From an uncultured Collinsella sp. (GTDB taxonomy: Bacteria > Actinomycetota > Coriobacteriia > Coriobacteriales > Coriobacteriaceae), in the NCBI GenBank assembly GCA_900540845.1, contig UQHS01000001.1:51508-115507 (forward strand): 64,000 nucleotides of DNA, read 5' to 3'. The translations under genes were made by a program, and so were the position numbers. The notes under the pieces were generated by a model. It ran no database searches and was not told the origin of the DNA. It saw only the letters and a program-made list of their open reading frames with translations. Numbering within the stretch: position 1 is the stretch's first letter; each line of letters starts with the position of its first letter. This document shows, piece after piece, positions 1-64,000 of this stretch.

Positions 1-2
1 AG

Positions 3-179
3 CTCACGGCGGTCGCGACCGACGGCGTGCCCGAGGCCATCGAGGTCGAGGGTCAGCGCTTCTGCTTGGGCGTGCAGTGGCATCCCGAGTACACGTGGCG
101 TACGCTCGAGACGGATTTCAAGCTCTGGCGCGCCTTTGTGGACGCCGCTCGAGGCTGCCGCACATTTGGCGACAGCTGA
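3..179 (+). CDS. C-terminal fragment (5' end outside window) of a class-I glutamine amidotransferase-like / peptidase C26 (gamma-glutamyl hydrolase type) protein
   Basis: Frame-3 translation ...LTAVATDGVPEAIEVEGQRFCLGVQWHPEYTWR... contains the GVQWHPE motif typical of C26/PuuD-type amidotransferases; stop at 177-179. Confidence 0.45.
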   Translation, partial: LTAVATDGVPEAIEVEGQRFCLGVQWHPEYTWRTLETDFKLWRAFVDAARGCRTFGDS

Positions 180-399
180 TTGCTTAGACCGCTCTGTGTA
201 TAGCTGCTGATTCGTCTCTCTGACCTGGAAATATGCAAATAATGCACAGAGTTTTCCGGTGAAATTTTGTCATCTGCTGCAGGTGTCACAAAATGTGCGA
301 CAGCCTCGAGCGGCAGTAATCGGCACGTTCGTTTGCCAATCGGAAACAATTGCATGGCATGATAGCAGCACGCACTCTACTTAAGTAAAGAGGTTTGCC

Positions 400-2046
400 A
401 TGCAGATGATACGTCCCTGGGCTGCTGAATACGACGAATATCGCCGCGATGAGTCGCGAAGTTCGGGCGAGGCGTCGTCGATTTCCTTTCCCACGAGCGA
501 AGCGGAGCTCCGCGCGGCGCTTGCGGAGCTCGATCCCGCGGAACCCGTCACGGTTCAGGGCGCCCGCACGGGCCTGGCGGGCGGGGCGGTCCCGCACGGG
601 GGTCATGTCGTCAGCCTTGTTCGCATGAACGCATGCAAAGGTTTGCGCCAAGGGCCCGACGGAGCGTTTTTCCTCACGGTCGAGCCGGGCGTGGTGCTTT
701 CGGAGCTGCGTCGTCACCTGCATGCCAAAAGCCTGCCGACCCACGGATGGGACGATGCGTCGCGCGCCGCGCTGGCGGCGCTGTATGCAGGCCCCGAGCA
801 GTTTTTCCCGACGGACCCCACGGAGACGTCGGCCTGCCTGGGCGGCATGGCCGCGTGCAACGCCTCGGGCGCACGAAGTTACCGCTACGGTCCCATGCGC
901 CCGCACGTGAGCGGCTTGCGCGTGATGCTTGCAAACGGGGAGACGGTGGCGCTACGTCGAGGCGAGGTGCGTGCGCAGGGCCGCACGCTCTACCTCGCGA
1001 CGGAGCAAGGCACCGAGTACAATCTGGACCTCCCGACCTATGTCATGCCGCGGGCGAAAAACGCGTCGGGCTACTTCGTCGAGGACGACATGGACGCCGT
1101 CGATTTGTTCATCGGTTCGGACGGAACGCTCGGCATCATCACCGAGCTCGAACTCGCCTTGCGACCCGCGTCACGGGTGATGTGGGGCGTGAACTGCTTT
1201 TTTGAGGACGAGGCGCTGGCGCTGGACTTTGTCGTGCGCACTCGTCCCGCCCTCGCCTGCGCGAGCGCGATCGAGTATTTCGACGGTGCCGCGCTCGATA
1301 TTCTGCGCGTGACGCGCACGGATGGAGCCGCCTTCGCGTCGTTGCCCGCGGTGCCGGAGGCGTATCGCGCATGCGTGTTTGTGGAGTTGGAATGCGATGA
1401 CGAGGCCCGCGCGATGGAAGCGTTGCGTGAACTGGGCTCGCTGGTGCAGGCGGTGGGTGGACGCGAGGAGGACACGTGGGTCGCGCGCACCGACGTGGAC
1501 CGCGAGCGCCAGCGCCTATTCCGCCATGCCGTGCCGGAATGCGTCAACATGCTCATCGACCGACGGCGCCGCGTGACGCCGTCCATCACCAAGCTCGGGT
1601 CGGATATGTCGGTGCCCGACGAGCGCCTGCATGACGTCGTGCAGCTGTATCGTTGCACGATCGCCGAGGCGGGGCTCGAGTCCGCCGCCTGGGGCCATAT
1701 CGGGAACAACCACCTGCACGTGAACATCCTGCCGCGGGACGAGCGAGATTTTGCCGCCGGCAAGGAGCTGTTCCGCATGTGGGCCCGTGAGGTCACCGCC
1801 ATGGGCGGCGCGGTATCCGCGGAGCATGGTGTAGGCAAGCTCAAGCGCGATTTCCTACTCACTATGTACGGTGCCGCGCACGTCGATGAGATGGCGCGCC
1901 TCAAGGTGGCGCTCGATCCTGCGGGGCGACTCAACCGAGGAAACCTCTTTGACGAGGGGCGCCTTGATGAGGCGGTTCGCGCTGCTGGTGTGTGCGGTTG
2001 CGCGGAGGCGCGCGATACGGGCGAAGACGAGGAGGTCGCGCGATGA
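400..2046 (+). CDS. FAD-linked oxidase (GlcD / D-lactate dehydrogenase family), probable LctD-like lactate dehydrogenase partner of the downstream EtfBA
   Basis: 548 aa; N-terminal FAD-binding PCMH-type motif (VQGARTGLAGGAVP) and C-terminal FAD-oxidase C domain (HVNILP...HGVGKLKR); stop overlaps the etfB start (ATGA). Confidence 0.8.
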   Translation: MQMIRPWAAEYDEYRRDESRSSGEASSISFPTSEAELRAALAELDPAEPVTVQGARTGLAGGAVPHGGHVVSLVRMNACKGLRQGPDGAFFLTVEPGVVLSELRRHLHAKSLPTHGWDDASRAALAALYAGPEQFFPTDPTETSACLGGMAACNASGARSYRYGPMRPHVSGLRVMLANGETVALRRGEVRAQGRTLYLATEQGTEYNLDLPTYVMPRAKNASGYFVEDDMDAVDLFIGSDGTLGIITELELALRPASRVMWGVNCFFEDEALALDFVVRTRPALACASAIEYFDGAALDILRVTRTDGAAFASLPAVPEAYRACVFVELECDDEARAMEALRELGSLVQAVGGREEDTWVARTDVDRERQRLFRHAVPECVNMLIDRRRRVTPSITKLGSDMSVPDERLHDVVQLYRCTIAEAGLESAAWGHIGNNHLHVNILPRDERDFAAGKELFRMWAREVTAMGGAVSAEHGVGKLKRDFLLTMYGAAHVDEMARLKVALDPAGRLNRGNLFDEGRLDEAVRAAGVCGCAEARDTGEDEEVAR

Positions 2047-2840
2047 AGATCGTCGTTTGCATCAAGGCGGTGCCCGGCAGCACCGAGGTCAAGATGGACC
2101 CCAAGACCCACACCATCATTCGCGATGGCGGCGAGTCGGTGATCAATCCGTTTGACGCCGCCGCCCTCGAAGTGGCCTTGCGCATCAAGGACACACGCGT
2201 GGCGGCGGGCGAGGAGTGCTCGGTGACGGTGCTGTCCATGGGGATTCCCGCGACCGAGAAACTGCTGCGCGACTGCATCGCGCGTGGGGCGGATGCGGGC
2301 CTGTTGCTGTCGGACCGCGCGTTCGCCGGTGCGGACACCCTCGCCACCACCTATGCCTTAACCTGCGGCGTTGCCCATATCGGAGCTCCCGACCTGGTGT
2401 TGTGCGGAAAGATGGCGGTCGACGGGGATACGGCGCAGATCGGCCCCGAGCTGGCCGGTGCCCTGCGGACGCCCTGCGCGACGGGGGTTGTGGCCCTGGA
2501 TTCGGTTGGCCCGCGCAGCGTGGCGGTGAGGCGCGAGTCGGACGCCGGCGTGGCGTCGGTGGAACTGCCTTTGCCCGCCGTGCTCACGGTGGCGAAAGAC
2601 GTGGCCGAGCTTCGCATGGCGAGCATCGCCGGCATCTGTGCGGCGGAATCGGTGAAGATTCCCATGCTCTCCGCTGCGGCGGTTGGCGCGGACACGGCAC
2701 GGACGGGTCTTTCGGGCTCCCCGACGCAGGTCGTGCGCTCGTTTGTGCCCGAGCGCGATGAGCAAGGGGTCGAGATTGCCGGCGATGCCGCCACCCAGGC
2801 GACGGCGCTCGCCGAGATATTGAGGGGGATGGCGCTGTGA
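2043..2840 (+). CDS. etfB: electron transfer flavoprotein beta subunit
   Basis: MKIVVCIKAVPGSTEVKMDPKTHTIIRDGGESVINPFD is a canonical EtfB N-terminus; the ATG at 2043 overlaps the upstream stop; the ORF-track start at 1992 is an upstream extension. Confidence 0.85.
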   Translation: MKIVVCIKAVPGSTEVKMDPKTHTIIRDGGESVINPFDAAALEVALRIKDTRVAAGEECSVTVLSMGIPATEKLLRDCIARGADAGLLLSDRAFAGADTLATTYALTCGVAHIGAPDLVLCGKMAVDGDTAQIGPELAGALRTPCATGVVALDSVGPRSVAVRRESDAGVASVELPLPAVLTVAKDVAELRMASIAGICAAESVKIPMLSAAAVGADTARTGLSGSPTQVVRSFVPERDEQGVEIAGDAATQATALAEILRGMAL

Positions 2841-4048
2841 GTGGACTGCGAATTGATGCTGAGGCCTGCATCGGCTGTGCGCGGTGCGTGCGCGCTTGTG
2901 GAAATGCGGGCATTGAGGTGGAGGGCCCTCGCGGAGCCCGTAAAGCCCATGTGACAGATGGCTGCATCTTGTGCGGCGCATGCGTGGACGCGTGCCCGGT
3001 GGGGGCGATTGCCGTTGAGCGCGAGGGGCACTGCGACGCGCCCGATCTCGCCGCATACCGTGACTACTGGGTGTTTGTGCAGCTCGGTGACGATGGGAAG
3101 CCGCTCGATGTCGTCTTTGAGCTCATGGGGAAAGCGCGAGAGCTCGCCAGCGCGCGTGGGTGCCGTGTGGTGGCGCTGCTTGCCGAGGGCGCCTGTGGGG
3201 ATGCGGCATCGTCCACCCACGGCAATGCCGAGCGCCTCATCGCGGCCGGTGCGGATGAGGTCGTTCGCTGTCGAGACGGGCGTTTCGCAGGCTTTGATGC
3301 CGAGGTCTATGCCGAATGGATCTGCGCGCTGGTGCGCGAGCGCAAGCCCGAGGCGCTGCTCTACGGTGCAACGGTTTTTGGCCGTGAGCTCGCGCCGGCC
3401 GTGGCGATTCGCCTCCAGACGGGCCTCACCGCCGACTGCACGGTGCTCACGATCGATCCCGAGACGGGCTTGCTGCGGCAGACGCGTCCCGCGTTTGGCG
3501 GCAATCTCATGGCGACCATCGTGTGCCCCGCTCATCGCCCCCAGATGGCGACGGTGCGTCCGGGCGTGTTCTGTGCACCTCCATGTGACGAGACGCGCGG
3601 CGGAGTGATTTCCGATGTCGCGCTTGACGCCTCGGTCAGACCGCGCGTACGCCTCGTTGGGATCGAGCGTGCCTCGGCGGCAGATTCCATCACCGATGCG
3701 GATGTCCTTGTTATCGTGGGCCGCGGAATCGGCTCGAAGAAAAACCTCGGCATCGCGCGCGAGCTTGCGGAGGCGCTGGGAGGAAAGCTGGGGTGCACGA
3801 GGCCGATTGTCGAGGCGGGTTGGTGCGAATCTTGGCAGCAGGTGGGGCAGACGGGCGTATCTGTGGCGCCGCGCCTGCTCATAAGCCTGGGCGTTTCGGG
3901 CGCCATCCAACATGTGGCGGGCATTTCCGGCGCGCAGACCATGATCGCCGTCAACGAGGATCCGGATGCCCCTATTTTTTCGTCCGCTCAGTACAAGGTC
4001 GTAGGCGATTGCGTTAAAGTCGCCGAGGAGCTGCTGGCTCGGCTATGA
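2837..4048 (+). CDS. etfA: electron transfer flavoprotein alpha subunit with N-terminal 2x[4Fe-4S] ferredoxin domain (LctC-like)
   Basis: N-terminus has two CxxCxxCxxxCP clusters (CIGCARCVRAC..., CILCGACVDACP); the rest is the EtfA FAD-binding fold (IVGRGIG...LISLGVSGAIQH); GTG start overlaps the etfB stop (GTGA). Confidence 0.85.
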   Translation: MSGLRIDAEACIGCARCVRACGNAGIEVEGPRGARKAHVTDGCILCGACVDACPVGAIAVEREGHCDAPDLAAYRDYWVFVQLGDDGKPLDVVFELMGKARELASARGCRVVALLAEGACGDAASSTHGNAERLIAAGADEVVRCRDGRFAGFDAEVYAEWICALVRERKPEALLYGATVFGRELAPAVAIRLQTGLTADCTVLTIDPETGLLRQTRPAFGGNLMATIVCPAHRPQMATVRPGVFCAPPCDETRGGVISDVALDASVRPRVRLVGIERASAADSITDADVLVIVGRGIGSKKNLGIARELAEALGGKLGCTRPIVEAGWCESWQQVGQTGVSVAPRLLISLGVSGAIQHVAGISGAQTMIAVNEDPDAPIFSSAQYKVVGDCVKVAEELLARL

Positions 4049-4106
4049 CAAAGCAGGCGACGGGGCCTCATTTTGCCCCACGTGCGCGGAGCCGCCAGCT
4101 CTTAGT

Positions 4107-4484
4107 TTACGCGCCGCAGGCACCCTCGCCCTTGGAAAGAAGCTCGTCGTAATGAGCTATTTTGTAGTCGAGGCGGTCAAGCCCCTCCTGAATGCGGTCA
4201 AGGCGCGCGCGGGCCTCGTCGCGCTGCTCGATGAGGATTTGCTTGCGCGCCTCGAGCGTCGCGTCGCCTTCGTCAAGAAGTTGCATGTACTCGATAAGCG
4301 CCTCGATGGAGACGTTCGCTCCGCGCATGCACTTGACGAAGGAGATGCGCGCGCAATCCTCCTCGCTGTAGTCGCGCACGCCGCTGGCGTTGCGGCGCAC
4401 GGGGCGCAACAGCCCGATACGCTCGTAGTAGCGCAAGGTGTCGGCGCTCAGGCCGTATGCTTCAGCGACTTCTGCGATGCGCAT
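4107..4484 (-). CDS. MerR-family transcriptional regulator
   Basis: MRIAEVAEAYGLSADTLRYYERIGLL is a MerR HTH signature; 125 aa with a C-terminal coiled-coil effector region. Confidence 0.8.
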   Translation of the reverse strand: MRIAEVAEAYGLSADTLRYYERIGLLRPVRRNASGVRDYSEEDCARISFVKCMRGANVSIEALIEYMQLLDEGDATLEARKQILIEQRDEARARLDRIQEGLDRLDYKIAHYDELLSKGEGACGA

Positions 4485-4673
4485 GGCAGCTCCTTTGGTT
4501 GGGTGAGTTCAGCATCGTAATCCTACGACTTGGAGTGGGCTTCAGGGCAAGTGTTTGCGCGCAAGCCCTGCGGCGCGCTGCGCCATTGACGGAAAGATAT
4601 GGTTAGGGGTGCGAAGAAGGGGTAGGACAAGACTATGCCCACGAGATGGCTGTCCACGTTGAAAGGGGAGGTC

Positions 4674-4913
4674 ATGTCTATTGATACGTTGTTCTTCGTG
4701 CTGCTGCTGGCGGTGTGCGGTATTGCCGGTTACCTGGCCATTCCGCGCGTGATGCGCAAATGGTCCGTGGCAACCAAGCCCGCCGACGAGCGTCTCGAGT
4801 ACTCTGCCCACATGGGCCAAGAGGTCGACCGCGGACCGTCCTCGCCGGCTCCGAAGGAGCGCGAGCGCGCTGGCCACCGCGAGCTTGAAGACACCCCGAT
4901 TCGCCAGCTGTAA
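4674..4913 (+). CDS. small membrane protein (one TM helix), function unknown
   Basis: Strong RBS (GAAAGGGGAGG) 5 nt before the ATG at 4674; MSIDTLFFVLLLAVCGIAGYLAIPRV hydrophobic helix; 80 aa. Confidence 0.4.
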   Translation: MSIDTLFFVLLLAVCGIAGYLAIPRVMRKWSVATKPADERLEYSAHMGQEVDRGPSSPAPKERERAGHRELEDTPIRQL

Positions 4914-4932
4914 GCTGCAGCACCGATAGCTA

Positions 4933-4970
4933 CATGAGGGCCGCCGGCAGATGTCGGTGGCCCTCATGTT
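4933..4970. terminator. bidirectional intrinsic terminator hairpin
   Basis: 10-bp perfect stem CATGAGGGCC...GGCCCTCATG with a 16-nt loop followed by TTTG; lies between convergent genes. Confidence 0.55.
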
Positions 4971-5017
4971 TGAACATCGGAACATCGGACCAAGTCCAGA
5001 AGTACCCTGTTCACTCG

Positions 5018-5746
5018 CTACGGCTCGATGACGACCTCGCGGTGATCGGCGGTGACGAGCTCCTTGACCGCAATGGTCGCGCCGAGGTGCGCCTCGACGA
5101 GACCGGCGAGCTCCTCGGTTGCCGCGCGACAGTCGTCAACGCGCTCGGGGTCTACGCACTCAACGATGAGGAAGGCGTTGCGCGTGTTGTCGGTCAGCGC
5201 GGTTCGCACGCCGTCGCGCCAATTCCAGCAGCGGCACACGGCGCCGGCGTCATCAAGGTAGGCGAGCTCGCCGGGGAGCGTTGGGTCGTCTTGCGCGCCC
5301 TCGCCCAAAGGCAGGAAGGCGTCGCCTCCCTCCGTGATGCACAGACGCAGGTCGCCTTGGAACGTGTCGATGTCTTCGCCGCCCAGCGGCAGCGCATATT
5401 TGAGCGAGATGGCGTTGTAGATGTCGACCGAGGGCGAAATCGAGCCCACCGGGTTGCCCTTGAGCACGCGCTTGAGCAGATTCTCGATGGAACAGCGGGC
5501 TCCGCGCTTGGTCTTGAACTGCTGGTACGCCTGACGCCACACGCGAATCGGGGCATTGTCGGAGAGCGTGGGAGATTCCAGATGGCGCTCGGCGAGGGCG
5601 TTGGCGCGGGAGAGCAGCGCCTCGATTTCGCTCGTCGTCTCGGGGACGATGTCGTCTGCCGCCTTAATGCCCTGGGCGACGACGACGCCAAACGACGCGC
5701 CGGGAAACAGCTCCCAAAACGAATCTTCGGTCACAAATCGCTTCAT
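5018..5746 (-). CDS. B3/4 domain-containing protein (tRNA-binding-like)
   Basis: 242 aa starting MKRFVTEDSFWELFPGASFGVVVAQGIK...; pattern resembles the Pfam B3_4 family; the ORF-track start at 5791 is an upstream extension. Confidence 0.55.
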   Translation of the reverse strand: MKRFVTEDSFWELFPGASFGVVVAQGIKAADDIVPETTSEIEALLSRANALAERHLESPTLSDNAPIRVWRQAYQQFKTKRGARCSIENLLKRVLKGNPVGSISPSVDIYNAISLKYALPLGGEDIDTFQGDLRLCITEGGDAFLPLGEGAQDDPTLPGELAYLDDAGAVCRCWNWRDGVRTALTDNTRNAFLIVECVDPERVDDCRAATEELAGLVEAHLGATIAVKELVTADHREVVIEP

Positions 5747-5879
5747 AAGCTCCTCCTGAAAAAAATGCCCACCTACAGGCCGCCTTCTCATGTCCTACGG
5801 TGCCTGCACGTGAGCGTGTACGCGCTGCCCCCATCCGGAGAAGGGGGCGATATGTCTGACGTGTATTGTACTGCTGAAA

Positions 5880-6276
5880 CGATGGCTCGTAAATCCGCGC
5901 GCTGGGCATCTCGAACTGCTATGCATGGCAGCTCGCCGAGGCAAATGCCCTCGCCCGCGCCAACGGATGGACGCTCGATGCGTATGCACATGGCAAGTAC
6001 GACGCGACGGCGGATGTCGACGCCCCAATTATCCAGGCGGTTGCGGGTATCGCCCAGGCACGCGGCGTGAGCATGACGGAGGTCGCCCTGGCGTGGCTGC
6101 TCACCAAGGTGAGCGCCCCGGTGGTTGGCGCCACCAAACCCCATCACATCGAGGGCGCCGTGCACGCTTGTGGGTTGGAGCTCACATCCGAGGAGATCGA
6201 AGCCATCGAGGCCCCGTACGTCCCGCACGCCGTGGTGGGCGTTGTTGCCGAGAACCGCCCGCCGATGCTGCGCTAG
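5880..6276 (+). pseudogene. C-terminal remnant of an aldo/keto reductase (N-terminal two-thirds missing)
   Basis: Open frame after a TAA translates to ...IAQARGVSMTEVALAWLLTKVSAPVVGATKPHHIEGAVHACGLELTSEEIEAIEAPY, a canonical AKR C-terminus; no start codon or N-terminal (beta/alpha)8 portion; the upstream space is occupied by the opposite-strand B3/4 gene. Confidence 0.5.
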
Positions 6277-6305
6277 CGGCCGGGCTAACGAAAGGGGAAA
6301 CCGAG

Positions 6306-6560
6306 ATGGCAAAGACGCTGTACCTTATGAGACACGGGCAGACGATGCTCAACAAGCAAAGGCGCATCCAGGGGTGGTTTGACTCCCCGCTCACCGAGCT
6401 TGGCCGCTATCAGGCTCGTGGGGCGGGCGCCGAGCTCCAGCGCCGCGGCGTGAAGTTCGACCGCGCCATTTGCTCCACGAGCGAGCGATGCTCCGACACG
6501 CTTGAGCTCGTGTTTGACGGTATGGAGCTCCCGGTTATGCCCTATGCTCGCCTGTGGCCG
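6306..6560 (+). pseudogene. N-terminal fragment of a histidine phosphatase (phosphoglycerate mutase / CobC-like family); the rest of the fold is missing
   Basis: MAKTLYLMRHGQTMLNKQRRIQGWFDSPLTELG (RHG catalytic motif) ...ICSTSERCSDTLELV, then after ...PYARL the translation becomes nonsense in all frames; RBS AAAGGGGAAACC upstream. Confidence 0.5.
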
Positions 6561-6689
6561 CGCGCATCGCTTCACGCGCGTCTTGCGCGAAGCGCCTGTG
6601 TGCAATCCCGCGTCATACGCTATCATGTGCCAGAAATAACAATGGCTCGGTGGATGGTGCGGAGACGCACGGCCGCGCGCGGGGTGCCC

Positions 6690-6835
6690 GCATGCGGTCA
6701 GGAGAATCGGGGTGCAAATCCCCGGCTATTCCAGTAACCGTGATTCCCACGTATGCGAAGGTTGCGTCGCAGATCGGACGGCGTGCGCATGCGGTAAAAG
6801 GATGAGTCGGATCGCCTCTCTACCTGCAAACGCCC
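6690..6835 (+). promoter_or_regulatory. candidate cobalamin (B12) riboswitch in the 5' leader of the DUF4430/beta-propeller gene
   Basis: AGGAGAATCGGGGTGCAAATCCCCGGC...CCAGTAACCG...GAAGG...GAGTCGGATCGCC...ACCTGC follows the order of the conserved cobalamin-riboswitch blocks (AGGGAA, GGTG.AAATCC, GC, CCACTGTAA, GGGAAGG, B12 box AGTCAGGAGACCTGCC), but the B12 box is degenerate. Confidence 0.35.
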
Positions 6836-6874
6836 AAAGGGATGGGCGGGGCCCTGGGAGAAGGGGGCATCTGG

Positions 6875-9280
6875 ATGGCCAGAACCCGTAGGGCGGCGCT
6901 GGGTCGCCAAAGTATTGTTCGCCGCATGTTGGTTGCGGTGCTCACGTGCGCAATGGTAATGGGGCAGGTGCCCTCCGCGGCGTTTGCCGAGGGTTTGAGC
7001 GCGGATTCGCTGTTCGCTGCGGATGCGTTGCCCGGTGACGCGGCGACGGACGTGCCTGCAGGGCAGGCGGAGGTTTCCGAAGGGCGCGAAGAAGGGCACG
7101 ACGAGGCAAAGACGGCGGATGCCGAGGTCGCGGATGCCGGAGTCTCGGGTGCCGAGGGTGCTGAGGGCTCAGATGGCGCGGGGGCCGAGGCTGCGGACGT
7201 CGAGAGCTCGGGTGCTGCGAAGTCCGACGAGCCGGATGCCGTCGGCGCAGGCGAGGTGGATGTCGCGGGTGTCGATGGGCAGGATGCTGCGGGTGCAAAC
7301 GATGCGGATGCCGAGCCGGGCGCTGGGTACGTTGATGAACTTGTCGCGGCGGCAGACGCCAACACAGTTGATATCTCCATCTCGGTGATTGGCCCTGACG
7401 CGAATGGCAGAGAAGTTTTGTGGGCGAGTAACACCACGATGGAGGTCGAGCGCGGACTGCATGCCTCAGATGCATCCGTTCTGCTGTTCAAGCAGGAGGG
7501 GCTCGAGGCGGATTATGGTGAAGGGCCTTATGGCTGGTATCTCAGCACCATTACCTCGCCCTATACGGGTGAGAAGCTCGGCTGGGATCAGGCGACGAGC
7601 AAGTACTGGCGGTTGTTTGTCAACGGGGAACTGTCCCAAGTTGGCGCGGGCGGGGTGCAGCTCAACTCGGGCGATGTCATCACGTGGTCGTATTCCGCAG
7701 ACACCCTGAGCTCCCCCGATATGCCACCGGTGATTTCGAAGCCCGACGCTCCGCGTCCCGATTGGGATAGTGCGTGGCCGGGATATGCGAGCGGGTCGAA
7801 TACCGCGGCGCCCACGCCTACGGGCGAGACGAAGGAATCGTGGGTTGCCCAGATAAAAGATCCTACCGACTGGACCACGAACGTGTCCGATCCCATCTAC
7901 GTCGGCGATAGCGTGTACATCGCGGCTGGGTCAAAGCTGCTGCAGATCGATGCAAAGACGGGCGAGACCGTGCACGAGGGCACTCTCGTGGCGCCCATCA
8001 ACTCTATCGCCCGCATGGTGTATGTGGGCGGTCGTATCATCGTTCCACTTTCGAACGGGCGTCTTCAGGCCCTGACGGCCGACCATCTCATCACGACGTG
8101 GATGACGCCCGAGCTTCTGCCAAATGCACAGGGCGGCGCTCATCAGTCTCTGACTACCCTGACGCTCGGCGACGGCTGCGTGTATTACGGCACCGCTTCG
8201 GCGGACTGGAATGCTTCGTACGGCGGGTTCCTCAGGTGCATCGATGTCCAGACGGGCAAGGTTATTTGGAGCCAGGAGAATACGACAACGGGGTATTACT
8301 GGTCGGGCGCGGCGCTTGCCGGCTTGTACGTGGTGATTGGTGACGATTCGGGCGCGGTTATCGCTCGGAATGCCAAGACGGGCGCGGAGGTCTCGCGCGT
8401 TGACGTAGGGGCCCGGGTGCGGGCGACCGTCGTGACGAGCGACGGCGGCAAGACTCTGTTTGCGGTGAGCTCGGATGGCGTGCTGCATCGACTTTCCCTG
8501 AGCGATGCCGGCGTTTTGAGCGAGACGGGCAAGGTGAAGTTCGCGGAGAGCTCCACATGCACCCCGACCGTTTCGGGTGGAAAGATCTTCGTGGGCGGCG
8601 CTACGAAGCCATTCGGCGTGTTGGCCGTGATCGACGCGGCCACCCTTTCTGTGGACACACAAGTGACCAGCGCAGACGGTGTCGAGCTGTCCGGTGCGGG
8701 TATGGATATCAAGAGCGCCCCCGTCGTATCCGTTCAAAATGGCGAGACGTACGTGTACTTCACGGCGAATTGCAACCCCGGGGGTGTCTATCGCTACCGC
8801 CTTGGGGACACAGATGCGAGTCTCATCTACACCCCCGATGCAAGCCATCAGAATTACTGCATGGCATCGATCACGGTCGGCCCCGACGGAACGCTGTATT
8901 ACGTAAACGATTCGGGAGCCCTGTTCGCAGTTGGTTCGGTTCGGTCTGAGGGCGGCAACCAGGGCGGTTCGGGTTCCGACCACGCGCCGTCGCCGGATAA
9001 GAGCCCTGCTGGCAGCCCTATCTCCTCTGCAAAACAGCCCCTCAAAGACACCGAGAAGGCCGTGACGGATGACAAGCGAGCGGAGGATGAAGCCTCAGCG
9101 GCAGACACGGCAAAGACGGAGGAAAGTGCGTCGGCACGCGCGACGAGCAAGGGCTCCGCGTCCAATGCCAAGAATATGGCGGGAGCCTTCCTCGCCATTG
9201 TCTTACCGATTGCGGGAATCGCAGCAGGAACGGTTGGTCTGGCTGGAATCGCTTATTGGCTGATCCGCCGTCGTCGCTAG
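6875..9280 (+). CDS. cell-surface protein: signal peptide, acidic low-complexity linker, DUF4430 (transcobalamin-like) domain, PQQ-like beta-propeller, Ser/Ala/Asp-rich stalk, C-terminal TM anchor
   Basis: RBS GGGAGAAGGGGG before the ATG at 6875; signal peptide MARTRRAALGRQSIVRRMLVAVLTCAMVMGQVPSAAFA; DUF4430-like block VDISISVIGPDANG...YWRLFVNGELSQVGAGGVQLNSGDVITWSY; repeated PQQ-type blades (...LLQIDAKTGETVHEG..., ...CIDVQTGKVIWSQ..., ...IARNAKTGAEVSR...); C-terminal GAFLAIVLPIAGIAAGTVGLAGIAYWLIRRRR. Confidence 0.75.
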   Translation: MARTRRAALGRQSIVRRMLVAVLTCAMVMGQVPSAAFAEGLSADSLFAADALPGDAATDVPAGQAEVSEGREEGHDEAKTADAEVADAGVSGAEGAEGSDGAGAEAADVESSGAAKSDEPDAVGAGEVDVAGVDGQDAAGANDADAEPGAGYVDELVAAADANTVDISISVIGPDANGREVLWASNTTMEVERGLHASDASVLLFKQEGLEADYGEGPYGWYLSTITSPYTGEKLGWDQATSKYWRLFVNGELSQVGAGGVQLNSGDVITWSYSADTLSSPDMPPVISKPDAPRPDWDSAWPGYASGSNTAAPTPTGETKESWVAQIKDPTDWTTNVSDPIYVGDSVYIAAGSKLLQIDAKTGETVHEGTLVAPINSIARMVYVGGRIIVPLSNGRLQALTADHLITTWMTPELLPNAQGGAHQSLTTLTLGDGCVYYGTASADWNASYGGFLRCIDVQTGKVIWSQENTTTGYYWSGAALAGLYVVIGDDSGAVIARNAKTGAEVSRVDVGARVRATVVTSDGGKTLFAVSSDGVLHRLSLSDAGVLSETGKVKFAESSTCTPTVSGGKIFVGGATKPFGVLAVIDAATLSVDTQVTSADGVELSGAGMDIKSAPVVSVQNGETYVYFTANCNPGGVYRYRLGDTDASLIYTPDASHQNYCMASITVGPDGTLYYVNDSGALFAVGSVRSEGGNQGGSGSDHAPSPDKSPAGSPISSAKQPLKDTEKAVTDDKRAEDEASAADTAKTEESASARATSKGSASNAKNMAGAFLAIVLPIAGIAAGTVGLAGIAYWLIRRRR

Positions 9281-9292
9281 GTGTGAGGAGGG

Positions 9293-10084
9293 TTGCAGAT
9301 GCACGATGATGCGAACATCGAAGAGGAGCCGGTTTCCGAAGGGGCCCCAAAGCCTTCGACGGCTTCTCCCTTAAACCGTGCGCAGCTCACCTTTGTGGCC
9401 GTCGCGGCGCTGCTGTGCGTTGCGCTCATCGGCGGCTCCATTTGGTCACTCGTGACGGGTGGCGGGCTTGCGCCGGGCGAGGGGCAGAACGTTGCCACGG
9501 CCGGCTCGGATGACGGGCGGCAGGATCGGCCGACTGGTGCCGATGATGCTGCATCTGCGGGTGATGCAGACCCCGAAGGGTCTATGTCCGCAGAGGGCTC
9601 GTCCACATCTGGCCAGGAGGGCGGCGATGCGTCTCGGGGTTCATCTGACGGCTCCGGGGATTCCTCGGCATCGAAGGGGCAATCTCAGGAGGCTACGGGA
9701 GGCTCGCCTTCGAGCGGCTTAGGGCCATCGAGCGGAAACTCGGGCGCAACGGGTGGCCAGGGCTCTTCCCAACCTGCACCGAAGTCGGTCACGGTAACGA
9801 TCTCCGCAGATGGAAGCGTGGGCGGCGGCGGAGCAGCCGGCCCTGTGACCCTGACGTTCGAAGAGGGCGCGACGGTGTACGACGCGCTTGCGGGCTCTGG
9901 GTGGTCTGTCCTTGCAGATTGGGGCGCTTTCGGCGCATATGTGACGTCGATCAACGGTGTTGCGGCGGGTCCCAATACGGGATGGACCTACACGGTGAAC
10001 GGGTCTCAGCCTAATTACGCGTGCAGTTCCTATACGCTATCCGACGGCGATGCCATTCATTGGACGTTCGTCGAGGTCAAATAA
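9293..10084 (+). CDS. membrane-anchored DUF4430-domain protein (putative extracellular corrinoid-binding protein)
   Basis: N-terminal TM (LTFVAVAALLCVALIGGSIWSLV), Gly/Ser/Asp-rich linker, then VTVTISADGSV...YDALAGSGWSV...GAYVTSINGVAAGPNTGWTYTVNGSQPNYACSSYTLSDGDAIHWTFV matching the DUF4430 / transcobalamin-beta-domain pattern; RBS GAGGAGGG. Confidence 0.7.
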   Translation: MQMHDDANIEEEPVSEGAPKPSTASPLNRAQLTFVAVAALLCVALIGGSIWSLVTGGGLAPGEGQNVATAGSDDGRQDRPTGADDAASAGDADPEGSMSAEGSSTSGQEGGDASRGSSDGSGDSSASKGQSQEATGGSPSSGLGPSSGNSGATGGQGSSQPAPKSVTVTISADGSVGGGGAAGPVTLTFEEGATVYDALAGSGWSVLADWGAFGAYVTSINGVAAGPNTGWTYTVNGSQPNYACSSYTLSDGDAIHWTFVEVK

Positions 10085-10103
10085 GTCGGAAGGCAAACAG
10101 TGA

Positions 10104-10137
10104 GGGGCGGATGCTCAGCGGTATCCGCCCCTTGTGC
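10104..10137. terminator. intrinsic terminator hairpin
   Basis: GGGGCGGAT-GCTCAGCGGT-ATCCGCCCC: perfect 9-bp stem 20 nt after the stop of the DUF4430 gene. Confidence 0.6.
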
Positions 10138-10196
10138 TACCGATGGGCGTGGTTTATTGAGCTCGCTGGCCCCGTGCGGTCGATGTGCGAACGGGG

Positions 10197-10576
10197 CTAC
10201 TCTGCGTCGCTCGCGTTTTGCTCGGCCACGGCCTGCATGGCCGCGGCGCCGATGAAATTAACCGGCTGGCAGAAATTGGGCTGGAAGAACAGGTCCACGT
10301 TGGCGAGCTGGTCGGTGATGGGTGCATCGAAGTTCTTGGCAAGGGCGCGGTCGAGGAGTAGAACATGCGGTTGGGGTCGCTCACGTGGCCGCCGACCCAC
10401 AGGGCGATGCCGCAGGAGAGGAACGACAGCGTGTCGTTGTGCTCGAAGACGTGCACGGTCCAATCAGGGTGCGCGGTGAGGATGGCCTGCGCGGCGAAGG
10501 TGCCGGCGTGCGTGCAGCCGACGATTGCAACGGTTTTGGAGAGGGCGGTGGTCAGGGCGACTCCTAAAAGGTAAAA
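10197..10576 (-). pseudogene. N-terminal fragment of an FAD-dependent NADH oxidase / CoA-disulfide reductase, frameshifted and truncated
   Basis: ...KTVAIVGCTHAGTFAAQAILTAHPDWTVHVFEHNDTLSFLSCGIALWVGGHVSDPNRMFYSS... matches the Nox N-terminus (VVGCTHAGT, SFLSCGIALYVGG); no in-frame start codon; the frame breaks after about 75 aa and continues about 50 aa in a second frame to a stop at 10197; a full enzyme is about 450 aa. Confidence 0.5.
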
Positions 10577-10745
10577 CGTCTTAGCAACAAAAATGATATA
10601 AAAAAGAAAACATATAACAAGGAGTAACCTGCGAACGGCACGCTGAGGCGGTGTGACGGGGCGGCCGACTCCTGCATGCGCTAAGATTTTGCCCAAGAGG
10701 CTATGCCGAACCGCGCGAAGTCGCGCGTCGTGAATAGGAGAGCAC

Positions 10746-12125
10746 ATGTCTTTTGCCAAGGATAAAGAGGTCGCGCCCGCATCGGCCGCCGAGGACCTGC
10801 TCGATTTCGTCGCCCAGAGCCCCACCATGTTCCACACGGTCGCCGCGATCCGGGAACGCCTGGACGCTGCCGGCTTCACGTATTTGCCCGAGGGCGCGGC
10901 ATGGGATGTGCATCCGGGCGGTGCGTACTACACGCAGCGCAACGACTCGAGCGTGGTGGCGTGGCGCGTGGGTGAGCAGGTCGTAGCGCACGCTGCCCCC
11001 GCGGCGGATGACGCCGCCGCCCCGTACCATTTCCAACTCACGGCATCGCATTCCGATTCGCCCTGCTTTAAGGTCAAGTCGCGGGCGGAGGTCGAGGGCC
11101 CTGCCGATTACCTGCGACTCGATACCGAGGCATACGGCGGGATGATGGACTACACCTGGTTCGATCGTCCGTTGTCGCTCGCCGGGCGCGTGCTTGTTCG
11201 CGACGGAAACCGTATCGAGAGCCGCTTGGTCGCGCTCAACCGCGACGTCGCGCTCATTCCAAGCCTCGCCATTCATATGGATGGAGGGGTCAACAAGGGG
11301 TTTGCCCCCAACCGCGCAGGCGACTTGTTCCCGCTCATCTCCGCAGGAGATCTTGGGTCCGGCTCGTTGACAACGCTGGTTGCCGACGCTCTGGAGGTCG
11401 ACCCTGAGCAGGTTGTCGCGCGCGACCTCTTCCTCGTCAACGGTGAGCGCGGGCGCGTGTGGGGAGCCACCGACGAGTTCATCTCCTCCCCGCGCCTCGA
11501 CGACCTGATGTGTGCCTATGCGTCGCTGCGCGCGTTTATCGCGGGCGGCAATGCGCGCACCGTGACGGTGTACGCTTGCTTTGACAACGAGGAGGTCGGT
11601 TCGGAAACCAAGCAGGGCGCCGCGTCGAGGTTGCTGGCCGACACGCTCTCCCGTATCAACGCCTCGCTGGGTTACACGCAGCAGGATCTGTGTCGTGCGC
11701 TGTCCGCCTCGGTGCTCGTGAGCTGCGACAACGCGCACGCGGTGCACCCTGCCCATCCCGAGCTGGCCGACGACCTGGCTCGCCCGCAGCTGAATGCGGG
11801 CCTGGTGGTGAAAGAGGCCGCCAACCAGCACTACTGCACAGATGCGTTTAGCCGCGCGGTCCTCACCGTGATTTTGGACGACGCTGAGATCCCGCACCAG
11901 AGCTTTGCGAACCGCAGCGACAAGGCCGGCGGCTCGACGCTCGGCAATATCTCGAACATGCAGGTGAGCGTTCACGCGGTTGACGTGGGCTGCGCGCAGC
12001 TCGCCATGCACTCCTGCGTGGAGACGGCCGGTGCGCGCGACGTCGAACTCGCAATCGATGCGCTGACGGCGTTTTACGACACGGACGTCCGCATCGACGG
12101 GTCCGCTGCCATCGAGCTCGCCTAA
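10746..12125 (+). CDS. M18-family aminopeptidase (aspartyl aminopeptidase-like)
   Basis: 459 aa; the N-terminus LLDFVAQSPTMFHTVAAIRERLDAAGFTYL and overall layout are typical of M18 aminopeptidases; preceded by an unusually AT-rich promoter stretch. Confidence 0.8.
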   Translation: MSFAKDKEVAPASAAEDLLDFVAQSPTMFHTVAAIRERLDAAGFTYLPEGAAWDVHPGGAYYTQRNDSSVVAWRVGEQVVAHAAPAADDAAAPYHFQLTASHSDSPCFKVKSRAEVEGPADYLRLDTEAYGGMMDYTWFDRPLSLAGRVLVRDGNRIESRLVALNRDVALIPSLAIHMDGGVNKGFAPNRAGDLFPLISAGDLGSGSLTTLVADALEVDPEQVVARDLFLVNGERGRVWGATDEFISSPRLDDLMCAYASLRAFIAGGNARTVTVYACFDNEEVGSETKQGAASRLLADTLSRINASLGYTQQDLCRALSASVLVSCDNAHAVHPAHPELADDLARPQLNAGLVVKEAANQHYCTDAFSRAVLTVILDDAEIPHQSFANRSDKAGGSTLGNISNMQVSVHAVDVGCAQLAMHSCVETAGARDVELAIDALTAFYDTDVRIDGSAAIELA

Positions 12126-12196
12126 CTGTTCGCACACACCCGTTCCATCGAGCTCATCTCGTTGCTCGTGCGTGTTGTTGGCGCCTGTTTGAGCTG

Positions 12197-12832
12197 CTAC
12201 CGAATGAAGTTCGTCGGTTTTGGGCTTTCCTGCTGGGGAAGCCCGATGCCGGCCGCGCGGCCCGCCTCGAGCGACCGCAGGATCCACGCCATGTTGCGTC
12301 CCAGTTGGCGCATGGTCCACAGGCCCTCAAGGTCCTGTTCGACCTCTTCGGCGGTATTTCCGTGCACCATGTTCCAGTATCGCGAGCTCACGATAGGCAT
12401 TTGGGAGATGGTGAAAAACTTCTGGATGTCGTCGAGCGATGCCGTGGTGCCGCCGCGCCGCGCCGAGACGACCGCCGCGGCAGGCTTGAATCGCAGCACG
12501 TCGGGGGCACCGGCGTACCCGTTGGAATAAAAGAGGCGATCCATGAAGCCGAGGAGCGAGCTGCCTGCGTGGGCATAGTGCACCGGCGCGCCGAACACGA
12601 AGGCGTCGGAGTCGGCGGCGAGCTCGCGGAATTCGTTGACGGCGTCATTGAAAATGCAGGAGCCCGTTTGCCGGCAGCGTCCACAGGCCATGCATCCTGC
12701 GGCGGGCTTGGCGCCAATCCAGAAGATCTCGGTGTCGATGTCCTGGCGCTCGAGTTCCGCCGCGACCTCTTGAAGCGCCCGGTTGGTGCATCCGTGGTTA
12801 TGTGGGCTGCCGTTGACGAGCACGGTTTTCAT
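12197..12832 (-). CDS. iron-sulfur flavoprotein / flavodoxin-like NAD(P)H-dependent FMN reductase
   Basis: MKTVLVNGSPHNHGCTNRAL...CMACGRCRQTGSCIF (flavodoxin fold plus Cys cluster); GGAGGA RBS 5 nt before the MKT start; the ORF-track start at 12844 is a 4-codon extension. Confidence 0.7.
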   Translation of the reverse strand: MKTVLVNGSPHNHGCTNRALQEVAAELERQDIDTEIFWIGAKPAAGCMACGRCRQTGSCIFNDAVNEFRELAADSDAFVFGAPVHYAHAGSSLLGFMDRLFYSNGYAGAPDVLRFKPAAAVVSARRGGTTASLDDIQKFFTISQMPIVSSRYWNMVHGNTAEEVEQDLEGLWTMRQLGRNMAWILRSLEAGRAAGIGLPQQESPKPTNFIR

Positions 12833-13082
12833 GAGATCCTCCATTCGCCGACGCTTCTCATGGTTTAGGATGCCAGATTTCCAAGGAGAAATCAGGCCGA
12901 GGCCGGTCTCAGCGGAAATTGCTGCGAACGGGGCCGGTCTCGCGCGCGCATTTGAACGCCTGTCGAGCCCGCGTCATATCTCCGCGCCCCTCCCAGGCGG
13001 CCGTGCGCTCTATCTGGTATAGTTCCGCAGGTGAATGCAATGACGAGGCCGCTTTGAGGTCTCGGTTGAGAAAGGACCGTTC

Positions 13083-13502
13083 ATGATCAAGGAGCTCGTG
13101 AAGGACGAGGCCATCCTCTCCACCCCTTGTGAGCCCGCAACTGCCGCCGACGTCGACGTCGCTCAGGACTTGGTGGATACCCTGCTCTCTATCGAGGACG
13201 CCGCTTGCCTCGCCGCCAATCAGATCGGTGTGACGAAGGCGATCATCGCTCTCGCCGACGACGAGGGCAATGCGCACGTGATGTTTAATCCCAAGGTCCT
13301 CTTTGGCATGGGCGCTTACAAGGCCGAGGAGAGCTGCCTGACGCGCGAGGGCTCCGTCAAGGTGACGCGTTTTGCCAAGATCAAGGTGTCCTACGACGAG
13401 CTGATCGACGGTGAGCTCAAGGCCCGCAAGCGCGATTTTGTCGAGTGGGGCGCGGAGCTCATCCAGCACATGTGCGACCACTGCCAGGGCAAGTTGGTCT
13501 AG
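13083..13502 (+). CDS. peptide deformylase-like protein with non-canonical active-site motifs
   Basis: 139 aa; the three PDF motifs are recognisable but altered: CLAANQIGV (versus GIGLAAxQ), ESCLT (versus EGCLS), QHMCDH (versus QHExDH; catalytic Glu replaced by Met). Confidence 0.65.
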   Translation: MIKELVKDEAILSTPCEPATAADVDVAQDLVDTLLSIEDAACLAANQIGVTKAIIALADDEGNAHVMFNPKVLFGMGAYKAEESCLTREGSVKVTRFAKIKVSYDELIDGELKARKRDFVEWGAELIQHMCDHCQGKLV

Positions 13503-13526
13503 TTTCTGCTGCTGACGGTATGAGAT

Positions 13527-13580
13527 GGCCGACCTTTCTCGTATGTGTTCTTGCGAGAAAGGCCGGCTTTTTGTTGTGAT
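13527..13580. terminator. bidirectional intrinsic terminator
   Basis: GGCCGACCTTTCTCG...CGAGAAAGGCCGGC stem followed by TTTTTGTTG; between convergent genes. Confidence 0.6.
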
Positions 13581-13609
13581 GCGGCTGTGGGCGTGTGACC
13601 TTTGCGACT

Positions 13610-13933
13610 TTATGCCTTGCGGCGGACGCGCACGGCGGTACCGCACGCGACAGTCATGATCATCTGGTCGAACGTCTCGTAGCCCAGGTTGACTCCGATG
13701 ATCGCGTTGGCGCCAAGGGTCTCCGCCCGTTGCGACATCTCGCGAAGAACCTCCTCGCGGGCTTGGGCCATTTCGTCTTCGTAGCCCGCGGAGCGCCCGC
13801 CAAACACATTTCGCAGGTTGGCGCCGATATCGCGAAACATGTTGATGCCGCTTACGGCTTCCCCGGTGACGACGCCGAGGTATTCGACGACTTCGTAGCC
13901 ATCGAGGTTGTTGGTGGTCGTAATGGTGAGCAT
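13610..13933 (-). CDS. YbjQ-family (UPF0145) protein
   Basis: MLTITTTNNLDGYEVVEYLGVVTGEAVSGINMFRDIGANLRNVFGGRSAGYEDEM... matches the YbjQ/DUF74 family; the longer ORF to 14074 is an upstream extension through a tandem repeat. Confidence 0.75.
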   Translation of the reverse strand: MLTITTTNNLDGYEVVEYLGVVTGEAVSGINMFRDIGANLRNVFGGRSAGYEDEMAQAREEVLREMSQRAETLGANAIIGVNLGYETFDQMIMTVACGTAVRVRRKA

Positions 13934-13959
13934 GGTCGCTCCTTTCTCGCCGCCCATGT

Positions 13960-14016
13960 CGCCGCGTTGCAAGCCAACGTTGCCGCGTTGCAAGCCCACG
14001 TCGCCGCGACGTGAGC
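13960..14016. repeat. 21-bp tandem repeat (about 2.6 copies) in the ybjQ upstream region
   Basis: GCCGCGTTGCAAGCCAACGTT / GCCGCGTTGCAAGCCCACGTC / GCCGCGACGTGAGCC. Confidence 0.6.
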
Positions 14017-14126
14017 CCGCACCGCCGGATGCAGGCCGGCATTGCTGCGTCGACGGGCCGCATTGCAAGCGCATGCCGCTTGTTGCGGCATGGTTTCCTT
14101 ATACCCGCCAGTGTGCGGCTCGATCG

Positions 14127-14345
14127 ATGGTCAAAATACCCAAGTTGGGCGTCGCGACGGCATCGAATCGCAAACATGCATAATCGAGTCTAGAACATCT
14201 TCGCAGGTAGATGGCTTGTGTTGTGATATCAATATGGATGGAGCATGGCGCCTTTCGTTCGTGTCCGTCATCGGTTCGTGCAAATCCTTGGGTTTTGTCA
14301 CGCTCGACGTGAGACGCCGCCGCCCAATTAGGGTATTTTGACCAC
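14127..14345. repeat. about 24-bp near-perfect inverted repeats enclosing about 170 bp of lower-GC DNA (MITE-like element or paired operator) in the ybjQ-zupT divergent promoter region
   Basis: 14127-14150 TGGTCAAAATACCCAAGTTGGGCG versus the reverse complement of 14321-14345, GTGGTCAAAATACCCTAATTGGGCG. Confidence 0.6.
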
Positions 14346-14380
14346 AGAAACGAAAGCACACGAAGAAAGGCTCAAATCGT

Positions 14381-15196
14381 ATGCAGTTTGATGCGAATCT
14401 TATGCAATCTCTTATGTGGGCGGCAATGGGTTGCGGTTTTACGTGGCTCATGACGACCGCCGGCTCGGCAATGGTTTTCTTTTTCCGCAAGGACCGCGCG
14501 ACGACCCATCGGATCTTCCTCGGATTCGCCGCCGGCGTGATGATCGCGGCGAGCGTTTGGTCGCTGCTCAACCCCGCCATCGAGCAGGCTGAGGAGCTTG
14601 GCCAAGTTGGCTGGATTCCCGCCGCCGGAGGCTTTTTGCTGGGCGTGGCGTTCCTGTTGGCACTCGACACGTTCCTGCCGCACTTGCACGCCGAAGAAGA
14701 TCAGCCCGAAGGCATCCAAACAAGCTGGAAGCGCACGACCCTTCTGGTCTCTGCTGTGACGCTGCACAATATCCCCGAAGGCATGAGCGTGGGCCTGCTG
14801 TTTGCAATGGCGGGCCAGGCGACTGGAGCGGAAGCGACGGCGTATTTGGGGATGGCCGTTGCGCTGGCTGTCGGCATGGGCTTGCAAAACTTCCCCGAGG
14901 GAGCGGCGATTTCGTTGCCGTTGCGTCGTGAAGGAATGAGCCGCGGCAGGGCGTTTGTCTTGGGCAGCCTTTCGGGTGTCGTGGAGCCCATTTTTGGCGT
15001 GTTGGTGGTTTTGGTGAGCGGCCAGATTGCTCCGTTTATGCCCTGGATGCTCGCTTTTGCCGCGGGCGCCATGGTGTATGTCGTGGTTGAGGAACTCATT
15101 CCCGAGGCGCATCTGGGCGAGCACTCAAACGTCGGGACCTTGGGCGTCATTGCTGGTTTTGTCATCATGATGGTCTTGGACGTGGCGTTGGGTTAG
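14381..15196 (+). CDS. zupT: ZIP-family divalent metal (zinc) transporter
   Basis: 271 aa polytopic protein with HNIPEGMSVG and FPEGAAISLPL metal-binding signatures of ZupT/ZIP. Confidence 0.8.
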   Translation: MQFDANLMQSLMWAAMGCGFTWLMTTAGSAMVFFFRKDRATTHRIFLGFAAGVMIAASVWSLLNPAIEQAEELGQVGWIPAAGGFLLGVAFLLALDTFLPHLHAEEDQPEGIQTSWKRTTLLVSAVTLHNIPEGMSVGLLFAMAGQATGAEATAYLGMAVALAVGMGLQNFPEGAAISLPLRREGMSRGRAFVLGSLSGVVEPIFGVLVVLVSGQIAPFMPWMLAFAAGAMVYVVVEELIPEAHLGEHSNVGTLGVIAGFVIMMVLDVALG

Positions 15197-15216
15197 AGGC
15201 GCCGCAAGGGGGCAAC

Positions 15217-15807
15217 ATGAACACGCAAATTACGATTCGACTGGCCACCGCAGACGACGCCTTTGCCTTGGCTGCAATCTACGCGCCGTACGTTCAAAAG
15301 ACGGCCATCACATTCGAATACGAGCCGCCGTCCGTCGACGAGTTCGCTGGTCGCATGCGTCATGTCATGTCAATGTATCCGTATATCGTGGCGGAGGTTC
15401 AGGGCAAGCCGGTGGGGTACGCCTACGCAAGCACGTTCAAGGGTCGTCCTGCCTACGATTGGGCGGTAGAGACCTCGATATATGTCGCCCAGGGCTACTC
15501 TGGCTTGGGCATTGGGCGAGCTCTGCACGATGCTCTCCGGCGCGCGCTGCAGGCACAAGGCATTTTGAACATGTACGCATGCATCGCCGTGCCCTGCGGC
15601 GAGGACGATGAGACCTTGACGCGAAACAGCGAGCACTTCCATGCTCATTTGGGCTATCGATTGGTCGGTGAGTTCGAGCGCTGCGGATACAAAGGCGGGC
15701 GCTGGTATGACATGGTTTGGATGGAGCTCATCATCGGGGAGCATCTTGTGGAGCAGCCGCCCGTGGTGCCGTTCCCGCAGATAGTCGAGGCGGGTTATAC
15801 CCTATAA
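15217..15807 (+). CDS. GNAT-family N-acetyltransferase
   Basis: 196 aa; acetyl-CoA binding motif ...VAQGYSGLGIGRALHDAL...; resembles phosphinothricin/aminoglycoside-type GNATs. Confidence 0.7.
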   Translation: MNTQITIRLATADDAFALAAIYAPYVQKTAITFEYEPPSVDEFAGRMRHVMSMYPYIVAEVQGKPVGYAYASTFKGRPAYDWAVETSIYVAQGYSGLGIGRALHDALRRALQAQGILNMYACIAVPCGEDDETLTRNSEHFHAHLGYRLVGEFERCGYKGGRWYDMVWMELIIGEHLVEQPPVVPFPQIVEAGYTL

Positions 15808-16002
15808 GCTTGAGCGCCCGTGCCTCCTGCGCGCAAAACGACATGTGCGCCTGGCGCATGGGCGCTTTAGCGAAGTGCGTTGAGCCGGGCGCTTGCCCTA
15901 TGGTAAGGTTCTCGCGTCGGGGGGCCGACAAGACAGAATTAGTGATGCCGAGTGGCGCCGGAATGGCGCGGACACCACGCTCGGATGCGCGGGGGAGCCG
16001 GT

Positions 16003-17202
16003 ATGTCCGACAACGAACGCGAGCGTGTAGACGACATCAGCACCGTCAGCACCATAGAGGACGTGCGCGCCATGAAGCGCGCGCATAAAGGGGGCACCTG
16101 GAAGTACGCCTGTGCCTGCAGGTCTGGGGTGCGGTATGAGGGAGAGAGCGAGGCGTGGGCTCAGTTGAAGACCATGATTAAGGAGCGCGGGGCAGACGCT
16201 GCGCAGGTAGAGGACATCATCTCGGATATCGATGCCAACGATCCGTTTCCGACCAAAGACACCGTTCCCGTCCCGCCCGAGGACCGAGCCCCCGGCAAGC
16301 TCCGCGGCGCCGGCGCCCGCTCGCCTCTGTTCTGGAAGGTCATGCTGGTCGCCATGGCGCTCGTTTGGGGCTACTCCTTCCTCACGATGAAGACGGTGCT
16401 CGACACCGTTCCCACGTTCATGCTGCTCTCGTGCAGGTTTTTGCTGTCCGCGATCATCATGTTCGTGATTTTCCGCAAGCGCATCAAAGCGCATTTCAAC
16501 CGTGAGTACCTGGGGTTCGGCGTGCTCATGGGGTGTGTTATTTGGTCGGCGTACGCTGCCCAGACGCTCGGCCTGGTCGACACCACGCCGGGCAAAAACG
16601 CGTTCCTTACGGGAACGTACTGCATTCTCGTGCCGTTCATCGCGCTTGTGCTTTTCCGCGAGCGGGTCACCAAATGGCATATCGCCTCAGCGCTGTTGTG
16701 CCTGGTGGGCGTGGGATTTGTCGCGCTCGATAATTTCAGCATTCAGATGGGCGACCTCATGACGCTCGTCGGCGCCGTGTTCTTCGCGGTGGACATGGCC
16801 GTGGTGGGACATATCGGCCGCACGCGCGACGTGAGCGTCTTGACCTCGTGGATGTTCCTGTTCGTGGGGCTGTGTTCGCTCGCAGCCACCATCGCGTTCG
16901 AGCCGCGCGTCCCCGCCGAGCAGTGGACGCCCGAGATCATCGGTCAGCTCGTATTTCTCGCCGTGGTGTGCACCACCATCGGCCTGCTTCTTCAAAATCA
17001 GGCGCTCTCCCATGTGCCGCCGGCGACTGGATCGTTGCTGCTGTCGCTTGAGAGCCCCTCGGGCGTACTGTTTTCCGTGCTGATGGCGGGCGAGGTCCTC
17101 ACGGGTAAGCTCATCTTCGGTTTCGTGCTGATCTTCCTGTCGATCGTTTTGTCCGAGACACACTTCAGTTTCTTGCGGAAGTGGTTTGGGCGCGCCAAGT
17201 AG
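16003..17202 (+). CDS. DMT-superfamily (EamA-like) transporter with a 110-aa N-terminal cytoplasmic extension
   Basis: RBS GGGGGAG before the ATG at 16003; about 10 TM helices from LFWKVMLVAMALVWGYSFLTMK onward; hydrophilic N-terminal extension containing KYACACRSGVRYEGESEAW. Confidence 0.7.
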   Translation: MSDNERERVDDISTVSTIEDVRAMKRAHKGGTWKYACACRSGVRYEGESEAWAQLKTMIKERGADAAQVEDIISDIDANDPFPTKDTVPVPPEDRAPGKLRGAGARSPLFWKVMLVAMALVWGYSFLTMKTVLDTVPTFMLLSCRFLLSAIIMFVIFRKRIKAHFNREYLGFGVLMGCVIWSAYAAQTLGLVDTTPGKNAFLTGTYCILVPFIALVLFRERVTKWHIASALLCLVGVGFVALDNFSIQMGDLMTLVGAVFFAVDMAVVGHIGRTRDVSVLTSWMFLFVGLCSLAATIAFEPRVPAEQWTPEIIGQLVFLAVVCTTIGLLLQNQALSHVPPATGSLLLSLESPSGVLFSVLMAGEVLTGKLIFGFVLIFLSIVLSETHFSFLRKWFGRAK

Positions 17203-17221
17203 GCGGACGAGTTATTGACAC

Positions 17222-17266
17222 AAAGAGGGGGCGTCGTTCCTTGGAAAAGGACGGCGCCCCCTCTTT
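17222..17266. terminator. strong bidirectional terminator
   Basis: AGAGGGGGCGTCGTTCC-TTGGAAAAG-GACGGCGCCCCCTCT, about 16-bp stem, between convergent genes. Confidence 0.7.
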
Positions 17267-17274
17267 GCGGAAAA

Positions 17275-17395
17275 ACATGTGTGGGGTTTAGCGAGAGTGG
17301 GCTCGTAGGCCCAAATTTTCGCCGAGAAAACCGCAGGTAACATACGGACGAGACGCGTGTCTACTCGTGGGTGCGCCGTCAAACCCCACACATGT
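17275..17395. repeat. 15-bp perfect inverted repeat (ACATGTGTGGGGTTT / AAACCCCACACATGT) enclosing 91 nt in a convergent intergenic region
   Basis: Seen directly; the enclosed segment carries one copy of the recurrent motif described in findings. Confidence 0.6.
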
Positions 17396-17464
17396 TGAAC
17401 ACCCTGAGCATCGATTGGCTTTGAGCGGAGGGGGGCGACGCCGATGCGCCGCCCTGATGCTCGT

Positions 17465-18540
17465 TTACAGCGCGCGAATAAACTCCAGCAGCTCATCGAC
17501 GTGCTTGGGCTGGCAGGCCCAGCTGGTTACAAAGCGCAGTACGATGCGGCTGCGCCCCGTGGGGTCCTGTGCAGGCGTGATCTCGGCGCCGCACGCCTCG
17601 ACGATGCGCTCGGCAACACCTGCATCGAACCAGAAGAACTGCTGGTTGCCGCATGTGCGGATATAAGGCTCGAAGCCGGCGGCTTCAAGGCCCGCGGCGA
17701 GCATGACAGCGCATGCGTTTGACCGCTTGGCATGGGCGAAGTAGGGAAGGAGCCCCTCGTCGTCGCGAAGCTCAGGGTCGAAGGCCGCCTCGTACTGCAC
17801 GCCCATGAGACGGCCCTTGGCAGTCATGTGACCGGCGCGTTTGGTGAGGTAGGGGATGCGATCGATGCCGCGCCTGCCGCGCTCGGAGCGAGGGCTCACT
17901 ACGAGTGCCTCGCCAAACAGCATGCCGGCCTTGGTGCCGCCGAGTGTGAAGGCGTCGGCGCGCGCGGCAAGATGCTCGAGAGTGAGGTCGCCGTCGGGCG
18001 CCGTGAGCGCGCTGGCCATCCGAGCGCCGTCAACGTACACCGCTAGGCCGAGCTTTTCGGCCACGTCGCACAGGGCGTCAAACTCGGCGCGCGTGTAGAC
18101 GTGGCCGAGTTCGGTGGTGTTGGAGAAGTAGAGCATCGCGGGGCGCGTGGCGTGGCAGCCGCCCGCGGCATGAGCATGGTAGACGCGCTCGACCTCGGAG
18201 GGCGACAGGACGCCATAGGGGTCGGCGGTGGCGAGGATGCGCCTACCGCACGCCTCGATGGCGCCGGTCTCGTGCGCGGTGGGGTGCGCATCCGCCGCGA
18301 GGATGGGACCTTCGAAAGCGTCGGTAAATGCGGAGATGCACACGGCGTTGGCGGCGGTGCCACCGGGGATGAAGCGCACGAAGGCGTCGGGCTGGCCGCA
18401 TGCCTCGCGGATCAGCTCGGCGGCGTGCGCGCAGTGTTCGTCGGTGCCGTAGCCGGAGGTCTGCTCGTCGTTGGTGCACAGCAGCGCCTCGAGGACCTCG
18501 GGGCACGCGCCTTCGGAGTAGTCGTTGCGAAATTGGTGCA
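17465..18540 (-). CDS. PLP-dependent threonine aldolase / beta-eliminating lyase family protein
   Basis: Start MHQFRNDYSEGACPEVLEAL... matches the threonine-aldolase family N-terminus; LGGTKAGMLFGEALV contains the PLP lysine region; the ORF-track N-terminal 68 aa is an overlap artefact. Confidence 0.7.
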
Positions 18541-18555
18541 TGGCGCGCCCCGCTA

Positions 18556-19869
18556 GCCCAGCAGGCCGGCGATGGTCGCCGCGGCGCCCGCGCGATCGAT
18601 GAGCTGCTCGTCGTGGGTGCCCATGTCGCGCAGCTTGACCTTGCCCGCGGCGAGCTCGTCGTCGCCGATGATCACGATGTGCGATGCGCCGAGCTTGTCG
18701 GCCTGCTTGAACTGGGCCTTGAGAGATTTGCCCTGGTAATCGCACTCGGTGCGAACCCCGAGCATGCGCAGCTCACGGGAGAGCGCGAACACCTCACCGC
18801 GCAGGTCGGCGCCGGCGTTGGCGACAAACACGCACGAAGGGTCGCCGCCGCCGAGCTCGACCCCAAATGCCTCGAGGGCAAGGGCGATGCGCTCGAATCC
18901 CACGGCGAAGCCGACGCCGGGGGTGGGCTTGCCGCCCTCAAGCTCGACCAGGCCGTCGTAGCGTCCGCCGCCGCCAATGGAGCCGACGCCCGCGCCGGGG
19001 GTCTCGACCTCGAAAACCGTGCGCGTGTAGTAGTCGAGGCCGCGCACGAGGGTGGGGTCCTCGATGTACTCGATCCCCGCCGCGTCGAGATAGCGCTTCA
19101 CCTGCTCGTAGTGGTCGCGGCACTCGTCGCACAGGCAGTCGCGCATGAGCGGAGCGCCCTGCATGATCTCGTGGCAGTGCGGGTTCTTGCAGTCGAAGGC
19201 GCGCAGCGGGTTGAGCTCGGCGCGCTCGCGACACTCGTCGCACATCTCGTCGGCGTGATTGAGGATAAACTGCTTAACCGTCTCGCGGTAGGCGGGGCGG
19301 CATGCGGGGTCACCCATGGAGTTGATGAGAAGGCGCAGCTTGGAGAGGTCGAACCCCAGGCGCTTGAAGAACTCCATGAGCATGATGATGCATTCGGCGT
19401 CGGCGCATGCGTCGGAGGCGCCGAGCCATTCGATTCCGATCTGGTGGAATTGGCGCAGGCGACCCTTTTGCGGGCGCTCGCCGCGGAACATGGCCTCGGC
19501 GTACCAGGCCTTGAAGGGAACCGAGCCCTGGGGGACGAGATTGTTCTCCACGACCGAGCGCACGACGCCGGCCGTTCCCTCGGGCCTGAGGGCGAGGCGC
19601 TGCTTTGCCTTGAGCTTGGCGTCGGAGCCCTCCTCGAGCACGCGGGCGAAGTTCGCGCCGGAGAACACGCGGAACATCTCCTTGCGAACGACGTCGGTGG
19701 ACTGGCCGATGCCGTGCACGAACACGTCGAGCTGCTCGATGGCGGGCGTCTCGATGGCCTCGAAACCGTACGGGCCAAACACCTCCGCGGCGACTTCCTG
19801 CATCTTGAGCCAAGCGCGCATGTCGCGCCCGATGAGGTCCTTGGTTCCCTCGGCCTTCTGTGCCTGCAT
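18556..19869 (-). CDS. hisS: histidine--tRNA ligase
   Basis: MQAQKAEGTKDLIGRDMRAWLKMQEVAAEVFGPYGFEAIETPAIEQ... has class II aaRS motifs and the HisS-specific layout; about 438 aa. Confidence 0.9.
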
Positions 19870-20097
19870 GGGCACTCCCTCCCGATTCATGCATGTGTGG
19901 CCATGCGTTATGTGCAATTTACTCAGTATACCTTGGGTCCGCCTGCCGAGCACTTCGACCGCCCACCGAATATTCGTTGAAATATGGAGATGTACTCCAC
20001 CGCGATAAAGCAATTGGTAGCGATGCCGCGTGCTGCATATAATAAGACGGTCGCGCGGGCTCGCATTTGGCCCGCGCCTGCTATTAGAGGAGGTAGT

Positions 20098-22923
20098 GTG
20101 GCCGACACCAAGCAAGGCGCATCCCAGTTGGGCGACGCCATCACCGGCGATATGATCGCGGGCGTGCTGTCCGGCACGCGCCGTATCGACCTGTCAGACC
20201 TGCAGGCTGTCGTCGAGATCCTGTCCGACATCGATATCCCGGCCGAACTTCGCGACAACCTGGCGCTGTTCTTGCGCCTCGAGCGCCGTGTGCTGCGCGA
20301 GTACGACGAGACGGTGCTCGATATATTCGACGAGCTCATGGTCAACGTCATTCGCGCAAACGCCGGCGACCCCGGCGCCGAGGCCGGCGGCGAGAGCGTC
20401 GACGCGCAGGGCATGCCCGATTCGAATACGCCGTCCGCCGAGGCGTTCCGCGAGGCCATCGCGCTGATCGACAGTCTTCCCGTCGAGCGCGCACAGGTGA
20501 TCGTGCGCGCCTTCACCGCATTCTTCCACCTGGCAAACCTCTCTGAGGAGAGCTACCGCGTGGCGATTTTGCGCGAGCGCGAGCGCAACGTTTCCACCGA
20601 GGACGCGGTCGACCCCGCCAACGCGCTCACCGTCGCGTTCCACCAGCTCACGGAGGAAGTGGGCGGCGCCCAGGCCACCGAGCTGCTCTCGCGCCTGGAG
20701 TTCCACCCGGTGTTCACTGCGCATCCCACCGAGGCGCGTCGCAAGGCCGTCGAGGGCAAGATTCGCCGCATCGCCGAACTGCTGGAGGAGCGCTCCCGCT
20801 TGGGCGGCTCCGACCTGGTCGAAAACGAGCGCCACATGCTGCAGGAGATCGACGCCCTCGTGCGCACGAGTCCCATCGCGCTCAAGAAGCCGACGCCCGT
20901 CGAGGAAGCCGACACCATCATCGACATCTTCGATAGCACCCTGTTCGACACCATCCCCGTGGTCTATCGCCGCTTTGACGACTGGGTGCTCGGCGAGTAC
21001 GCCGGCACGGTGCCGCCGGTGTGCCCCGCGTTTTTCCACCCCGGAAGCTGGATTGGCTCCGACCGCGACGGCAACCCCAACGTCACCGCCAAGGTGAGCC
21101 GCCAAGTCGCCGCCAAGTACGCCACGCATATGATTGCCAAGCTCGCCGACAAGTGCCGCCGTGTGGGTCGTAACCTCACGCTCGAGGCCGCGTACACCAA
21201 GCCCTCCGACGAACTGCTCAACCTGTGGAGCCATCAGGTCGAGATGAGCGAGGTGCTCACCGAGCGCGCACGTGAGATCTCCAACTCCGAGCCGCATCGC
21301 GCCGTCATGCTCGTTATGGCCGCGCGTTTGGACGCCACGGTGAGCCGCAACGCCGACACGATGTACCGCACCTGTGACGAATTCCTGGCCGACCTGCGCG
21401 TCGTCCAGCGCTCGCTGGCCTCCGCCGGCGCCGTCCGCGCGGCGTATGGCCCCGTTCAGACCCTGATCTGGCAGGCCGAGACCTTCGGCTTCCACATGGT
21501 GGAGATGGAGTTCCGTCAGCACTCCGTGGTGCACAGCCGCGCGCTCGCCGACATCCGCGAGCACGGCATCCACGGCGACCTCGCCCCCATGACGCGCGAG
21601 GTGCTCGACACGTTCCGTGCCATCGGCTCCATCCAGAAGCGCTACGGCCAAAAGATGGCCCACCGCTACATCATCTCGTTCACCAAGAGCGCAAGCCACG
21701 TGGCCGATGTGTACGAGCTCGCCCAGCTCGCGTTCGCCCATGCCGAGGACGTCCCGGCACTCGATGTCATCCCGCTGTTCGAGCAGCTCGAGGACCTCGA
21801 GGGCTCCGTCGACGTGCTCGAGGAGATGCTGAAGCTCCCCGCGGTTCAGGCGCGCCTCGAGCAAACCGGCCGTCGCATGGAGGTCATGCTCGGCTACTCC
21901 GACTCCTCCAAGGACGCCGGCCCCACCACCGCGACGCTCGCCCTGCACTCCGCGCAGGAACGCATCGCCGCGTGGGCCGAGAAGCACGATATCGACCTCG
22001 TGCTCATGCATGGCCGCGGCGGTGCCGTGGGCCGTGGCGGCGGCCCCGCCAACCGCGCGGTGCTGGCGCAGCCCGCCGGGTCGGTCAACTGCTTCTTCAA
22101 GGTTACGGAGCAGGGCGAGGTCATCTTCGCCCGTTATGGCAACCCCACGCTGGCGCAGCGTCACGTGGAGAGCGTCGCCGCCGCGACGCTGCTTAACTCC
22201 GCCCCGTCTGTCGAGCGCACCAACACCGAGACGACCGAGCGTTACGCCGAGATGGCCGCGGTGCTCAACCGCGCCAGCCATCAGCGGTATCTCGACCTGC
22301 TCAACACCGAGGACTTCACGCCGTGGTTCTCCTGCGTCACGCCGCTGACCGAGGTCGGCCTCCTGCCCATCGGCAGCCGTCCGGCCAAGCGCGGCCTGGG
22401 CGCCAAGTCGCTGGACGACCTGCGCACCATTCCGTGGGTGTTCTCCTGGAGCCAGGCGCGCATCAACCTGGCCGCGTGGTACGGCTTGGGTTCCGCGTGC
22501 GAGGAGCTCGGCGACCTCGAGCTGCTCCAGCGCGCGTATGCCGAGTGGCCGTTGTTCACCACGTTCATCGACAACATCGAGATGTCCATCGCCAAGACCG
22601 ACAACCGTATCGCCAAGATGTATCTGTCCCTTGGCGACCGCGCCGACCTCGCCAGCAAGGTCTTCGACGAGATGATGCTCACGCGCTCGTGGGTGCTGCG
22701 CATCGTGGGCGACAAGTGGCCGCTCGAGCATCGTCGCGTGCTGGGGCAGGCCGTACGCGTGCGCAACCCGTTTGTGGACGCGCTGTCGCTCGCACAGGTA
22801 CGTGCGCTGCGCGAGGTGCGCGCCAATCAGGACGAGCTGTCCGAGGAGGCCAAGGCCGAGTACATGAGCCTTGTGCTGGAGACCGTGACCGGCGTCTCGG
22901 CGGGTCTTCAGAACACGGGCTAA
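20098..22923 (+). CDS. ppc: phosphoenolpyruvate carboxylase
   Basis: FHPVFTAHPTEARR, VMLGYSDSSKDAG, HGRGGAVGRGGGP and the C-terminal ...LQNTG are diagnostic; the GTG at 20098 follows the RBS AGAGGAGG; about 941 aa. Confidence 0.9.
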   Translation: MADTKQGASQLGDAITGDMIAGVLSGTRRIDLSDLQAVVEILSDIDIPAELRDNLALFLRLERRVLREYDETVLDIFDELMVNVIRANAGDPGAEAGGESVDAQGMPDSNTPSAEAFREAIALIDSLPVERAQVIVRAFTAFFHLANLSEESYRVAILRERERNVSTEDAVDPANALTVAFHQLTEEVGGAQATELLSRLEFHPVFTAHPTEARRKAVEGKIRRIAELLEERSRLGGSDLVENERHMLQEIDALVRTSPIALKKPTPVEEADTIIDIFDSTLFDTIPVVYRRFDDWVLGEYAGTVPPVCPAFFHPGSWIGSDRDGNPNVTAKVSRQVAAKYATHMIAKLADKCRRVGRNLTLEAAYTKPSDELLNLWSHQVEMSEVLTERAREISNSEPHRAVMLVMAARLDATVSRNADTMYRTCDEFLADLRVVQRSLASAGAVRAAYGPVQTLIWQAETFGFHMVEMEFRQHSVVHSRALADIREHGIHGDLAPMTREVLDTFRAIGSIQKRYGQKMAHRYIISFTKSASHVADVYELAQLAFAHAEDVPALDVIPLFEQLEDLEGSVDVLEEMLKLPAVQARLEQTGRRMEVMLGYSDSSKDAGPTTATLALHSAQERIAAWAEKHDIDLVLMHGRGGAVGRGGGPANRAVLAQPAGSVNCFFKVTEQGEVIFARYGNPTLAQRHVESVAAATLLNSAPSVERTNTETTERYAEMAAVLNRASHQRYLDLLNTEDFTPWFSCVTPLTEVGLLPIGSRPAKRGLGAKSLDDLRTIPWVFSWSQARINLAAWYGLGSACEELGDLELLQRAYAEWPLFTTFIDNIEMSIAKTDNRIAKMYLSLGDRADLASKVFDEMMLTRSWVLRIVGDKWPLEHRRVLGQAVRVRNPFVDALSLAQVRALREVRANQDELSEEAKAEYMSLVLETVTGVSAGLQNTG

Positions 22924-23105
22924 GCCTCAATTTGAGGATAGTCCCTAAAGCGGATGCTTGCGTTGGGAGCATCTGGTGGCCATGTGGATGCGTTTCCATG
23001 GTCGCCAGGTGCTCCGAGTTTTTCAAATGCACTGAAGCTCATTCTGCCGTGGGCACCCTCCGAGGTGGAATTGCCATAGCTTGCCTTGGGCTGCCAACCT
23101 TCTTG

Positions 23106-23170
23106 CTAATGTAAGATTCTGGAACCTTCCAATGTATAATTCTGGAATATACTAATGTAAGATTATGGAG
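23106..23170. repeat. three tandem 23-bp repeats (CTAATGTAAGATTCTGGAA-like) in an AT-rich patch immediately upstream of the DUF4143 ATPase gene
   Basis: CTAATGTAAGATTCTGGAA (23106), CCAATGTATAATTCTGGAA (23129), CTAATGTAAGATTATGGAG (23152). Confidence 0.6.
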
Positions 23171-23194
23171 AAACGCATTGGTAGGGTGACCTTT

Positions 23195-24352
23195 ATGATT
23201 AATCGAGTCATGGCAGATCAGATGCGGGCGCAGGCACAGTGGTTCCCGGTCCTCTCGGTGACTGGCCCTCGCCAGAGCGGTAAGTCCACGCTGGTCAAGA
23301 GCGTTTTCGATTCGTACGAGTATGTCAATCTGGAGGACCCACAGCTTCGACGGGAGGCGCTGGAAGATCCCGTGGGCTTCATTCGGACACGCCCTGCGAG
23401 GCTTATCATCGACGAAGCCCAATATGCTCCCGAATTGTTTTCCGTTATTCAGGTGGTGTCGGACGAGAGGGAAGAAGCAGGTCAGTACATCCTATCGGGC
23501 TCGCAGAACTTCCTGCTTACGAAGCGCATCGGCCAATCGTTGGCGGGCAGGGTCGGCCTGCTCAAGTTGCTTCCCGTTTCGTATGAGGAGTGCCGCGGCT
23601 ACGATCCGGCATGCACCTCCGAGTCTTTCATGTTCACAGGTGGCTATCCGCGTCTGTTGAGCACGGGAATGCCCGCTTCGTTATTTTTCTCCAGCTATCT
23701 CGATACGTATATCGAGCGAGATGTAGCGGACTACCTTGATGTTAGGAACCTGACTGCATTCAGGAGATTTGTCCAGCTATGCGCCCTCAACGCTGGAAAT
23801 CTCATGAATTACTCGAGTCTTGCTCGTGACGCCGACATCGACGCTCGGACGGCGAAGGCATGGTTGTCCATGCTTGATGCGAGTTATATCACGTTTGCGC
23901 TGCATCCGTATTATCGAAATCCTGGCAAGCGACTCACTAAGAGCCCCAAGCTCTATTTCTACGATACGGGCCTCTTGTGCTATCTGCTGGGCATCTCCAG
24001 CTCCGAACAGCTCGTGTCCAGTGAGTATTTCGGCGCGGTTTGCGAGAATTTCATCGTGGCGGAGACTCAGAAAAATCATCTCAATCGTGGCGTTCGACCG
24101 GAGCTCTATTTCTATCGCGATGATCGAAAAATCGAGGTTGACCTGTTGGATTTCACCGATGCACGCGCGAGGAAGCTTGTTGAGGTGAAGTCGGGGCAAA
24201 CGTATCGCGATGCCCATGCTCGCCATCTCCAAACCGTGGGGGTTGAACTCGAGGTTCCCGCAGCGGACCGCTATGTCGTTTCGCGCGTGGAACATGGTTT
24301 CAGGGCATCGGCGGCCACGGTGTCTACGTACGATGAATGGCTGCTCGGGTAG
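23195..24352 (+). CDS. AAA-family ATPase with DUF4143 C-terminal domain
   Basis: Walker A GPRQSGKST, Walker B LIIDEAQ; the C-terminal half fits the DUF4143 family; visibly lower GC than its neighbours. Confidence 0.7.
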   Translation: MINRVMADQMRAQAQWFPVLSVTGPRQSGKSTLVKSVFDSYEYVNLEDPQLRREALEDPVGFIRTRPARLIIDEAQYAPELFSVIQVVSDEREEAGQYILSGSQNFLLTKRIGQSLAGRVGLLKLLPVSYEECRGYDPACTSESFMFTGGYPRLLSTGMPASLFFSSYLDTYIERDVADYLDVRNLTAFRRFVQLCALNAGNLMNYSSLARDADIDARTAKAWLSMLDASYITFALHPYYRNPGKRLTKSPKLYFYDTGLLCYLLGISSSEQLVSSEYFGAVCENFIVAETQKNHLNRGVRPELYFYRDDRKIEVDLLDFTDARARKLVEVKSGQTYRDAHARHLQTVGVELEVPAADRYVVSRVEHGFRASAATVSTYDEWLLG

Positions 24353-24603
24353 CAGGCGGATTATGGGGCGCAGGCTGACGCCTATGATGGGCGCCCATTG
24401 TTCCCAACCTGTTAAGACAACGTGAGCCGGGTGCTTTTCTACGATAAAGCGCTCGGCTTTCCGCTATCCTAGTGACCTGTCGCGCTGCGGGTGCCGGGTC
24501 GCCCGGCGCGAAATGCCGAGCCGCGCTGTCTACGCGCCTTGGCAGTCTGTACACCAGCCGCCTGCTTACGGCACGGGGCGGCACAGATCAAAAGGAGGAA
24601 GCA

Positions 24604-26400
24604 GTGGCACAAGACTGCACCACCAACCCCGCCAACATGCATTCCATGCACACCCATACCTGTGGCGAGCTGCGCGCCGCCAACATCGGTGAGGAAGTCA
24701 CCCTCACCGGCTGGGTGAGCCGTCGCCGCGATCACGGCGGCCTGATCTTCTGCGACCTGCGCGACCGCGAGGGCATCACGCAGATCAACTTCGATCCCGA
24801 GCACTCGGACGGCGACGCCTTCAAGATTGCCGAGACCATGCGCCCCGAGTGGCCCATTCTCGTGCACGGCGTCGTGCGCGACCGCGGCCACGACGCGGTG
24901 AACCCCAAGCTGGCAACGGGCGAGATCGAGGTTTTGGTCGATCACGCTCAGGTGCTCAACCGCTCGAAGACCCCGCCGTTCCAGATCGAGGATGGCATCG
25001 AGACCGCCGAGGACACGCGCCTGCGCTATCGTTACCTGGACCTCCGCCGTCCCGAGATGGCCGCCCGCCTGCGCCTGCGCTCCGATTTCACCTTCGCCAT
25101 CCGCTCCGCCCTGCACGACCGCGCATTCACCGAGGTCGAGACGCCGGCGCTCTTCAAGTCCACGCCCGAGGGCGCGCGCGACTTCGTGGTGCCCAGCCGC
25201 CTGCAGCCGGGCAACTTCTACGCCCTGCCGCAGTCCCCACAGCTCCTCAAGCAGCTGCTTATGGTGGGCGGCGTCGAGCGCTACTATCAGGTCGCCAAGT
25301 GCTTCCGTGACGAGGATCTGCGCGCCGACCGTCAGCCCGAGTTCACGCAGGTGGACATCGAGATGAGCTTCGTCGAGCAGGATGACGTCATGTCCCAGCT
25401 TGAGGACGTTTTGTCCGACGCCTTCGCCCGCGTGGGTGTGGAGATGCCCACCCCGCTGCGTCGCATCTCCTATTGGGACGCCATGGACACCTATGGTTCC
25501 GATAAGCCCGACACGCGCTTCGGCATGGAGCTCGTCGACCTCACCGATGTCTTCGCCACCTCCGCGTTCAAGGTGTTCGCCAGCGCCGCCACCACCGAGG
25601 GCCACGTGGTCAAGGCCATCAACGCCAAGGGCGCCGGCACCTGGCCGCGTGCTCAGATCGACAAGCTTGCCAAGGTCGCCGCGACCTTCGGCGCCAAGGG
25701 CCTTGCTTGGATTGCCTTCCGCGAGGACGGCTCCATGAACAGCCCGATCGTGAAGTTCTTCACCGACGAGGAGATGGACGAGCTGCGCCGTCGCTGCGAC
25801 GTCGAGCCCGGGGACCTCGTGATGTTCGCCGCCGGCCCGCGTCTGGAGGCCAACGAGATCCTCGGCGGCATGCGCTCCCACATGGCCGACGCGCTCGAGA
25901 TCCCGCGCGAGGGCCACGATTTCCTGTGGGTCGTGAACTTCCCGCTGTTCCATTGGGACGAGGAGGGCAAGCGCTACGAGGCCGAGCATCAGCCCTTTAC
26001 GCTGCCCCATATCGACGAGCTGCACCTGCTCGACGAGGATCCGCTCAAGATGGGTTCGTGCACCTACGACTTCGTCATGGACGGCTTTGAGGCTGGCGGT
26101 GGCGGCATGCGTATCCACGACGCCGAGCTGCAGCTCAAGATGCTCGAGTTCATGGGCTTCACCGAGGAGCGCGCCCGCGCCCAGTTCGGCTTCCTTATGG
26201 AGGCCCTCGAGTTCGGTGCCCCGCCGATGGGCGGCTTCGCGCTCGGCCTCGACCGCGTGTGCATGCTGCTCGCCGGCACCGACTCCATCCGCGACGTCAT
26301 GGCGTTCCCCAAGACGAGCAGTGGCTCCGATCTCATGTCCTCCGCTCCGTCTGAGGTGAGCTTGGCCCAGCTCAAGGAGGTTGGCCTGCGCCTGGAGTAG
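24604..26400 (+). CDS. aspS: aspartate--tRNA ligase
   Basis: Anticodon-binding OB fold, class II motifs (FRDEDLRADRQPEFTQVDIE, GGGMRIHD...); RBS AAAGGAGGAAGCA immediately before the GTG at 24604. Confidence 0.9.
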   Translation: MAQDCTTNPANMHSMHTHTCGELRAANIGEEVTLTGWVSRRRDHGGLIFCDLRDREGITQINFDPEHSDGDAFKIAETMRPEWPILVHGVVRDRGHDAVNPKLATGEIEVLVDHAQVLNRSKTPPFQIEDGIETAEDTRLRYRYLDLRRPEMAARLRLRSDFTFAIRSALHDRAFTEVETPALFKSTPEGARDFVVPSRLQPGNFYALPQSPQLLKQLLMVGGVERYYQVAKCFRDEDLRADRQPEFTQVDIEMSFVEQDDVMSQLEDVLSDAFARVGVEMPTPLRRISYWDAMDTYGSDKPDTRFGMELVDLTDVFATSAFKVFASAATTEGHVVKAINAKGAGTWPRAQIDKLAKVAATFGAKGLAWIAFREDGSMNSPIVKFFTDEEMDELRRRCDVEPGDLVMFAAGPRLEANEILGGMRSHMADALEIPREGHDFLWVVNFPLFHWDEEGKRYEAEHQPFTLPHIDELHLLDEDPLKMGSCTYDFVMDGFEAGGGGMRIHDAELQLKMLEFMGFTEERARAQFGFLMEALEFGAPPMGGFALGLDRVCMLLAGTDSIRDVMAFPKTSSGSDLMSSAPSEVSLAQLKEVGLRLE

Positions 26401-26476
26401 CTCGTCTTCCTTGGCCCTCGCAATTCGCGATTATCAATGTCGACCTGTGGGGATACGATGAGAAGGAGGTCCTGCT

Positions 26477-27367
26477 ATGAATCAGCGGCTTATCGGAGCG
26501 GTAGAGGCGGGCGGCACAAAGATGGTGCTTGCCACGGGATATACGGACGGAACGATTGTGGAGCGCGCGAGCATCCCCACGCAGGAGCCGGCTGTCACGG
26601 TCCCCGCCATGATCGAGTGGTTCGCAGGCAAGGGGATCGCTGCTCTGGGCATCGCCGCGTTTGGGCCAACGGCCGTCAACCCCAAATCGCCCGACTATGG
26701 CCATATCCTGCAAACTCCCAAGCTCGCGTGGCGTGGGTACGATTTCCTGGGCGAGATGGTGCGGGGCCTCGATGTGCCCTGCGGCTACGACACCGACGTT
26801 AACGGTGCCTGCCTGGGCGAGGTCATGTACGGTGCGGGCAAAGGGCTCGACAACGTGGTCTATATCACGGTGGGTACGGGCATCGGCGCCGGCGTGTACG
26901 CGGAGGGTTGCCTGCTTCACGGCATGCTGCACCCCGAGGCCGGCCACATCACGCTCGCGCGCGTGCCGGGCGATGAGGACTTCGCGTGCCATTGCCCGAG
27001 CCATGAGAGCTGCTTCGAGGGCCTCGCCGCCGGCCCCGCCGTGGTTGCCCGTTACGGTGTGGAGCGCGCGTCGGACATGGCGGACGACGAAGGCTTCCTG
27101 GAGCTCGAGAGCACGTACATCGCCCAGGGCATCGCAACGTACATCTACACGCTCTCGCCGCAGCGCATCGTGCTGGGCGGAGGCGTGCCCGATCACGCTC
27201 CCAAGCTCATGGGCCGCGTTCGCGCAAAGGTGCTTGAGCAGATCAATGGCTATCTCGCCACGCCCGAGCTGGCCGACATGGACACCTATATCGTGCCTCC
27301 GGCATGCGGCGGCAATCAGGGTGTCTTGGGCGCCATCGCGCTGGGGGCACGCGCGTTGGAGGGCTGA
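26477..27367 (+). CDS. ROK-family sugar kinase (fructokinase / glucokinase type)
   Basis: MNQRLIGAVEAGGTKMVLA ATP-binding N-terminus; ROK zinc motif HCPSHESCFEG; 296 aa. Confidence 0.75.
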   Translation: MNQRLIGAVEAGGTKMVLATGYTDGTIVERASIPTQEPAVTVPAMIEWFAGKGIAALGIAAFGPTAVNPKSPDYGHILQTPKLAWRGYDFLGEMVRGLDVPCGYDTDVNGACLGEVMYGAGKGLDNVVYITVGTGIGAGVYAEGCLLHGMLHPEAGHITLARVPGDEDFACHCPSHESCFEGLAAGPAVVARYGVERASDMADDEGFLELESTYIAQGIATYIYTLSPQRIVLGGGVPDHAPKLMGRVRAKVLEQINGYLATPELADMDTYIVPPACGGNQGVLGAIALGARALEG

Positions 27368-27402
27368 CGCGGCGCCATGGAATGGCGGGCCGTTTTATGC
27401 GG

Positions 27403-27958
27403 TTACCGCTCAAGCGCAGTGAGGTAGTCGTCGACGACAGTCTCGAGCGTGCCGATGGTGCCGGGTTCGAGGGTGAGGGTGTCGCTCTTCCAGTCCTCGG
27501 GCGTGAGCGCGATGCCTAGGTTCGGCCCGCCGATGCTTTGGACGCCGATGGCGGCGAAGAGGCGCTCGAGGTCCTTGCGTGCCCCCCGCCGTCGCTCCGC
27601 GCCCGCCCACGCCGCTGATGGCGGCGCGCTTGCCCTTGATTGCAGAAGGGCTGGTTCGGTCGTGCTCATCAAGGGGCCGGGAGAGCCAGTCGAGCAGATT
27701 CTTGAGGCCGCCGGGGATTTGATAGTTGTATTCGGGCGAGAAGAACCAAAGGCCATCGGCGGCGAGGACGGCCTCGCGAACGCGCTGGACTTCGCCGGGC
27801 GTCGGCCACTCGACATCCTGGTCCATGAGGGGAACATTCCGCCAATTGAGATATGAGACCTCGGCGCGGTCGCCGATGATGCGTTCGACCGTCTGGGCGA
27901 GCTGGAGGTTAAATGAGTGCTCGCGCAGTGAGCCGACAATCATGAGGATATGGGGCAT
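27403..27958 (-). pseudogene. NADPH-dependent FMN reductase interrupted by a 1-nt frameshift in a C6/G6 homopolymer (true pseudogene or assembly error)
   Basis: N-terminal frame: MPHILMIVGSLREHSFN...KGKRAAISGVGGRG...; C-terminal part in the other frame: ...GARKDLERLFAAIGVQSIGGPNLGIALTPEDW...; the frames switch at the GGGGGG run (plus strand CCCCCC, 27584-27589). Confidence 0.5.
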
Positions 27959-28265
27959 GAGGGCTCCTTTCGGGTGTTGGGCGCTGCTGTGCGCCGTTAG
28001 ATATATGGTGCCCTTTGGGCTTCAATTATTACCTACCAAAACGCTATACATGAAATGAACGTGGTGGCCGCGCCGCACCTGTGTGCGAGCCGCACCACAC
28101 TCGACGCAGGCGTAGGCGAGCGCACGGATGGGGTGTTTATCTGGGGCGCCCGCGCATGCATCAATTCTGCTAACTCATGCGCGCGGGGCGTGAGTACAAT
28201 GGGAGCTGATCGAGTGCCCATGCGCGTTTGGGATTGCATGTTGGTTAGAGGAGAGGATGTACGTG

Positions 28266-29198
28266 ATGGATTCAATCATCAAGCTCGTGCCCGATTTTAA
28301 GGGCAAGATCTGGGGTGGCCGCCGCATGGCCAGCGACTTTGGGTACGACATCCCAGACGGCCCCGTGGGCGAGTGCTGGGCCATTTCCGCGCATCCCAAC
28401 GGCGACGACGCCATCGCCACGGGCGAGTTCGCGGGCAAGACGCTCTCGTGGCTGTGGGCAAACCATCGCGAGCTGTTCGGCGGCTGCGAGGGCGATGTGT
28501 TCCCGCTGCTCGTCAAGATCATCGACGCGGCCGACGACCTGTCCATTCAGGTGCACCCTGACGACGCATATGCCGGTGAGCACGAGAACGGCAGCCTTGG
28601 CAAAAAGGAGTGCTGGTATGTGCTGTCCGCCGACGAGGGCGGCACCATCGTGGTCGGCCAGAACGCCGACTCGCGCGAGGAGTTTGCGCAGATGGTCGAG
28701 GAGGGTCGTTGGAGCGAGCTGCTCAACGTGATCCCCATCCACGCCGGCGACTTTTTCCAGATCGACCCCGGCTGCGTGCATGCCATCAAGGGCGGCACGG
28801 TGATTCTCGAGACGCAACAGTCCAGCGACGTGACCTACCGCGTGTACGACTACGATCGCCCGGGTGACGACGGCAAGCTGCGTCCGCTGCACCTCGAACA
28901 GTCGCTCGACGTCATCGATTACGCCATGAAGGCGCCTGAGTCCGGCAAGATCGCTGCCCCCGAGGTCGACGGCGTGACCGTGCTCGTTTCTAACGACTGC
29001 TACACGGTCGAGCGCCTGCGTGTGAACGGCGAGCTCGCGTTTGCGACGCCGTTCCCCTTCACCTGCGTGAGCGTTATCGAGGGCGAGGGCACCGTCAACG
29101 GCGAGCCGGTCGTCAAGGGCGGGCACCTGCTGGCGCTCTCCGTCTGCGATGAGTTGGTGCTCACGGGCGACATGACAGTCATCACCTCCCACCTGTAA
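28266..29198 (+). CDS. manA: mannose-6-phosphate isomerase, class I
   Basis: MDSIIKLVPDFKGKIWGGRRMASDFGY...ECWAISAHPNGD...HPDDAYA... is the cupin-type PMI signature; RBS AGGAGAGG 9 nt upstream. Confidence 0.8.
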   Translation: MDSIIKLVPDFKGKIWGGRRMASDFGYDIPDGPVGECWAISAHPNGDDAIATGEFAGKTLSWLWANHRELFGGCEGDVFPLLVKIIDAADDLSIQVHPDDAYAGEHENGSLGKKECWYVLSADEGGTIVVGQNADSREEFAQMVEEGRWSELLNVIPIHAGDFFQIDPGCVHAIKGGTVILETQQSSDVTYRVYDYDRPGDDGKLRPLHLEQSLDVIDYAMKAPESGKIAAPEVDGVTVLVSNDCYTVERLRVNGELAFATPFPFTCVSVIEGEGTVNGEPVVKGGHLLALSVCDELVLTGDMTVITSHL

Positions 29199-29254
29199 TG
29201 ACTAATTTGGGCCAGTCCCCAAATTAGTCATCGCGTGACTCGCGCTATACTCAG

Positions 29255-29435
29255 ATATGTACCAACGGGGAGCTGGCGGAGGCCGGCTGAGAGGAAGCCC
29301 GTGGGGTTGGCGCTGGATGCCTGCGGCTGCTGCCGCGCGGTTCATCTGGCATGCGCCCGGCACTGCGCCGCGGCGGCGTCCCGCACCGCTTCGACCCGCA
29401 ACCTGATCCGGGTAATGCCGGCGTAGGGATTGAGC
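29255..29435 (+). promoter_or_regulatory. TPP (thiamine pyrophosphate) riboswitch
   Basis: GGGGAGC...GGCTGAGAG...(about 100-nt variable P3 insert)...CTTCGACCCGCAACCTGATCCGGGTAATGCCGGCGTAGGGA matches the THI-box consensus (CUGAGA ... ACCUGAUCYGGNUAAUACCNGCGUAGGGA). Confidence 0.85.
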
Positions 29436-29461
29436 GCCATGCTCCGGGAGCATCTCAAGAG

Positions 29462-29494
29462 CGGGCCCCTACGAAAGAGAGGGGCCGTTTTTTG
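29462..29494 (+). terminator. riboswitch expression-platform terminator
   Basis: GGGCCCCT-ACGAAAGAG-AGGGGCC followed by GTTTTTTG. Confidence 0.75.
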
Positions 29495-29514
29495 TGGCCT
29501 CGGAAAGGAAGCTC

Positions 29515-29823
29515 ATGGAAGCAAGTGTCGCGATTCAGGTGTTGCCGCAGCGCGTAGGCGGCAACGACGAGGTGTGTCGCATCGTCGACGAGGCGATCGC
29601 CTACATCCAGACAAAGTTCCCCGATGCGTATGTGGGTCCCTTCGAGACTACCATCGAAGGTGAATATGACCTGTGCATGGAGGTTGTCGCGGGTGTGAAC
29701 CGCATTTGCGTCGAGGCTGGGGCGCCTGAGGTTGCCACCTACGTCAAGATCTTCTTCGCACCCGAGGAGGGCGTTCTCACCACGGAGCAGAAGATTTCCA
29801 AGTATCACGAGAACGATGCGTAG
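29515..29823 (+). CDS. MTH1187/YkoF-family thiamine-binding protein
   Basis: MEASVAIQVLPQRVGGNDEVCRIVDEAIAYIQ... matches DUF77/YkoF; the first gene after the TPP riboswitch. Confidence 0.75.
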   Translation: MEASVAIQVLPQRVGGNDEVCRIVDEAIAYIQTKFPDAYVGPFETTIEGEYDLCMEVVAGVNRICVEAGAPEVATYVKIFFAPEEGVLTTEQKISKYHENDA

Positions 29824-30850
29824 CGACCCGCGGTCAACGCACGACGAGATGGGCGTCAGTTTGGGTGCCAACCGAAAGTCCGCATCACCAGCGTCAAAAA
29901 ATGGGGAAAATGGCGAAGTTTGCGCCGCCCGTGATGCGGACTGCTTGTACTCGCCCGGACAGACGCATTCGTCTCGAACGCCACACTCGTCTCGACCGAC
30001 GTGCTCGCCACAGTTCGCCTCGCGCCCTGAGCGGCGCCCCGCGTTGCTTGTGAGGCTGGCGGCGCCCATCACGCTTATCGCACTGCTGGCGGTCTGGCAG
30101 CTTGTGTGCACGGCGGGGCTGATTCCGCCGTTCATGCTGCCGAGCCCCCTGCGCGTGGCCCAGGCCCTTGTGGGCGACTGGTCCCTGCTGGCGCAGCACG
30201 CTGCGACATCGCTTGTCGAGGCGGGGCTGGGCTTAGGGGCGGGCGTCGCCCTGGGTTTTGTGGCCGCGCTCGCGATGGATCGCTTTGAGCTGCTGTACCG
30301 CGCGTTCTATCCCATCGTGGTGCTCACCCAGACCATCCCAACGGTCGCCATCGCCCCGCTGTTGGTGCTGTGGTTTGGTTACGGGATGCTGCCCAAAGTC
30401 GTGCTCATCGTAGTGGCGACGTTCTTCCCCATCACGGTGGGGCTGCTGGAGGGTCTGCGTTCCGTCGACCCGGACGAGATCGATTTGATGCGTGCCATGG
30501 GCGCGACGCGCGTGCAGATTCTGCGGCACGTCAAGCTGCCCGCAGCGCTGCCGCAGTTCTTCAGCGGACTCAAAATCTCGGCTGCATACGCCATCGTCGG
30601 AGCGGTGATCGCCGAGTGGCTTGGCGGTTTTTCCGGCCTGGGCGTATACATGACGCGCGTGCGCAAGGCGTATTCGTTTGACAAGATGTTCGCGGTGATC
30701 TTCCTGATTTCCGGTTTGAGCCTCGTGCTCATGTGGGCGGTCGAGGCGTTGCGTCGCGCTCTCATGCCATGGGAGCGCCGCACCGACTCTCTCGGCTCTT
30801 CGGGTGCGCCAGGTGGCCACCGCGAGGACAGCCGCGTAAAGACTCATTGA
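29816..30850 (+). CDS. ABC transporter permease (NitT/TauT family; ThiX-like HMP/thiamine-precursor permease)
   Basis: TM core LLAVWQLVCTAGLIPPFMLPSPLRV...; EAA-like loop; the start is uncertain (low-complexity N-terminus), 29816 chosen as the first in-frame ATG overlapping the ykoF stop. Confidence 0.7.
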   Translation: MRSDPRSTHDEMGVSLGANRKSASPASKNGENGEVCAARDADCLYSPGQTHSSRTPHSSRPTCSPQFASRPERRPALLVRLAAPITLIALLAVWQLVCTAGLIPPFMLPSPLRVAQALVGDWSLLAQHAATSLVEAGLGLGAGVALGFVAALAMDRFELLYRAFYPIVVLTQTIPTVAIAPLLVLWFGYGMLPKVVLIVVATFFPITVGLLEGLRSVDPDEIDLMRAMGATRVQILRHVKLPAALPQFFSGLKISAAYAIVGAVIAEWLGGFSGLGVYMTRVRKAYSFDKMFAVIFLISGLSLVLMWAVEALRRALMPWERRTDSLGSSGAPGGHREDSRVKTH

Positions 30851-30866
30851 TAAAGGAGTAAACACC

Positions 30867-31955
30867 ATGCAGGTGAATTATGGAATGAACAACAAGAATG
30901 ACATGGACGGCTTGATGTCCCGGCACGCGTTGTCTCGTCGTGCGCTGCTGCGCGCGGGGGTTGCCGGCGCGGGCCTTGTGGGCGCTTCGGCGCTGTCGGG
31001 CTGCGGCGATGCGGCTCAAGGTGCAGGCTCTGGCTCGGCGACGGGCGACTCCGAGCTTCGCAAGGTGACCTTTGCCCTCGATTGGACTCCAAACACCAAC
31101 CACACGGGCGTGTATGTTGCCGCCGAGCGCGGATATTACAAGGAGGCGGGGCTTGAGGTCGAGATCGTTCAGGCGCCCGAGAACGGTGCGGACGCTCTTG
31201 TCGCGGCAGGCGACGCGGAGTTTGGCGTGAGCTTCCAAGACACGATGGCGGCGTATGTTTCCGGCCCCGACGCGCTTCCCGTGACCGCCGTTGCGGCCAT
31301 TATCCAGCACAACACGTCGGGTATCATCAGCATGAAGGACAAGGGCATCACCGGTCCCGCCGAGATGGCCGGGCACACGTATGCGACGTGGGAGCTGCCC
31401 ATCGAACAGGGGATGATCGAGCGCTGCGTCGAGGCGGACGGCGGCGACTTCAGCAAGGTCGAGATGGTTCCCTCCACGGTGACCGATGAGGTGACGGCGC
31501 TGTCCACCGATCAGGTCGATTCCATCTGGATTTACTGGGCCTGGGCGGGAGAAAAGTGCAAGCTCGCGGGGCTCGACACGAACTATTTCGCGTTTGCCGA
31601 CATCGATCAGGTTTTCGATTTCTACACGCCGGTCATCATCGCCAACAACGACGTCATCGCAAAGGACGAGCAGCTGGTCAAGGCGTTTATCGACGCGACG
31701 CGCCGCGGCTATGAGGACTGCATCGCCGATCCGCAGGGGGCGGCGGAGGTGCTGCTCAAGGCAGCCCCTGAGCTCGAGAAGGAGCTCGTCGTCGCGAGCC
31801 AGGCCTACCTCGCCGATCAGTACCAGGCGGAGGCCGAATCGTGGGGCGAGATCGACCAGGATCGTTGGGACGCGTTCTTCGAGTGGGTGAGCGACCAAGG
31901 CTTTGCGGATGCGATTGAGCCCGGCGCCGGCATGACCGACCGTTTCTGCGCATAG
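30867..31955 (+). CDS. ABC transporter substrate-binding lipoprotein, NMT1/THI5-like (ThiY-like HMP-binding)
   Basis: Tat/Sec-like signal with lipobox LSGCGD; KVTFALDWTPNTNHTGVYVAAERGYYKEAGLEVEI is typical of the NMT1/THI5 fold. Confidence 0.8.
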   Translation: MQVNYGMNNKNDMDGLMSRHALSRRALLRAGVAGAGLVGASALSGCGDAAQGAGSGSATGDSELRKVTFALDWTPNTNHTGVYVAAERGYYKEAGLEVEIVQAPENGADALVAAGDAEFGVSFQDTMAAYVSGPDALPVTAVAAIIQHNTSGIISMKDKGITGPAEMAGHTYATWELPIEQGMIERCVEADGGDFSKVEMVPSTVTDEVTALSTDQVDSIWIYWAWAGEKCKLAGLDTNYFAFADIDQVFDFYTPVIIANNDVIAKDEQLVKAFIDATRRGYEDCIADPQGAAEVLLKAAPELEKELVVASQAYLADQYQAEAESWGEIDQDRWDAFFEWVSDQGFADAIEPGAGMTDRFCA

Positions 31956-32063
31956 TTCTCACGAGTCCTCGGCTGGGCGGCGTTGCCGGGCGGCACCCGT
32001 CGCACGGCAACGCCCTGCCGAGGGTGAAATGAGCGCACTTAGCTCAAGGAGAAAGGCAAAAAG

Positions 32064-32891
32064 ATGGCTCGTCTTGAAATCAAGGACGTTTCGAAGGGCT
32101 TCCAAGGCACGAAAGTTCTGGCGAACGTCTCGCTCGAGGTTGAATCCGGGCGCATCGCCTGCCTGCTTGGCCCTTCGGGGTGTGGCAAGACCACGTTGTT
32201 CCACATCATCGCCGGGCTCATGACGCCCGATTCGGGGCGTGTGCTGCTCGATGGCGAGGAGATTACGGGCCGCCCGGGCCACCTCTCCTACATGCTCCAA
32301 AAGGACCTGCTCCTGCAACATAAACGCATTGTCGATAATGTCGCCCTGCCGCTGGTTGTGCGCGGCGTGTCGGCGAACGAGGCGCGAGCGCGCGCGTCCG
32401 AGCTGTTCGATGCATTTGGTCTTGAGGGCACCGAGCAGCGTTGGCCCAGTGAGCTTTCCGGCGGCATGCGCCAGCGAGCCGCCTTGCTGCGCAGTTACCT
32501 GTTCTCGTCGGAGTTCATGCTGCTCGACGAGCCGTTTTCGGCCCTGGATGCGTTTACCAAAGCCGATATGCACGCGTGGTTCCTCGACGTTGTGGATCGG
32601 CTGGGTACGACGGCTCTCGTTGTTACCCACGACATCGACGAGGCCGTTTCCCTGGCTGACATCGTGTATGTCATGCGCGGCAACCCCCAGCGTGGGGAAG
32701 TGACGCACATCGTGGGTGCCGAGCGCATCGATTGCGAGCGCTCACGCCGGGCCGACTTTGCGCTTACCGAGGCGTTTCTCGATCATAAGCGCCGCGTGCT
32801 GGACCTTCTGGGGCGCCAGGGTTCGTTGCAAGCGCCCAAGGAACAGGTCGGCACTCCATCCAGTGCGACTTCTGCGGGCCGCTGGGACTAG
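32064..32891 (+). CDS. ABC transporter ATP-binding protein (NitT/TauT family, ThiZ-like)
   Basis: Walker A GPSGCGKTT, signature LSGGMRQR, Walker B LLDEPFSALD. Confidence 0.85.
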   Translation: MARLEIKDVSKGFQGTKVLANVSLEVESGRIACLLGPSGCGKTTLFHIIAGLMTPDSGRVLLDGEEITGRPGHLSYMLQKDLLLQHKRIVDNVALPLVVRGVSANEARARASELFDAFGLEGTEQRWPSELSGGMRQRAALLRSYLFSSEFMLLDEPFSALDAFTKADMHAWFLDVVDRLGTTALVVTHDIDEAVSLADIVYVMRGNPQRGEVTHIVGAERIDCERSRRADFALTEAFLDHKRRVLDLLGRQGSLQAPKEQVGTPSSATSAGRWD

Positions 32892-33021
32892 TCGCAAGCG
32901 TCCCACCTTGCCCGGAAGCCGGCGGCTCATGAAAAAGTAATAAAAGGTAAACTTTCTGCTCCGAATGTGCTCGTGTTGTGATAGTTTACTTAGGCGAACA
33001 TTCCTTGGGAGGTGCCTAGCT

Positions 33022-33255
33022 ATGCAGAACTTGGGTCAGATGCTGCCGCTTTCGCTGGTTCGCGCCGGCGAGACGGTCACGGTGTGCCGCGTGCGCGGGG
33101 ACGAGAACACAAAGCGTCATCTGCAGGAAATCGGATTTGTCGATGGCGCCGAGGTACACGTGGTCTCCTCAACGGGGGCGAATATCATCGTGCTCGTCAA
33201 AGGCTCGCGCTTCGGCTTGGACGAGAAGATCGCCCGTCACATCATGGCGGCGTAG
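33022..33255 (+). CDS. feoA: FeoA-domain protein
   Basis: MQNLGQMLPLSLVRAGETVTVCRVRGDENTKRHLQEIGFVDGAEVHVV... SH3-like FeoA pattern. Confidence 0.8.
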   Translation: MQNLGQMLPLSLVRAGETVTVCRVRGDENTKRHLQEIGFVDGAEVHVVSSTGANIIVLVKGSRFGLDEKIARHIMAA

Positions 33256-33367
33256 GCGTAGCGAGTCGCGGCTAGCGGCGCGCCGGCTTGGACCTCGCGC
33301 GCGGCTGAGAAGGCCCCACGCGCAAACCTATCAGGGAAGACGCGCTTCGATTGAGGGAGGAGGAACT

Positions 33368-33589
33368 ATGAAATCGCTGGCAGATGTACAGGTGGGCGAC
33401 AGTGCCACCATCGTAAAGCTTCATGGAGAGGGTGCATTGCGCCGCCATCTTATGGACCTGGGGCTTATCAAGGGCGCGACGTTCAAGGTGGTCAAAGTGG
33501 CACCGCTCGGTGACCCGGTCGAGATCTCCGTACGTGGATATGAGCTGTCCATCCGCAAGGAGGAAGTGGCCATCGTCGAGGTCGCTTAG
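33368..33589 (+). CDS. feoA: FeoA-domain protein (second copy)
   Basis: MKSLADVQVGDSATIVKLHGEGALRRHLMDLGLIKGATFKVVKVAPLGDPVEI... Confidence 0.8.
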   Translation: MKSLADVQVGDSATIVKLHGEGALRRHLMDLGLIKGATFKVVKVAPLGDPVEISVRGYELSIRKEEVAIVEVA

Positions 33590-33743
33590 CCCCAGGCGGG
33601 CATCATTTTATCGGTAGAGTTAGCCTAACCTAACATATGGGCATACGCTGGGATCCTCGGGAAGACGGGGGCGGCTGCAGCGCGTGCGTCATGGCCGACT
33701 CAGCAACGAAAACGTTTCAAAGCCAAGAGAAAAGAAGGATCGC

Positions 33744-35996
33744 ATGGCGAATCCAACATTGCATATCGCGCTTGCCGGCAACCCAAACTGCGGCAAGACC
33801 ACGCTGTTCAACCTCATCACCGGAGCCAACGGCTATGTGGGCAATTGGCCGGGCGTGACGGTCGAGAAGAAGGAAGCGCCCCTGTCGCGCGACAAGAGCG
33901 TGCTCATCACCGACCTTCCGGGCATCTATTCGCTATCTCCGTATAGCCCCGAGGAGCGCGTGTCCCGCGATTACCTCATGGGCGGGGAGGCCGATGTCGT
34001 GATCCAGGTCATCGACGCGACTAGCCTGGAGCGCAATCTGTATCTTGCGCTTCAGGTCATCGAGACTGGGTTGCCCGTTGTGGTCGCGCTCAACATGGTG
34101 GACCTCGTGGAGAAAAGCGGAGATGCCATCGACACCGCAGCGCTCGAGAAGAGCCTGGGCTGCCCCGTGGTCATGATTTCGGCGCTCAAGAACAAGGGGG
34201 TCGACGAGCTCATCGCGCGGGCGAGGGAGGTCGCTTTGGCGCAGCGGGCCCTGGTCGCCAGGACGGCACCGCGCCTTAGATTCGACAGCGCGATCGAGGC
34301 CGTGCTCAGCGAGATCGAGGGGTGCCTGCCATCCAGCGTCGCCGCGAGCCGCCGTCGATATGTTGCGGTGAAGCTGTTCGAGCGCGACGAGGAGGCGGTG
34401 GGGGCCCTCAGGCTGTCCGCCGATGACGTCGCGCACGTCGAAGCGCTTATCTCCACGTGTGAGGGCGAGTGCGGCGATGACGCGGAATCCATTATCACTG
34501 GCGAGCGGTACGGGATCATCGCCCATATCGTGGACGACTGCCTGAAGAAGGCCCCGGCGCGCATGAGCACCTCCGAGAAGATCGACCGCATCGTGACCAA
34601 TCGCTGGCTGGGCCTACCGATGTTCGCCGCGGTCATGTTTGGTGTGTACTACCTCGCTATTTCGACTTTTGGCACCGCGATGACCGACTGGGTGAACGAC
34701 AACCTCTTTGGCGAGGGCTGGGAGCTCTTTGGCACCGCCATGCCGAGCGTTCCCGCGGTTGTGGAGGGCTGGCTGGTCGCGGCGGGCGCGAGCAATATGG
34801 TCATAAGCCTCGTGTGCGATGGCATCATCGCCGGTGTGGGTGCCGTTCTCGGGTTCATCCCGCAGATGTTCGTGCTGTTTGTCCTCCTGTCGTTTCTCGA
34901 GGATTGCGGCTACATGGCGCGCGTCGCGTTCGTGATGGACCGAGTGTTTCGCCGGTTTGGGCTCTCGGGTAAATCGTTCATTCCCATGCTCGTCTCTACG
35001 GGTTGCGGCGTGCCCGGCGTGCTGGCCACCAAGACCATTGAGAACGAAAAGGACCGCCGCATGACGGTCATGACCACCACGTTCATTCCCTGTGGCGCCA
35101 AGCTGCCCGTAATCGCCCTGGTTATGGGGGCTCTCATCGGAGACGCAGAGTCCACGTGGATCGCGCCGCTGTTTTATTTCCTCGGGGTGTTTGCGGTGAT
35201 CGTCTCGGGCATCATGCTCAAAAAGACGCGCCTGTTCGCCGGCCGCCCGACGCCGTTTGTCATGGAGCTGCCCGCCTACCATATGCCGAGCGTTCGCAGC
35301 TGGGCCCTGCATGTGTGGGAGCGCGTGAGCTCCTATATCAAGAAAGCCTTCACGATCATTTTCGCCTCGACTGTCGTGGTGTGGTTTCTCTCGAATTTCG
35401 GCATCTTCGACGGCGCCTTCGGCTACCTGCCCTCCATGGCGGGCGTGCCCGAGGAACACACCGACCACTCGCTGCTGGCGGTGATCGCGGGCGCGGTGAG
35501 CTGGATGTTCGCCCCTCTCGGGTTTGGCACCTGGCAGGCGACGGCCATGTCGGTGACCGGTCTGGTGGCCAAGGAGAACGTTATGGCCACGGCGGCGTCT
35601 TTGCTGCATCTGACCGATGCGACCGAGACCGATCCGAGCTTGTGGGCCGCGTTTGCGGCACTGTTCCCCAGCGCGGGAGCCGTCGCCGCATTTGGTGCGT
35701 TCAACCTGCTCTGCGCTCCGTGTTTTGCCGCTATGGGCACGATTCGCGCGCAGATGAACTCGGCCAAGTGGACGGCGATCGCATTGGGATATGAATGCGG
35801 CTTCGCGTGGGTGGTCGGCCTAATGATCAACCAGTTTTACCTGGCGGCTCACGGCGTCTTGAGCGTGTGGACTATCGTTGCGATCGTGTTCGCGGTGCTC
35901 ATCGCGATTCAACTGCTGCGGCCGATGCCCGACTATGCCTGGAAGGACCGCGAGGCGGAGCTGGGGCTTCGCAGCGCTCCTGCTGCCAGCTTGTAG
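33744..35996 (+). CDS. feoB: ferrous iron transporter FeoB
   Basis: G-domain IALAGNPNCGKTTLFN..., gate motifs and polytopic membrane domain; about 750 aa. Confidence 0.9.
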   Translation: MANPTLHIALAGNPNCGKTTLFNLITGANGYVGNWPGVTVEKKEAPLSRDKSVLITDLPGIYSLSPYSPEERVSRDYLMGGEADVVIQVIDATSLERNLYLALQVIETGLPVVVALNMVDLVEKSGDAIDTAALEKSLGCPVVMISALKNKGVDELIARAREVALAQRALVARTAPRLRFDSAIEAVLSEIEGCLPSSVAASRRRYVAVKLFERDEEAVGALRLSADDVAHVEALISTCEGECGDDAESIITGERYGIIAHIVDDCLKKAPARMSTSEKIDRIVTNRWLGLPMFAAVMFGVYYLAISTFGTAMTDWVNDNLFGEGWELFGTAMPSVPAVVEGWLVAAGASNMVISLVCDGIIAGVGAVLGFIPQMFVLFVLLSFLEDCGYMARVAFVMDRVFRRFGLSGKSFIPMLVSTGCGVPGVLATKTIENEKDRRMTVMTTTFIPCGAKLPVIALVMGALIGDAESTWIAPLFYFLGVFAVIVSGIMLKKTRLFAGRPTPFVMELPAYHMPSVRSWALHVWERVSSYIKKAFTIIFASTVVVWFLSNFGIFDGAFGYLPSMAGVPEEHTDHSLLAVIAGAVSWMFAPLGFGTWQATAMSVTGLVAKENVMATAASLLHLTDATETDPSLWAAFAALFPSAGAVAAFGAFNLLCAPCFAAMGTIRAQMNSAKWTAIALGYECGFAWVVGLMINQFYLAAHGVLSVWTIVAIVFAVLIAIQLLRPMPDYAWKDREAELGLRSAPAASL

Positions 35997-36206
35997 TCGC
36001 GGGAGCCTATCTGGAGATGTTGCGCTGGTCGAATAAGCCGGCTTCGCGTTGAGCGGCGGGGTCGGCCTGTCCGCAAGGGGGCGGGCGCGGGGCGTTTTGC
36101 CGTTCGGTCTGGACGTCTGCCCCTTTCGATGGACGCGAGTCACCCGCTCGCGCCGCAAATCGGGAGAAAAAATGACGAAAATCGAAACCCGGTGAGTAGA
36201 CGCGAG

Positions 36207-36294
36207 TTTTGCGGGCAAAACCCCAGGTAACGTGGATTAGAAGCAGCGCTCTACTAGGGGTGTTTCGTTATTCGTTACATTTTCGCCGAAAATG
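36207..36294 (+). promoter_or_regulatory. promoter-like conserved motif (second copy of the 17316-17373 element) plus 17-bp perfect palindrome CATTTTCGCCGAAAATG upstream of the Cys-rich gene
   Basis: TTTTGCGGGCAAAACCCCAGGTAACGTGGATTAGAAGCAGCGCTCTACTAGGGGTG aligns to 17316-17373 at about two-thirds identity over 56 nt, with conserved blocks AAAACC.CAGGTAAC.T and TCTACT.G.GGGTG; palindrome at 36278-36294. Confidence 0.45.
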
Positions 36295-36331
36295 CGTCAC
36301 GGCTGCCGGCCGTATTGAGAGGAAGGGCCAT

Positions 36332-36589
36332 ATGGCACCAGTAGATATCGTGATTCTGCTCCTTGTTGGCGTCGCGTTTGCCGCCGTCGTACTTCGCATG
36401 CGCAAAAAAGGCGTGTGCGGCAGCTGCGCGAATGCGGGCAGTTGCGCGCATGCGGGTTCCTGCGCCGGCGCGGGGATGCACACGGGCGCGTGCGCGGGAT
36501 GCGATTCGTCCAAGCGCATGAAGTGCCCCGCCTGTGAAGGAGTTGAGCGAACGGCGGAGAAGCTCAGCCGCAACATCGACAAATCGTGA
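36332..36589 (+). CDS. FeoB-associated Cys-rich membrane protein
   Basis: MAPVDIVILLLVGVAFAAVVLRMRKKGVCGSCANAGSCAHAGSCAGAGMHTGACAGCDSSKRMKCPAC...; RBS GAGAGGAAGGG. Confidence 0.7.
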   Translation: MAPVDIVILLLVGVAFAAVVLRMRKKGVCGSCANAGSCAHAGSCAGAGMHTGACAGCDSSKRMKCPACEGVERTAEKLSRNIDKS

Positions 36590-36622
36590 AGGCGCGCGGT
36601 GCCGTGCTAAGCTGGGAGACGT

Positions 36623-38581
36623 GTGATCTGCCCCCAGCAGAAAGGATGCACCGTGAGCACGCTTGCACCGAACGGCCAGTCCCTTAAGTATCTGCGTCTG
36701 CTCTCGCAGCAATTTCCAACGCAACAGTCGGTCTTTACCGAGATCATCAATCTGCAGGCGATCCTCAACCTGCCGAAAGGCACCGAGCATTTTATGAGCG
36801 ACCTGCACGGCGAGTACGAGGCGTTCCTGCACATCCTCAACAACTGCTCCGGTGTGGTGCGCGAACACGTGGACGACATCTATGGCGATGAGCTGAGCGA
36901 AGAGGAAAAAGCCGAGCTGTGCACGCTCATCTACTACCCCAAGGAGAAGCTCGAGCTTCTGCGCCGCGCGCATGGCGACACCGCGACGTGGTACAAGGTC
37001 ACACTCAACCGCCTGCTCGTGGTGGCGCGCTCGCTGTCGAGCCGCTATACGCGCTCCAAAGTGCGCAAGGCGATTCCGCACGATTACGCCTACATCATCG
37101 ACGAGCTGCTGCACACGCACCCAGATGAGAACAACTATCGCGTTCGGTATCACGAGCGCATCCTCGATTCGATTTTGGAGACCGACGCATGCGAGGACTT
37201 CATCTGCTCGCTGTCGAGCCTCATCAAGCGCTTGGTCATCGACCACCTGCACTTGGTGGGCGACATCTTTGACCGCGGCGGCGGCGCCTCCAAGATCATG
37301 GATCGATTGATGGGCTATCACTCGCTCGACATCCAGTGGGGCAACCACGACGTGTTGTGGATGGGCGCCGCGGCGGGGCAGCCCGCCTGCATCATCACGG
37401 TGCTGCGCAACAATCTGCGCTACGACAATTACGAGATTCTCGAGAATGACTACGGCATCTCCCTGCGCGAGCTCGTGGCGTTTGCCGAGCGCACGTACGC
37501 CCCGGTTCCCGAGGGTGCGACCGGCCTGGCAGCCAAGTGCACACCGCTCATCAAGGCGATCAACGTGCTGCTGTTCAAGCTCGAAGGCCAGATCATCCAG
37601 CGCCATGCGGCCTTTGACATGCGCGACCGCCTGCTTCTCGAGCGCATCGACCTTGAGGCGGGCACGGTCACGCTGGAAGACGGCACGTCGCACAAGCTCG
37701 TGACCGTTGATTTCCCCACGCTGGACCCCGCGCATCCCTATGAGCTCACCAGTGAGGAGCAGCGCATCGTCGACCGCCTCGTGATGGAGTTCACCACGGC
37801 CGATCACCTGCACCGGCATATCGACTTTTTGTACAGCCACGGGTCGATGTATTTGACGCGCAACCGCAACCTTTTGTTCCACGGTTGCGTTCCGATGAAC
37901 GAGGACGGCACGTTTTCGAGCATGAATTGCTTGGGGACTTGGCGCAGCGGTCGAGATTACCTCGACTTTTGCGACCGGATCGCGCGTCGCGCATGGCGCA
38001 CGGGCGACCAGGATGCGCTCGACTGGATGTGGTACCTGTGGATTGGCATGAAGTCGCCGGCAAGTGGTCGACTCGTCAAGACGTTCGAGCGCTCCTATAT
38101 CGACGATCCTGAGTGCTGGCGCGAGCCCATGGACCCGTATTTCGACCTCACGGCCGACGAGCGCATCTGCGATGCCATCATGTGCGAATTCGGCTTGACG
38201 TCGGGGGAGGGCCACATCATCAACGGACACAACCCGGTGCACACCGCGGAGGGCGAGAGCCCCATTCGGGCGCACGGAAGGCTGCTCGTCATCGATGGCG
38301 GGTTCTGCCAGGCGTATCATCCCAAGACCGGCATCGCGGGCTACACGCTCATTTCCAGTTCGCGCGGGTGCCGCCTCAAGGCACATCAGGCGTTTGAGAG
38401 CGTGGATGCCGTGCTGGGTCACAATGCCGACATCGTGAGCGAGACGGATCGGTTTGATATCGCGGAGCGCCGGCGGATGGTGAGCGATACCGATACGGGC
38501 GAGCAGATTCGCGAGCAGATCGGCGACCTGCGGGCGCTGCTCGAGGCGTATCGCAACGGTACGTTGGACGAGCGGCCGTAA
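36623..38581 (+). CDS. fbp: fructose-1,6-bisphosphatase class 3
   Basis: ...TEIINLQAILNLPKGTEHFMSDLHGEYEAF... and an overall 650-aa metallophosphatase layout are diagnostic of class III FBPase; the start could alternatively be the GTG at 36653. Confidence 0.85.
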   Translation: MICPQQKGCTVSTLAPNGQSLKYLRLLSQQFPTQQSVFTEIINLQAILNLPKGTEHFMSDLHGEYEAFLHILNNCSGVVREHVDDIYGDELSEEEKAELCTLIYYPKEKLELLRRAHGDTATWYKVTLNRLLVVARSLSSRYTRSKVRKAIPHDYAYIIDELLHTHPDENNYRVRYHERILDSILETDACEDFICSLSSLIKRLVIDHLHLVGDIFDRGGGASKIMDRLMGYHSLDIQWGNHDVLWMGAAAGQPACIITVLRNNLRYDNYEILENDYGISLRELVAFAERTYAPVPEGATGLAAKCTPLIKAINVLLFKLEGQIIQRHAAFDMRDRLLLERIDLEAGTVTLEDGTSHKLVTVDFPTLDPAHPYELTSEEQRIVDRLVMEFTTADHLHRHIDFLYSHGSMYLTRNRNLLFHGCVPMNEDGTFSSMNCLGTWRSGRDYLDFCDRIARRAWRTGDQDALDWMWYLWIGMKSPASGRLVKTFERSYIDDPECWREPMDPYFDLTADERICDAIMCEFGLTSGEGHIINGHNPVHTAEGESPIRAHGRLLVIDGGFCQAYHPKTGIAGYTLISSSRGCRLKAHQAFESVDAVLGHNADIVSETDRFDIAERRRMVSDTDTGEQIREQIGDLRALLEAYRNGTLDERP

Positions 38582-38671
38582 GAGGCGTGTTAGACGAGTC
38601 CCGCGTTGCGGTCTGTTGGATGTGGGGCGTGTGCTCGCGTGCGGGTAGAGGGCTGATGCCTGGCGGGAGGA

Positions 38672-38911
38672 CTATCGCAGCAGCTCCCACGGAGCCTTGC
38701 CCAGGGCGGATGCAATGTGTTCAAGAGTGGATAGCTTGAGGTTGCTGTGACCGGATTCGATTCGATCGAGCAGCACACGGCTGATACCTGCCTGCAGGCA
38801 AAAATCGACCTTTGACAGTCCGAGCTCTTTTCGAAGACTCGAGACATTGTCGCCCAAAATATGTTGCACGCTGGTATCCATGGCATGGAGGATGCCCATG
38901 AGCTTTGACAA
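38672..38911 (-). CDS. XRE-family helix-turn-helix transcriptional regulator
   Basis: LRKELGLSKVDFCLQAGISRVLLDRIESG is an HTH_XRE pattern; 79 aa; divergent from the large regulator. Confidence 0.7.
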   Translation of the reverse strand: MSKLMGILHAMDTSVQHILGDNVSSLRKELGLSKVDFCLQAGISRVLLDRIESGHSNLKLSTLEHIASALGKAPWELLR

Positions 38912-39360
38912 AATGTAAACTGCAGTGTACGTTAGGGCTGTTCCGCATAGGGATTACAAAACCATGTCGTGACGCGCCTCGCGCACTCACGGTGTCAAAT
39001 AGGCATATGGACGTGACGGAGTTTTCCACAATTCCGTTAGGGTTCTGTCCTCAATCTTGCATGTTTCTAGCAAAAATATACCGTTCACGGACGCGTTTTC
39101 CACACTCGCGGTCTCTGGTCGGCCACTCCGTTTTGATAGGGCGTATGTTAATAGTGCATCTACAACAGGAGAAATGCAGCCGAAAAGCACGGAAACGGCT
39201 GAAATGTTTGAAATGATGCACCGCGGTGAGGAAGAGCTGATCCAACAGGTTTCTAACAGGAATCTAACCAGGCACGTGAAAAAATGAGAAAAGAGCACGT
39301 GACCTCGAGTTGCATCTCATACCGTTGTAGACCCAACAAGTTGCACGGAAGGAGCATGCG

Positions 39361-42300
39361 ATGACTCAGCAAGAGCAACCGAAATTGGATGGCAAGCAGA
39401 AGATGCCATCAGAGAGGGGTTGTATAATTGCAAAACCGTCTGGAAGAGAATCACGTCGTTCGGTGATCAGGACGCATGTGATGCGCGATATGGACGTGCG
39501 GGGATCGCAGGCGGGCATAACGCTTGTCATCGCTCCGGATGGGTTTGGGAAAACGACCGTGCTGCACCAACGTGTCGCCGCGGTGCGGGCGGATCGGGAG
39601 AGGGGCGTCGCGCGCCTGCTCGACGCCGGGCACATGGACGCTCAAGAGTTGTTTGCCGCGTTGAAGCGCATGCGCTCCGAGCTCGGTGGGTCCACGCGCC
39701 CGCTCGTTGCCATAGACGATTGTCCACGCATGACGGGCTCTGCCCTTGAGGCGGTGCCGGCATTGATGCGCGCCATGCGCGAAGAGGGCTTCGAATTCCT
39801 CGTGGCTTGCAGCCCCACCGCCCGCGATTTCTTGTCGGCGATGGGCGATACCCATGTCGTCCGCCCTGCCGCGCTGGTGGTTCGCCCGCATGAGTACGAC
39901 GAGTGGGCAAAGGAGTTCGCGATCGCCCGCGACCTCGATGTATACGAACTTACCCAGGGCATTCCCCGACTCGTGGCGTTGCTCGGCGAGATCGTCGCAT
40001 ACCGTTCGGGCTCTGAGGCGTTTGCCGAGGGTGCGGCCGACATGTACCGCCGTGCTCTGGACGAGCTGCGCCGGTGTCGAGACTCGCTGTATAGGCTTGC
40101 GTGCCTGCTCATCTTGACGGGTGCCGGGAGGCAGCGGGACTTTGAGCGCATTGGGATGCGGCCACGTCGAGACACATGGATGAGAATGGCCCGCGATTAC
40201 CCGATGTTCGGTATCGATATCGAGCGAGGGGGATACCGCTGCCTTGCGATGCGCAGCGCGGCGATGGACGGCCTATGCCGCGAAATCGTCGCGCGCCAGC
40301 CGCTGTTTGCCGCCCGGGCGGTGTCGGTGCTGCTGGATGCGGGAAATGTCGACCGCGCGGTGAGCATTGCCGGCATGTTTAGCCGCCAGGCCGATGCGCT
40401 GGGCGTGCTGGCGGAGCACCCGACGGCGTTTGCCCTGAGCGGCAACGTGGATTTCGTCCGCACGCTGGTCGGATCGATAGAAGATTCTAATTCGTCGTGT
40501 GTCGAGCCGGGTGTGGTACTTGCGATGCTGCTAGCGGGGCTGGTGAGTGGCGATTATCGCACGGCCCGCGGTTTTGCCGCGGAGCTGAGGCGCCGGGCTC
40601 ACGACGCCCTGGAGGCCATCGAGCCCATGGCGTGGGCCGAGGCGAGCGCCCTGTGCTCCGTGTGGTCGGCCTGTCGCGGCATCGAGCTCCCCTCGATCGA
40701 CCCTGCGGTCATCCAGGGCAAGCGAAGCGTCGCGACTCATGACCTGCAGCAGCACGTGCATGTGCATCGTCAGCTGGTGGAAGGCGCAGGCGTCGGCGCG
40801 CTGGACGAGGCGCTGCCGGGGCTCGAAGAGCTTGTGGGGACGAGCTTCGATGTCCCAAAGGTGCTGCTCGCGTGCGACCGCGTGCTCGTCGATAGCCTGC
40901 GCGGCGATATCGGCGACGCGAGGGCTTTGGACGAGCGTCTCCAGGCGGTGGCGAAGCATGCCCTGGAGCGGTGTCTCAATCCAATTGCGATGCACGTTCG
41001 CATGGTAGCAGCGTTCAACCGGTTGCTCATGGGCCTGCCCGTGGCGGATGAGCGCGCGTTCGTCGATGCGGGAACCATCGCCGTGCGAACGCGGGAGCTT
41101 CCGACGCAGCTTTTGTGCCTGGTGGGCGAGGGGTGGCAGGCGCTGGCCGTCTCCCAGACTTCAAACGCGCTGTTCCGCGCGCAGCAGGTGCTCAAGCTGG
41201 CCGATGAAAAGCAGGTGCTCCTCACCACCTGGGCGCGCCTGCTCGAATGTTGCGCCCATGTGATGAATGCGTCGTGCGCCAACCTGTCCGACGAGGCGGA
41301 GTTTTTCGACCTGTCTCAGAAGGCGACGAGTTTTGTCGATGCATGGGTGATCGCCATTACGCTGTCCGCGGCGCATCGGGTCGGCGAGCTCACGGCATGG
41401 TGCTCGTTGAATAAGCGGATCATGTTGGCGAAGGAGTACAGCGGGTTCGCACGTCAGGCCGTCGCGGCGTTGGGCGACCGCGTCGTCAGCCTTGCGAGGC
41501 TGCTGCCGCAGGAGTGCCTGGTGGCAGACGAGCATATCGCCGCCGTGCAAGCCCCATCGCAGGCGGTGCGCACGGCAGGCTTGCTCGCAGACGAAGAAGG
41601 GCTGGGGCACGTGCGCGTGTCGCTGTTCGGCGGGTTTCAGGTCGAGCGCAACGGCCATGTTGTCACGGGGAGCATGTGGCGGCGCAGAAAGGCCTGCGTG
41701 TTGGCGGCGCGCTTGGTTTTGGCGGGAGGGGCGTTTGTGCTCCGAAGCGAGCTCACAGAACAGGTGTGGCCGCACAAGGACTATCAACGGGCGCGTGAGG
41801 CCCTGTATACCTGCCTGACATCGCTGCGAGCGGCGTTTGGGCAGACGGAGAACGGCCCTCAGTATGTGATCACGCAGGGCGAGGGGGTCGCGGTCAACAG
41901 CGAATACGTGACGTCGGACGTCATGCTGTTCGATCGGCTTGCCCGCGACATCCTGTTGCGCCGGTCGGGCACGACGGGCAGGCAGCTCATCGAGGCGTGT
42001 CTTGCCCTAGACGAGCTCTATGCGGGCCCGCTGTATGTGCCGACGTACGGAGACGCGGCGTATTTCGTGACCCAGCGCAGGATGTACGAGGGGAAATTCA
42101 TCGACTGCATGATGCGTGGCATAGCGGTTGCGCTCGAGATGGAAGACCTGCCAGCCGCATCGTGGTTTGTCGAGGCGGCGTTGAGGCACACGCCGTTGCG
42201 CGAGGACGTGATTCGCGCTGCCATGCGCATCTACGATATGACGGGGCGGCGCCGTGAGGTGGTTGAGCTCTATACCAGCCACATGCACGTGCTCGAACAG

Positions 42301-42387
42301 GAACTGCATGCACTGCCCGAGCGAGAGACGCAGCTGCTGTACGAGTCGATCATCCAACGTGCGGGCGAAGTCGCCCTCATCGCGTGA
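39361..42387 (+). CDS. large transcriptional regulator: N-terminal P-loop NTPase, helical middle, C-terminal SARP-type module (OmpR-like winged helix + BTAD)
   Basis: Walker A APDGFGKTT near the N-terminus; C-terminal RVSLFGGFQVERNGHVV...RKACVLAARLVLAGGAFVLRSELTEQVWP (OmpR/SARP wHTH) followed by a BTAD-like ...DELYAGPLYVPTYGDAAYFVTQRRMYEGKF...; RBS GGAAGGAG. Confidence 0.7.
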   Translation: MTQQEQPKLDGKQKMPSERGCIIAKPSGRESRRSVIRTHVMRDMDVRGSQAGITLVIAPDGFGKTTVLHQRVAAVRADRERGVARLLDAGHMDAQELFAALKRMRSELGGSTRPLVAIDDCPRMTGSALEAVPALMRAMREEGFEFLVACSPTARDFLSAMGDTHVVRPAALVVRPHEYDEWAKEFAIARDLDVYELTQGIPRLVALLGEIVAYRSGSEAFAEGAADMYRRALDELRRCRDSLYRLACLLILTGAGRQRDFERIGMRPRRDTWMRMARDYPMFGIDIERGGYRCLAMRSAAMDGLCREIVARQPLFAARAVSVLLDAGNVDRAVSIAGMFSRQADALGVLAEHPTAFALSGNVDFVRTLVGSIEDSNSSCVEPGVVLAMLLAGLVSGDYRTARGFAAELRRRAHDALEAIEPMAWAEASALCSVWSACRGIELPSIDPAVIQGKRSVATHDLQQHVHVHRQLVEGAGVGALDEALPGLEELVGTSFDVPKVLLACDRVLVDSLRGDIGDARALDERLQAVAKHALERCLNPIAMHVRMVAAFNRLLMGLPVADERAFVDAGTIAVRTRELPTQLLCLVGEGWQALAVSQTSNALFRAQQVLKLADEKQVLLTTWARLLECCAHVMNASCANLSDEAEFFDLSQKATSFVDAWVIAITLSAAHRVGELTAWCSLNKRIMLAKEYSGFARQAVAALGDRVVSLARLLPQECLVADEHIAAVQAPSQAVRTAGLLADEEGLGHVRVSLFGGFQVERNGHVVTGSMWRRRKACVLAARLVLAGGAFVLRSELTEQVWPHKDYQRAREALYTCLTSLRAAFGQTENGPQYVITQGEGVAVNSEYVTSDVMLFDRLARDILLRRSGTTGRQLIEACLALDELYAGPLYVPTYGDAAYFVTQRRMYEGKFIDCMMRGIAVALEMEDLPAASWFVEAALRHTPLREDVIRAAMRIYDMTGRRREVVELYTSHMHVLEQELHALPERETQLLYESIIQRAGEVALIA

Positions 42388-42446
42388 GCATAAGGCGCGC
42401 CTGCACGTGGAGGGGGGCCATCGGGCTCTGCACCTAAAACGGGCGA

Positions 42447-42746
42447 TTAGACGAGCTTGATGTGCTCGATGTCCTTGCGGCCGCTCTCGCGATACAGGGA
42501 AAAGCGGTGGCCGATGACCTGCACGACCTCGGCGTTGACGCGCTCGGCGAGCTGCTCGGCTGCCTCGCGGCAGGACAGAAGGCTGCCATCCTGCACGCCG
42601 CACTTGATCAGCTCGTGCGCCTCGAGGGCCTCGTCGGCCTGCTTGGCGATGGCGTCGGTGACGTCGGCCTTGCCAATGAGCACGACGGGATTGAGGTGGT
42701 GCGCGAGGGCGCGGAGCTGACGGACCTGCTTGCCGGTGAGAGCCAT
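42447..42746 (-). CDS. YhbY/CRM-domain RNA-binding protein
   Basis: MALTGKQVRQLRALAHHLNPVVLIGKADVTDAI...IGHRFSLYRE matches the YhbY family. Confidence 0.75.
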   Translation of the reverse strand: MALTGKQVRQLRALAHHLNPVVLIGKADVTDAIAKQADEALEAHELIKCGVQDGSLLSCREAAEQLAERVNAEVVQVIGHRFSLYRESGRKDIEHIKLV

Positions 42747-42935
42747 GTGGTGCTCGCTTTCTAAAACGTTGGTTTGAGCAGGTAAACGATACAGCACGCC
42801 CACGGTACAGACAAGGGGCAAGTGCGTCCTGCGTACATCTTTTGTTTCGTTTGCTGCGGTGTGCTGCAGTGCGCGCTCGCACGTTAGAATATGGAACGCA
42901 ACACATATGTCAGCACGAGCTGCGAAGGAGCCGCC

Positions 42936-44300
42936 ATGTCCATCACGCCCCAGGAGATTGCCGAGACTCGCGGCATGGTCTCAGAGCACAATCTGGACAT
43001 CCGTACCATCACCATGGGCATTTCGCTTATGGGCTGTGCGGACGAGAACCTCGAGCGCATGTGCACCAAGGTGTACGACCACGTGACGCGCACCGCTGAG
43101 CATCTTGTCGAGACCGCGGAGAGCTTGGAGCGCGAGTACGGCATTCCCATCGTGAACAAGCGCGTCTCGGTGACCCCGGTGGCTCAGATCGCCTCGGCGT
43201 GCCCCGACGAGGACCTCGTGCCCCTTGCGCACGCCCTCGATCGTGCCGCCGCGACTCTCGGCATCGATTACCTCGGCGGTTACTCCGCCCTCGTCCACAA
43301 GGGCATCGGCAACGCGGACCGCAGGCTCATCAACTGCATCCCCCGCGCCCTGGCGGAGACCTCCCGCGTGTGCTCGAGCGTGAATGTGGCCACCCTGCGC
43401 GCGGGTATCAACATGGACGCCGTTCTCATGGCCGCCCAGACCATCATCGACGCGGCCAAACTCACTGCCGACCGCGAATGCGTGGGCGCCTCCAAATTCG
43501 TCTGCTTTGCCAACATGGTGGAGGACTCGCCGTTCATGGCGGGCGCGGTGCACGGCTCGGGCGAGGCCGACGCCGTCATCAACGTCGGTGTTTCCGGCCC
43601 CGGCGTGATGGCCGCAGCGCTTGAGGAGCTGCCCGAGGACGCCGACATGATGCAGGTCGCCGAGCGCATCAAGCAGACCGCCTTCAAGATCACGCGCGCG
43701 GGCGAGCTCATGAGCCGTGAGGCGGCTCGCCGCTTGGGCGTGGATAAGGGTATCGTCGATCTGTCCTTGGCGCCTACGCCCGCCATCGGCGATTCGGTCG
43801 CCCGTATTCTCGAGATCATCGGCGTCGGCCAGTGCGGCGGCCCCGGCACTACGGCGGCCCTCGCGTTGCTCAACGACTGCGTCAAGAAGGGCGGCGTCAT
43901 GGCGAGCTCTTCGGTGGGCGGCCTGTCCGGCGCGTTCATCCCGGTATCGGAGGACGCCGGCATGATCGCCGCGGCCGAGGCGGGCGCGCTTTCGCTGGAG
44001 AAGCTCGAGGCCATGACCTGCGTGTGCTCGGTGGGCCTCGACATGATCGCGGTCCCCGGCGACACGGACGTGGAGACCATTGCGGGCATCATCGCCGACG
44101 AGATGGCGATCGGCGTCATCAACAACAAGACCACCGCCGTGCGCATCATTCCCGCCATCGGAAAGGGTGTGGGCGAATCGGTCGATTACGGCGGACTGTT
44201 TGGCCGTGCGCCCATCATGCCGGTGAACAGCCACGCGGGCACGGTGTTCGCCCATCGCGGTGGTCGGTTCCCGGCGCCCATGAACTCACTGAAGAACTAG
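42936..44300 (+). CDS. UPF0210 (DUF711) family protein
   Basis: [34 protein letters not shown]... is the conserved UPF0210 N-terminus; RBS GAAGGAG; about 455 aa. Confidence 0.75.
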
Positions 44301-44329
44301 CCGCTAGCCGAACAAAATAGCTGGTAACG

Positions 44330-44360
44330 CATCGGGCCTGCGTCACGCGGGCCCGATGCG
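44330..44360. terminator. bidirectional terminator hairpin
   Basis: GCATCGGGCC-TGCGTCACGCG-GGCCCGATGC, perfect 10-bp stem, between convergent genes. Confidence 0.6.
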
Positions 44361-44411
44361 CATTTGTATGTGTTGGGCGAGCCGCGGGCGGCGGGCGCCA
44401 GGCGCGTCGTC

Positions 44412-46871
44412 CTAGCCGAACACCTTGGCCGCAATGCGCGCCGACTCGGCGGCGTCTTTGGCATAGAAGTCCGCGCCGATTTGCTGGGCGTATTCCGGCG
44501 TGAGGACCGCGCCTCCCACCATGACGAGCGCACCCGGCGCCTCGCGATGCAGCAGGTCGATGGTCTTCGCCATGTTCACGACGGTCGTGGTCATCAGCGC
44601 GGAGAGGCCGACGAGTTTGATGTCGCGGTCGCGCACGGCGTCGAGCACCGCCTGCGGCTTCACGTCGCGCCCGAGGTCGATCACGGTGTATCCGTAGTTG
44701 TCGAGCAGCATCTTGACGATGTTTTTACCGATGTCGTGGATGTCGCCCTCGACCGTGGCGACGCAGATCGTCCCCTTATCGAGGTCCGACGCGGCGGGCA
44801 TCCTGTCTTTGATGACGTCGAATCCGGCACGTGCCGCCTCGGCCGACGCCATAAGCTGTGGCAAGAAGAGCTCTCCGCGATCAAAGCGCACCCCCACCTC
44901 ATCGAGGGCGGGAATGAGGTGCGCGTCGATGAGCTCGAGCGCGTCAACGGTGCCGAGCAGCTCGCGGGTGAGGTCCGCGGTCTCGCGCTTGCGCCCGGTG
45001 AGCACGAAATGCTCGATCGATTGTTCGTCCGGAGATGCGCTCGGCACCCCGCCGCCTTGCCCGACGCTCTCGCCTTGTCCGGGCACCATGTCGCCCGTGG
45101 TGACGATCGCCGCCGCGTCTCCTCCCGCGGCGGTATACGGGTCGCTCCAGGAGGCGTAGCGTTCGATGTAGTCTTCGGCGCCCGCGTCCTCGCCATTCAA
45201 GACGCGGAAGGTTCGCACGACATCCATGTAGCGCTCGGATTTGGGGTTCAGGATCGGGGCGTCGAGGCCGGCGCCAAAAGCGGCGGCGAGGTAGATGCTG
45301 TTGAGTAGGGGCCGCTGCGGCAGGCCAAAGCTGATGTTGGACACGCCGAGGGCGCACGCGACGCCCAGGCGCTCCTTGACCAGCGTGATGGCACGCAGGG
45401 TCTCACACGCCTGGCGCTGGTCGGTCGATGCGGTCATGGCGAGGCAGTCGATGAGGATCCGCGAACGCGGGATGCCGTGGCGCTCCGCCTCGAGCACGAT
45501 GCGCTCAGCGATCTCGAGGCGCTGCTCGGCTGTGGTGGGGATGCCCGCCTCGTCGAGGGTGAGGCCGATCACGTTGGCGCCGTATCGCGCGGCGATGGGC
45601 AAGATCTCGTCGAGCGCATCGCGTTTGCCGTTGACCGAGTTGATGATGGGCTTGCCGGGGTATCGGCGCACGGCGGCCTCGAGCGCGGCGGGGACGGTGG
45701 AGTCGAATTGAAGCGGTAGCGTGACGGCTCCCGCCAGCCGTTCGCCGGCAGTCTGGAGGGCCTCGACCTCATCGATGTCGGGAAGGCCGACGTTGACGTC
45801 GAGAATATCGGCGCCTTCCTCCTGCTGCGCGATGCCCTCGCTCACCACATAGTCAAAATCATGAGCACGAAGGGCCTCTTTGAGCCGTTTCTTGCCGGTG
45901 GGGTTGATCCGCTCGCCGATGACGGCGATCGCGTGCCCGTCGGCGGGCAGGTAGACGAGTTCCTGGGCGCTCGTGACGGTGAGCGCCGCAGGTACGCTGC
46001 GGCGACGCGGCGCGTGCCCGCGCAGGAGCTCGGCGATGAGGGCGATATGGCGCGGGTCGGTGCCGCAGCAGCCGCCGAGAATCGCGACGCCGTCCTCGAT
46101 CATGCCGCGAACGGCCTGGGCATATGCCTCGGGTTCGATATCGAAGACGGTGCAACCATGTTCCACGTGGGGCAGGCCGGCGTTTGCCTGGACGATCACG
46201 GGCTTTTCCGTGACGTCGAGCATGCGCCGGGCGAGGGCGCGCAGCTCATGCGGCCCCTGGGAGCAATTGATGCCCAGGGCGTCGACACCCAGGGCGTCCA
46301 GCGTGACGGCTGCGACCTCGGGGGAGGTTCCCAGGAAGGTGCGGCCGTCGGTCTCAAAGGTCATGGTGGCGAAGATGGGCAGCGAGGTGGTTTCGCGGCA
46401 TGCGAGGACGGCCGCCTTGATTTCGAGCAGGTCGGTCATCGTCTCGATGATGAACAGGTCCGCGCCTGCTTCGGCCGCGGCGCGTGCCTGCTCGGCAAAT
46501 GCGTCGTAGGCGTCGTCGAAGCTGAGCGTGCCCAAGGGACGCAGCAGGGCTCCCAGCGGACCGATGTCGGCGGCGACGAGGCGGGCGCCGGCCGCTCGGG
46601 CGCATGCAACGGCGGCGGTGTAGATCTCGGCCACCGAGGCCTTGCCGTTGAGCTTGAAGCGGTTCGCGCCGAAGGTGTTGGTGGTGATGACGGTGCTACC
46701 CGCCTCGACATAGGCACGGTGGATTGCCTCGATGTGCTGGGGGTCGCTCAGGCACAAGAGCTCGGGGAGCTCGCCTGCAGCCAGGCCCGCGGCCTGGAGC
46801 ATCGTGCCCATGCCGCCGTCGAACAGCAGGTAGCCAGTGCCGGCGAGTGCGCGTTGCAATGTGGTGTCCAT
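44412..46871 (-). CDS. metH: cobalamin-dependent methionine synthase, short form lacking the AdoMet reactivation domain
   Basis: Homocysteine-binding domain (LFDGGMGTML...GGCCGT), pterin-binding domain, B12-binding DxHxxG motif (GDIHDIGKNIV); 819 aa. Confidence 0.85.
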   Translation of the reverse strand: MDTTLQRALAGTGYLLFDGGMGTMLQAAGLAAGELPELLCLSDPQHIEAIHRAYVEAGSTVITTNTFGANRFKLNGKASVAEIYTAAVACARAAGARLVAADIGPLGALLRPLGTLSFDDAYDAFAEQARAAAEAGADLFIIETMTDLLEIKAAVLACRETTSLPIFATMTFETDGRTFLGTSPEVAAVTLDALGVDALGINCSQGPHELRALARRMLDVTEKPVIVQANAGLPHVEHGCTVFDIEPEAYAQAVRGMIEDGVAILGGCCGTDPRHIALIAELLRGHAPRRRSVPAALTVTSAQELVYLPADGHAIAVIGERINPTGKKRLKEALRAHDFDYVVSEGIAQQEEGADILDVNVGLPDIDEVEALQTAGERLAGAVTLPLQFDSTVPAALEAAVRRYPGKPIINSVNGKRDALDEILPIAARYGANVIGLTLDEAGIPTTAEQRLEIAERIVLEAERHGIPRSRILIDCLAMTASTDQRQACETLRAITLVKERLGVACALGVSNISFGLPQRPLLNSIYLAAAFGAGLDAPILNPKSERYMDVVRTFRVLNGEDAGAEDYIERYASWSDPYTAAGGDAAAIVTTGDMVPGQGESVGQGGGVPSASPDEQSIEHFVLTGRKRETADLTRELLGTVDALELIDAHLIPALDEVGVRFDRGELFLPQLMASAEAARAGFDVIKDRMPAASDLDKGTICVATVEGDIHDIGKNIVKMLLDNYGYTVIDLGRDVKPQAVLDAVRDRDIKLVGLSALMTTTVVNMAKTIDLLHREAPGALVMVGGAVLTPEYAQQIGADFYAKDAAESARIAAKVFG

Positions 46872-46934
46872 GGTGCTCCTTGAGGGGGTGCAGGTGCGTG
46901 AGGTCCGATGCTCCTGCGTACGTTGGGGCTTAGC

Positions 46935-47690
46935 TTAGCAGGTGAAGCCGCGTGCCCGGAACGAGCAGGCGGCTTTTTGACGGCACAGGTCGCACCGCGC
47001 GGGCGCGTCGGCGGATCGAGGCGCGCCCTCAAAGACGCCGATCATGGCGGTGACGGACTTGCTGGGCAGCATGAGCCCGGACGGGGTGAGCGTGAGGCCA
47101 AGGCGACGTCCGGTATCGAGGGCGGCGAGGATGCCTCCCTGCGCAGCGAGGGGGCAATCGCCGTACCCGCATGAGAAACGCCAGTTGCAGGAGAGCCCGG
47201 AGAATTTGGCGAGCTTGCGAATATGGCGCTCCATGCGCTCCACGGCCGCTTCTATCGCGGCGGACGAGGCGGCGTCGAACACCGTCGCCTCCAAGGGATT
47301 GCCAATGCTCCGCGCCCGCAGCTGCCGCTCGTGCTCAAGGCCCAGCGTGCAGGCGAGCACCGCGCACCAGCGCGCATCCTTGAGGTGCCGGTATATGTCG
47401 CGTCCCTCGAGCTCGATCGAAGTGCCCGTCAGGCGAATGCGGGGCTCGCCGCCGTCCATGAGAGCCTGCGCATTCACGGTGGCCATCATCCAGATGCCCC
47501 GGGGCCGCGCCGTCCGCTCCACCTCGTCGATCACCGCTTCGATGCGGGCCATGAGGTCGGCATCGATCGCCTGGCCGCTGTGACCCAGGTACCGCAGGAC
47601 CTCGGAGCGGTCGCACGCGAGGCGCTCCTCCTTGGGAAGAGAGAACGGATGGGGCTCCAAGAGCGCGGTGGGCAATGCTGTGGCACTCAT
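46935..47690 (-). CDS. stand-alone methionine synthase activation (reactivation) domain protein
   Basis: About 250 aa from MSATALPTALLEPHPFSLPKEERLACDRSEVLRYLGH... resembling the MetH C-terminal AdoMet-binding domain; the ATG overlaps the metF stop (ATGA); the ORF-track N-terminal 71 aa is an extension. Confidence 0.65.
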   Translation of the reverse strand: MSATALPTALLEPHPFSLPKEERLACDRSEVLRYLGHSGQAIDADLMARIEAVIDEVERTARPRGIWMMATVNAQALMDGGEPRIRLTGTSIELEGRDIYRHLKDARWCAVLACTLGLEHERQLRARSIGNPLEATVFDAASSAAIEAAVERMERHIRKLAKFSGLSCNWRFSCGYGDCPLAAQGGILAALDTGRRLGLTLTPSGLMLPSKSVTAMIGVFEGAPRSADAPARCDLCRQKAACSFRARGFTC

Positions 47691-48574
47691 CGGTCGGCCG
47701 AGCCCCGGCGCAGGGCGCTCATCGCCGCGCTCGCCACATCCGCACGGTTCATGGTGTAGACGTGCAGGCCGTCGACGCCGTGCGCCGCAAGGTCCTCGAG
47801 TTGGCGGCAGGCGTACTCGATGCCCGCCGCGCGCAGGCTCTCGGCATCGTCCTCGTAGCGGGCGAGTAGCTTGATCACGGCCGAGGGCAGCGACGCCCCG
47901 CACATGAACACCATGCGGCTGATCTGCTGCTTGCCCATAAAAGGCATGATGCCGGCGGTGATGGGCGCGGTGATGCCCGCTCGCTCGGCGCGCTCTTGAA
48001 ACCGATAGAAGAGGTCGTTGTCAAAGAAGAGCTGGGTAACGAGGAAGCTCGCTCCGCAGTCCTGCTTGAGCTTGAGGTGGGCTATCGAGCGGTCGAGGTC
48101 GTCGCACTCGATGTGGCCCTCGGGATACGCCGCGGCACCGACGCAAAAGCCCGCCTCGACGAGGGCGGGGATGATGTCCATCGCGTAGCGATAGTCGGCG
48201 CATCCCGGCCCGGTAGGCGCGTCGGCTGGCACGTCGCCGCGCAACGCGAGCACGTTTTCGATGCCCGCGGAGTGGAGCTCGGCGATCTTGCTGGGCAGGT
48301 CCTCACGGTGCAGCGAGATGCAGGTCTGGTGTGCGCATGACGTGATGCCCAGCTCGCGCGTCAGCATGGAGGCGATCTGCGTGGTGGCGGCGTTGTTGGT
48401 AGAGCCGCCAGCGGAGTAGGTGACACTCACAAAGCTGGGCGAGAGCTCGGCGAAGCGCTCGCCCACCTCACGGGCGCGCTCGAGCGTGAGCTCGCCTTTG
48501 GGCGGGAACATCTCGAATGAGACGGGCGTGGTGCCTTGGGACGCGGCGCTGGCGAACAGCTCATCGATCCTCAT
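47687..48574 (-). CDS. metF: 5,10-methylenetetrahydrofolate reductase
   Basis: MRIDELFAS...VSFEMFPPKG...SVTYSAGGST... is a canonical MetF; RBS AGGAG. Confidence 0.85.
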   Translation of the reverse strand: MRIDELFASAASQGTTPVSFEMFPPKGELTLERAREVGERFAELSPSFVSVTYSAGGSTNNAATTQIASMLTRELGITSCAHQTCISLHREDLPSKIAELHSAGIENVLALRGDVPADAPTGPGCADYRYAMDIIPALVEAGFCVGAAAYPEGHIECDDLDRSIAHLKLKQDCGASFLVTQLFFDNDLFYRFQERAERAGITAPITAGIMPFMGKQQISRMVFMCGASLPSAVIKLLARYEDDAESLRAAGIEYACRQLEDLAAHGVDGLHVYTMNRADVASAAMSALRRGSADR

Positions 48575-48732
48575 GCGTGCTCCTGGTGCGTCAAAAGGTG
48601 GCAAATAGCGCTATGGTACGCCGTCCGGCCCGTTGGAGCGCACGTGCCGGGGTGGGTTGTAACACACTTGTTATATGGGTTGGGGTCGAGCGCCGGGCCG
48701 CGTGGCCACAATCTGTCATTGCCGTGCGGACC

Positions 48733-50308
48733 GGCGTTTTTCGGCTCTTCGGTGGTTTCTGTGGGAGAGATTCCGGCATAGGCCCAGCTCAGCGGGCGAA
48801 AACAACGATCTGGAACTGAAACGGCCCCGGGAGGGGCCGTTTCCGCGTCATCCGCCTATGATTGCTAAGCCAAATTCAGACAACCGAAGAGGTGTGACGC
48901 ATGAAGAGTCTACTACTTCTCGCCCTCGGTCTGGCCCGCACGGTCGTCCTGGGCGCGCGCATCGAGGCCGAGCGCATCGTCGTGAGCGTCCGGCCCTACA
49001 AGCGCGAGCAGCGCCGCTGCCCCGTATGCGGCAGGGCCTGCGACTTCTACGACATGGCGAACCGCGGGGCCCCCAGGCTGTGGAGGGCGATGGACCTGGC
49101 GCGCTCGGCCTGCTACCTGGAGTACGCGCCCTGCAGGGTGCGCTGCCCGGAGCACGGCGTGCGCACCGAGGCCGTCCCCTGGGCGCGGCACGGGGCGCGC
49201 TTCACGCGCGACTTCGAGGACTGGGTGGCGTGGCTGGCGGTCCGCTGCACCGCCTCGGCGGTCTCCGGGCTCGCCCGCGTCGAGTGGCACAGCGTGGGCG
49301 GCGTGTGCAGGCGCGTCTACGCCGAGCTGGAGGCCGCGCGCGGCGCCTCGAGGTTCGACGGCGTGCGCCGCATCGGCATCGACGAGACGTCGTACAAGAA
49401 GGGCCACAAGTACGTCACGGTGGTCGTCGACCACGACCGCGGCTGCCTCATCTGGGCGCACGAGGGCACCGGCAAGGACGTGCTCAACCTGTTCCTCGAC
49501 GAGCTCACGCGCGAGCAGAGGCGCGCCATAGAGGTGGTGACCGCCGACGGCGCGAGGTGGATAAGGCAGCTGGTCAAGCGCCGCTGCCCCAACGCGAGGT
49601 GGGTCATGGACCCCTTCCACGTGGTCCAGTGGATGAACGACGCGCTCGACGCCGTGCGCTGCGAGGAGTGGAACGCCGCCAGGGCCGCCGCCAGGGCCGC
49701 CAGGCCCAGGCCCGAGGGCAAGCGCGGCAGGCCTGCCAAAGGCGAGCTGCCGCCCGAGGAGGTCAGGGCGCTCGAGGAGGAGGCGGCCTCCATCAAGGGC
49801 AGCCGCTACGCGCTCGTGAAGAACCCCGAGGACCTCACCGACGGCCAGAGGGCGAGGCTCGAGGCGCTCAAGAAGAGGGCCGGCTCGCGGCTGGTCAGGG
49901 CCTGGGAGCTCAAGGAGGACCTGCGGGCCGTCTTCCGGGCAGCCGACGGCTCCGAGGCCGCCGAGCTGCTCGACGACTGGATGCACAGGGCCGCCTACTG
50001 CAAGATCGCCAAGGTCGTCGCCGTGGAGAAGAAGGTGCGCCGCCGGCGCGACGACATCATCGCCGCAGTCGAGCTCGGCATCAGCAACGGGCGCGTAGAG
50101 GCCATCAACAACAAGATCAAGGTGACGGTGAGGATGGGCTACGGCTTCCGCAACACCGACAACCTCGTGGCCCTGCTCATGCTCAGGTGCGGCGACTGCC
50201 AGCCCCAGCTCCCGGGTCGCCCGGTGAAGGCGAGGAAGAAGGGCGTGAAGGGAGCGAAGAGCGTTGCTGCCTAGGCTAGCCCCTTGTCACACAAACTACC
50301 GAAGCCTC
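48733..50308 (+). mobile_element. ISL3-family insertion sequence with imperfect 21-bp terminal inverted repeats and 8-bp target-site duplication CGTTTTTC
   Basis: IRL GGCTCTTCGGTGGTTTCTGTG (48733-) versus the reverse complement of the right end, GAGGCTTCGGTAGTTTGTGTG (-50308), 16/21 identical; CGTTTTTC at 48725-48732 and again at 50309-50316; element GC content visibly higher than the flanks. Confidence 0.75.
48901..50274 (+). CDS. ISL3-family transposase
   Basis: N-terminal zinc finger CPVCG, DDE region GIDETSYKKGHKYVTVVVD..., C-terminal ...GYGFRNTDNLVALLMLRCG typical of ISL3 transposases; 457 aa. Confidence 0.85.
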   Translation: MKSLLLLALGLARTVVLGARIEAERIVVSVRPYKREQRRCPVCGRACDFYDMANRGAPRLWRAMDLARSACYLEYAPCRVRCPEHGVRTEAVPWARHGARFTRDFEDWVAWLAVRCTASAVSGLARVEWHSVGGVCRRVYAELEAARGASRFDGVRRIGIDETSYKKGHKYVTVVVDHDRGCLIWAHEGTGKDVLNLFLDELTREQRRAIEVVTADGARWIRQLVKRRCPNARWVMDPFHVVQWMNDALDAVRCEEWNAARAAARAARPRPEGKRGRPAKGELPPEEVRALEEEAASIKGSRYALVKNPEDLTDGQRARLEALKKRAGSRLVRAWELKEDLRAVFRAADGSEAAELLDDWMHRAAYCKIAKVVAVEKKVRRRRDDIIAAVELGISNGRVEAINNKIKVTVRMGYGFRNTDNLVALLMLRCGDCQPQLPGRPVKARKKGVKGAKSVAA

Positions 50309-50416
50309 CGTTTTTCTCAGTTGGGCGCACCGGGGTGAAGGCACCGCTGTACAGCGGGATCTCCACCCCGGGCATCGTATCCAACGAGCGCGCGCCTGGC
50401 AGGTCGCTTCATGGAG

Positions 50417-51925
50417 CTACAGTTTCAAAGTGCGGGCTACCTCCTGGGCACAGGCGAGGGCGTCGGCGATGGCGCTCACCACAAGGGACGAGCCACTGCG
50501 GGCGTCCCCGCAGACAAAGACCGCGCAAGAGGACGCATCGTCCCCCGTCTCCGCGTTGTTGCCGAGCACGCAGCGATGGCCTTGCGGTTCGCGCACGATC
50601 GGAAGGGGTCGGCTGTCCGCGGTTTGGGATAGGTGCGCGCCAAAGGAGCTGAAGACCTCGGGTTCGGGTCCGGTAAAACCGCAGGCAATGAGCACGAGCT
50701 GCGCCGGGATCTCATGTTCGGACCCCTTGATCCTGCGTGGCGATCCGTCGCTCCAGTCGAGGCCGGCAACGAGTAGCCCACGCGCGGCCCCCTGCTCGTT
50801 TCTCAGGACCTCGAGGGTATCCACGGCCCAAGAGCGCATCTCGCCGCCCGAGAGCGCGATGGCTTCTTGCTGGCCGTAGTCGGTCTTTTTGACATGGGGC
50901 CATTGCGGCCAGCCGTTCTGCGGCAGAGGCTGCTCGGGTGGCTCGGGCAGGAACTCTAGCTGCCGCACCGAGCGCGCGCCCTGGCGCACGGCCGTGCCCA
51001 CACAGTCGTTGCCGGTGTCTCCGCCGCCGATGACAACGACGTCGAGCCCGCGCGCCGAGATGGCGCTTGCGCCCGAATCGCCCTCGAGCACCGCGCGCGT
51101 GGCGGCGCTCAGGTAATCCACCGCGTAGACGACGCCCTTGGCATCGGCGTTTCGTGCCGCAAGCGCGCGGGGCGCCCTTGCACCGGTGGCGATCACCACG
51201 GCGTCGAAGGTCTCAAGCAGGTCGAGGGCGACCTCCTGCTGCGCGGCGTCGACGCCCAGGCGAAACTCGATGCCCAGCGATTCCATGAACTCGACGCGAC
51301 GGCTGACGATCGACTTGTCGAGTTTCATGTTGGGGATGCCATACATGAGCAGCCCTCCTGCGCGGTCGTCGCGCTCGACGACCGTGACGCGCGCCCCGCG
51401 CCTCGCAAGGTCCCATCCGCTCGCAAGGCCGGCGGGCCCCGACCCGATCACCGCCACGCGCGGAGCGTTCCTGCCAGGCTGCGGGAACCGGGCGGGTCCC
51501 CCGTGCTCCCATTCCCAATCGGAGAGTGCGCGCTCGTTATCGTGAATCGTTACGGGCTGCCCGTCGACGGTTCCGAGGTTGCATGCCGCCTCGCAGAGCG
51601 CCGGACACACGCGGCTCGTGAACTCGGGCAAGGGGGAAGTGATCGAGAGGCGCTCGACTGCCGCCTCCATGCGCCCGCGGTGGATGAGTTCGTTCCACTC
51701 GGGAATGAGGTTGTGGAGCGGGCAGCCGCTTGTGCGGGCGTGCCCAAACGAGGTGCCCGATTGGCAAAACGCCACGCCGCACATCATGCAGCGGCTCGCC
51801 TGGGCACGTCTGGTCGCCGTATTCGGCTCGATATAGAGCGGGTCGAAATCCTGCACGCGCTGGTCGACGGGACGCAGGGCGTGCGCCACCCTGTCCGTGG
51901 TGAGAAAAGCTCCCGGTTTACCCAT
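50417..51925 (-). CDS. gltD: glutamate synthase small subunit (NADPH-dependent)
   Basis: N-terminal Fe-S region (CMMCGVAFCQSG...CPLHNLIPEW), FAD/NAD Rossmann VAVIGSGPAGLA... Confidence 0.85.
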   Translation of the reverse strand: MGKPGAFLTTDRVAHALRPVDQRVQDFDPLYIEPNTATRRAQASRCMMCGVAFCQSGTSFGHARTSGCPLHNLIPEWNELIHRGRMEAAVERLSITSPLPEFTSRVCPALCEAACNLGTVDGQPVTIHDNERALSDWEWEHGGPARFPQPGRNAPRVAVIGSGPAGLASGWDLARRGARVTVVERDDRAGGLLMYGIPNMKLDKSIVSRRVEFMESLGIEFRLGVDAAQQEVALDLLETFDAVVIATGARAPRALAARNADAKGVVYAVDYLSAATRAVLEGDSGASAISARGLDVVVIGGGDTGNDCVGTAVRQGARSVRQLEFLPEPPEQPLPQNGWPQWPHVKKTDYGQQEAIALSGGEMRSWAVDTLEVLRNEQGAARGLLVAGLDWSDGSPRRIKGSEHEIPAQLVLIACGFTGPEPEVFSSFGAHLSQTADSRPLPIVREPQGHRCVLGNNAETGDDASSCAVFVCGDARSGSSLVVSAIADALACAQEVARTLKL

Positions 51926-51927
51926 GG

Positions 51928-54900
51928 CTAAGCCTCCTTGGTGGCGTTGTGCTTACAAGTGGTGGGCGTGAGCGCCCGGCGCCGCGGCGCGGTGATGATC
52001 TCGAACGCGCGCTCGAGGGCGGCTTCGTGGGAGAGTCCCGAGCGCTCTTCTTGGGCGACGATGTGGAGTACACGCTGGTACTCCACGGGGATCACCTTGA
52101 CAAAGGAGTGCTCGATGTCGGGGAAGCGATACAGCAGGCGTATGCCACGGGGGCTCGCCGTGCGACGGACGTGCTCCTCGATCAGCGCGTGGATGAGGGC
52201 GATCTCCTCGGTATCGGGGCGATTGAGTTCAACCGTCTCGGTGTTGACGCGCTCGGCGAGCGTGCCGTACTCGTCGTAGACGTAGGCGACGCCTCCTGTC
52301 ATGCCGGCTCCAAAGTTATGGCCCACCTCACCGAGGATGAGCGCCACGCCTCCCGTCATGTACTCGCAGCCGTGCGCCCCCACGCCCTCGACGACCACGG
52401 TGGCGCCGGAATTTCTGACTGCGAAGCGCTGGCCAGCCAATCCGTTGACAAATCCGCGCCCGCTCGTTGCTCCCATAAAGGCGACGTTGCCCACAATGAC
52501 ATTCTCGTCGAACTTGAAGGTCGCGCCTTCCGGCGGGGCAACGGAGAGGATGCCGCCGGAGAGTCCCTTGCCAAAATAGTCGTTCGCATCGCCGCGGACG
52601 GCAAGCGTCACGCCGGCGGGGATGAAAGCGCCAAAGCTCTGGCCGGCAGACCCCGTGCAGTTGACGGTGATGGAGCCTTCGGGAAGTCCGTTTGGATGTG
52701 CGCTGGTGACCGTGTGGCCGAGCATGGTGCCAGTGCAGCGGTTAACGTTGGCGATGTCGACGTTCAGCTCCACGGGAAGCATATGGGATCGCGCATCGGC
52801 GGTAAAGGGGATGAGAAGCGTCGCGTCGAGGGTCTCGTCAAGATGCGATGCGGCCGCCATGTGCGGAAGGTAATGGCCGCAGTCGGCGCCGGGGATGTGC
52901 GCCCCGAACTCGCATTGAGCGGGCGCGAGGACGGGCGCGAGGTCCAGAAGGTTCGACTTCCAGTTGCCGGCGTCCGGAATCTGTCGCAGGCACTCGACGT
53001 GCCCGACCATATCCTCAACGGTGGCGAAGCCCAGGCGCGCCATGACCTGACGGAGTTGTTCGGCGACGAACAGCATGAACCGCTCGACGTGTTCGGGCCT
53101 GCCGGTAAAACCGTGGCGCAACCGGCAGTTTTGCGTCGCGATGCCCGCCGGGCAGGTGTCCTGCTGGCAATCGCGCTGCATCAGGCAGCCCATGGCGATG
53201 AGCGGCATGGTGGCGAACCCGAACTCCTCCGCGCCGAGCAGGCATGCCACCGCCACATCGGTGCCGTCCATGAGCTTGCCATCGGCCTCGAGCACAACGC
53301 GAGAGCGCAGGCCGTTTTGCACGAGCGTCTGCTGCGTCTCGGCGAGGCCGAGCTCGAGGGGCAGACCGGCGTGCCAGATCGAGTCGCGTGGGGCCGCGCC
53401 CGACCCACCGTTGTGACCCGAGATCAAGATCTTGTCGGCACCTCCCTTGGCGACACCGGTGGCGATGGTTCCCACCCCGGTCTCGCTCACGAGTTTGACG
53501 CTCACGCGCGCCTGGGGGTTTGTGCATTTGAGATCGAAGATGAGCTCGGCCAGGTCCTCGATGGAGTAGATGTCGTGATGCGGGGGAGGCGAGATGAGGC
53601 TGATGCCGGGCGTGGATTGGCGCACCTCGGCGATCCAGGGATATACCTTCCTGCCGGGCAGGTGTCCGCCCTCACCGGGCTTCGCGCCCTGGGCCATCTT
53701 GATCTGGATCTCCGTTGCGGAGGCGAGGTACCGGCTCGTCACGCCAAAGCGGCCCGAAGCCACCTGCTTGATGGCAGAGTTGGCTGAATCACCGTTGGCG
53801 AGCGGCGTCTCGCGCCGCGGGTCCTCTCCGCCCTCGCCCGAATTCGACCGTCCATGCAGGCGGTTCATCGCGATGGCGAGACATTTGTGAGCCTCTCGGC
53901 TGATGGAGCCGTAGCTCATGGCGCCCGTGTTGAAGCGCGTCACGATGGAGCGAGCACTCTCGACGGCATCGAGCGGCAGCGGTGCGCGCCCCGCCGCATC
54001 GAAGTCGAGCAAGTCGCGCAGACGCACGACGCGTCCCGGTTTGTGCAGGCGCGCGCTGTACGCCTCGAACGCCGAGGCGTCGTCGAGACGCACCGCGCTT
54101 TGCAGCAAAAAGATGGTCTGGGGGTCGATGAGGTGGTCCTCGCCGTCCAGGGGGCGCCAGTTGGTGAGGCCGAGCGTGGGGAGCTGGGAGGGGGCGGGCG
54201 ACCTGTTCAGCGCGAGTGCCGCGTCGTAGCGTTTGTCAAGATCGCGTTGGACGTCGCCGATCCCCAGGCCGCCCACGCGGCTCACGGTGCCGGCGAAGCA
54301 CCGGTCGATGAGCTCGGGTGCCAGACCGACCGCCTCGAAAATCTGGGCGGAATGGTAGCTTTGCATGGTGGAGATACCCATCTTGGACATGATGGACACG
54401 ATGCCCGCGGTAGCGGCGCGGTTGTACCGTCCAATGCCCTCGGGGGCACTTAACTCGACTCCATCTGCCGTCACGAGGTCGTGTTGGGCGGCAAGGGCGG
54501 CAATGTGGGCATGGGCGCCGTAGGGCCAGATGCCGCTCGCCGAGTAACTCACCAGTGCTGCGAAATCATGGGCGGAAAGCGCGTCGCCGGTTTCAACGAT
54601 CAGGTCCGCGAACGTGCGAAGCCCTTCCCGCATCAGATGATTGTGGACCGCTCCCACGGCGAGCAGGGAGGGAATGGGGACCTCTCCCGACCCGGCGCGG
54701 TCGGAGAGCGCCACGATGTTCGCCCCCGCGCGAACCGCCGCCTCAACCTCGTTGCAAAGGGAGGTGAGGGCCTGGTCGAGCGCATCGGCACCGGCGTCGC
54801 GTCGATAGGCGGCGCGGAATGCGCGCGCGTGGAACCCCGTGCGATCGATTGAGATGATGGCGCGGTGCTGCTCCTCCGTGAGCAGCGGGGAGTCGAGGCG

Positions 54901-56631
54901 GAGAAGCTGGCAGGCGTTGCGGCTATCTTCGAGCAAGTTGCCGTGATTGCCCAGATACAGCACGGTCGAGGTCACCACTCGCTCTCGCAGGGCGTCGATG
55001 GGTGGATTCGTTACCTGGGCGAACAGCTGGTAGAAGTAGTCAAAGAACGAGCGGGTCTTGGTGGAGAGGCAGGCGAGCGGCGCGTCGATGCCCATGGAGG
55101 CGAGAGGCACCTTGCCCGCGATCGCCATGGGGCGCACCACCTCGTCGATGTCGTCCCAATGGTGACCCAGTTTGGCGGCGTCCACGGCCGTCAGCCCACA
55201 CGCCTCCTCGCGCGGCCCGTCGGCCACCAGCTCGCTGTGCTCAGGCGTGATGTCGTCGAGCGTGAGCATTTCCTCGGCGATCCAGTCGCGGAACGGCTTG
55301 AGCTTCGCCATGCTTCCGCGAAGCTCGTCGTTATACACCACGCGTGCCTTCGAAAAATCCACCTCGATCATCTCTCCCGGACCGAGCAGGCCCGCGGTGA
55401 GTACGTTTTCTGGATCAATCTCGATGGTGCCGACCTCCGAGGAGAGCAGGAAGCGATCGTCTCGGGTCACGTAGTAGCGTGCGGGGCGCAAACCGTTGCG
55501 GTCGAGGGCGGCGCCGAGAGTCCGTCCATCGGTGAACGCGATGGCGGCGGGGCCGTCCCAAGGCTCCATGAGCATGGACTGGTATGCATCATAGGCGCGC
55601 CGCTCGGGCGAGAGCGTCTTGTTATGATCCCAGGGCTCGGGTATGAGCATGGACACCGCGCGGGTGAGGGGCCTGCCGTTCATAACCAGGAATTCAAGGA
55701 CGTTGTCGAGGATGGCAGAGTCGGATCCCTCTCGATTGATGATGGGCAAAACGCGGTCGAGATCATGTTGGAGCACGGGAGAGTACAGGTTTGGTTCGCG
55801 CGCGCGAATCCAGTTGACGTTGCCCTTCAGGGTGTTGATCTCGCCATTGTGAACGATGAAGCGATTGGGGTGGGCTCGTTCCCAGCTGGGCGTGGTGTTG
55901 GTCGAGTAACGAGAGTGGACGAGCGCGACGGCGGTTTTGACGGCGGCGTCGTTGAGGTCGGAGTAGAAGCGCCGCATTTGGGTGGCGACGAGCATGCCCT
56001 TGTACACGATGGTCCGTGCGCTCATGGAGCAGATGTAGAAGATTTTCCCATTGAGTGCGGGATCGGCATCCGCGCGTTTTTCGATTTCGCGCCGGCACAC
56101 GTAGAGTGCCCGCTCAAAGTCGTCGCCGCGCGGAATCGATTGGGGACGGCCCAAAAACGCCTGCATGATGGTCGGCATGCAGGCCCGTGCAGTCGAGCCG
56201 AGGTCGTGCGGATCAACGGGGACGGAGCGCCAAAAGAGCAGTGGGATGCCGCATGCGGCGCAGCCCTCCTCGACGATGCGTCGTGCGTCCGCTACACCGC
56301 GCTCGTCTCGCGGCAGGAAGAGCATCGCCACGCCGTAATCGCCCTCAACGGGCAAAAGGTGGCCGCATCTCTGCGCCTCCTTGCGAAAGAATCGGTGGGG
56401 AACCTGAAAAAGGATGCCGGCACCGTCTCCGGTGTTGCGCTCGAGGCCAACGCCGCCTCGGTGCTCAAGGTTGACGAGGACGGAGAGAGCGTCATCGAGA
56501 ATCTGATGGCTGCGCTCCCCCTTGATGCTCGCCAGCGCGCCGATGCCGCAGGCGTCGTGTTCGAATTCCGGCCGATAGAGCGTCTGTCGCCCCTGAGGGT
56601 TCGTGGCGGGCGACGCGGTTGACTGTCCCAT
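51928..56631 (-). CDS. gltB: glutamate synthase large subunit
   Basis: Class II amidotransferase N-terminus ([12 protein letters not shown]), FMN-binding and GXGXG domains; about 1567 aa from MGQSTASP...; the ORF-track start at 56772 is an upstream extension. Confidence 0.9.
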
Positions 56632-56994
56632 TGCCGTCTCCTTTGGGTCGGGGTGCACGGGGAATCGTTCGGGCGGAATGGTACGTTCGGTTGGTTGCGC
56701 CTGGTTTGCAGACGTGTTTCCTGCAGGTTTCCAGTAGGGGAACATCTGAATACTGTCCCTCCGTATACCCATTTACCAGCGGTTATGAGAAAACTGAGAC
56801 TCTTTGCGCGCAAGCGTGATTTTTTGCCCGTGCTGCGCTGTCAACATTCTTTACGCAGGCAGAGTGCGGTACGCTACGATATGTTTCACGCCTGCAACGT
56901 GGCGGAAATTGTGCCGAAACGAATGGCGTATAGGCTGCAATCGTCCGTCAGCAACAGCGTCGCCCGCGGCGACGCGCCACGAAGGGAGTATCTG

Positions 56995-59085
56995 ATGGCC
57001 GATCTCACCGACCGCTTTGGCACGATGGTCTTCTCCGAAGACGTCATGAAGAAGTGGCTACCCAAAGACGTGTACAAAAAGCTCGCTGCAACCATCGAGG
57101 AGGGCCAGCCGCTCGACTTGGATGTGGCGAACGCCGTCGCCCATGCCATGAAGGAGTGGGCGATCTCCCACGGCGCCACGCATTACGCGCACTGGTTCCA
57201 GCCGCTCTCCGGCATCACGAGCGAAAAGCACGACAGCTTCCTCGAGCCCAACCACGATGGCACCGCCATCACCAAGTTCTCGGGCAAGGCGCTCATCAAG
57301 GGCGAGCCCGACGCCTCGAGTTTCCCCAACGGCGGCTTGCGCGCCACCTTCGAGGCGCGTGGATATACCGCATGGGACGCCACGAGCCCGGCGTTTATCA
57401 AGGACGATGTGCTGTGCATCCCCACTGCCTTTTGCAGCTACACCGGCGAGGCGCTCGACAAGAAGACCCCGCTGCTGCGCTCCATGACCGTCCTCGACGA
57501 GCAGGCCAAGCGCGTGCTCGCCCTGTTTGGCAAGAAGCCCAAGCGCGTGGTGCCCTCGGTAGGCGATGAGCAGGAGTACTTCCTCATCAAGAAGGACGCC
57601 TATCGCCGCCGCCGGGACCTGGTGATCTGCGGCCGCACGCTGTTCGGCGCCGCCCCGGCTAAGGGCCAGGAGCTCGAGGAGCATTACTTCGGCGCGATTC
57701 GCCCCACTGTCTCCGCCTACATGAAGGACCTCGATAACGAGCTGTGGGCGCTCGGCATCCCGTCCAAGACCAAGCACAACGAGGTAGCGCCCTGCCAGCA
57801 CGAGCTCGCCCCCGTGTACTCTGAGCTCAATGAGGCCGTGGACAACAATCTCCTCGTCATGGAAAAGATGAAGCTCATCGCCAGCCGTCACGACCTCGTG
57901 TGCCTGCTGCACGAGAAACCGTTTGAGGGCATCAACGGAAGCGGCAAGCACAACAACTGGTCGCTCGGCACCGCCGATGAGAACCTGCTCGACCCGGGCG
58001 ACACCCCGTTGGAGAACCTGCAGTTCATCGTGTTCCTTACTGTGGTGATCGAAGCGGTGGACAAGTACCAGGATCTGCTGCGCGCAAGCGTGGCGAGCTG
58101 CGGCAACGATCATCGCCTGGGGGCGAACGAGGCGCCGCCTGCGATCGTGTCGATCTTCCTGGGTGATCAGCTCACCGAGGTCGTCGAGATGATCATGGAC
58201 GGCGAGGCGAGCGTTCACGCCACCACCGACACCCTCACCTTTGGCACAGTGATCCTGCCCAATCTGGAGCAGGACAACACCGACCGCAATCGAACCTCCC
58301 CCTTCGCCTTCACGGGCAACAAGTTCGAGTTCCGCGCCGTGGGCTCCGAGGCGAACGTCTCCGATGCGAATATGGTTCTCGACACCGCCGTCGCGGCGTC
58401 CCTGCGCGACTTCGCCGACGCGCTCGAGGGCACGCCCGAGGACCAGTTCCAGGAGGCGACACTCGCGTACTGCGCCGAGCACCTGCGCGCGCATCGCCGC
58501 ATCCTCTTCTCGGGCGACGGTTACTCCGATGCGTGGGAGAAGGAGGCCGAGGAGCGCGGCCTGTGCAACTTCCGCACCACCGCCGACGCCCTGCCCGCGT
58601 TCGTCGCCGAGAAGAACATCAAGCTCTTCTCCGAGATGGGCGTGCTCACCGAGGTTGAGACCGTGTGCCGCTACGAGGTGAAGCTCGAGAAGTACAACAA
58701 GCTCATGAACATCGAGGCGACCACGATGGTGCGCGAGGCGCGCCGCACGTACCGCCCGGTGATCACCGCTTACGCCACCAAGGTCGCCAAGGGTCTGGAG
58801 ACCATCCGCGCCGCTGGCGCCGAGGTCGCGATGGCCTCCGAGCAGGCCACGCTCAACGAGTTGTGCGAGGGCATCACTGCCATCAACGAGTCCATCGCGC
58901 GTCTGGACGAGGCGCATGCCAAGGCGGAGTCCATGGCCGACGCCCAGCTGCAGGCGAATTGCTACGCGCATGAGGTCGCACCCGTCATGGCCGACCTGCG
59001 GGCCGCCGTTGACGCGATGGAAGAAATCGTGGCGGCTGATTACTGGCCGGTGCCGACCTACGATGACATCTTGTTCTACGTGTAG
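56995..59085 (+). CDS. glnN: glutamine synthetase type III
   Basis: 696 aa; [30 protein letters not shown]... and the long GS-III architecture; RBS GAAGGGAG. Confidence 0.85.
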
Positions 59086-59191
59086 GGTCTCTGCTCTCGC
59101 GCGCAGCAGCACGGAGAACGAGGTGAGCACGGGCGGTCTTTCATGTCCGCCCGCGCTCGCTGCTTAAAGATTCCTTTTGCAGTGTTTGACG

Positions 59192-60124
59192 TTAAGGTTT
59201 GTACCTGGAAATTTTCTCCCAAGTGCATGGAAATCCCATCGCCGCGAGAATGTCGGTCCGCTCGATCGCATTGCTTTTTGCTAGGTAGCCTTCGATGAGC
59301 CTTGCCAGCTCCTTTTTAAATCCGAGGAACCTGTCTTTTGGGAGCAGATATCTCAGAGCGATGACCACTGCGAACAAATCGTTTTTGCCCTGGGTGCACT
59401 GACTGTTCTTTTTCATAATGCCGAGTTTTTGGTGGAGGTCGGTATCGGGGATAACGGAGTGTGTCTTGTGCGTGATGAGACGCTCACCATGCGCACATAC
59501 GTTGCGGAATATAACGGGAATCTTAAGGAACTGCTCGAGTTCCTTCTCGTTGGCTAACATAAACTCCTTGGATACCGCGGCCTTCTCGCCCGGCGCGAGG
59601 AACGAGTACATTTTTGAGATCTGTCCAAACGTGGTGGCGTTGACGAGAACCCATAGAGGTGCGTTATGGTGGCTTGTTCGATAGTGGACGAGATAGCCGT
59701 GGTCGGCGTTCCTGTTTGCCAGCGCGCTAAGAATTCGAATGAGCTTTGTTATGCCCTGGGTGTGCTTTGGTGAGTTTGGATAGTTGCATGGATCCAAATA
59801 GGCGTTTTGCGCTTCCCCATGTTTAGAGCAGAAAGAATACGACACTGCGTTTCTCATCTTGCGTTCGATGTGCGTCAGGTTGCGTAAGAACAGTTCGCGC
59901 AGAGAGAAGTCGAGGTTGTAGAGTGCGACCAGGTTGGAGAACGAGGCGCCTTCTTTATACTTTCGGGTGGAAGGGTCGCGTAGGAGCCACTTATATCCGT
60001 TGATGAGCGCAAAATACCCAATGTCTCGTAGCTGCTCTTCCGCATACGGTGCATCTTCTATAAGAAGGCCGTCGTTACCCAACTTTTCGATTTGCTGTTC
60101 GTATGTCGCGAAGGTTTTGGCCAT
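59192..60124 (-). CDS. Abi_2-family abortive-infection protein (AbiD/AbiF-like)
   Basis: 310 aa; conserved Abi_2 block ...IFRNVCAHGERLI...; first gene of a visibly AT-richer island. Confidence 0.75.
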   Translation of the reverse strand: MAKTFATYEQQIEKLGNDGLLIEDAPYAEEQLRDIGYFALINGYKWLLRDPSTRKYKEGASFSNLVALYNLDFSLRELFLRNLTHIERKMRNAVSYSFCSKHGEAQNAYLDPCNYPNSPKHTQGITKLIRILSALANRNADHGYLVHYRTSHHNAPLWVLVNATTFGQISKMYSFLAPGEKAAVSKEFMLANEKELEQFLKIPVIFRNVCAHGERLITHKTHSVIPDTDLHQKLGIMKKNSQCTQGKNDLFAVVIALRYLLPKDRFLGFKKELARLIEGYLAKSNAIERTDILAAMGFPCTWEKISRYKP

Positions 60125-60133
60125 GACGCCCCT

Positions 60134-60166
60134 TGGAAAAAAGAGAGCCTGCAGGCTCTCTTTCCG
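60134..60166 (-). terminator. perfect palindromic hairpin with T-run located 15 nt upstream of the abi start (terminator/insulator or 5'-UTR structure)
   Basis: AAAGAGAGCCTGCAGGCTCTCTTT; on the minus strand it is followed by TTTTTTCC. Confidence 0.4.
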
Positions 60167-60547
60167 GTCCCAGGCTTCGCAGGTATCTGGAACCTAATCA
60201 CTGGTTAAAAGTATAGGAGTCGTTCCCCGGAAGCCAAAAAGCGGGCGGAGCCGCATCTTGTTCACACAAAAAGAGACCGGATGCCCGCCCGCGTCATAAC
60301 TCTTTGAAGATTTTGTCGGCCTTGCGGTAGTGCATCTCATCCAGCATAGGGGGGCTACGGAAATAAAGAACGGAAGCGCGCGAAGCATGAGACAGCAGGC
60401 GAATTTCTGGGTTGGGTGAGCAGCAATGGCAACGGTCGCATGCTGGCCCCAGAGGTCAACGTTCAAGGGTGTTTATTATCCAATGGTAGAATGCGGGCTA
60501 GTGTTGTAAGTATTTTGGCGATTTGTTGTCTTTTGGACGGAGCGGCT

Positions 60548-63500
60548 ATGTTTGACGGTGCGATCGACATGGATTCAAGGATTGATGCTTGGAAGAAGAA
60601 GCTGCTCGATCTTGGCAAGAGAAATCGACTGTTGAACCATCGGGATACGAAGCGCGGAAGCATCCGCATTGTTTCTCCCAGCTCCCTTGCTCTCTGGCAA
60701 TCCTTCGTCGAGGAGGAGAGTCCCATCGTATTTTCCTACATCAATGAGGAAAGCGAGTTTGACGACGCTGGTGATGGCGGGCAGAAGATTGAAGTGGTTA
60801 GTGGCAACGTCGAAACCAACAAGACCCTCCCCGAGCAGCAAAAGACCCTGCGTTCGCTAAGGAATAAGGCACGATCCTTTTCTAACGAGCAAGGTGTCAA
60901 TGCTCTTTACCTCGCATTCGGATTTCTAAATTGGAAGGAGTCGCCTTCTTCCAAGCAATTCATCCAGTCCCCGCTCATCCTCGTTCCCGTTTACCTGCAG
61001 TGGGAATCGATCGCGTCTCCATTTGAGCTGCGGCTTCATGACGATGAGATCGTCATCAATCCCACCCTCGCCTACAAGATGGAGAATGATTTCGGCGTTA
61101 CGCTCCCTCCCTTTGAGAGTGGCGACTCACCTGCAGATTACTTCAATACCTTGAATAGACTTGTAGCCTCGCAGGGATGGAGTGTTGAGCAGGGCACCTG
61201 CCTTACGCTACTTTCCTTCCTAAAGATAAACATGTACAACGATCTCGAAAAGCATCGGGAGTCCATTTCAGAGCACCCTGTCGTTCGGGCCCTAGCTGGC
61301 GATGCTTCAGGATTGACCGTTGATGTCTCGACTCTCGACGGCTATGATCACGACGCAAGCACTACTCCAGCAGACTCTTACCTCATCGTTGACGCCGATG
61401 CTAGTCAGATTGATGCGATTGAATGCGCCAAGATGGGTGCGAGCTTTGTTTTGCAAGGTCCCCCCGGCACCGGGAAGAGCCAAACAATCACGAATATCAT
61501 TGCCGAATGCCTTGCAGACGGCAAGAAGGTCCTGTTCGTTTCTGAGAAGATGGCTGCGCTCGACGTTGTTCATCGCAGACTGAAAGACGCCGGACTTGAA
61601 GATTTTACCCTTGTTCTGCACAGCTATAAAGCGAATAAGAAAGATGTTCTCGATCAGCTGGGGCGTTCGCTCGAGCTATCCGATAACAAGGTCAAGCTCG
61701 CTGACGAGGCATATAGGTCGCTTGATCAGCTGCTTTCCGACAGAAAGAGGCTGAATGATTACTCTTCACAGCTTCACGAGATTATTGCGCCGCTCAACAA
61801 GAGCATCTTTGACGCGAACGGAGAGATTGCCGAATGCTGCGACGTTGAGGATATTGTATTTTCGATTGACGACGTTCGGAATGTTTCTTCCGGTACCTAT
61901 CTGAGCATGTGCGGCGTTCTTAATCGCTATGGCAGCGTCTTAAACTCTATGCACGAGGATATCGAAGAGAATCCTTGGCATGACACACTGCTTACCTTTG
62001 TGGGGAACGAGCTCAGGCACGATTTGGTGTCTAAGGCTGCGATGTGCAAATCCAAGCTGCGGGCAATATTGGCTTTGAGCGACGAGGCGGCGGAGCATTT
62101 TGGTATCGAGGCGGAGTCCCTTCCCAGTTTGAAAAACGCTGCTGCCGCCTTGGGGTCCGCCTCGCGTTCTCCTAAGGTGCTCGCCAGTTGGATAGAATCG
62201 GAAGACCTTGGCTCGCTAGCCCGCGAATGCGAAGTTTGGGACGAGAAGCGTAGACTCCTTTATGGCCTACTCGATGAAATCGAAATCGTTCGTGGGGAGC
62301 TTGGGGAAAAGCGGCTTTGGACTGATAGCGGCGTCCGTCTCTCCAATGATGATCTTAGTGAGCTGCTTGCAGAGTATTCTCGGGATCTTGAGGTGAAGTT
62401 TGGAACGAACGAGATACTTGGGGTTTGGAGAAAGACGGAATCTGTCGATCGCGTTAAAGCGGTCCTAGCCGAACTGAAGGGGCATGCTGACCACCTGGTG
62501 GAATCGAGGCATAGGTCAAGAAGGTCCTTTGCTCGGGATATTGAGCAGATTGATTATCTGCCCGTTCAGCAGCGTTTCGATTCCCGATATGACAGAGATT
62601 TCCTAGAGAAACGGGGTTCCTATCTGACGGATCGCTCAGATCTGAAAAACGTTGTACTCCTGAAATCTACCGTCCTTCATTCAAACAAAGATACTCTTCT
62701 CGCCCTTGAAGGAGCATGCAGGCTCGCTGACCACAGAGCATGGGCGGAGGAATCCCTTGAGTTGGGCGAGTTGTCCGCCCTTGAGGAAGAGATTGCCTCG
62801 ACATGTGAGGCAGAAATCAATCAGATTCCCTATAACGAAATCTACCTTCGTTACAAAACGACCAGCTCATCTTTCGCAAAGATATTTAACTCGCAGTACA
62901 AGAGCGACCGCTCGATGGTCGGTTCGCTCATGAAAGGCCTAAGCGGAAAGCCGACCGATGACCAGGTGCTTTCGGTGCTCTCCATGCTCAGGCGTCGAGA
63001 TGAGTTACTTGTTTGGCGCGACTCCTCTCCTCGTTGGGCAGAGCTTTGTTCATTGGAGTCCGCTTTACGCAACCAGTTTAGCGATGATGTGTTCAGCTTG
63101 GACTATAGGTCCATCTTCCAGCGTTATCGCGATGAGTATGATGACGCTTTCGCTGAAACGTGCTCGCAATACGAAGCGGATCTCTCCCTCTTTGAAAGCT
63201 ACGTAATTCCTGGAACGAGTATCGATCGTCAGATTGTTGTTGATGAAATCACGCTGCTTTCGGATATCTCTGGGGAAAGGCGATGGTTCGAGGAAAACGA
63301 TGAATTCCTGAAGAGGCTTCTTGGTGACTGCTACCTTCGAGAGGAGACAGATTTCGATTCGCTGGATTCCGTGTATCGTACGTTTGCGCTTCTTTGCCGT
63401 TGCGATGTGGCCCGTTGCAATGCCCTCGCCCTTCTTGCCTCGTCAAAGGCTGAGCATGCGTCGTTTTTACAAAAGTATGGGCCTGATTATGTTGGCATCT

Positions 63501-64000
63501 GTTCCGACTGGGGCACCTTGATTTCTAAGATTAATTGGGCGCGAGAATTTTCCGCTTTCGTCGCGGCTGAAGGCATCACGGTTACTTGGGACTTCGTTGC
63601 CCGGTCCTGCGAAGATCGGGATTTCGCTACACGCTGTGGTGATCTTAAGGTTAGAATCGAAGCGGCTCTCGAAGACGTGGAAAAAACGGTTGCCTGGTTT
63701 GCCAATCTTTTTGAGGCTGATTCTGACGTTGGGGGAATGCCAGTCTCGCGGCTTTTTGACAAATTGGAGGCGTGTTCGGAAAACCTTGAGGCTCTTGAGG
63801 AAATTCTCGACTACCGAAAGGTGAGGGCAGACTGTGATGCACTTGGACTTGGTGGCTGCATTGCAGCCCTAGAGACGGCAGAAATACCTCATGATCGCAT
63901 TATTCCAGTTTTCAAGAAGCGCTTCTTTAGGTTATGGCTTGATAGCGTTTTGCCTGATTATCCTGCAGTTGCGAGCTTTCGTCATCGAACTCAGGAAGAG
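60548..64000 (+). CDS. DUF4011-domain Upf1-like SF1 helicase, 3' end beyond window (at least 1151 aa)
   Basis: N-terminal DUF4011 pattern (WKKKLLDLGKRNRLLNHRD...GVNALYLAFGFLNWKE...SPLILVPVYL); Walker A FVLQGPPGTGKSQTI of AAA_11; frame open to the window end; RBS GGACGGAGCGG. Confidence 0.7.
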   Translation, partial: MFDGAIDMDSRIDAWKKKLLDLGKRNRLLNHRDTKRGSIRIVSPSSLALWQSFVEEESPIVFSYINEESEFDDAGDGGQKIEVVSGNVETNKTLPEQQKTLRSLRNKARSFSNEQGVNALYLAFGFLNWKESPSSKQFIQSPLILVPVYLQWESIASPFELRLHDDEIVINPTLAYKMENDFGVTLPPFESGDSPADYFNTLNRLVASQGWSVEQGTCLTLLSFLKINMYNDLEKHRESISEHPVVRALAGDASGLTVDVSTLDGYDHDASTTPADSYLIVDADASQIDAIECAKMGASFVLQGPPGTGKSQTITNIIAECLADGKKVLFVSEKMAALDVVHRRLKDAGLEDFTLVLHSYKANKKDVLDQLGRSLELSDNKVKLADEAYRSLDQLLSDRKRLNDYSSQLHEIIAPLNKSIFDANGEIAECCDVEDIVFSIDDVRNVSSGTYLSMCGVLNRYGSVLNSMHEDIEENPWHDTLLTFVGNELRHDLVSKAAMCKSKLRAILALSDEAAEHFGIEAESLPSLKNAAAALGSASRSPKVLASWIESEDLGSLARECEVWDEKRRLLYGLLDEIEIVRGELGEKRLWTDSGVRLSNDDLSELLAEYSRDLEVKFGTNEILGVWRKTESVDRVKAVLAELKGHADHLVESRHRSRRSFARDIEQIDYLPVQQRFDSRYDRDFLEKRGSYLTDRSDLKNVVLLKSTVLHSNKDTLLALEGACRLADHRAWAEESLELGELSALEEEIASTCEAEINQIPYNEIYLRYKTTSSSFAKIFNSQYKSDRSMVGSLMKGLSGKPTDDQVLSVLSMLRRRDELLVWRDSSPRWAELCSLESALRNQFSDDVFSLDYRSIFQRYRDEYDDAFAETCSQYEADLSLFESYVIPGTSIDRQIVVDEITLLSDISGERRWFEENDEFLKRLLGDCYLREETDFDSLDSVYRTFALLCRCDVARCNALALLASSKAEHASFLQKYGPDYVGICSDWGTLISKINWAREFSAFVAAEGITVTWDFVARSCEDRDFATRCGDLKVRIEAALEDVEKTVAWFANLFEADSDVGGMPVSRLFDKLEACSENLEALEEILDYRKVRADCDALGLGGCIAALETAEIPHDRIIPVFKKRFFRLWLDSVLPDYPAVASFRHRTQEE

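Follow-up and report, generated by a model that had tools for sequence, protein, structure and literature searches.

A low-GC islet between glnN and tRNA-Glu of Collinsella carrying an Abi_2 gene with a predicted structured leader RNA and a divergent DUF4011 helicase-nuclease gene

The DNA analysed here is a 64-kb stretch of an uncultured Collinsella sp. (the window), whose base composition falls abruptly, as a first-pass annotation had pointed out, near its downstream end. GC content drops from 0.65 to 0.51 at position 59096, with values of 0.62-0.66 up to ~59000 and of 0.49-0.55 over 59000-64000, and no other stretch of more than ~1 kb in the window has an equally low GC content. A metagenome contig (L093) matches window positions 53548-64000 at 100% identity and continues past the window edge, and the whole element is known for this reason. 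Identity to this contig and alignment to an empty site delimit an island of 7,138 bp that starts at 59096 and ends at window-equivalent position 66233, with a GC content of 0.512 against 0.649 in the flanks. The 4.9 kb at the end of the window (59096-64000) represent the left two-thirds of this 7.1-kb islet.

The island lies between the glnN stop codon and a tRNA-Glu(UUC) gene; the inserted DNA begins 10 nt past the stop codon, and the tRNA gene follows immediately downstream, the insertion point being 15 nt upstream of its 5' end. A clean empty site is found in the closest reference genome, that of C. intestinalis DSM 13280 (L005). Aligning the window and two island-bearing contigs (L001 and L093) to this site reveals a 6-bp direct repeat, TCTGCT, that is single in the empty site and double around the island, with the left copy at 59090-59095 and the right copy at window-equivalent 66228-66233, beyond the window. 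This repeat could be microhomology instead of a target-site duplication, and no integrase, transposase or terminal inverted repeats were found in the full 7,138-bp element. The glnN and abi genes converge on a GC-rich hairpin with 12-nt arms that are 92% complementary (59125-59158). It had been taken for a glnN terminator preceding the island, but it is situated within the inserted DNA and is a probable bidirectional terminator.

The island encodes two divergent genes that share an intergenic region of 423 nt. The first, abi (59192-60124, minus strand), encodes a 310-aa protein that was correctly recognised as a member of the Abi_2 family (Pfam Abi_2, 9.6e-42; PADLOC AbiD, 6.5e-61). It matches PDB 8vz6 (PbAbiF) at 8.8e-14 and contains an Rx4H motif, R207-x4-H212, with the sequence RNVCAH. 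By these matches, the protein is a predicted HEPN RNase toxin of the AbiD/AbiF family.

A palindrome had been noted 15 nt upstream of abi, and the placement is exact: the 24 nt of AAAGAGAGCCTGCAGGCTCTCTTT at 60140-60163 form a perfect palindrome that ends 15 nt from the ATG codon and is the sole one with arms of at least 9 nt in the window. Among 200 first-order Markov simulations, 2 produced arms of at least 12 nt. The palindrome is not free-standing, however, being one helix of a predicted 71-nt leader RNA with a conserved structure (60132-60202, minus strand), which scores 91.6 bits with the covariance model R1. The leader consists of helix P1 (60166-60194, minus strand; GGUUCCAG / CUGGGACC), in which five of eight pairs covary around a conserved 13-nt loop, AUACCUGCGAAGC, followed by helix P2 (60140-60163, minus strand), which is the palindrome itself and is shaped like an intrinsic terminator. 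On the minus strand, P2 is succeeded by a U-run (six consecutive T, three of which close the stem), an RBS (AAGGGG) and the ATG codon. In relatives the P2 loop is UGCG, UUCG or UGUG, and the perfect palindromy of P2 is thus incidental. A sigma-70-like promoter, TTGGCT-16-TATACT (60210-60237, minus strand), identified by consensus match only, is positioned ~7 nt upstream of the leader 5' end; all homologous leaders are preceded at the corresponding offset by a TTGAC(A/T/G) -35 box, and most have a TATAAT-like -10 box.

The leader fold is conserved in the Abi_2 relatives. In a seed of nine sequences, 97.5% of cells are paired and 10 of the 18 pairs are compensatory, none of 500 shuffles attains the observed score, and RNAalifold predicts the identical fold. 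Folding of the single sequence is only mildly better than that of shuffles (z = -2.0), with P1 missing from the minimum free energy structure. Matches to the covariance model outside the seed were found directly upstream of Abi_2 genes in three contigs (L110, L154 and L155), and in an alignment of 13 sequences the number of compensatory pairs rises to 13 of 18. Among 30 more distant Abi_2 relatives, 22 have a hairpin and T-run just before the start codon. DNA homology to Abi genes of 73-75% identity begins at the promoter or leader and ceases at the abi stop codon. The leader RNA is absent from Rfam, and the abiF motif (RF03085), detected at 37.6 bits in the positive control phiC2, was found neither here nor in relatives of the same Abi_2 clade. 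Collectively, the covariation indicates that the palindrome is P2, the predicted terminator hairpin of a leader RNA conserved in this clade.

By analogy to the AbiF/AbiFr type III toxin-antitoxin systems, the leader is most likely an attenuator or an RNA antitoxin. AbiF/AbiFr (PDB 8vz6) and RCd22-AbiFCd likewise have an Abi_2-family HEPN RNase toxin with an Rx4H motif, and the same layout of promoter, short structured ncRNA, Rho-independent terminator, RBS and toxin gene (PMC12373285). The present leader differs in that it does not correspond to RF03085, and in that it has one conserved hairpin (P1) and a terminator hairpin rather than two abiF motifs; it is a candidate antitoxin.

The second gene starts with an ATG codon at 60548, and 1150 of its codons lie in the window without a stop (60548-64000, plus strand); in the L093 contig it ends at a stop codon at window-equivalent 66163, giving a complete protein of 1,871 aa. 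The architecture proposed from the truncated ORF, with DUF4011, GPPGTGKSQT and a long helical region, holds for the complete protein. The DUF4011 domain occupies residues 18-178 (60599-61081, plus strand; 8e-38), and AF2 models the N-terminal 276 aa confidently, as a fold without structural neighbours in the PDB. Walker A, or helicase motif I, is the GPPGTGKS at 61457-61480 (plus strand), GPPGTGKSQT corresponding to residues 304-313. Helicase motif II, DEASQ, is found 946 residues past Walker A at residue 1250, beyond the window, such that RecA1 is split between motifs I and II by a ~940-aa arm that is all-helical in the AF2 secondary structure. Within this insertion are three tandem helical repeats of ~91 aa (residues 655-746, 747-837 and 838-930; 62510-63337, plus strand), which align to each other by hhalign with probabilities of 98-99.3% and E-values of 3e-13 to 3.5e-20; the common relatives of ~1,670 aa have a single copy. 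The AAA_11 and AAA_12 domains of a Upf1/Sen1-like SF1B helicase are both matched in the full protein, as had been anticipated, and beyond the window, where a DUF3320 or nuclease domain had been suggested, are an MTES_1575 / Vsr-like nuclease at residues 1555-1651 (Pfam) and a weak DUF3320 match in the tail. In 50 homologues, residues of the helicase and the nuclease show almost no variation, and all motifs are intact in the island protein.

The first-pass annotation had likened this protein to Nhi, an assignment that is rejected here: Nhi also unites helicase and nuclease in a single protein of broadly similar working, but similarity is confined to the P-loop (E 1e-3 to 8e-3), and the domain order and nuclease type differ. 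The profiles instead place the protein in the Hhe / ProA / PDC-S37 family. The best score is to PADLOC PDC-S37 (1378 bits), with near-complete coverage (profile positions 6-569 and 662-1544 of 1550), and this is the label that PADLOC would assign, although the protein is ~320 aa longer than the profile, from repeat expansion. A literature text search found no mention of PDC-S37. NCBIfam ProA (NF058533, 'anti-phage protein ProA') gives one continuous match of 1257 bits over residues 9-1837, below the equivalog cut-off of 1500, and this match begins at profile position 357, the protein lacking the first ~356 N-terminal positions of ProA. Hhe (Gao et al. 2020; PDLC02194, NF042953) likewise joins DUF4011 at the N terminus, an SF1 helicase and, at the C terminus, a Vsr-like endonuclease in one large polypeptide, with strong homology across the helicase-nuclease half (625 bits with the PADLOC profile and 869 bits with that of NCBIfam, the latter far under the NCBI cut-off of 2000). 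In contrast, the Hhe profile cannot be aligned to the central helical arm with its three tandem repeats, and an actinobacterial gut anaerobe is the host in the present case.

The islet is accessory in Collinsella. Neither gene was found within 10 kb downstream of glnN at any of 80 Collinsella genome loci, many of which are on contigs that end soon after glnN. The gap between glnN and tRNA-Glu ranges from 25 nt to 9.2 kb across the genus, and alternative cargo at the same site includes a type I R-M system (L056) and a GntR / GH4 / PTS sugar-utilisation cassette (L080). Compared with the L001 lineage, the window is 94-97% similar in the island, as against 87% in the flanking glnN. By this similarity, all island-bearing contigs represent one recent lineage of the element and hence a single observation. 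These data bear out the earlier description of a compositionally foreign, accessory defence islet.

That annotation had also set the Abi_2 gene facing the helicase gene; the divergent layout is real, but the implied pairing is at odds with the neighbourhoods of relatives. For instance, helicase relatives of 38%, 65% and 68% identity neighbour Fic, RES, integrase/P4 cII module and AAA_14/DUF4143 genes, whereas Abi relatives of 50-56% identity neighbour type I R-M and AbiJ, McrBC, or HigB/HTH genes, and in none of the neighbourhoods examined was the other island gene present. Since relatives of each gene were never found to adjoin the other, the two are regarded as independent modules, which may nonetheless be co-regulated through the shared intergenic region. 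A single two-gene system, with, for example, a helicase sensor, a HEPN RNase effector and a shared divergent control region, would explain why the genes are adjacent and divergent in every island-carrying Collinsella contig and travel together in one 7.1-kb unit. Yet these contigs amount to a single observation, homology to Abi modules on short contigs (L139-L142) ends at the abi promoter, and PADLOC treats each gene as a single-gene system, making a joint system highly improbable. The palindrome in this region could alternatively act at the DNA level, as an operator bound by a dimeric repressor of abi or of the helicase gene, with no RNA element, as its perfect 24-bp symmetry and its location downstream of a promoter-like site and ahead of the abi start codon would allow. 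In contigs of 93-95% identity, however, the centre changes from TGCA to CGCA, abolishing perfect palindromy while the stem is kept, and in more distant relatives the arms are wholly changed but complementary, with 8 of 10 P2 pairs compensatory. In addition, a T-run follows every homologous hairpin on the abi sense strand, the weak Rfam matches are to terminator stems of sRNAs, and no DNA-binding regulator is encoded on the island. An operator is thus very unlikely, and a leader RNA is the preferred reading.

It is also conceivable that a larger integrative element with tRNA-Glu as its target, whether prophage, satellite or ICE, decayed into the present islet, given the adjoining tRNA gene, the low GC content, the 6-bp flanking repeat, and a more distant helicase relative that neighbours an integrase gene and a P4 cII-like gene. 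Integrases usually act at the 3' end of tRNA genes, whereas this insertion lies upstream of the 5' end; there is no integrase, att-length repeat or other phage gene, and a set of 2.9 million viral contigs contains no close relatives, with only three distant ones found. Such an origin is therefore unlikely. A different possibility is that the DUF4011 protein is a non-immune housekeeping helicase for repair or quality control, a paralogue of the RecD/Upf1 type. Its PDB helicase neighbours are Sen1, IGHMBP2 and Upf1, to which it can be aligned across motifs I, II, V and VI (E 1e-9 to 1e-5); with 5,205 clusters at 50% identity (E <= 1e-30), the family is a very large one; a large DUF4011 gene is core in Pseudomonas aeruginosa, and the family is not always accessory (PMC10250203); and PDC-S37 is an unvalidated candidate, PDC families being 'guilt-by-embedding' predictions that mostly lack experimental validation (PMC12988326). 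The match to these helicases is, however, limited to the ATPase core, with the island protein adding the long insertion, DUF4011 and nuclease domains in a prokaryotic, accessory gene. Moreover, that gene is low in GC and inserted at a site that is empty in the reference, its relatives occur amid toxin-antitoxin, integrase and R-M genes, the family is frequent on plasmids (561 records), and full-length homology is strong to the experimentally validated Hhe and to ProA. The protein groups with defence families and not with housekeeping RecD/Upf1 proteins, and a housekeeping role is quite improbable.

If the islet does carry two separate modules, their mechanisms can be proposed from known systems. 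In the case of abi, the analogy is to RCd22/AbiF and PbAbiF/AbiFr (PMC12373285, PMC12737573). The P2 hairpin would terminate most transcripts ahead of the toxin gene, and the resulting short leader RNA would bind and neutralise the RNase as in type III toxin-antitoxin systems, with phage infection upsetting the balance of RNA to toxin such that indiscriminate RNA cleavage leads to abortive infection. For the helicase-nuclease, the model is Hhe, where the nuclease mutant E1731A abolishes defence and T7 class II genes are triggers (10.1101/2022.06.16.496414; 10.1101/2024.10.10.617714). Here, ATP-driven translocation on nucleic acid would sense intermediates of phage replication or DNA metabolism, and sensing would license the C-terminal endonuclease to cut DNA and stop the infection. 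Thus, the islet was probably acquired horizontally and carries two independent single-protein anti-phage modules at a spot with varying cargo. It is an ordinary defence islet in which both genes are of known anti-phage kinds, and only the leader RNA is uncatalogued.

Downstream of glnN the base composition of the window changes abruptly, from a GC content of 0.61-0.70 over positions 50000-59000 to 0.49-0.55 from 59000 to the window end (500-nt windows), and at 1-kb resolution no second stretch longer than about 1 kb with equally low GC is found elsewhere in the window. The drop in composition described by the first-pass annotation is thus a sharp break at about 59000. The low-GC segment can be followed to its far end on L093, a metagenome contig retrieved by exact-sequence look-up of the Abi protein. 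The reverse complement of L093 is 100.000% identical to window positions 53548-64000 (10,453 nt) and continues for a further 6,124 nt, yielding the full 1,871-aa ORF that the window edge had truncated, with a stop codon at window-equivalent 66163 (positions beyond 64000 are projected via L093), followed by tRNA-Glu(UUC), bioY and murT. The same arrangement is present on four more contigs, with helicase proteins that are 95% identical across the shared 1150 aa.

The limits of the island were set by aligning the left flank of the window and the right flank of L001, another island-bearing contig, to the empty site of Collinsella intestinalis DSM 13280 (L005), where tRNA-Glu follows the glnN stop codon after 25 nt and the hexamer TCTGCT is present once. 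In the island-bearing sequence, TCTGCT stands at both junctions, 59090-59095 and window-equivalent 66228-66233. The insert is 7,138 bp long, with a GC content of 0.512 versus 0.649 in the flanks, and carries two genes only, abi and the gene for the helicase-nuclease; a recombinase gene is absent, and inverted repeats at its ends do not exceed 6 nt. Because the junction alignment puts the start of the insert 5' of the hairpin at 59125-59158, this hairpin, which had been read as the glnN terminator, belongs to the insert. Presence or absence between close relatives at a fixed site, combined with the compositional break, is the behaviour of a genomic island, and with both genes matching defence families the earlier description as a defence island is essentially right. 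At the right junction (L093/L001, window-equivalent 66228-66255), the island ends 15 nt upstream of the tRNA-Glu 5' end, and TCTGCT overlaps a TATACT box resembling the -10 element of tRNA-Glu; the -35 region of the tRNA-Glu promoter must therefore have been replaced by island DNA.

The glnN product, a type III glutamine synthetase, is 94% identical to that of C. intestinalis DSM 13280 and 83-91% identical to that of 79 other Collinsella genomes. In none of 80 Collinsella genome loci was abi or the helicase gene found in the 10 kb that follow glnN; many of the MAG contigs among them stop a few hundred bases past glnN, which is what a strain-variable site would give. The distance from glnN to tRNA-Glu is 25 nt in C. 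intestinalis and 171-1,225 nt in most genomes, with the tRNA inverted. In other cases the site is occupied by different cargo, for instance a GntR regulator, a GH4 glucosidase, a PTS EIIC and a beta-lactamase-fold protein over 5.7 kb in L080, and hsdR, hsdS and hsdM of a type I restriction-modification system over 9.2 kb (GC 0.46) in L056. Comparison of the region downstream of glnN in relatives thus delimits the island as had been proposed, and the variable gap with its differing cargo is a general cargo hotspot that contains defence genes occasionally. In L007 (Collinsella sp. UMGS1083; region 12094-21958), gltB-glnN seems to occur a second time between glnN and tRNA-Glu, which points to a segmental duplication at the hotspot. 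Identity between the window and the L001 lineage is 86.9% over the glnN 3' end, 94.2% over abi and 96.6% over the helicase gene; an islet more alike than the flanking glnN is consistent with lineages having exchanged it since they diverged.

The abi ORF (59192-60124, minus strand) encodes 310 aa and is, as first proposed, an Abi_2 gene: Pfam Abi_2 (PF07751) is matched at 9.6e-42 (143.8 bits against a cut-off of 25.6) over profile positions 2-183 of 184, and PADLOC AbiD at 6.5e-61 (204 bits). The protein contains the HEPN Rx4-6H motif as R207-NVCA-H212 and matches PbAbiF (PDB 8vz6) at 8.8e-14; judged by the motif, R207/H212 would occupy the position of PbAbiF R210/H215, as these are quoted in PMC12373285. 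According to two reports (PMC12373285, PMC12737573), AbiF-family proteins are HEPN RNases and C. difficile AbiF is toxic. They also describe RCd22, a terminator-ended ncRNA upstream of C. difficile abiF whose deletion raises abiF mRNA 17-fold, and PbAbiF, whose structure contains a protein dimer and two ncRNA copies and which needs R210/H215 for activity.

The region upstream of abi is suggestive of a similar arrangement. The perfect palindrome noted in the first-pass annotation, AAAGAGAGCCTGCAGGCTCTCTTT at 60140-60163, is indeed separated from the abi ATG by 15 nt; it is the sole perfect palindrome in the window with arms of at least 9 nt, and arms of at least 12 nt arise in 2 of 200 Markov simulations. 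Read along the sense strand of abi, it corresponds to a 10-12-bp stem and a U-run (six consecutive T, half of them closing the stem), after which come the RBS AAGGGG and the ATG. In contigs that are 93-95% identical, the central TGCA is replaced by CGCA, such that perfect palindromy is lost and the stem is retained. One layout is common to the upstream regions of Abi_2 relatives with 43-75% protein identity, whose hosts range in GC from 0.35 to 0.70. It begins with a TTGAC(A/T/G) -35 box and, in most, a TATAAT-like -10 box, followed about 7 nt past the promoter boxes by AGUGAUUAGG, then by a helix, P1, with the conserved loop AUACCUGCGAAGC, and finally by a second helix, P2, of free sequence and with a tetraloop, that leads into the U-run; P2 is the palindrome of the window.

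In an alignment of nine such sequences, 97.5% of cells pair and 10 of the 18 pairs show compensatory change, a degree of covariation reached in 0 of 500 shuffles and lost when the registers are slid; RNAalifold predicts the same two helices from this alignment, and with 13 sequences compensatory change extends to 13 of the 18 pairs. A covariance model built from the nine sequences, R1, scores 91.6 bits at 60132-60202 (minus strand), the 71-nt leader of the window, and, outside the seed, hits the sequence immediately 5' of Abi_2 genes in L110 (60 bits), L154 (78 bits) and L155 (48 bits). Folded as a single sequence, the leader is modestly better than shuffles (z = -2.0); because the single-sequence MFE does not show P1, this helix rests on the comparative evidence. 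Identity of the hairpin with the Rfam abiF motif, RF03085, was considered and rejected: no match was obtained at E <= 10 in 60100-60560 or in the relatives, with the positive control, phage phiC2, scoring 37.6 bits. Rfam 15 as a whole gives no match to the leader here or in these relatives. The palindrome is thus best described, on covariation and position, as the predicted terminator helix of a conserved Abi_2 leader RNA.

The leader shares with the type III-like AbiF/AbiFr toxin-antitoxin systems a conserved structured ncRNA directly upstream of the toxin gene that ends in a terminator, here a 71-nt RNA in which both helices covary and a U-run follows; it differs in that the AbiF/AbiFr ncRNA contains the RF03085 motif, whereas the leader does not match it. 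By analogy with these relatives, the leader would be attenuator and RNA antitoxin in one, the RNase being set free on infection. Abi_2 relatives at a greater distance (26-34% identity) differ in their leaders, yet in most of them a hairpin and a T-run again stand just before the start codon.

L155 carries a second, orphan leader copy (1322-1392, 41 bits), which has a TTGACA promoter of its own and sits shortly after the Abi_2 gene, with no Abi ORF behind it; this copy may act in trans as a spare antitoxin or may be what is left of a tandem module. In L110, the Abi_2 relative below a good leader match (4001-4763) is hit in two frames, 4001-4549 and 4548-4763, which suggests a frameshifted toxin gene with the RNA retained. 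Another conserved leader type precedes more distant Abi_2 genes by about 130 nt in L108, L109, L132 and L136, downstream of TTGACA / TATAAT-like promoters and with the form ACGGAAAGAACCUUGG...CCAAGGUCUGCAGGGGGNUCCAUUUAUGGNNCCCC followed by a U-run; Rfam, with which L108 was scanned at the gathering threshold only, did not detect it.

The second gene of the island is of a different order of size. By direct translation its frame is open on the plus strand from 60350; the ATG is probably that at 60548, from which 1150 codons reach the window edge. The frame leaves the window unterminated and is for this reason not in the ORF list. Pfam places DUF4011 at residues 18-178 (8e-38) and, in the full-length sequence, a split AAA_11 (N-terminal part at 284-347, with a second stretch further on), AAA_12 at 1309-1506 and MTES_1575, a Vsr / DUF559-like restriction-endonuclease fold, at 1555-1651. 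The DUF4011 domain and helicase core recognised at the outset are thus both present; of the DUF3320 or nuclease domain anticipated beyond the window, the nuclease is found, whereas DUF3320 matches the tail weakly (E 0.005, below threshold). Walker A (GPPGTGKSQT) lies at residues 304-313 and motif II (DEASQ) at residue 1250, and about 940 residues are therefore inserted within RecA1. Sequence relatives in the PDB are Sen1, IGHMBP2 and Upf1 only, across the ATPase core. In a 50-sequence alignment the helicase motifs and D1582, E1599, D1601 and H1606 are nearly invariant and all are present here, the four residues of the MTES_1575 domain being taken as putatively catalytic.

In an AF2 model of residues 1-1150 (pLDDT 82, pTM 0.42) the insertion is an all-helical arm, the C-terminal half beyond the window being characterised from profiles. 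A fold identity for this model was sought with Foldseek, which gave generic coiled-coil, SMC and MukB matches alone (TM <0.12) and was uninformative. The arm holds three homologous helical repeats of about 91 aa, at 655-746, 747-837 and 838-930 (hhalign probability 98-99.3%), which were missed by BLASTP self-comparison and detected by profile-profile comparison. The common relatives of about 1,670 aa have one repeat copy, which accounts for the length difference of about 190 aa, and one other 50%-identity cluster only aligns end to end with the window fragment.

Among PADLOC profiles the best is PDC-S37 (PDLC05009), a near full-length match with 1378 bits (E = 0), followed by Hhe (625 bits), MkoA (96 bits) and Nhi (15.9 bits). 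The Nhi-like affinity first suggested therefore gives way to the Hhe / ProA / PDC-S37 family; similarity to Nhi is confined to the P-loop (E 0.00098-0.0084), with no individually significant stretch. The NCBIfam model for the anti-phage protein ProA (NF058533) scores 1257.3 bits, below its cut-off of 1500, and covers profile positions 357-1903 only, leaving 1-356 unmatched; the NCBIfam Hhe model (NF042953) scores 868.6 bits, below its equivalog cut-off of 2000. The large protein shares with Hhe the combination of DUF4011, an SF1 helicase and a Vsr-like nuclease in one polypeptide (Pfam). By these profiles it groups with defence families, as had been anticipated, and its homology to validated single-gene helicase-nuclease defences is clear, but it is an equivalog of neither Hhe nor ProA. 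Its best label, PDC-S37, is a candidate family that is apparently unvalidated in the literature examined (PMC12988326), and literature searches for 'PDC-S37' and for anti-phage 'ProA' found no text. On its own, the Hhe gene acts against lambda, T3, T7 and PhiV-1, and the E1731A change in its nuclease abolishes activity (10.1101/2022.06.16.496414); the behaviour of triggers is shown by T7 class II DNA-metabolism genes and by Bas63 g40 (10.1101/2024.10.10.617714). The mode of action here would, by analogy, be that of Hhe. The family comprises 5,205 clusters at 50% identity (E <= 1e-30) and is present in 561 plasmid records from Bacteria and haloarchaea; among 2.9 million viral contigs no close relative of abi or of the helicase gene was found, and a distant profile search finds a relative on 3 of them.

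The first-pass annotation presented the two genes as a pair facing each other, and their adjacency in the island could be read as that of one system. In relatives, each is found in other company. Helicase relatives (65%, 68% and 38% identity) adjoin Fic, AAA + DUF2201, RNase_T, ATPase_2/DUF234, AAA_14/DUF4143, an integrase with P4 cII, and RES, and have no abi neighbour; Abi relatives (50-56% identity) adjoin a type I restriction-modification system with AbiJ, McrBC, and HigB/HTH with AAA_14/DUF4143, and have no helicase neighbour. DNA homology of the window to Abi modules that are 73-75% identical spans the interval between the promoter or leader (60247 or 60203) and the abi stop codon (59199). 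From the separate neighbourhoods and the homology confined to the abi module, we conclude that abi and the helicase-nuclease gene are independent modules whose adjacency is incidental.

Between the two genes, a 90-aa ORF (60194-60466, minus strand) has no family match, overlaps the leader and promoter, and is treated as spurious. Immediately upstream of the abi -35 box lies an inverted repeat, GCGGGCGG / CCGCCCGC (60241-60292, 36 nt between arms), with TTTTT next on the minus strand, which may be a terminator insulating the abi promoter from antisense transcription from the helicase side. The 93-95%-identical contigs L001, L004 and L094 have 93 extra nt in this intergenic region (L001:1853-1937 versus window 60323-60332), with CGGTAGTG repeats on either side; the segment has thus apparently been lost from the window lineage by short-repeat deletion. 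Elsewhere in the window, a 395-aa AAA_14 + DUF4143 ATPase (23165-24352, plus strand; Pfam 8e-26 and 5e-46) is encoded alone in a pocket of about 1.3 kb with a GC of 0.53, between ppc (19984-22923) and aspS (24472-26400), which looks like a second small insertion; kin of this gene lie near a DUF4011 helicase relative (L088) and Abi_2 relatives (L143, L145). At 30957-31053 (plus strand), ARAGORN calls a 97-nt 'tRNA-???' whose anticodon has two bases; this is probably either a spurious call or a degenerate tRNA-like element.

Both modules are of known kinds already in defence databases, the leader RNA outside Rfam and the triplicated arm repeat being modest variant features, and the locus overturns nothing in current understanding. 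It is a compact Collinsella representative of a very large, mechanistically unexplained DUF4011 helicase-nuclease family, most members of which are annotated merely as DUF4011 or DUF3320, and a clean natural example of gut Actinomycetota exchanging small defence cargo at a fixed hotspot with no visible recombinase. Of most use is the leader RNA of the Abi_2 gene, which is small, covarying, easily testable and absent from Rfam, and with which the AbiF/ncRNA toxin-antitoxin principle, established recently, would come to include a second RNA type.
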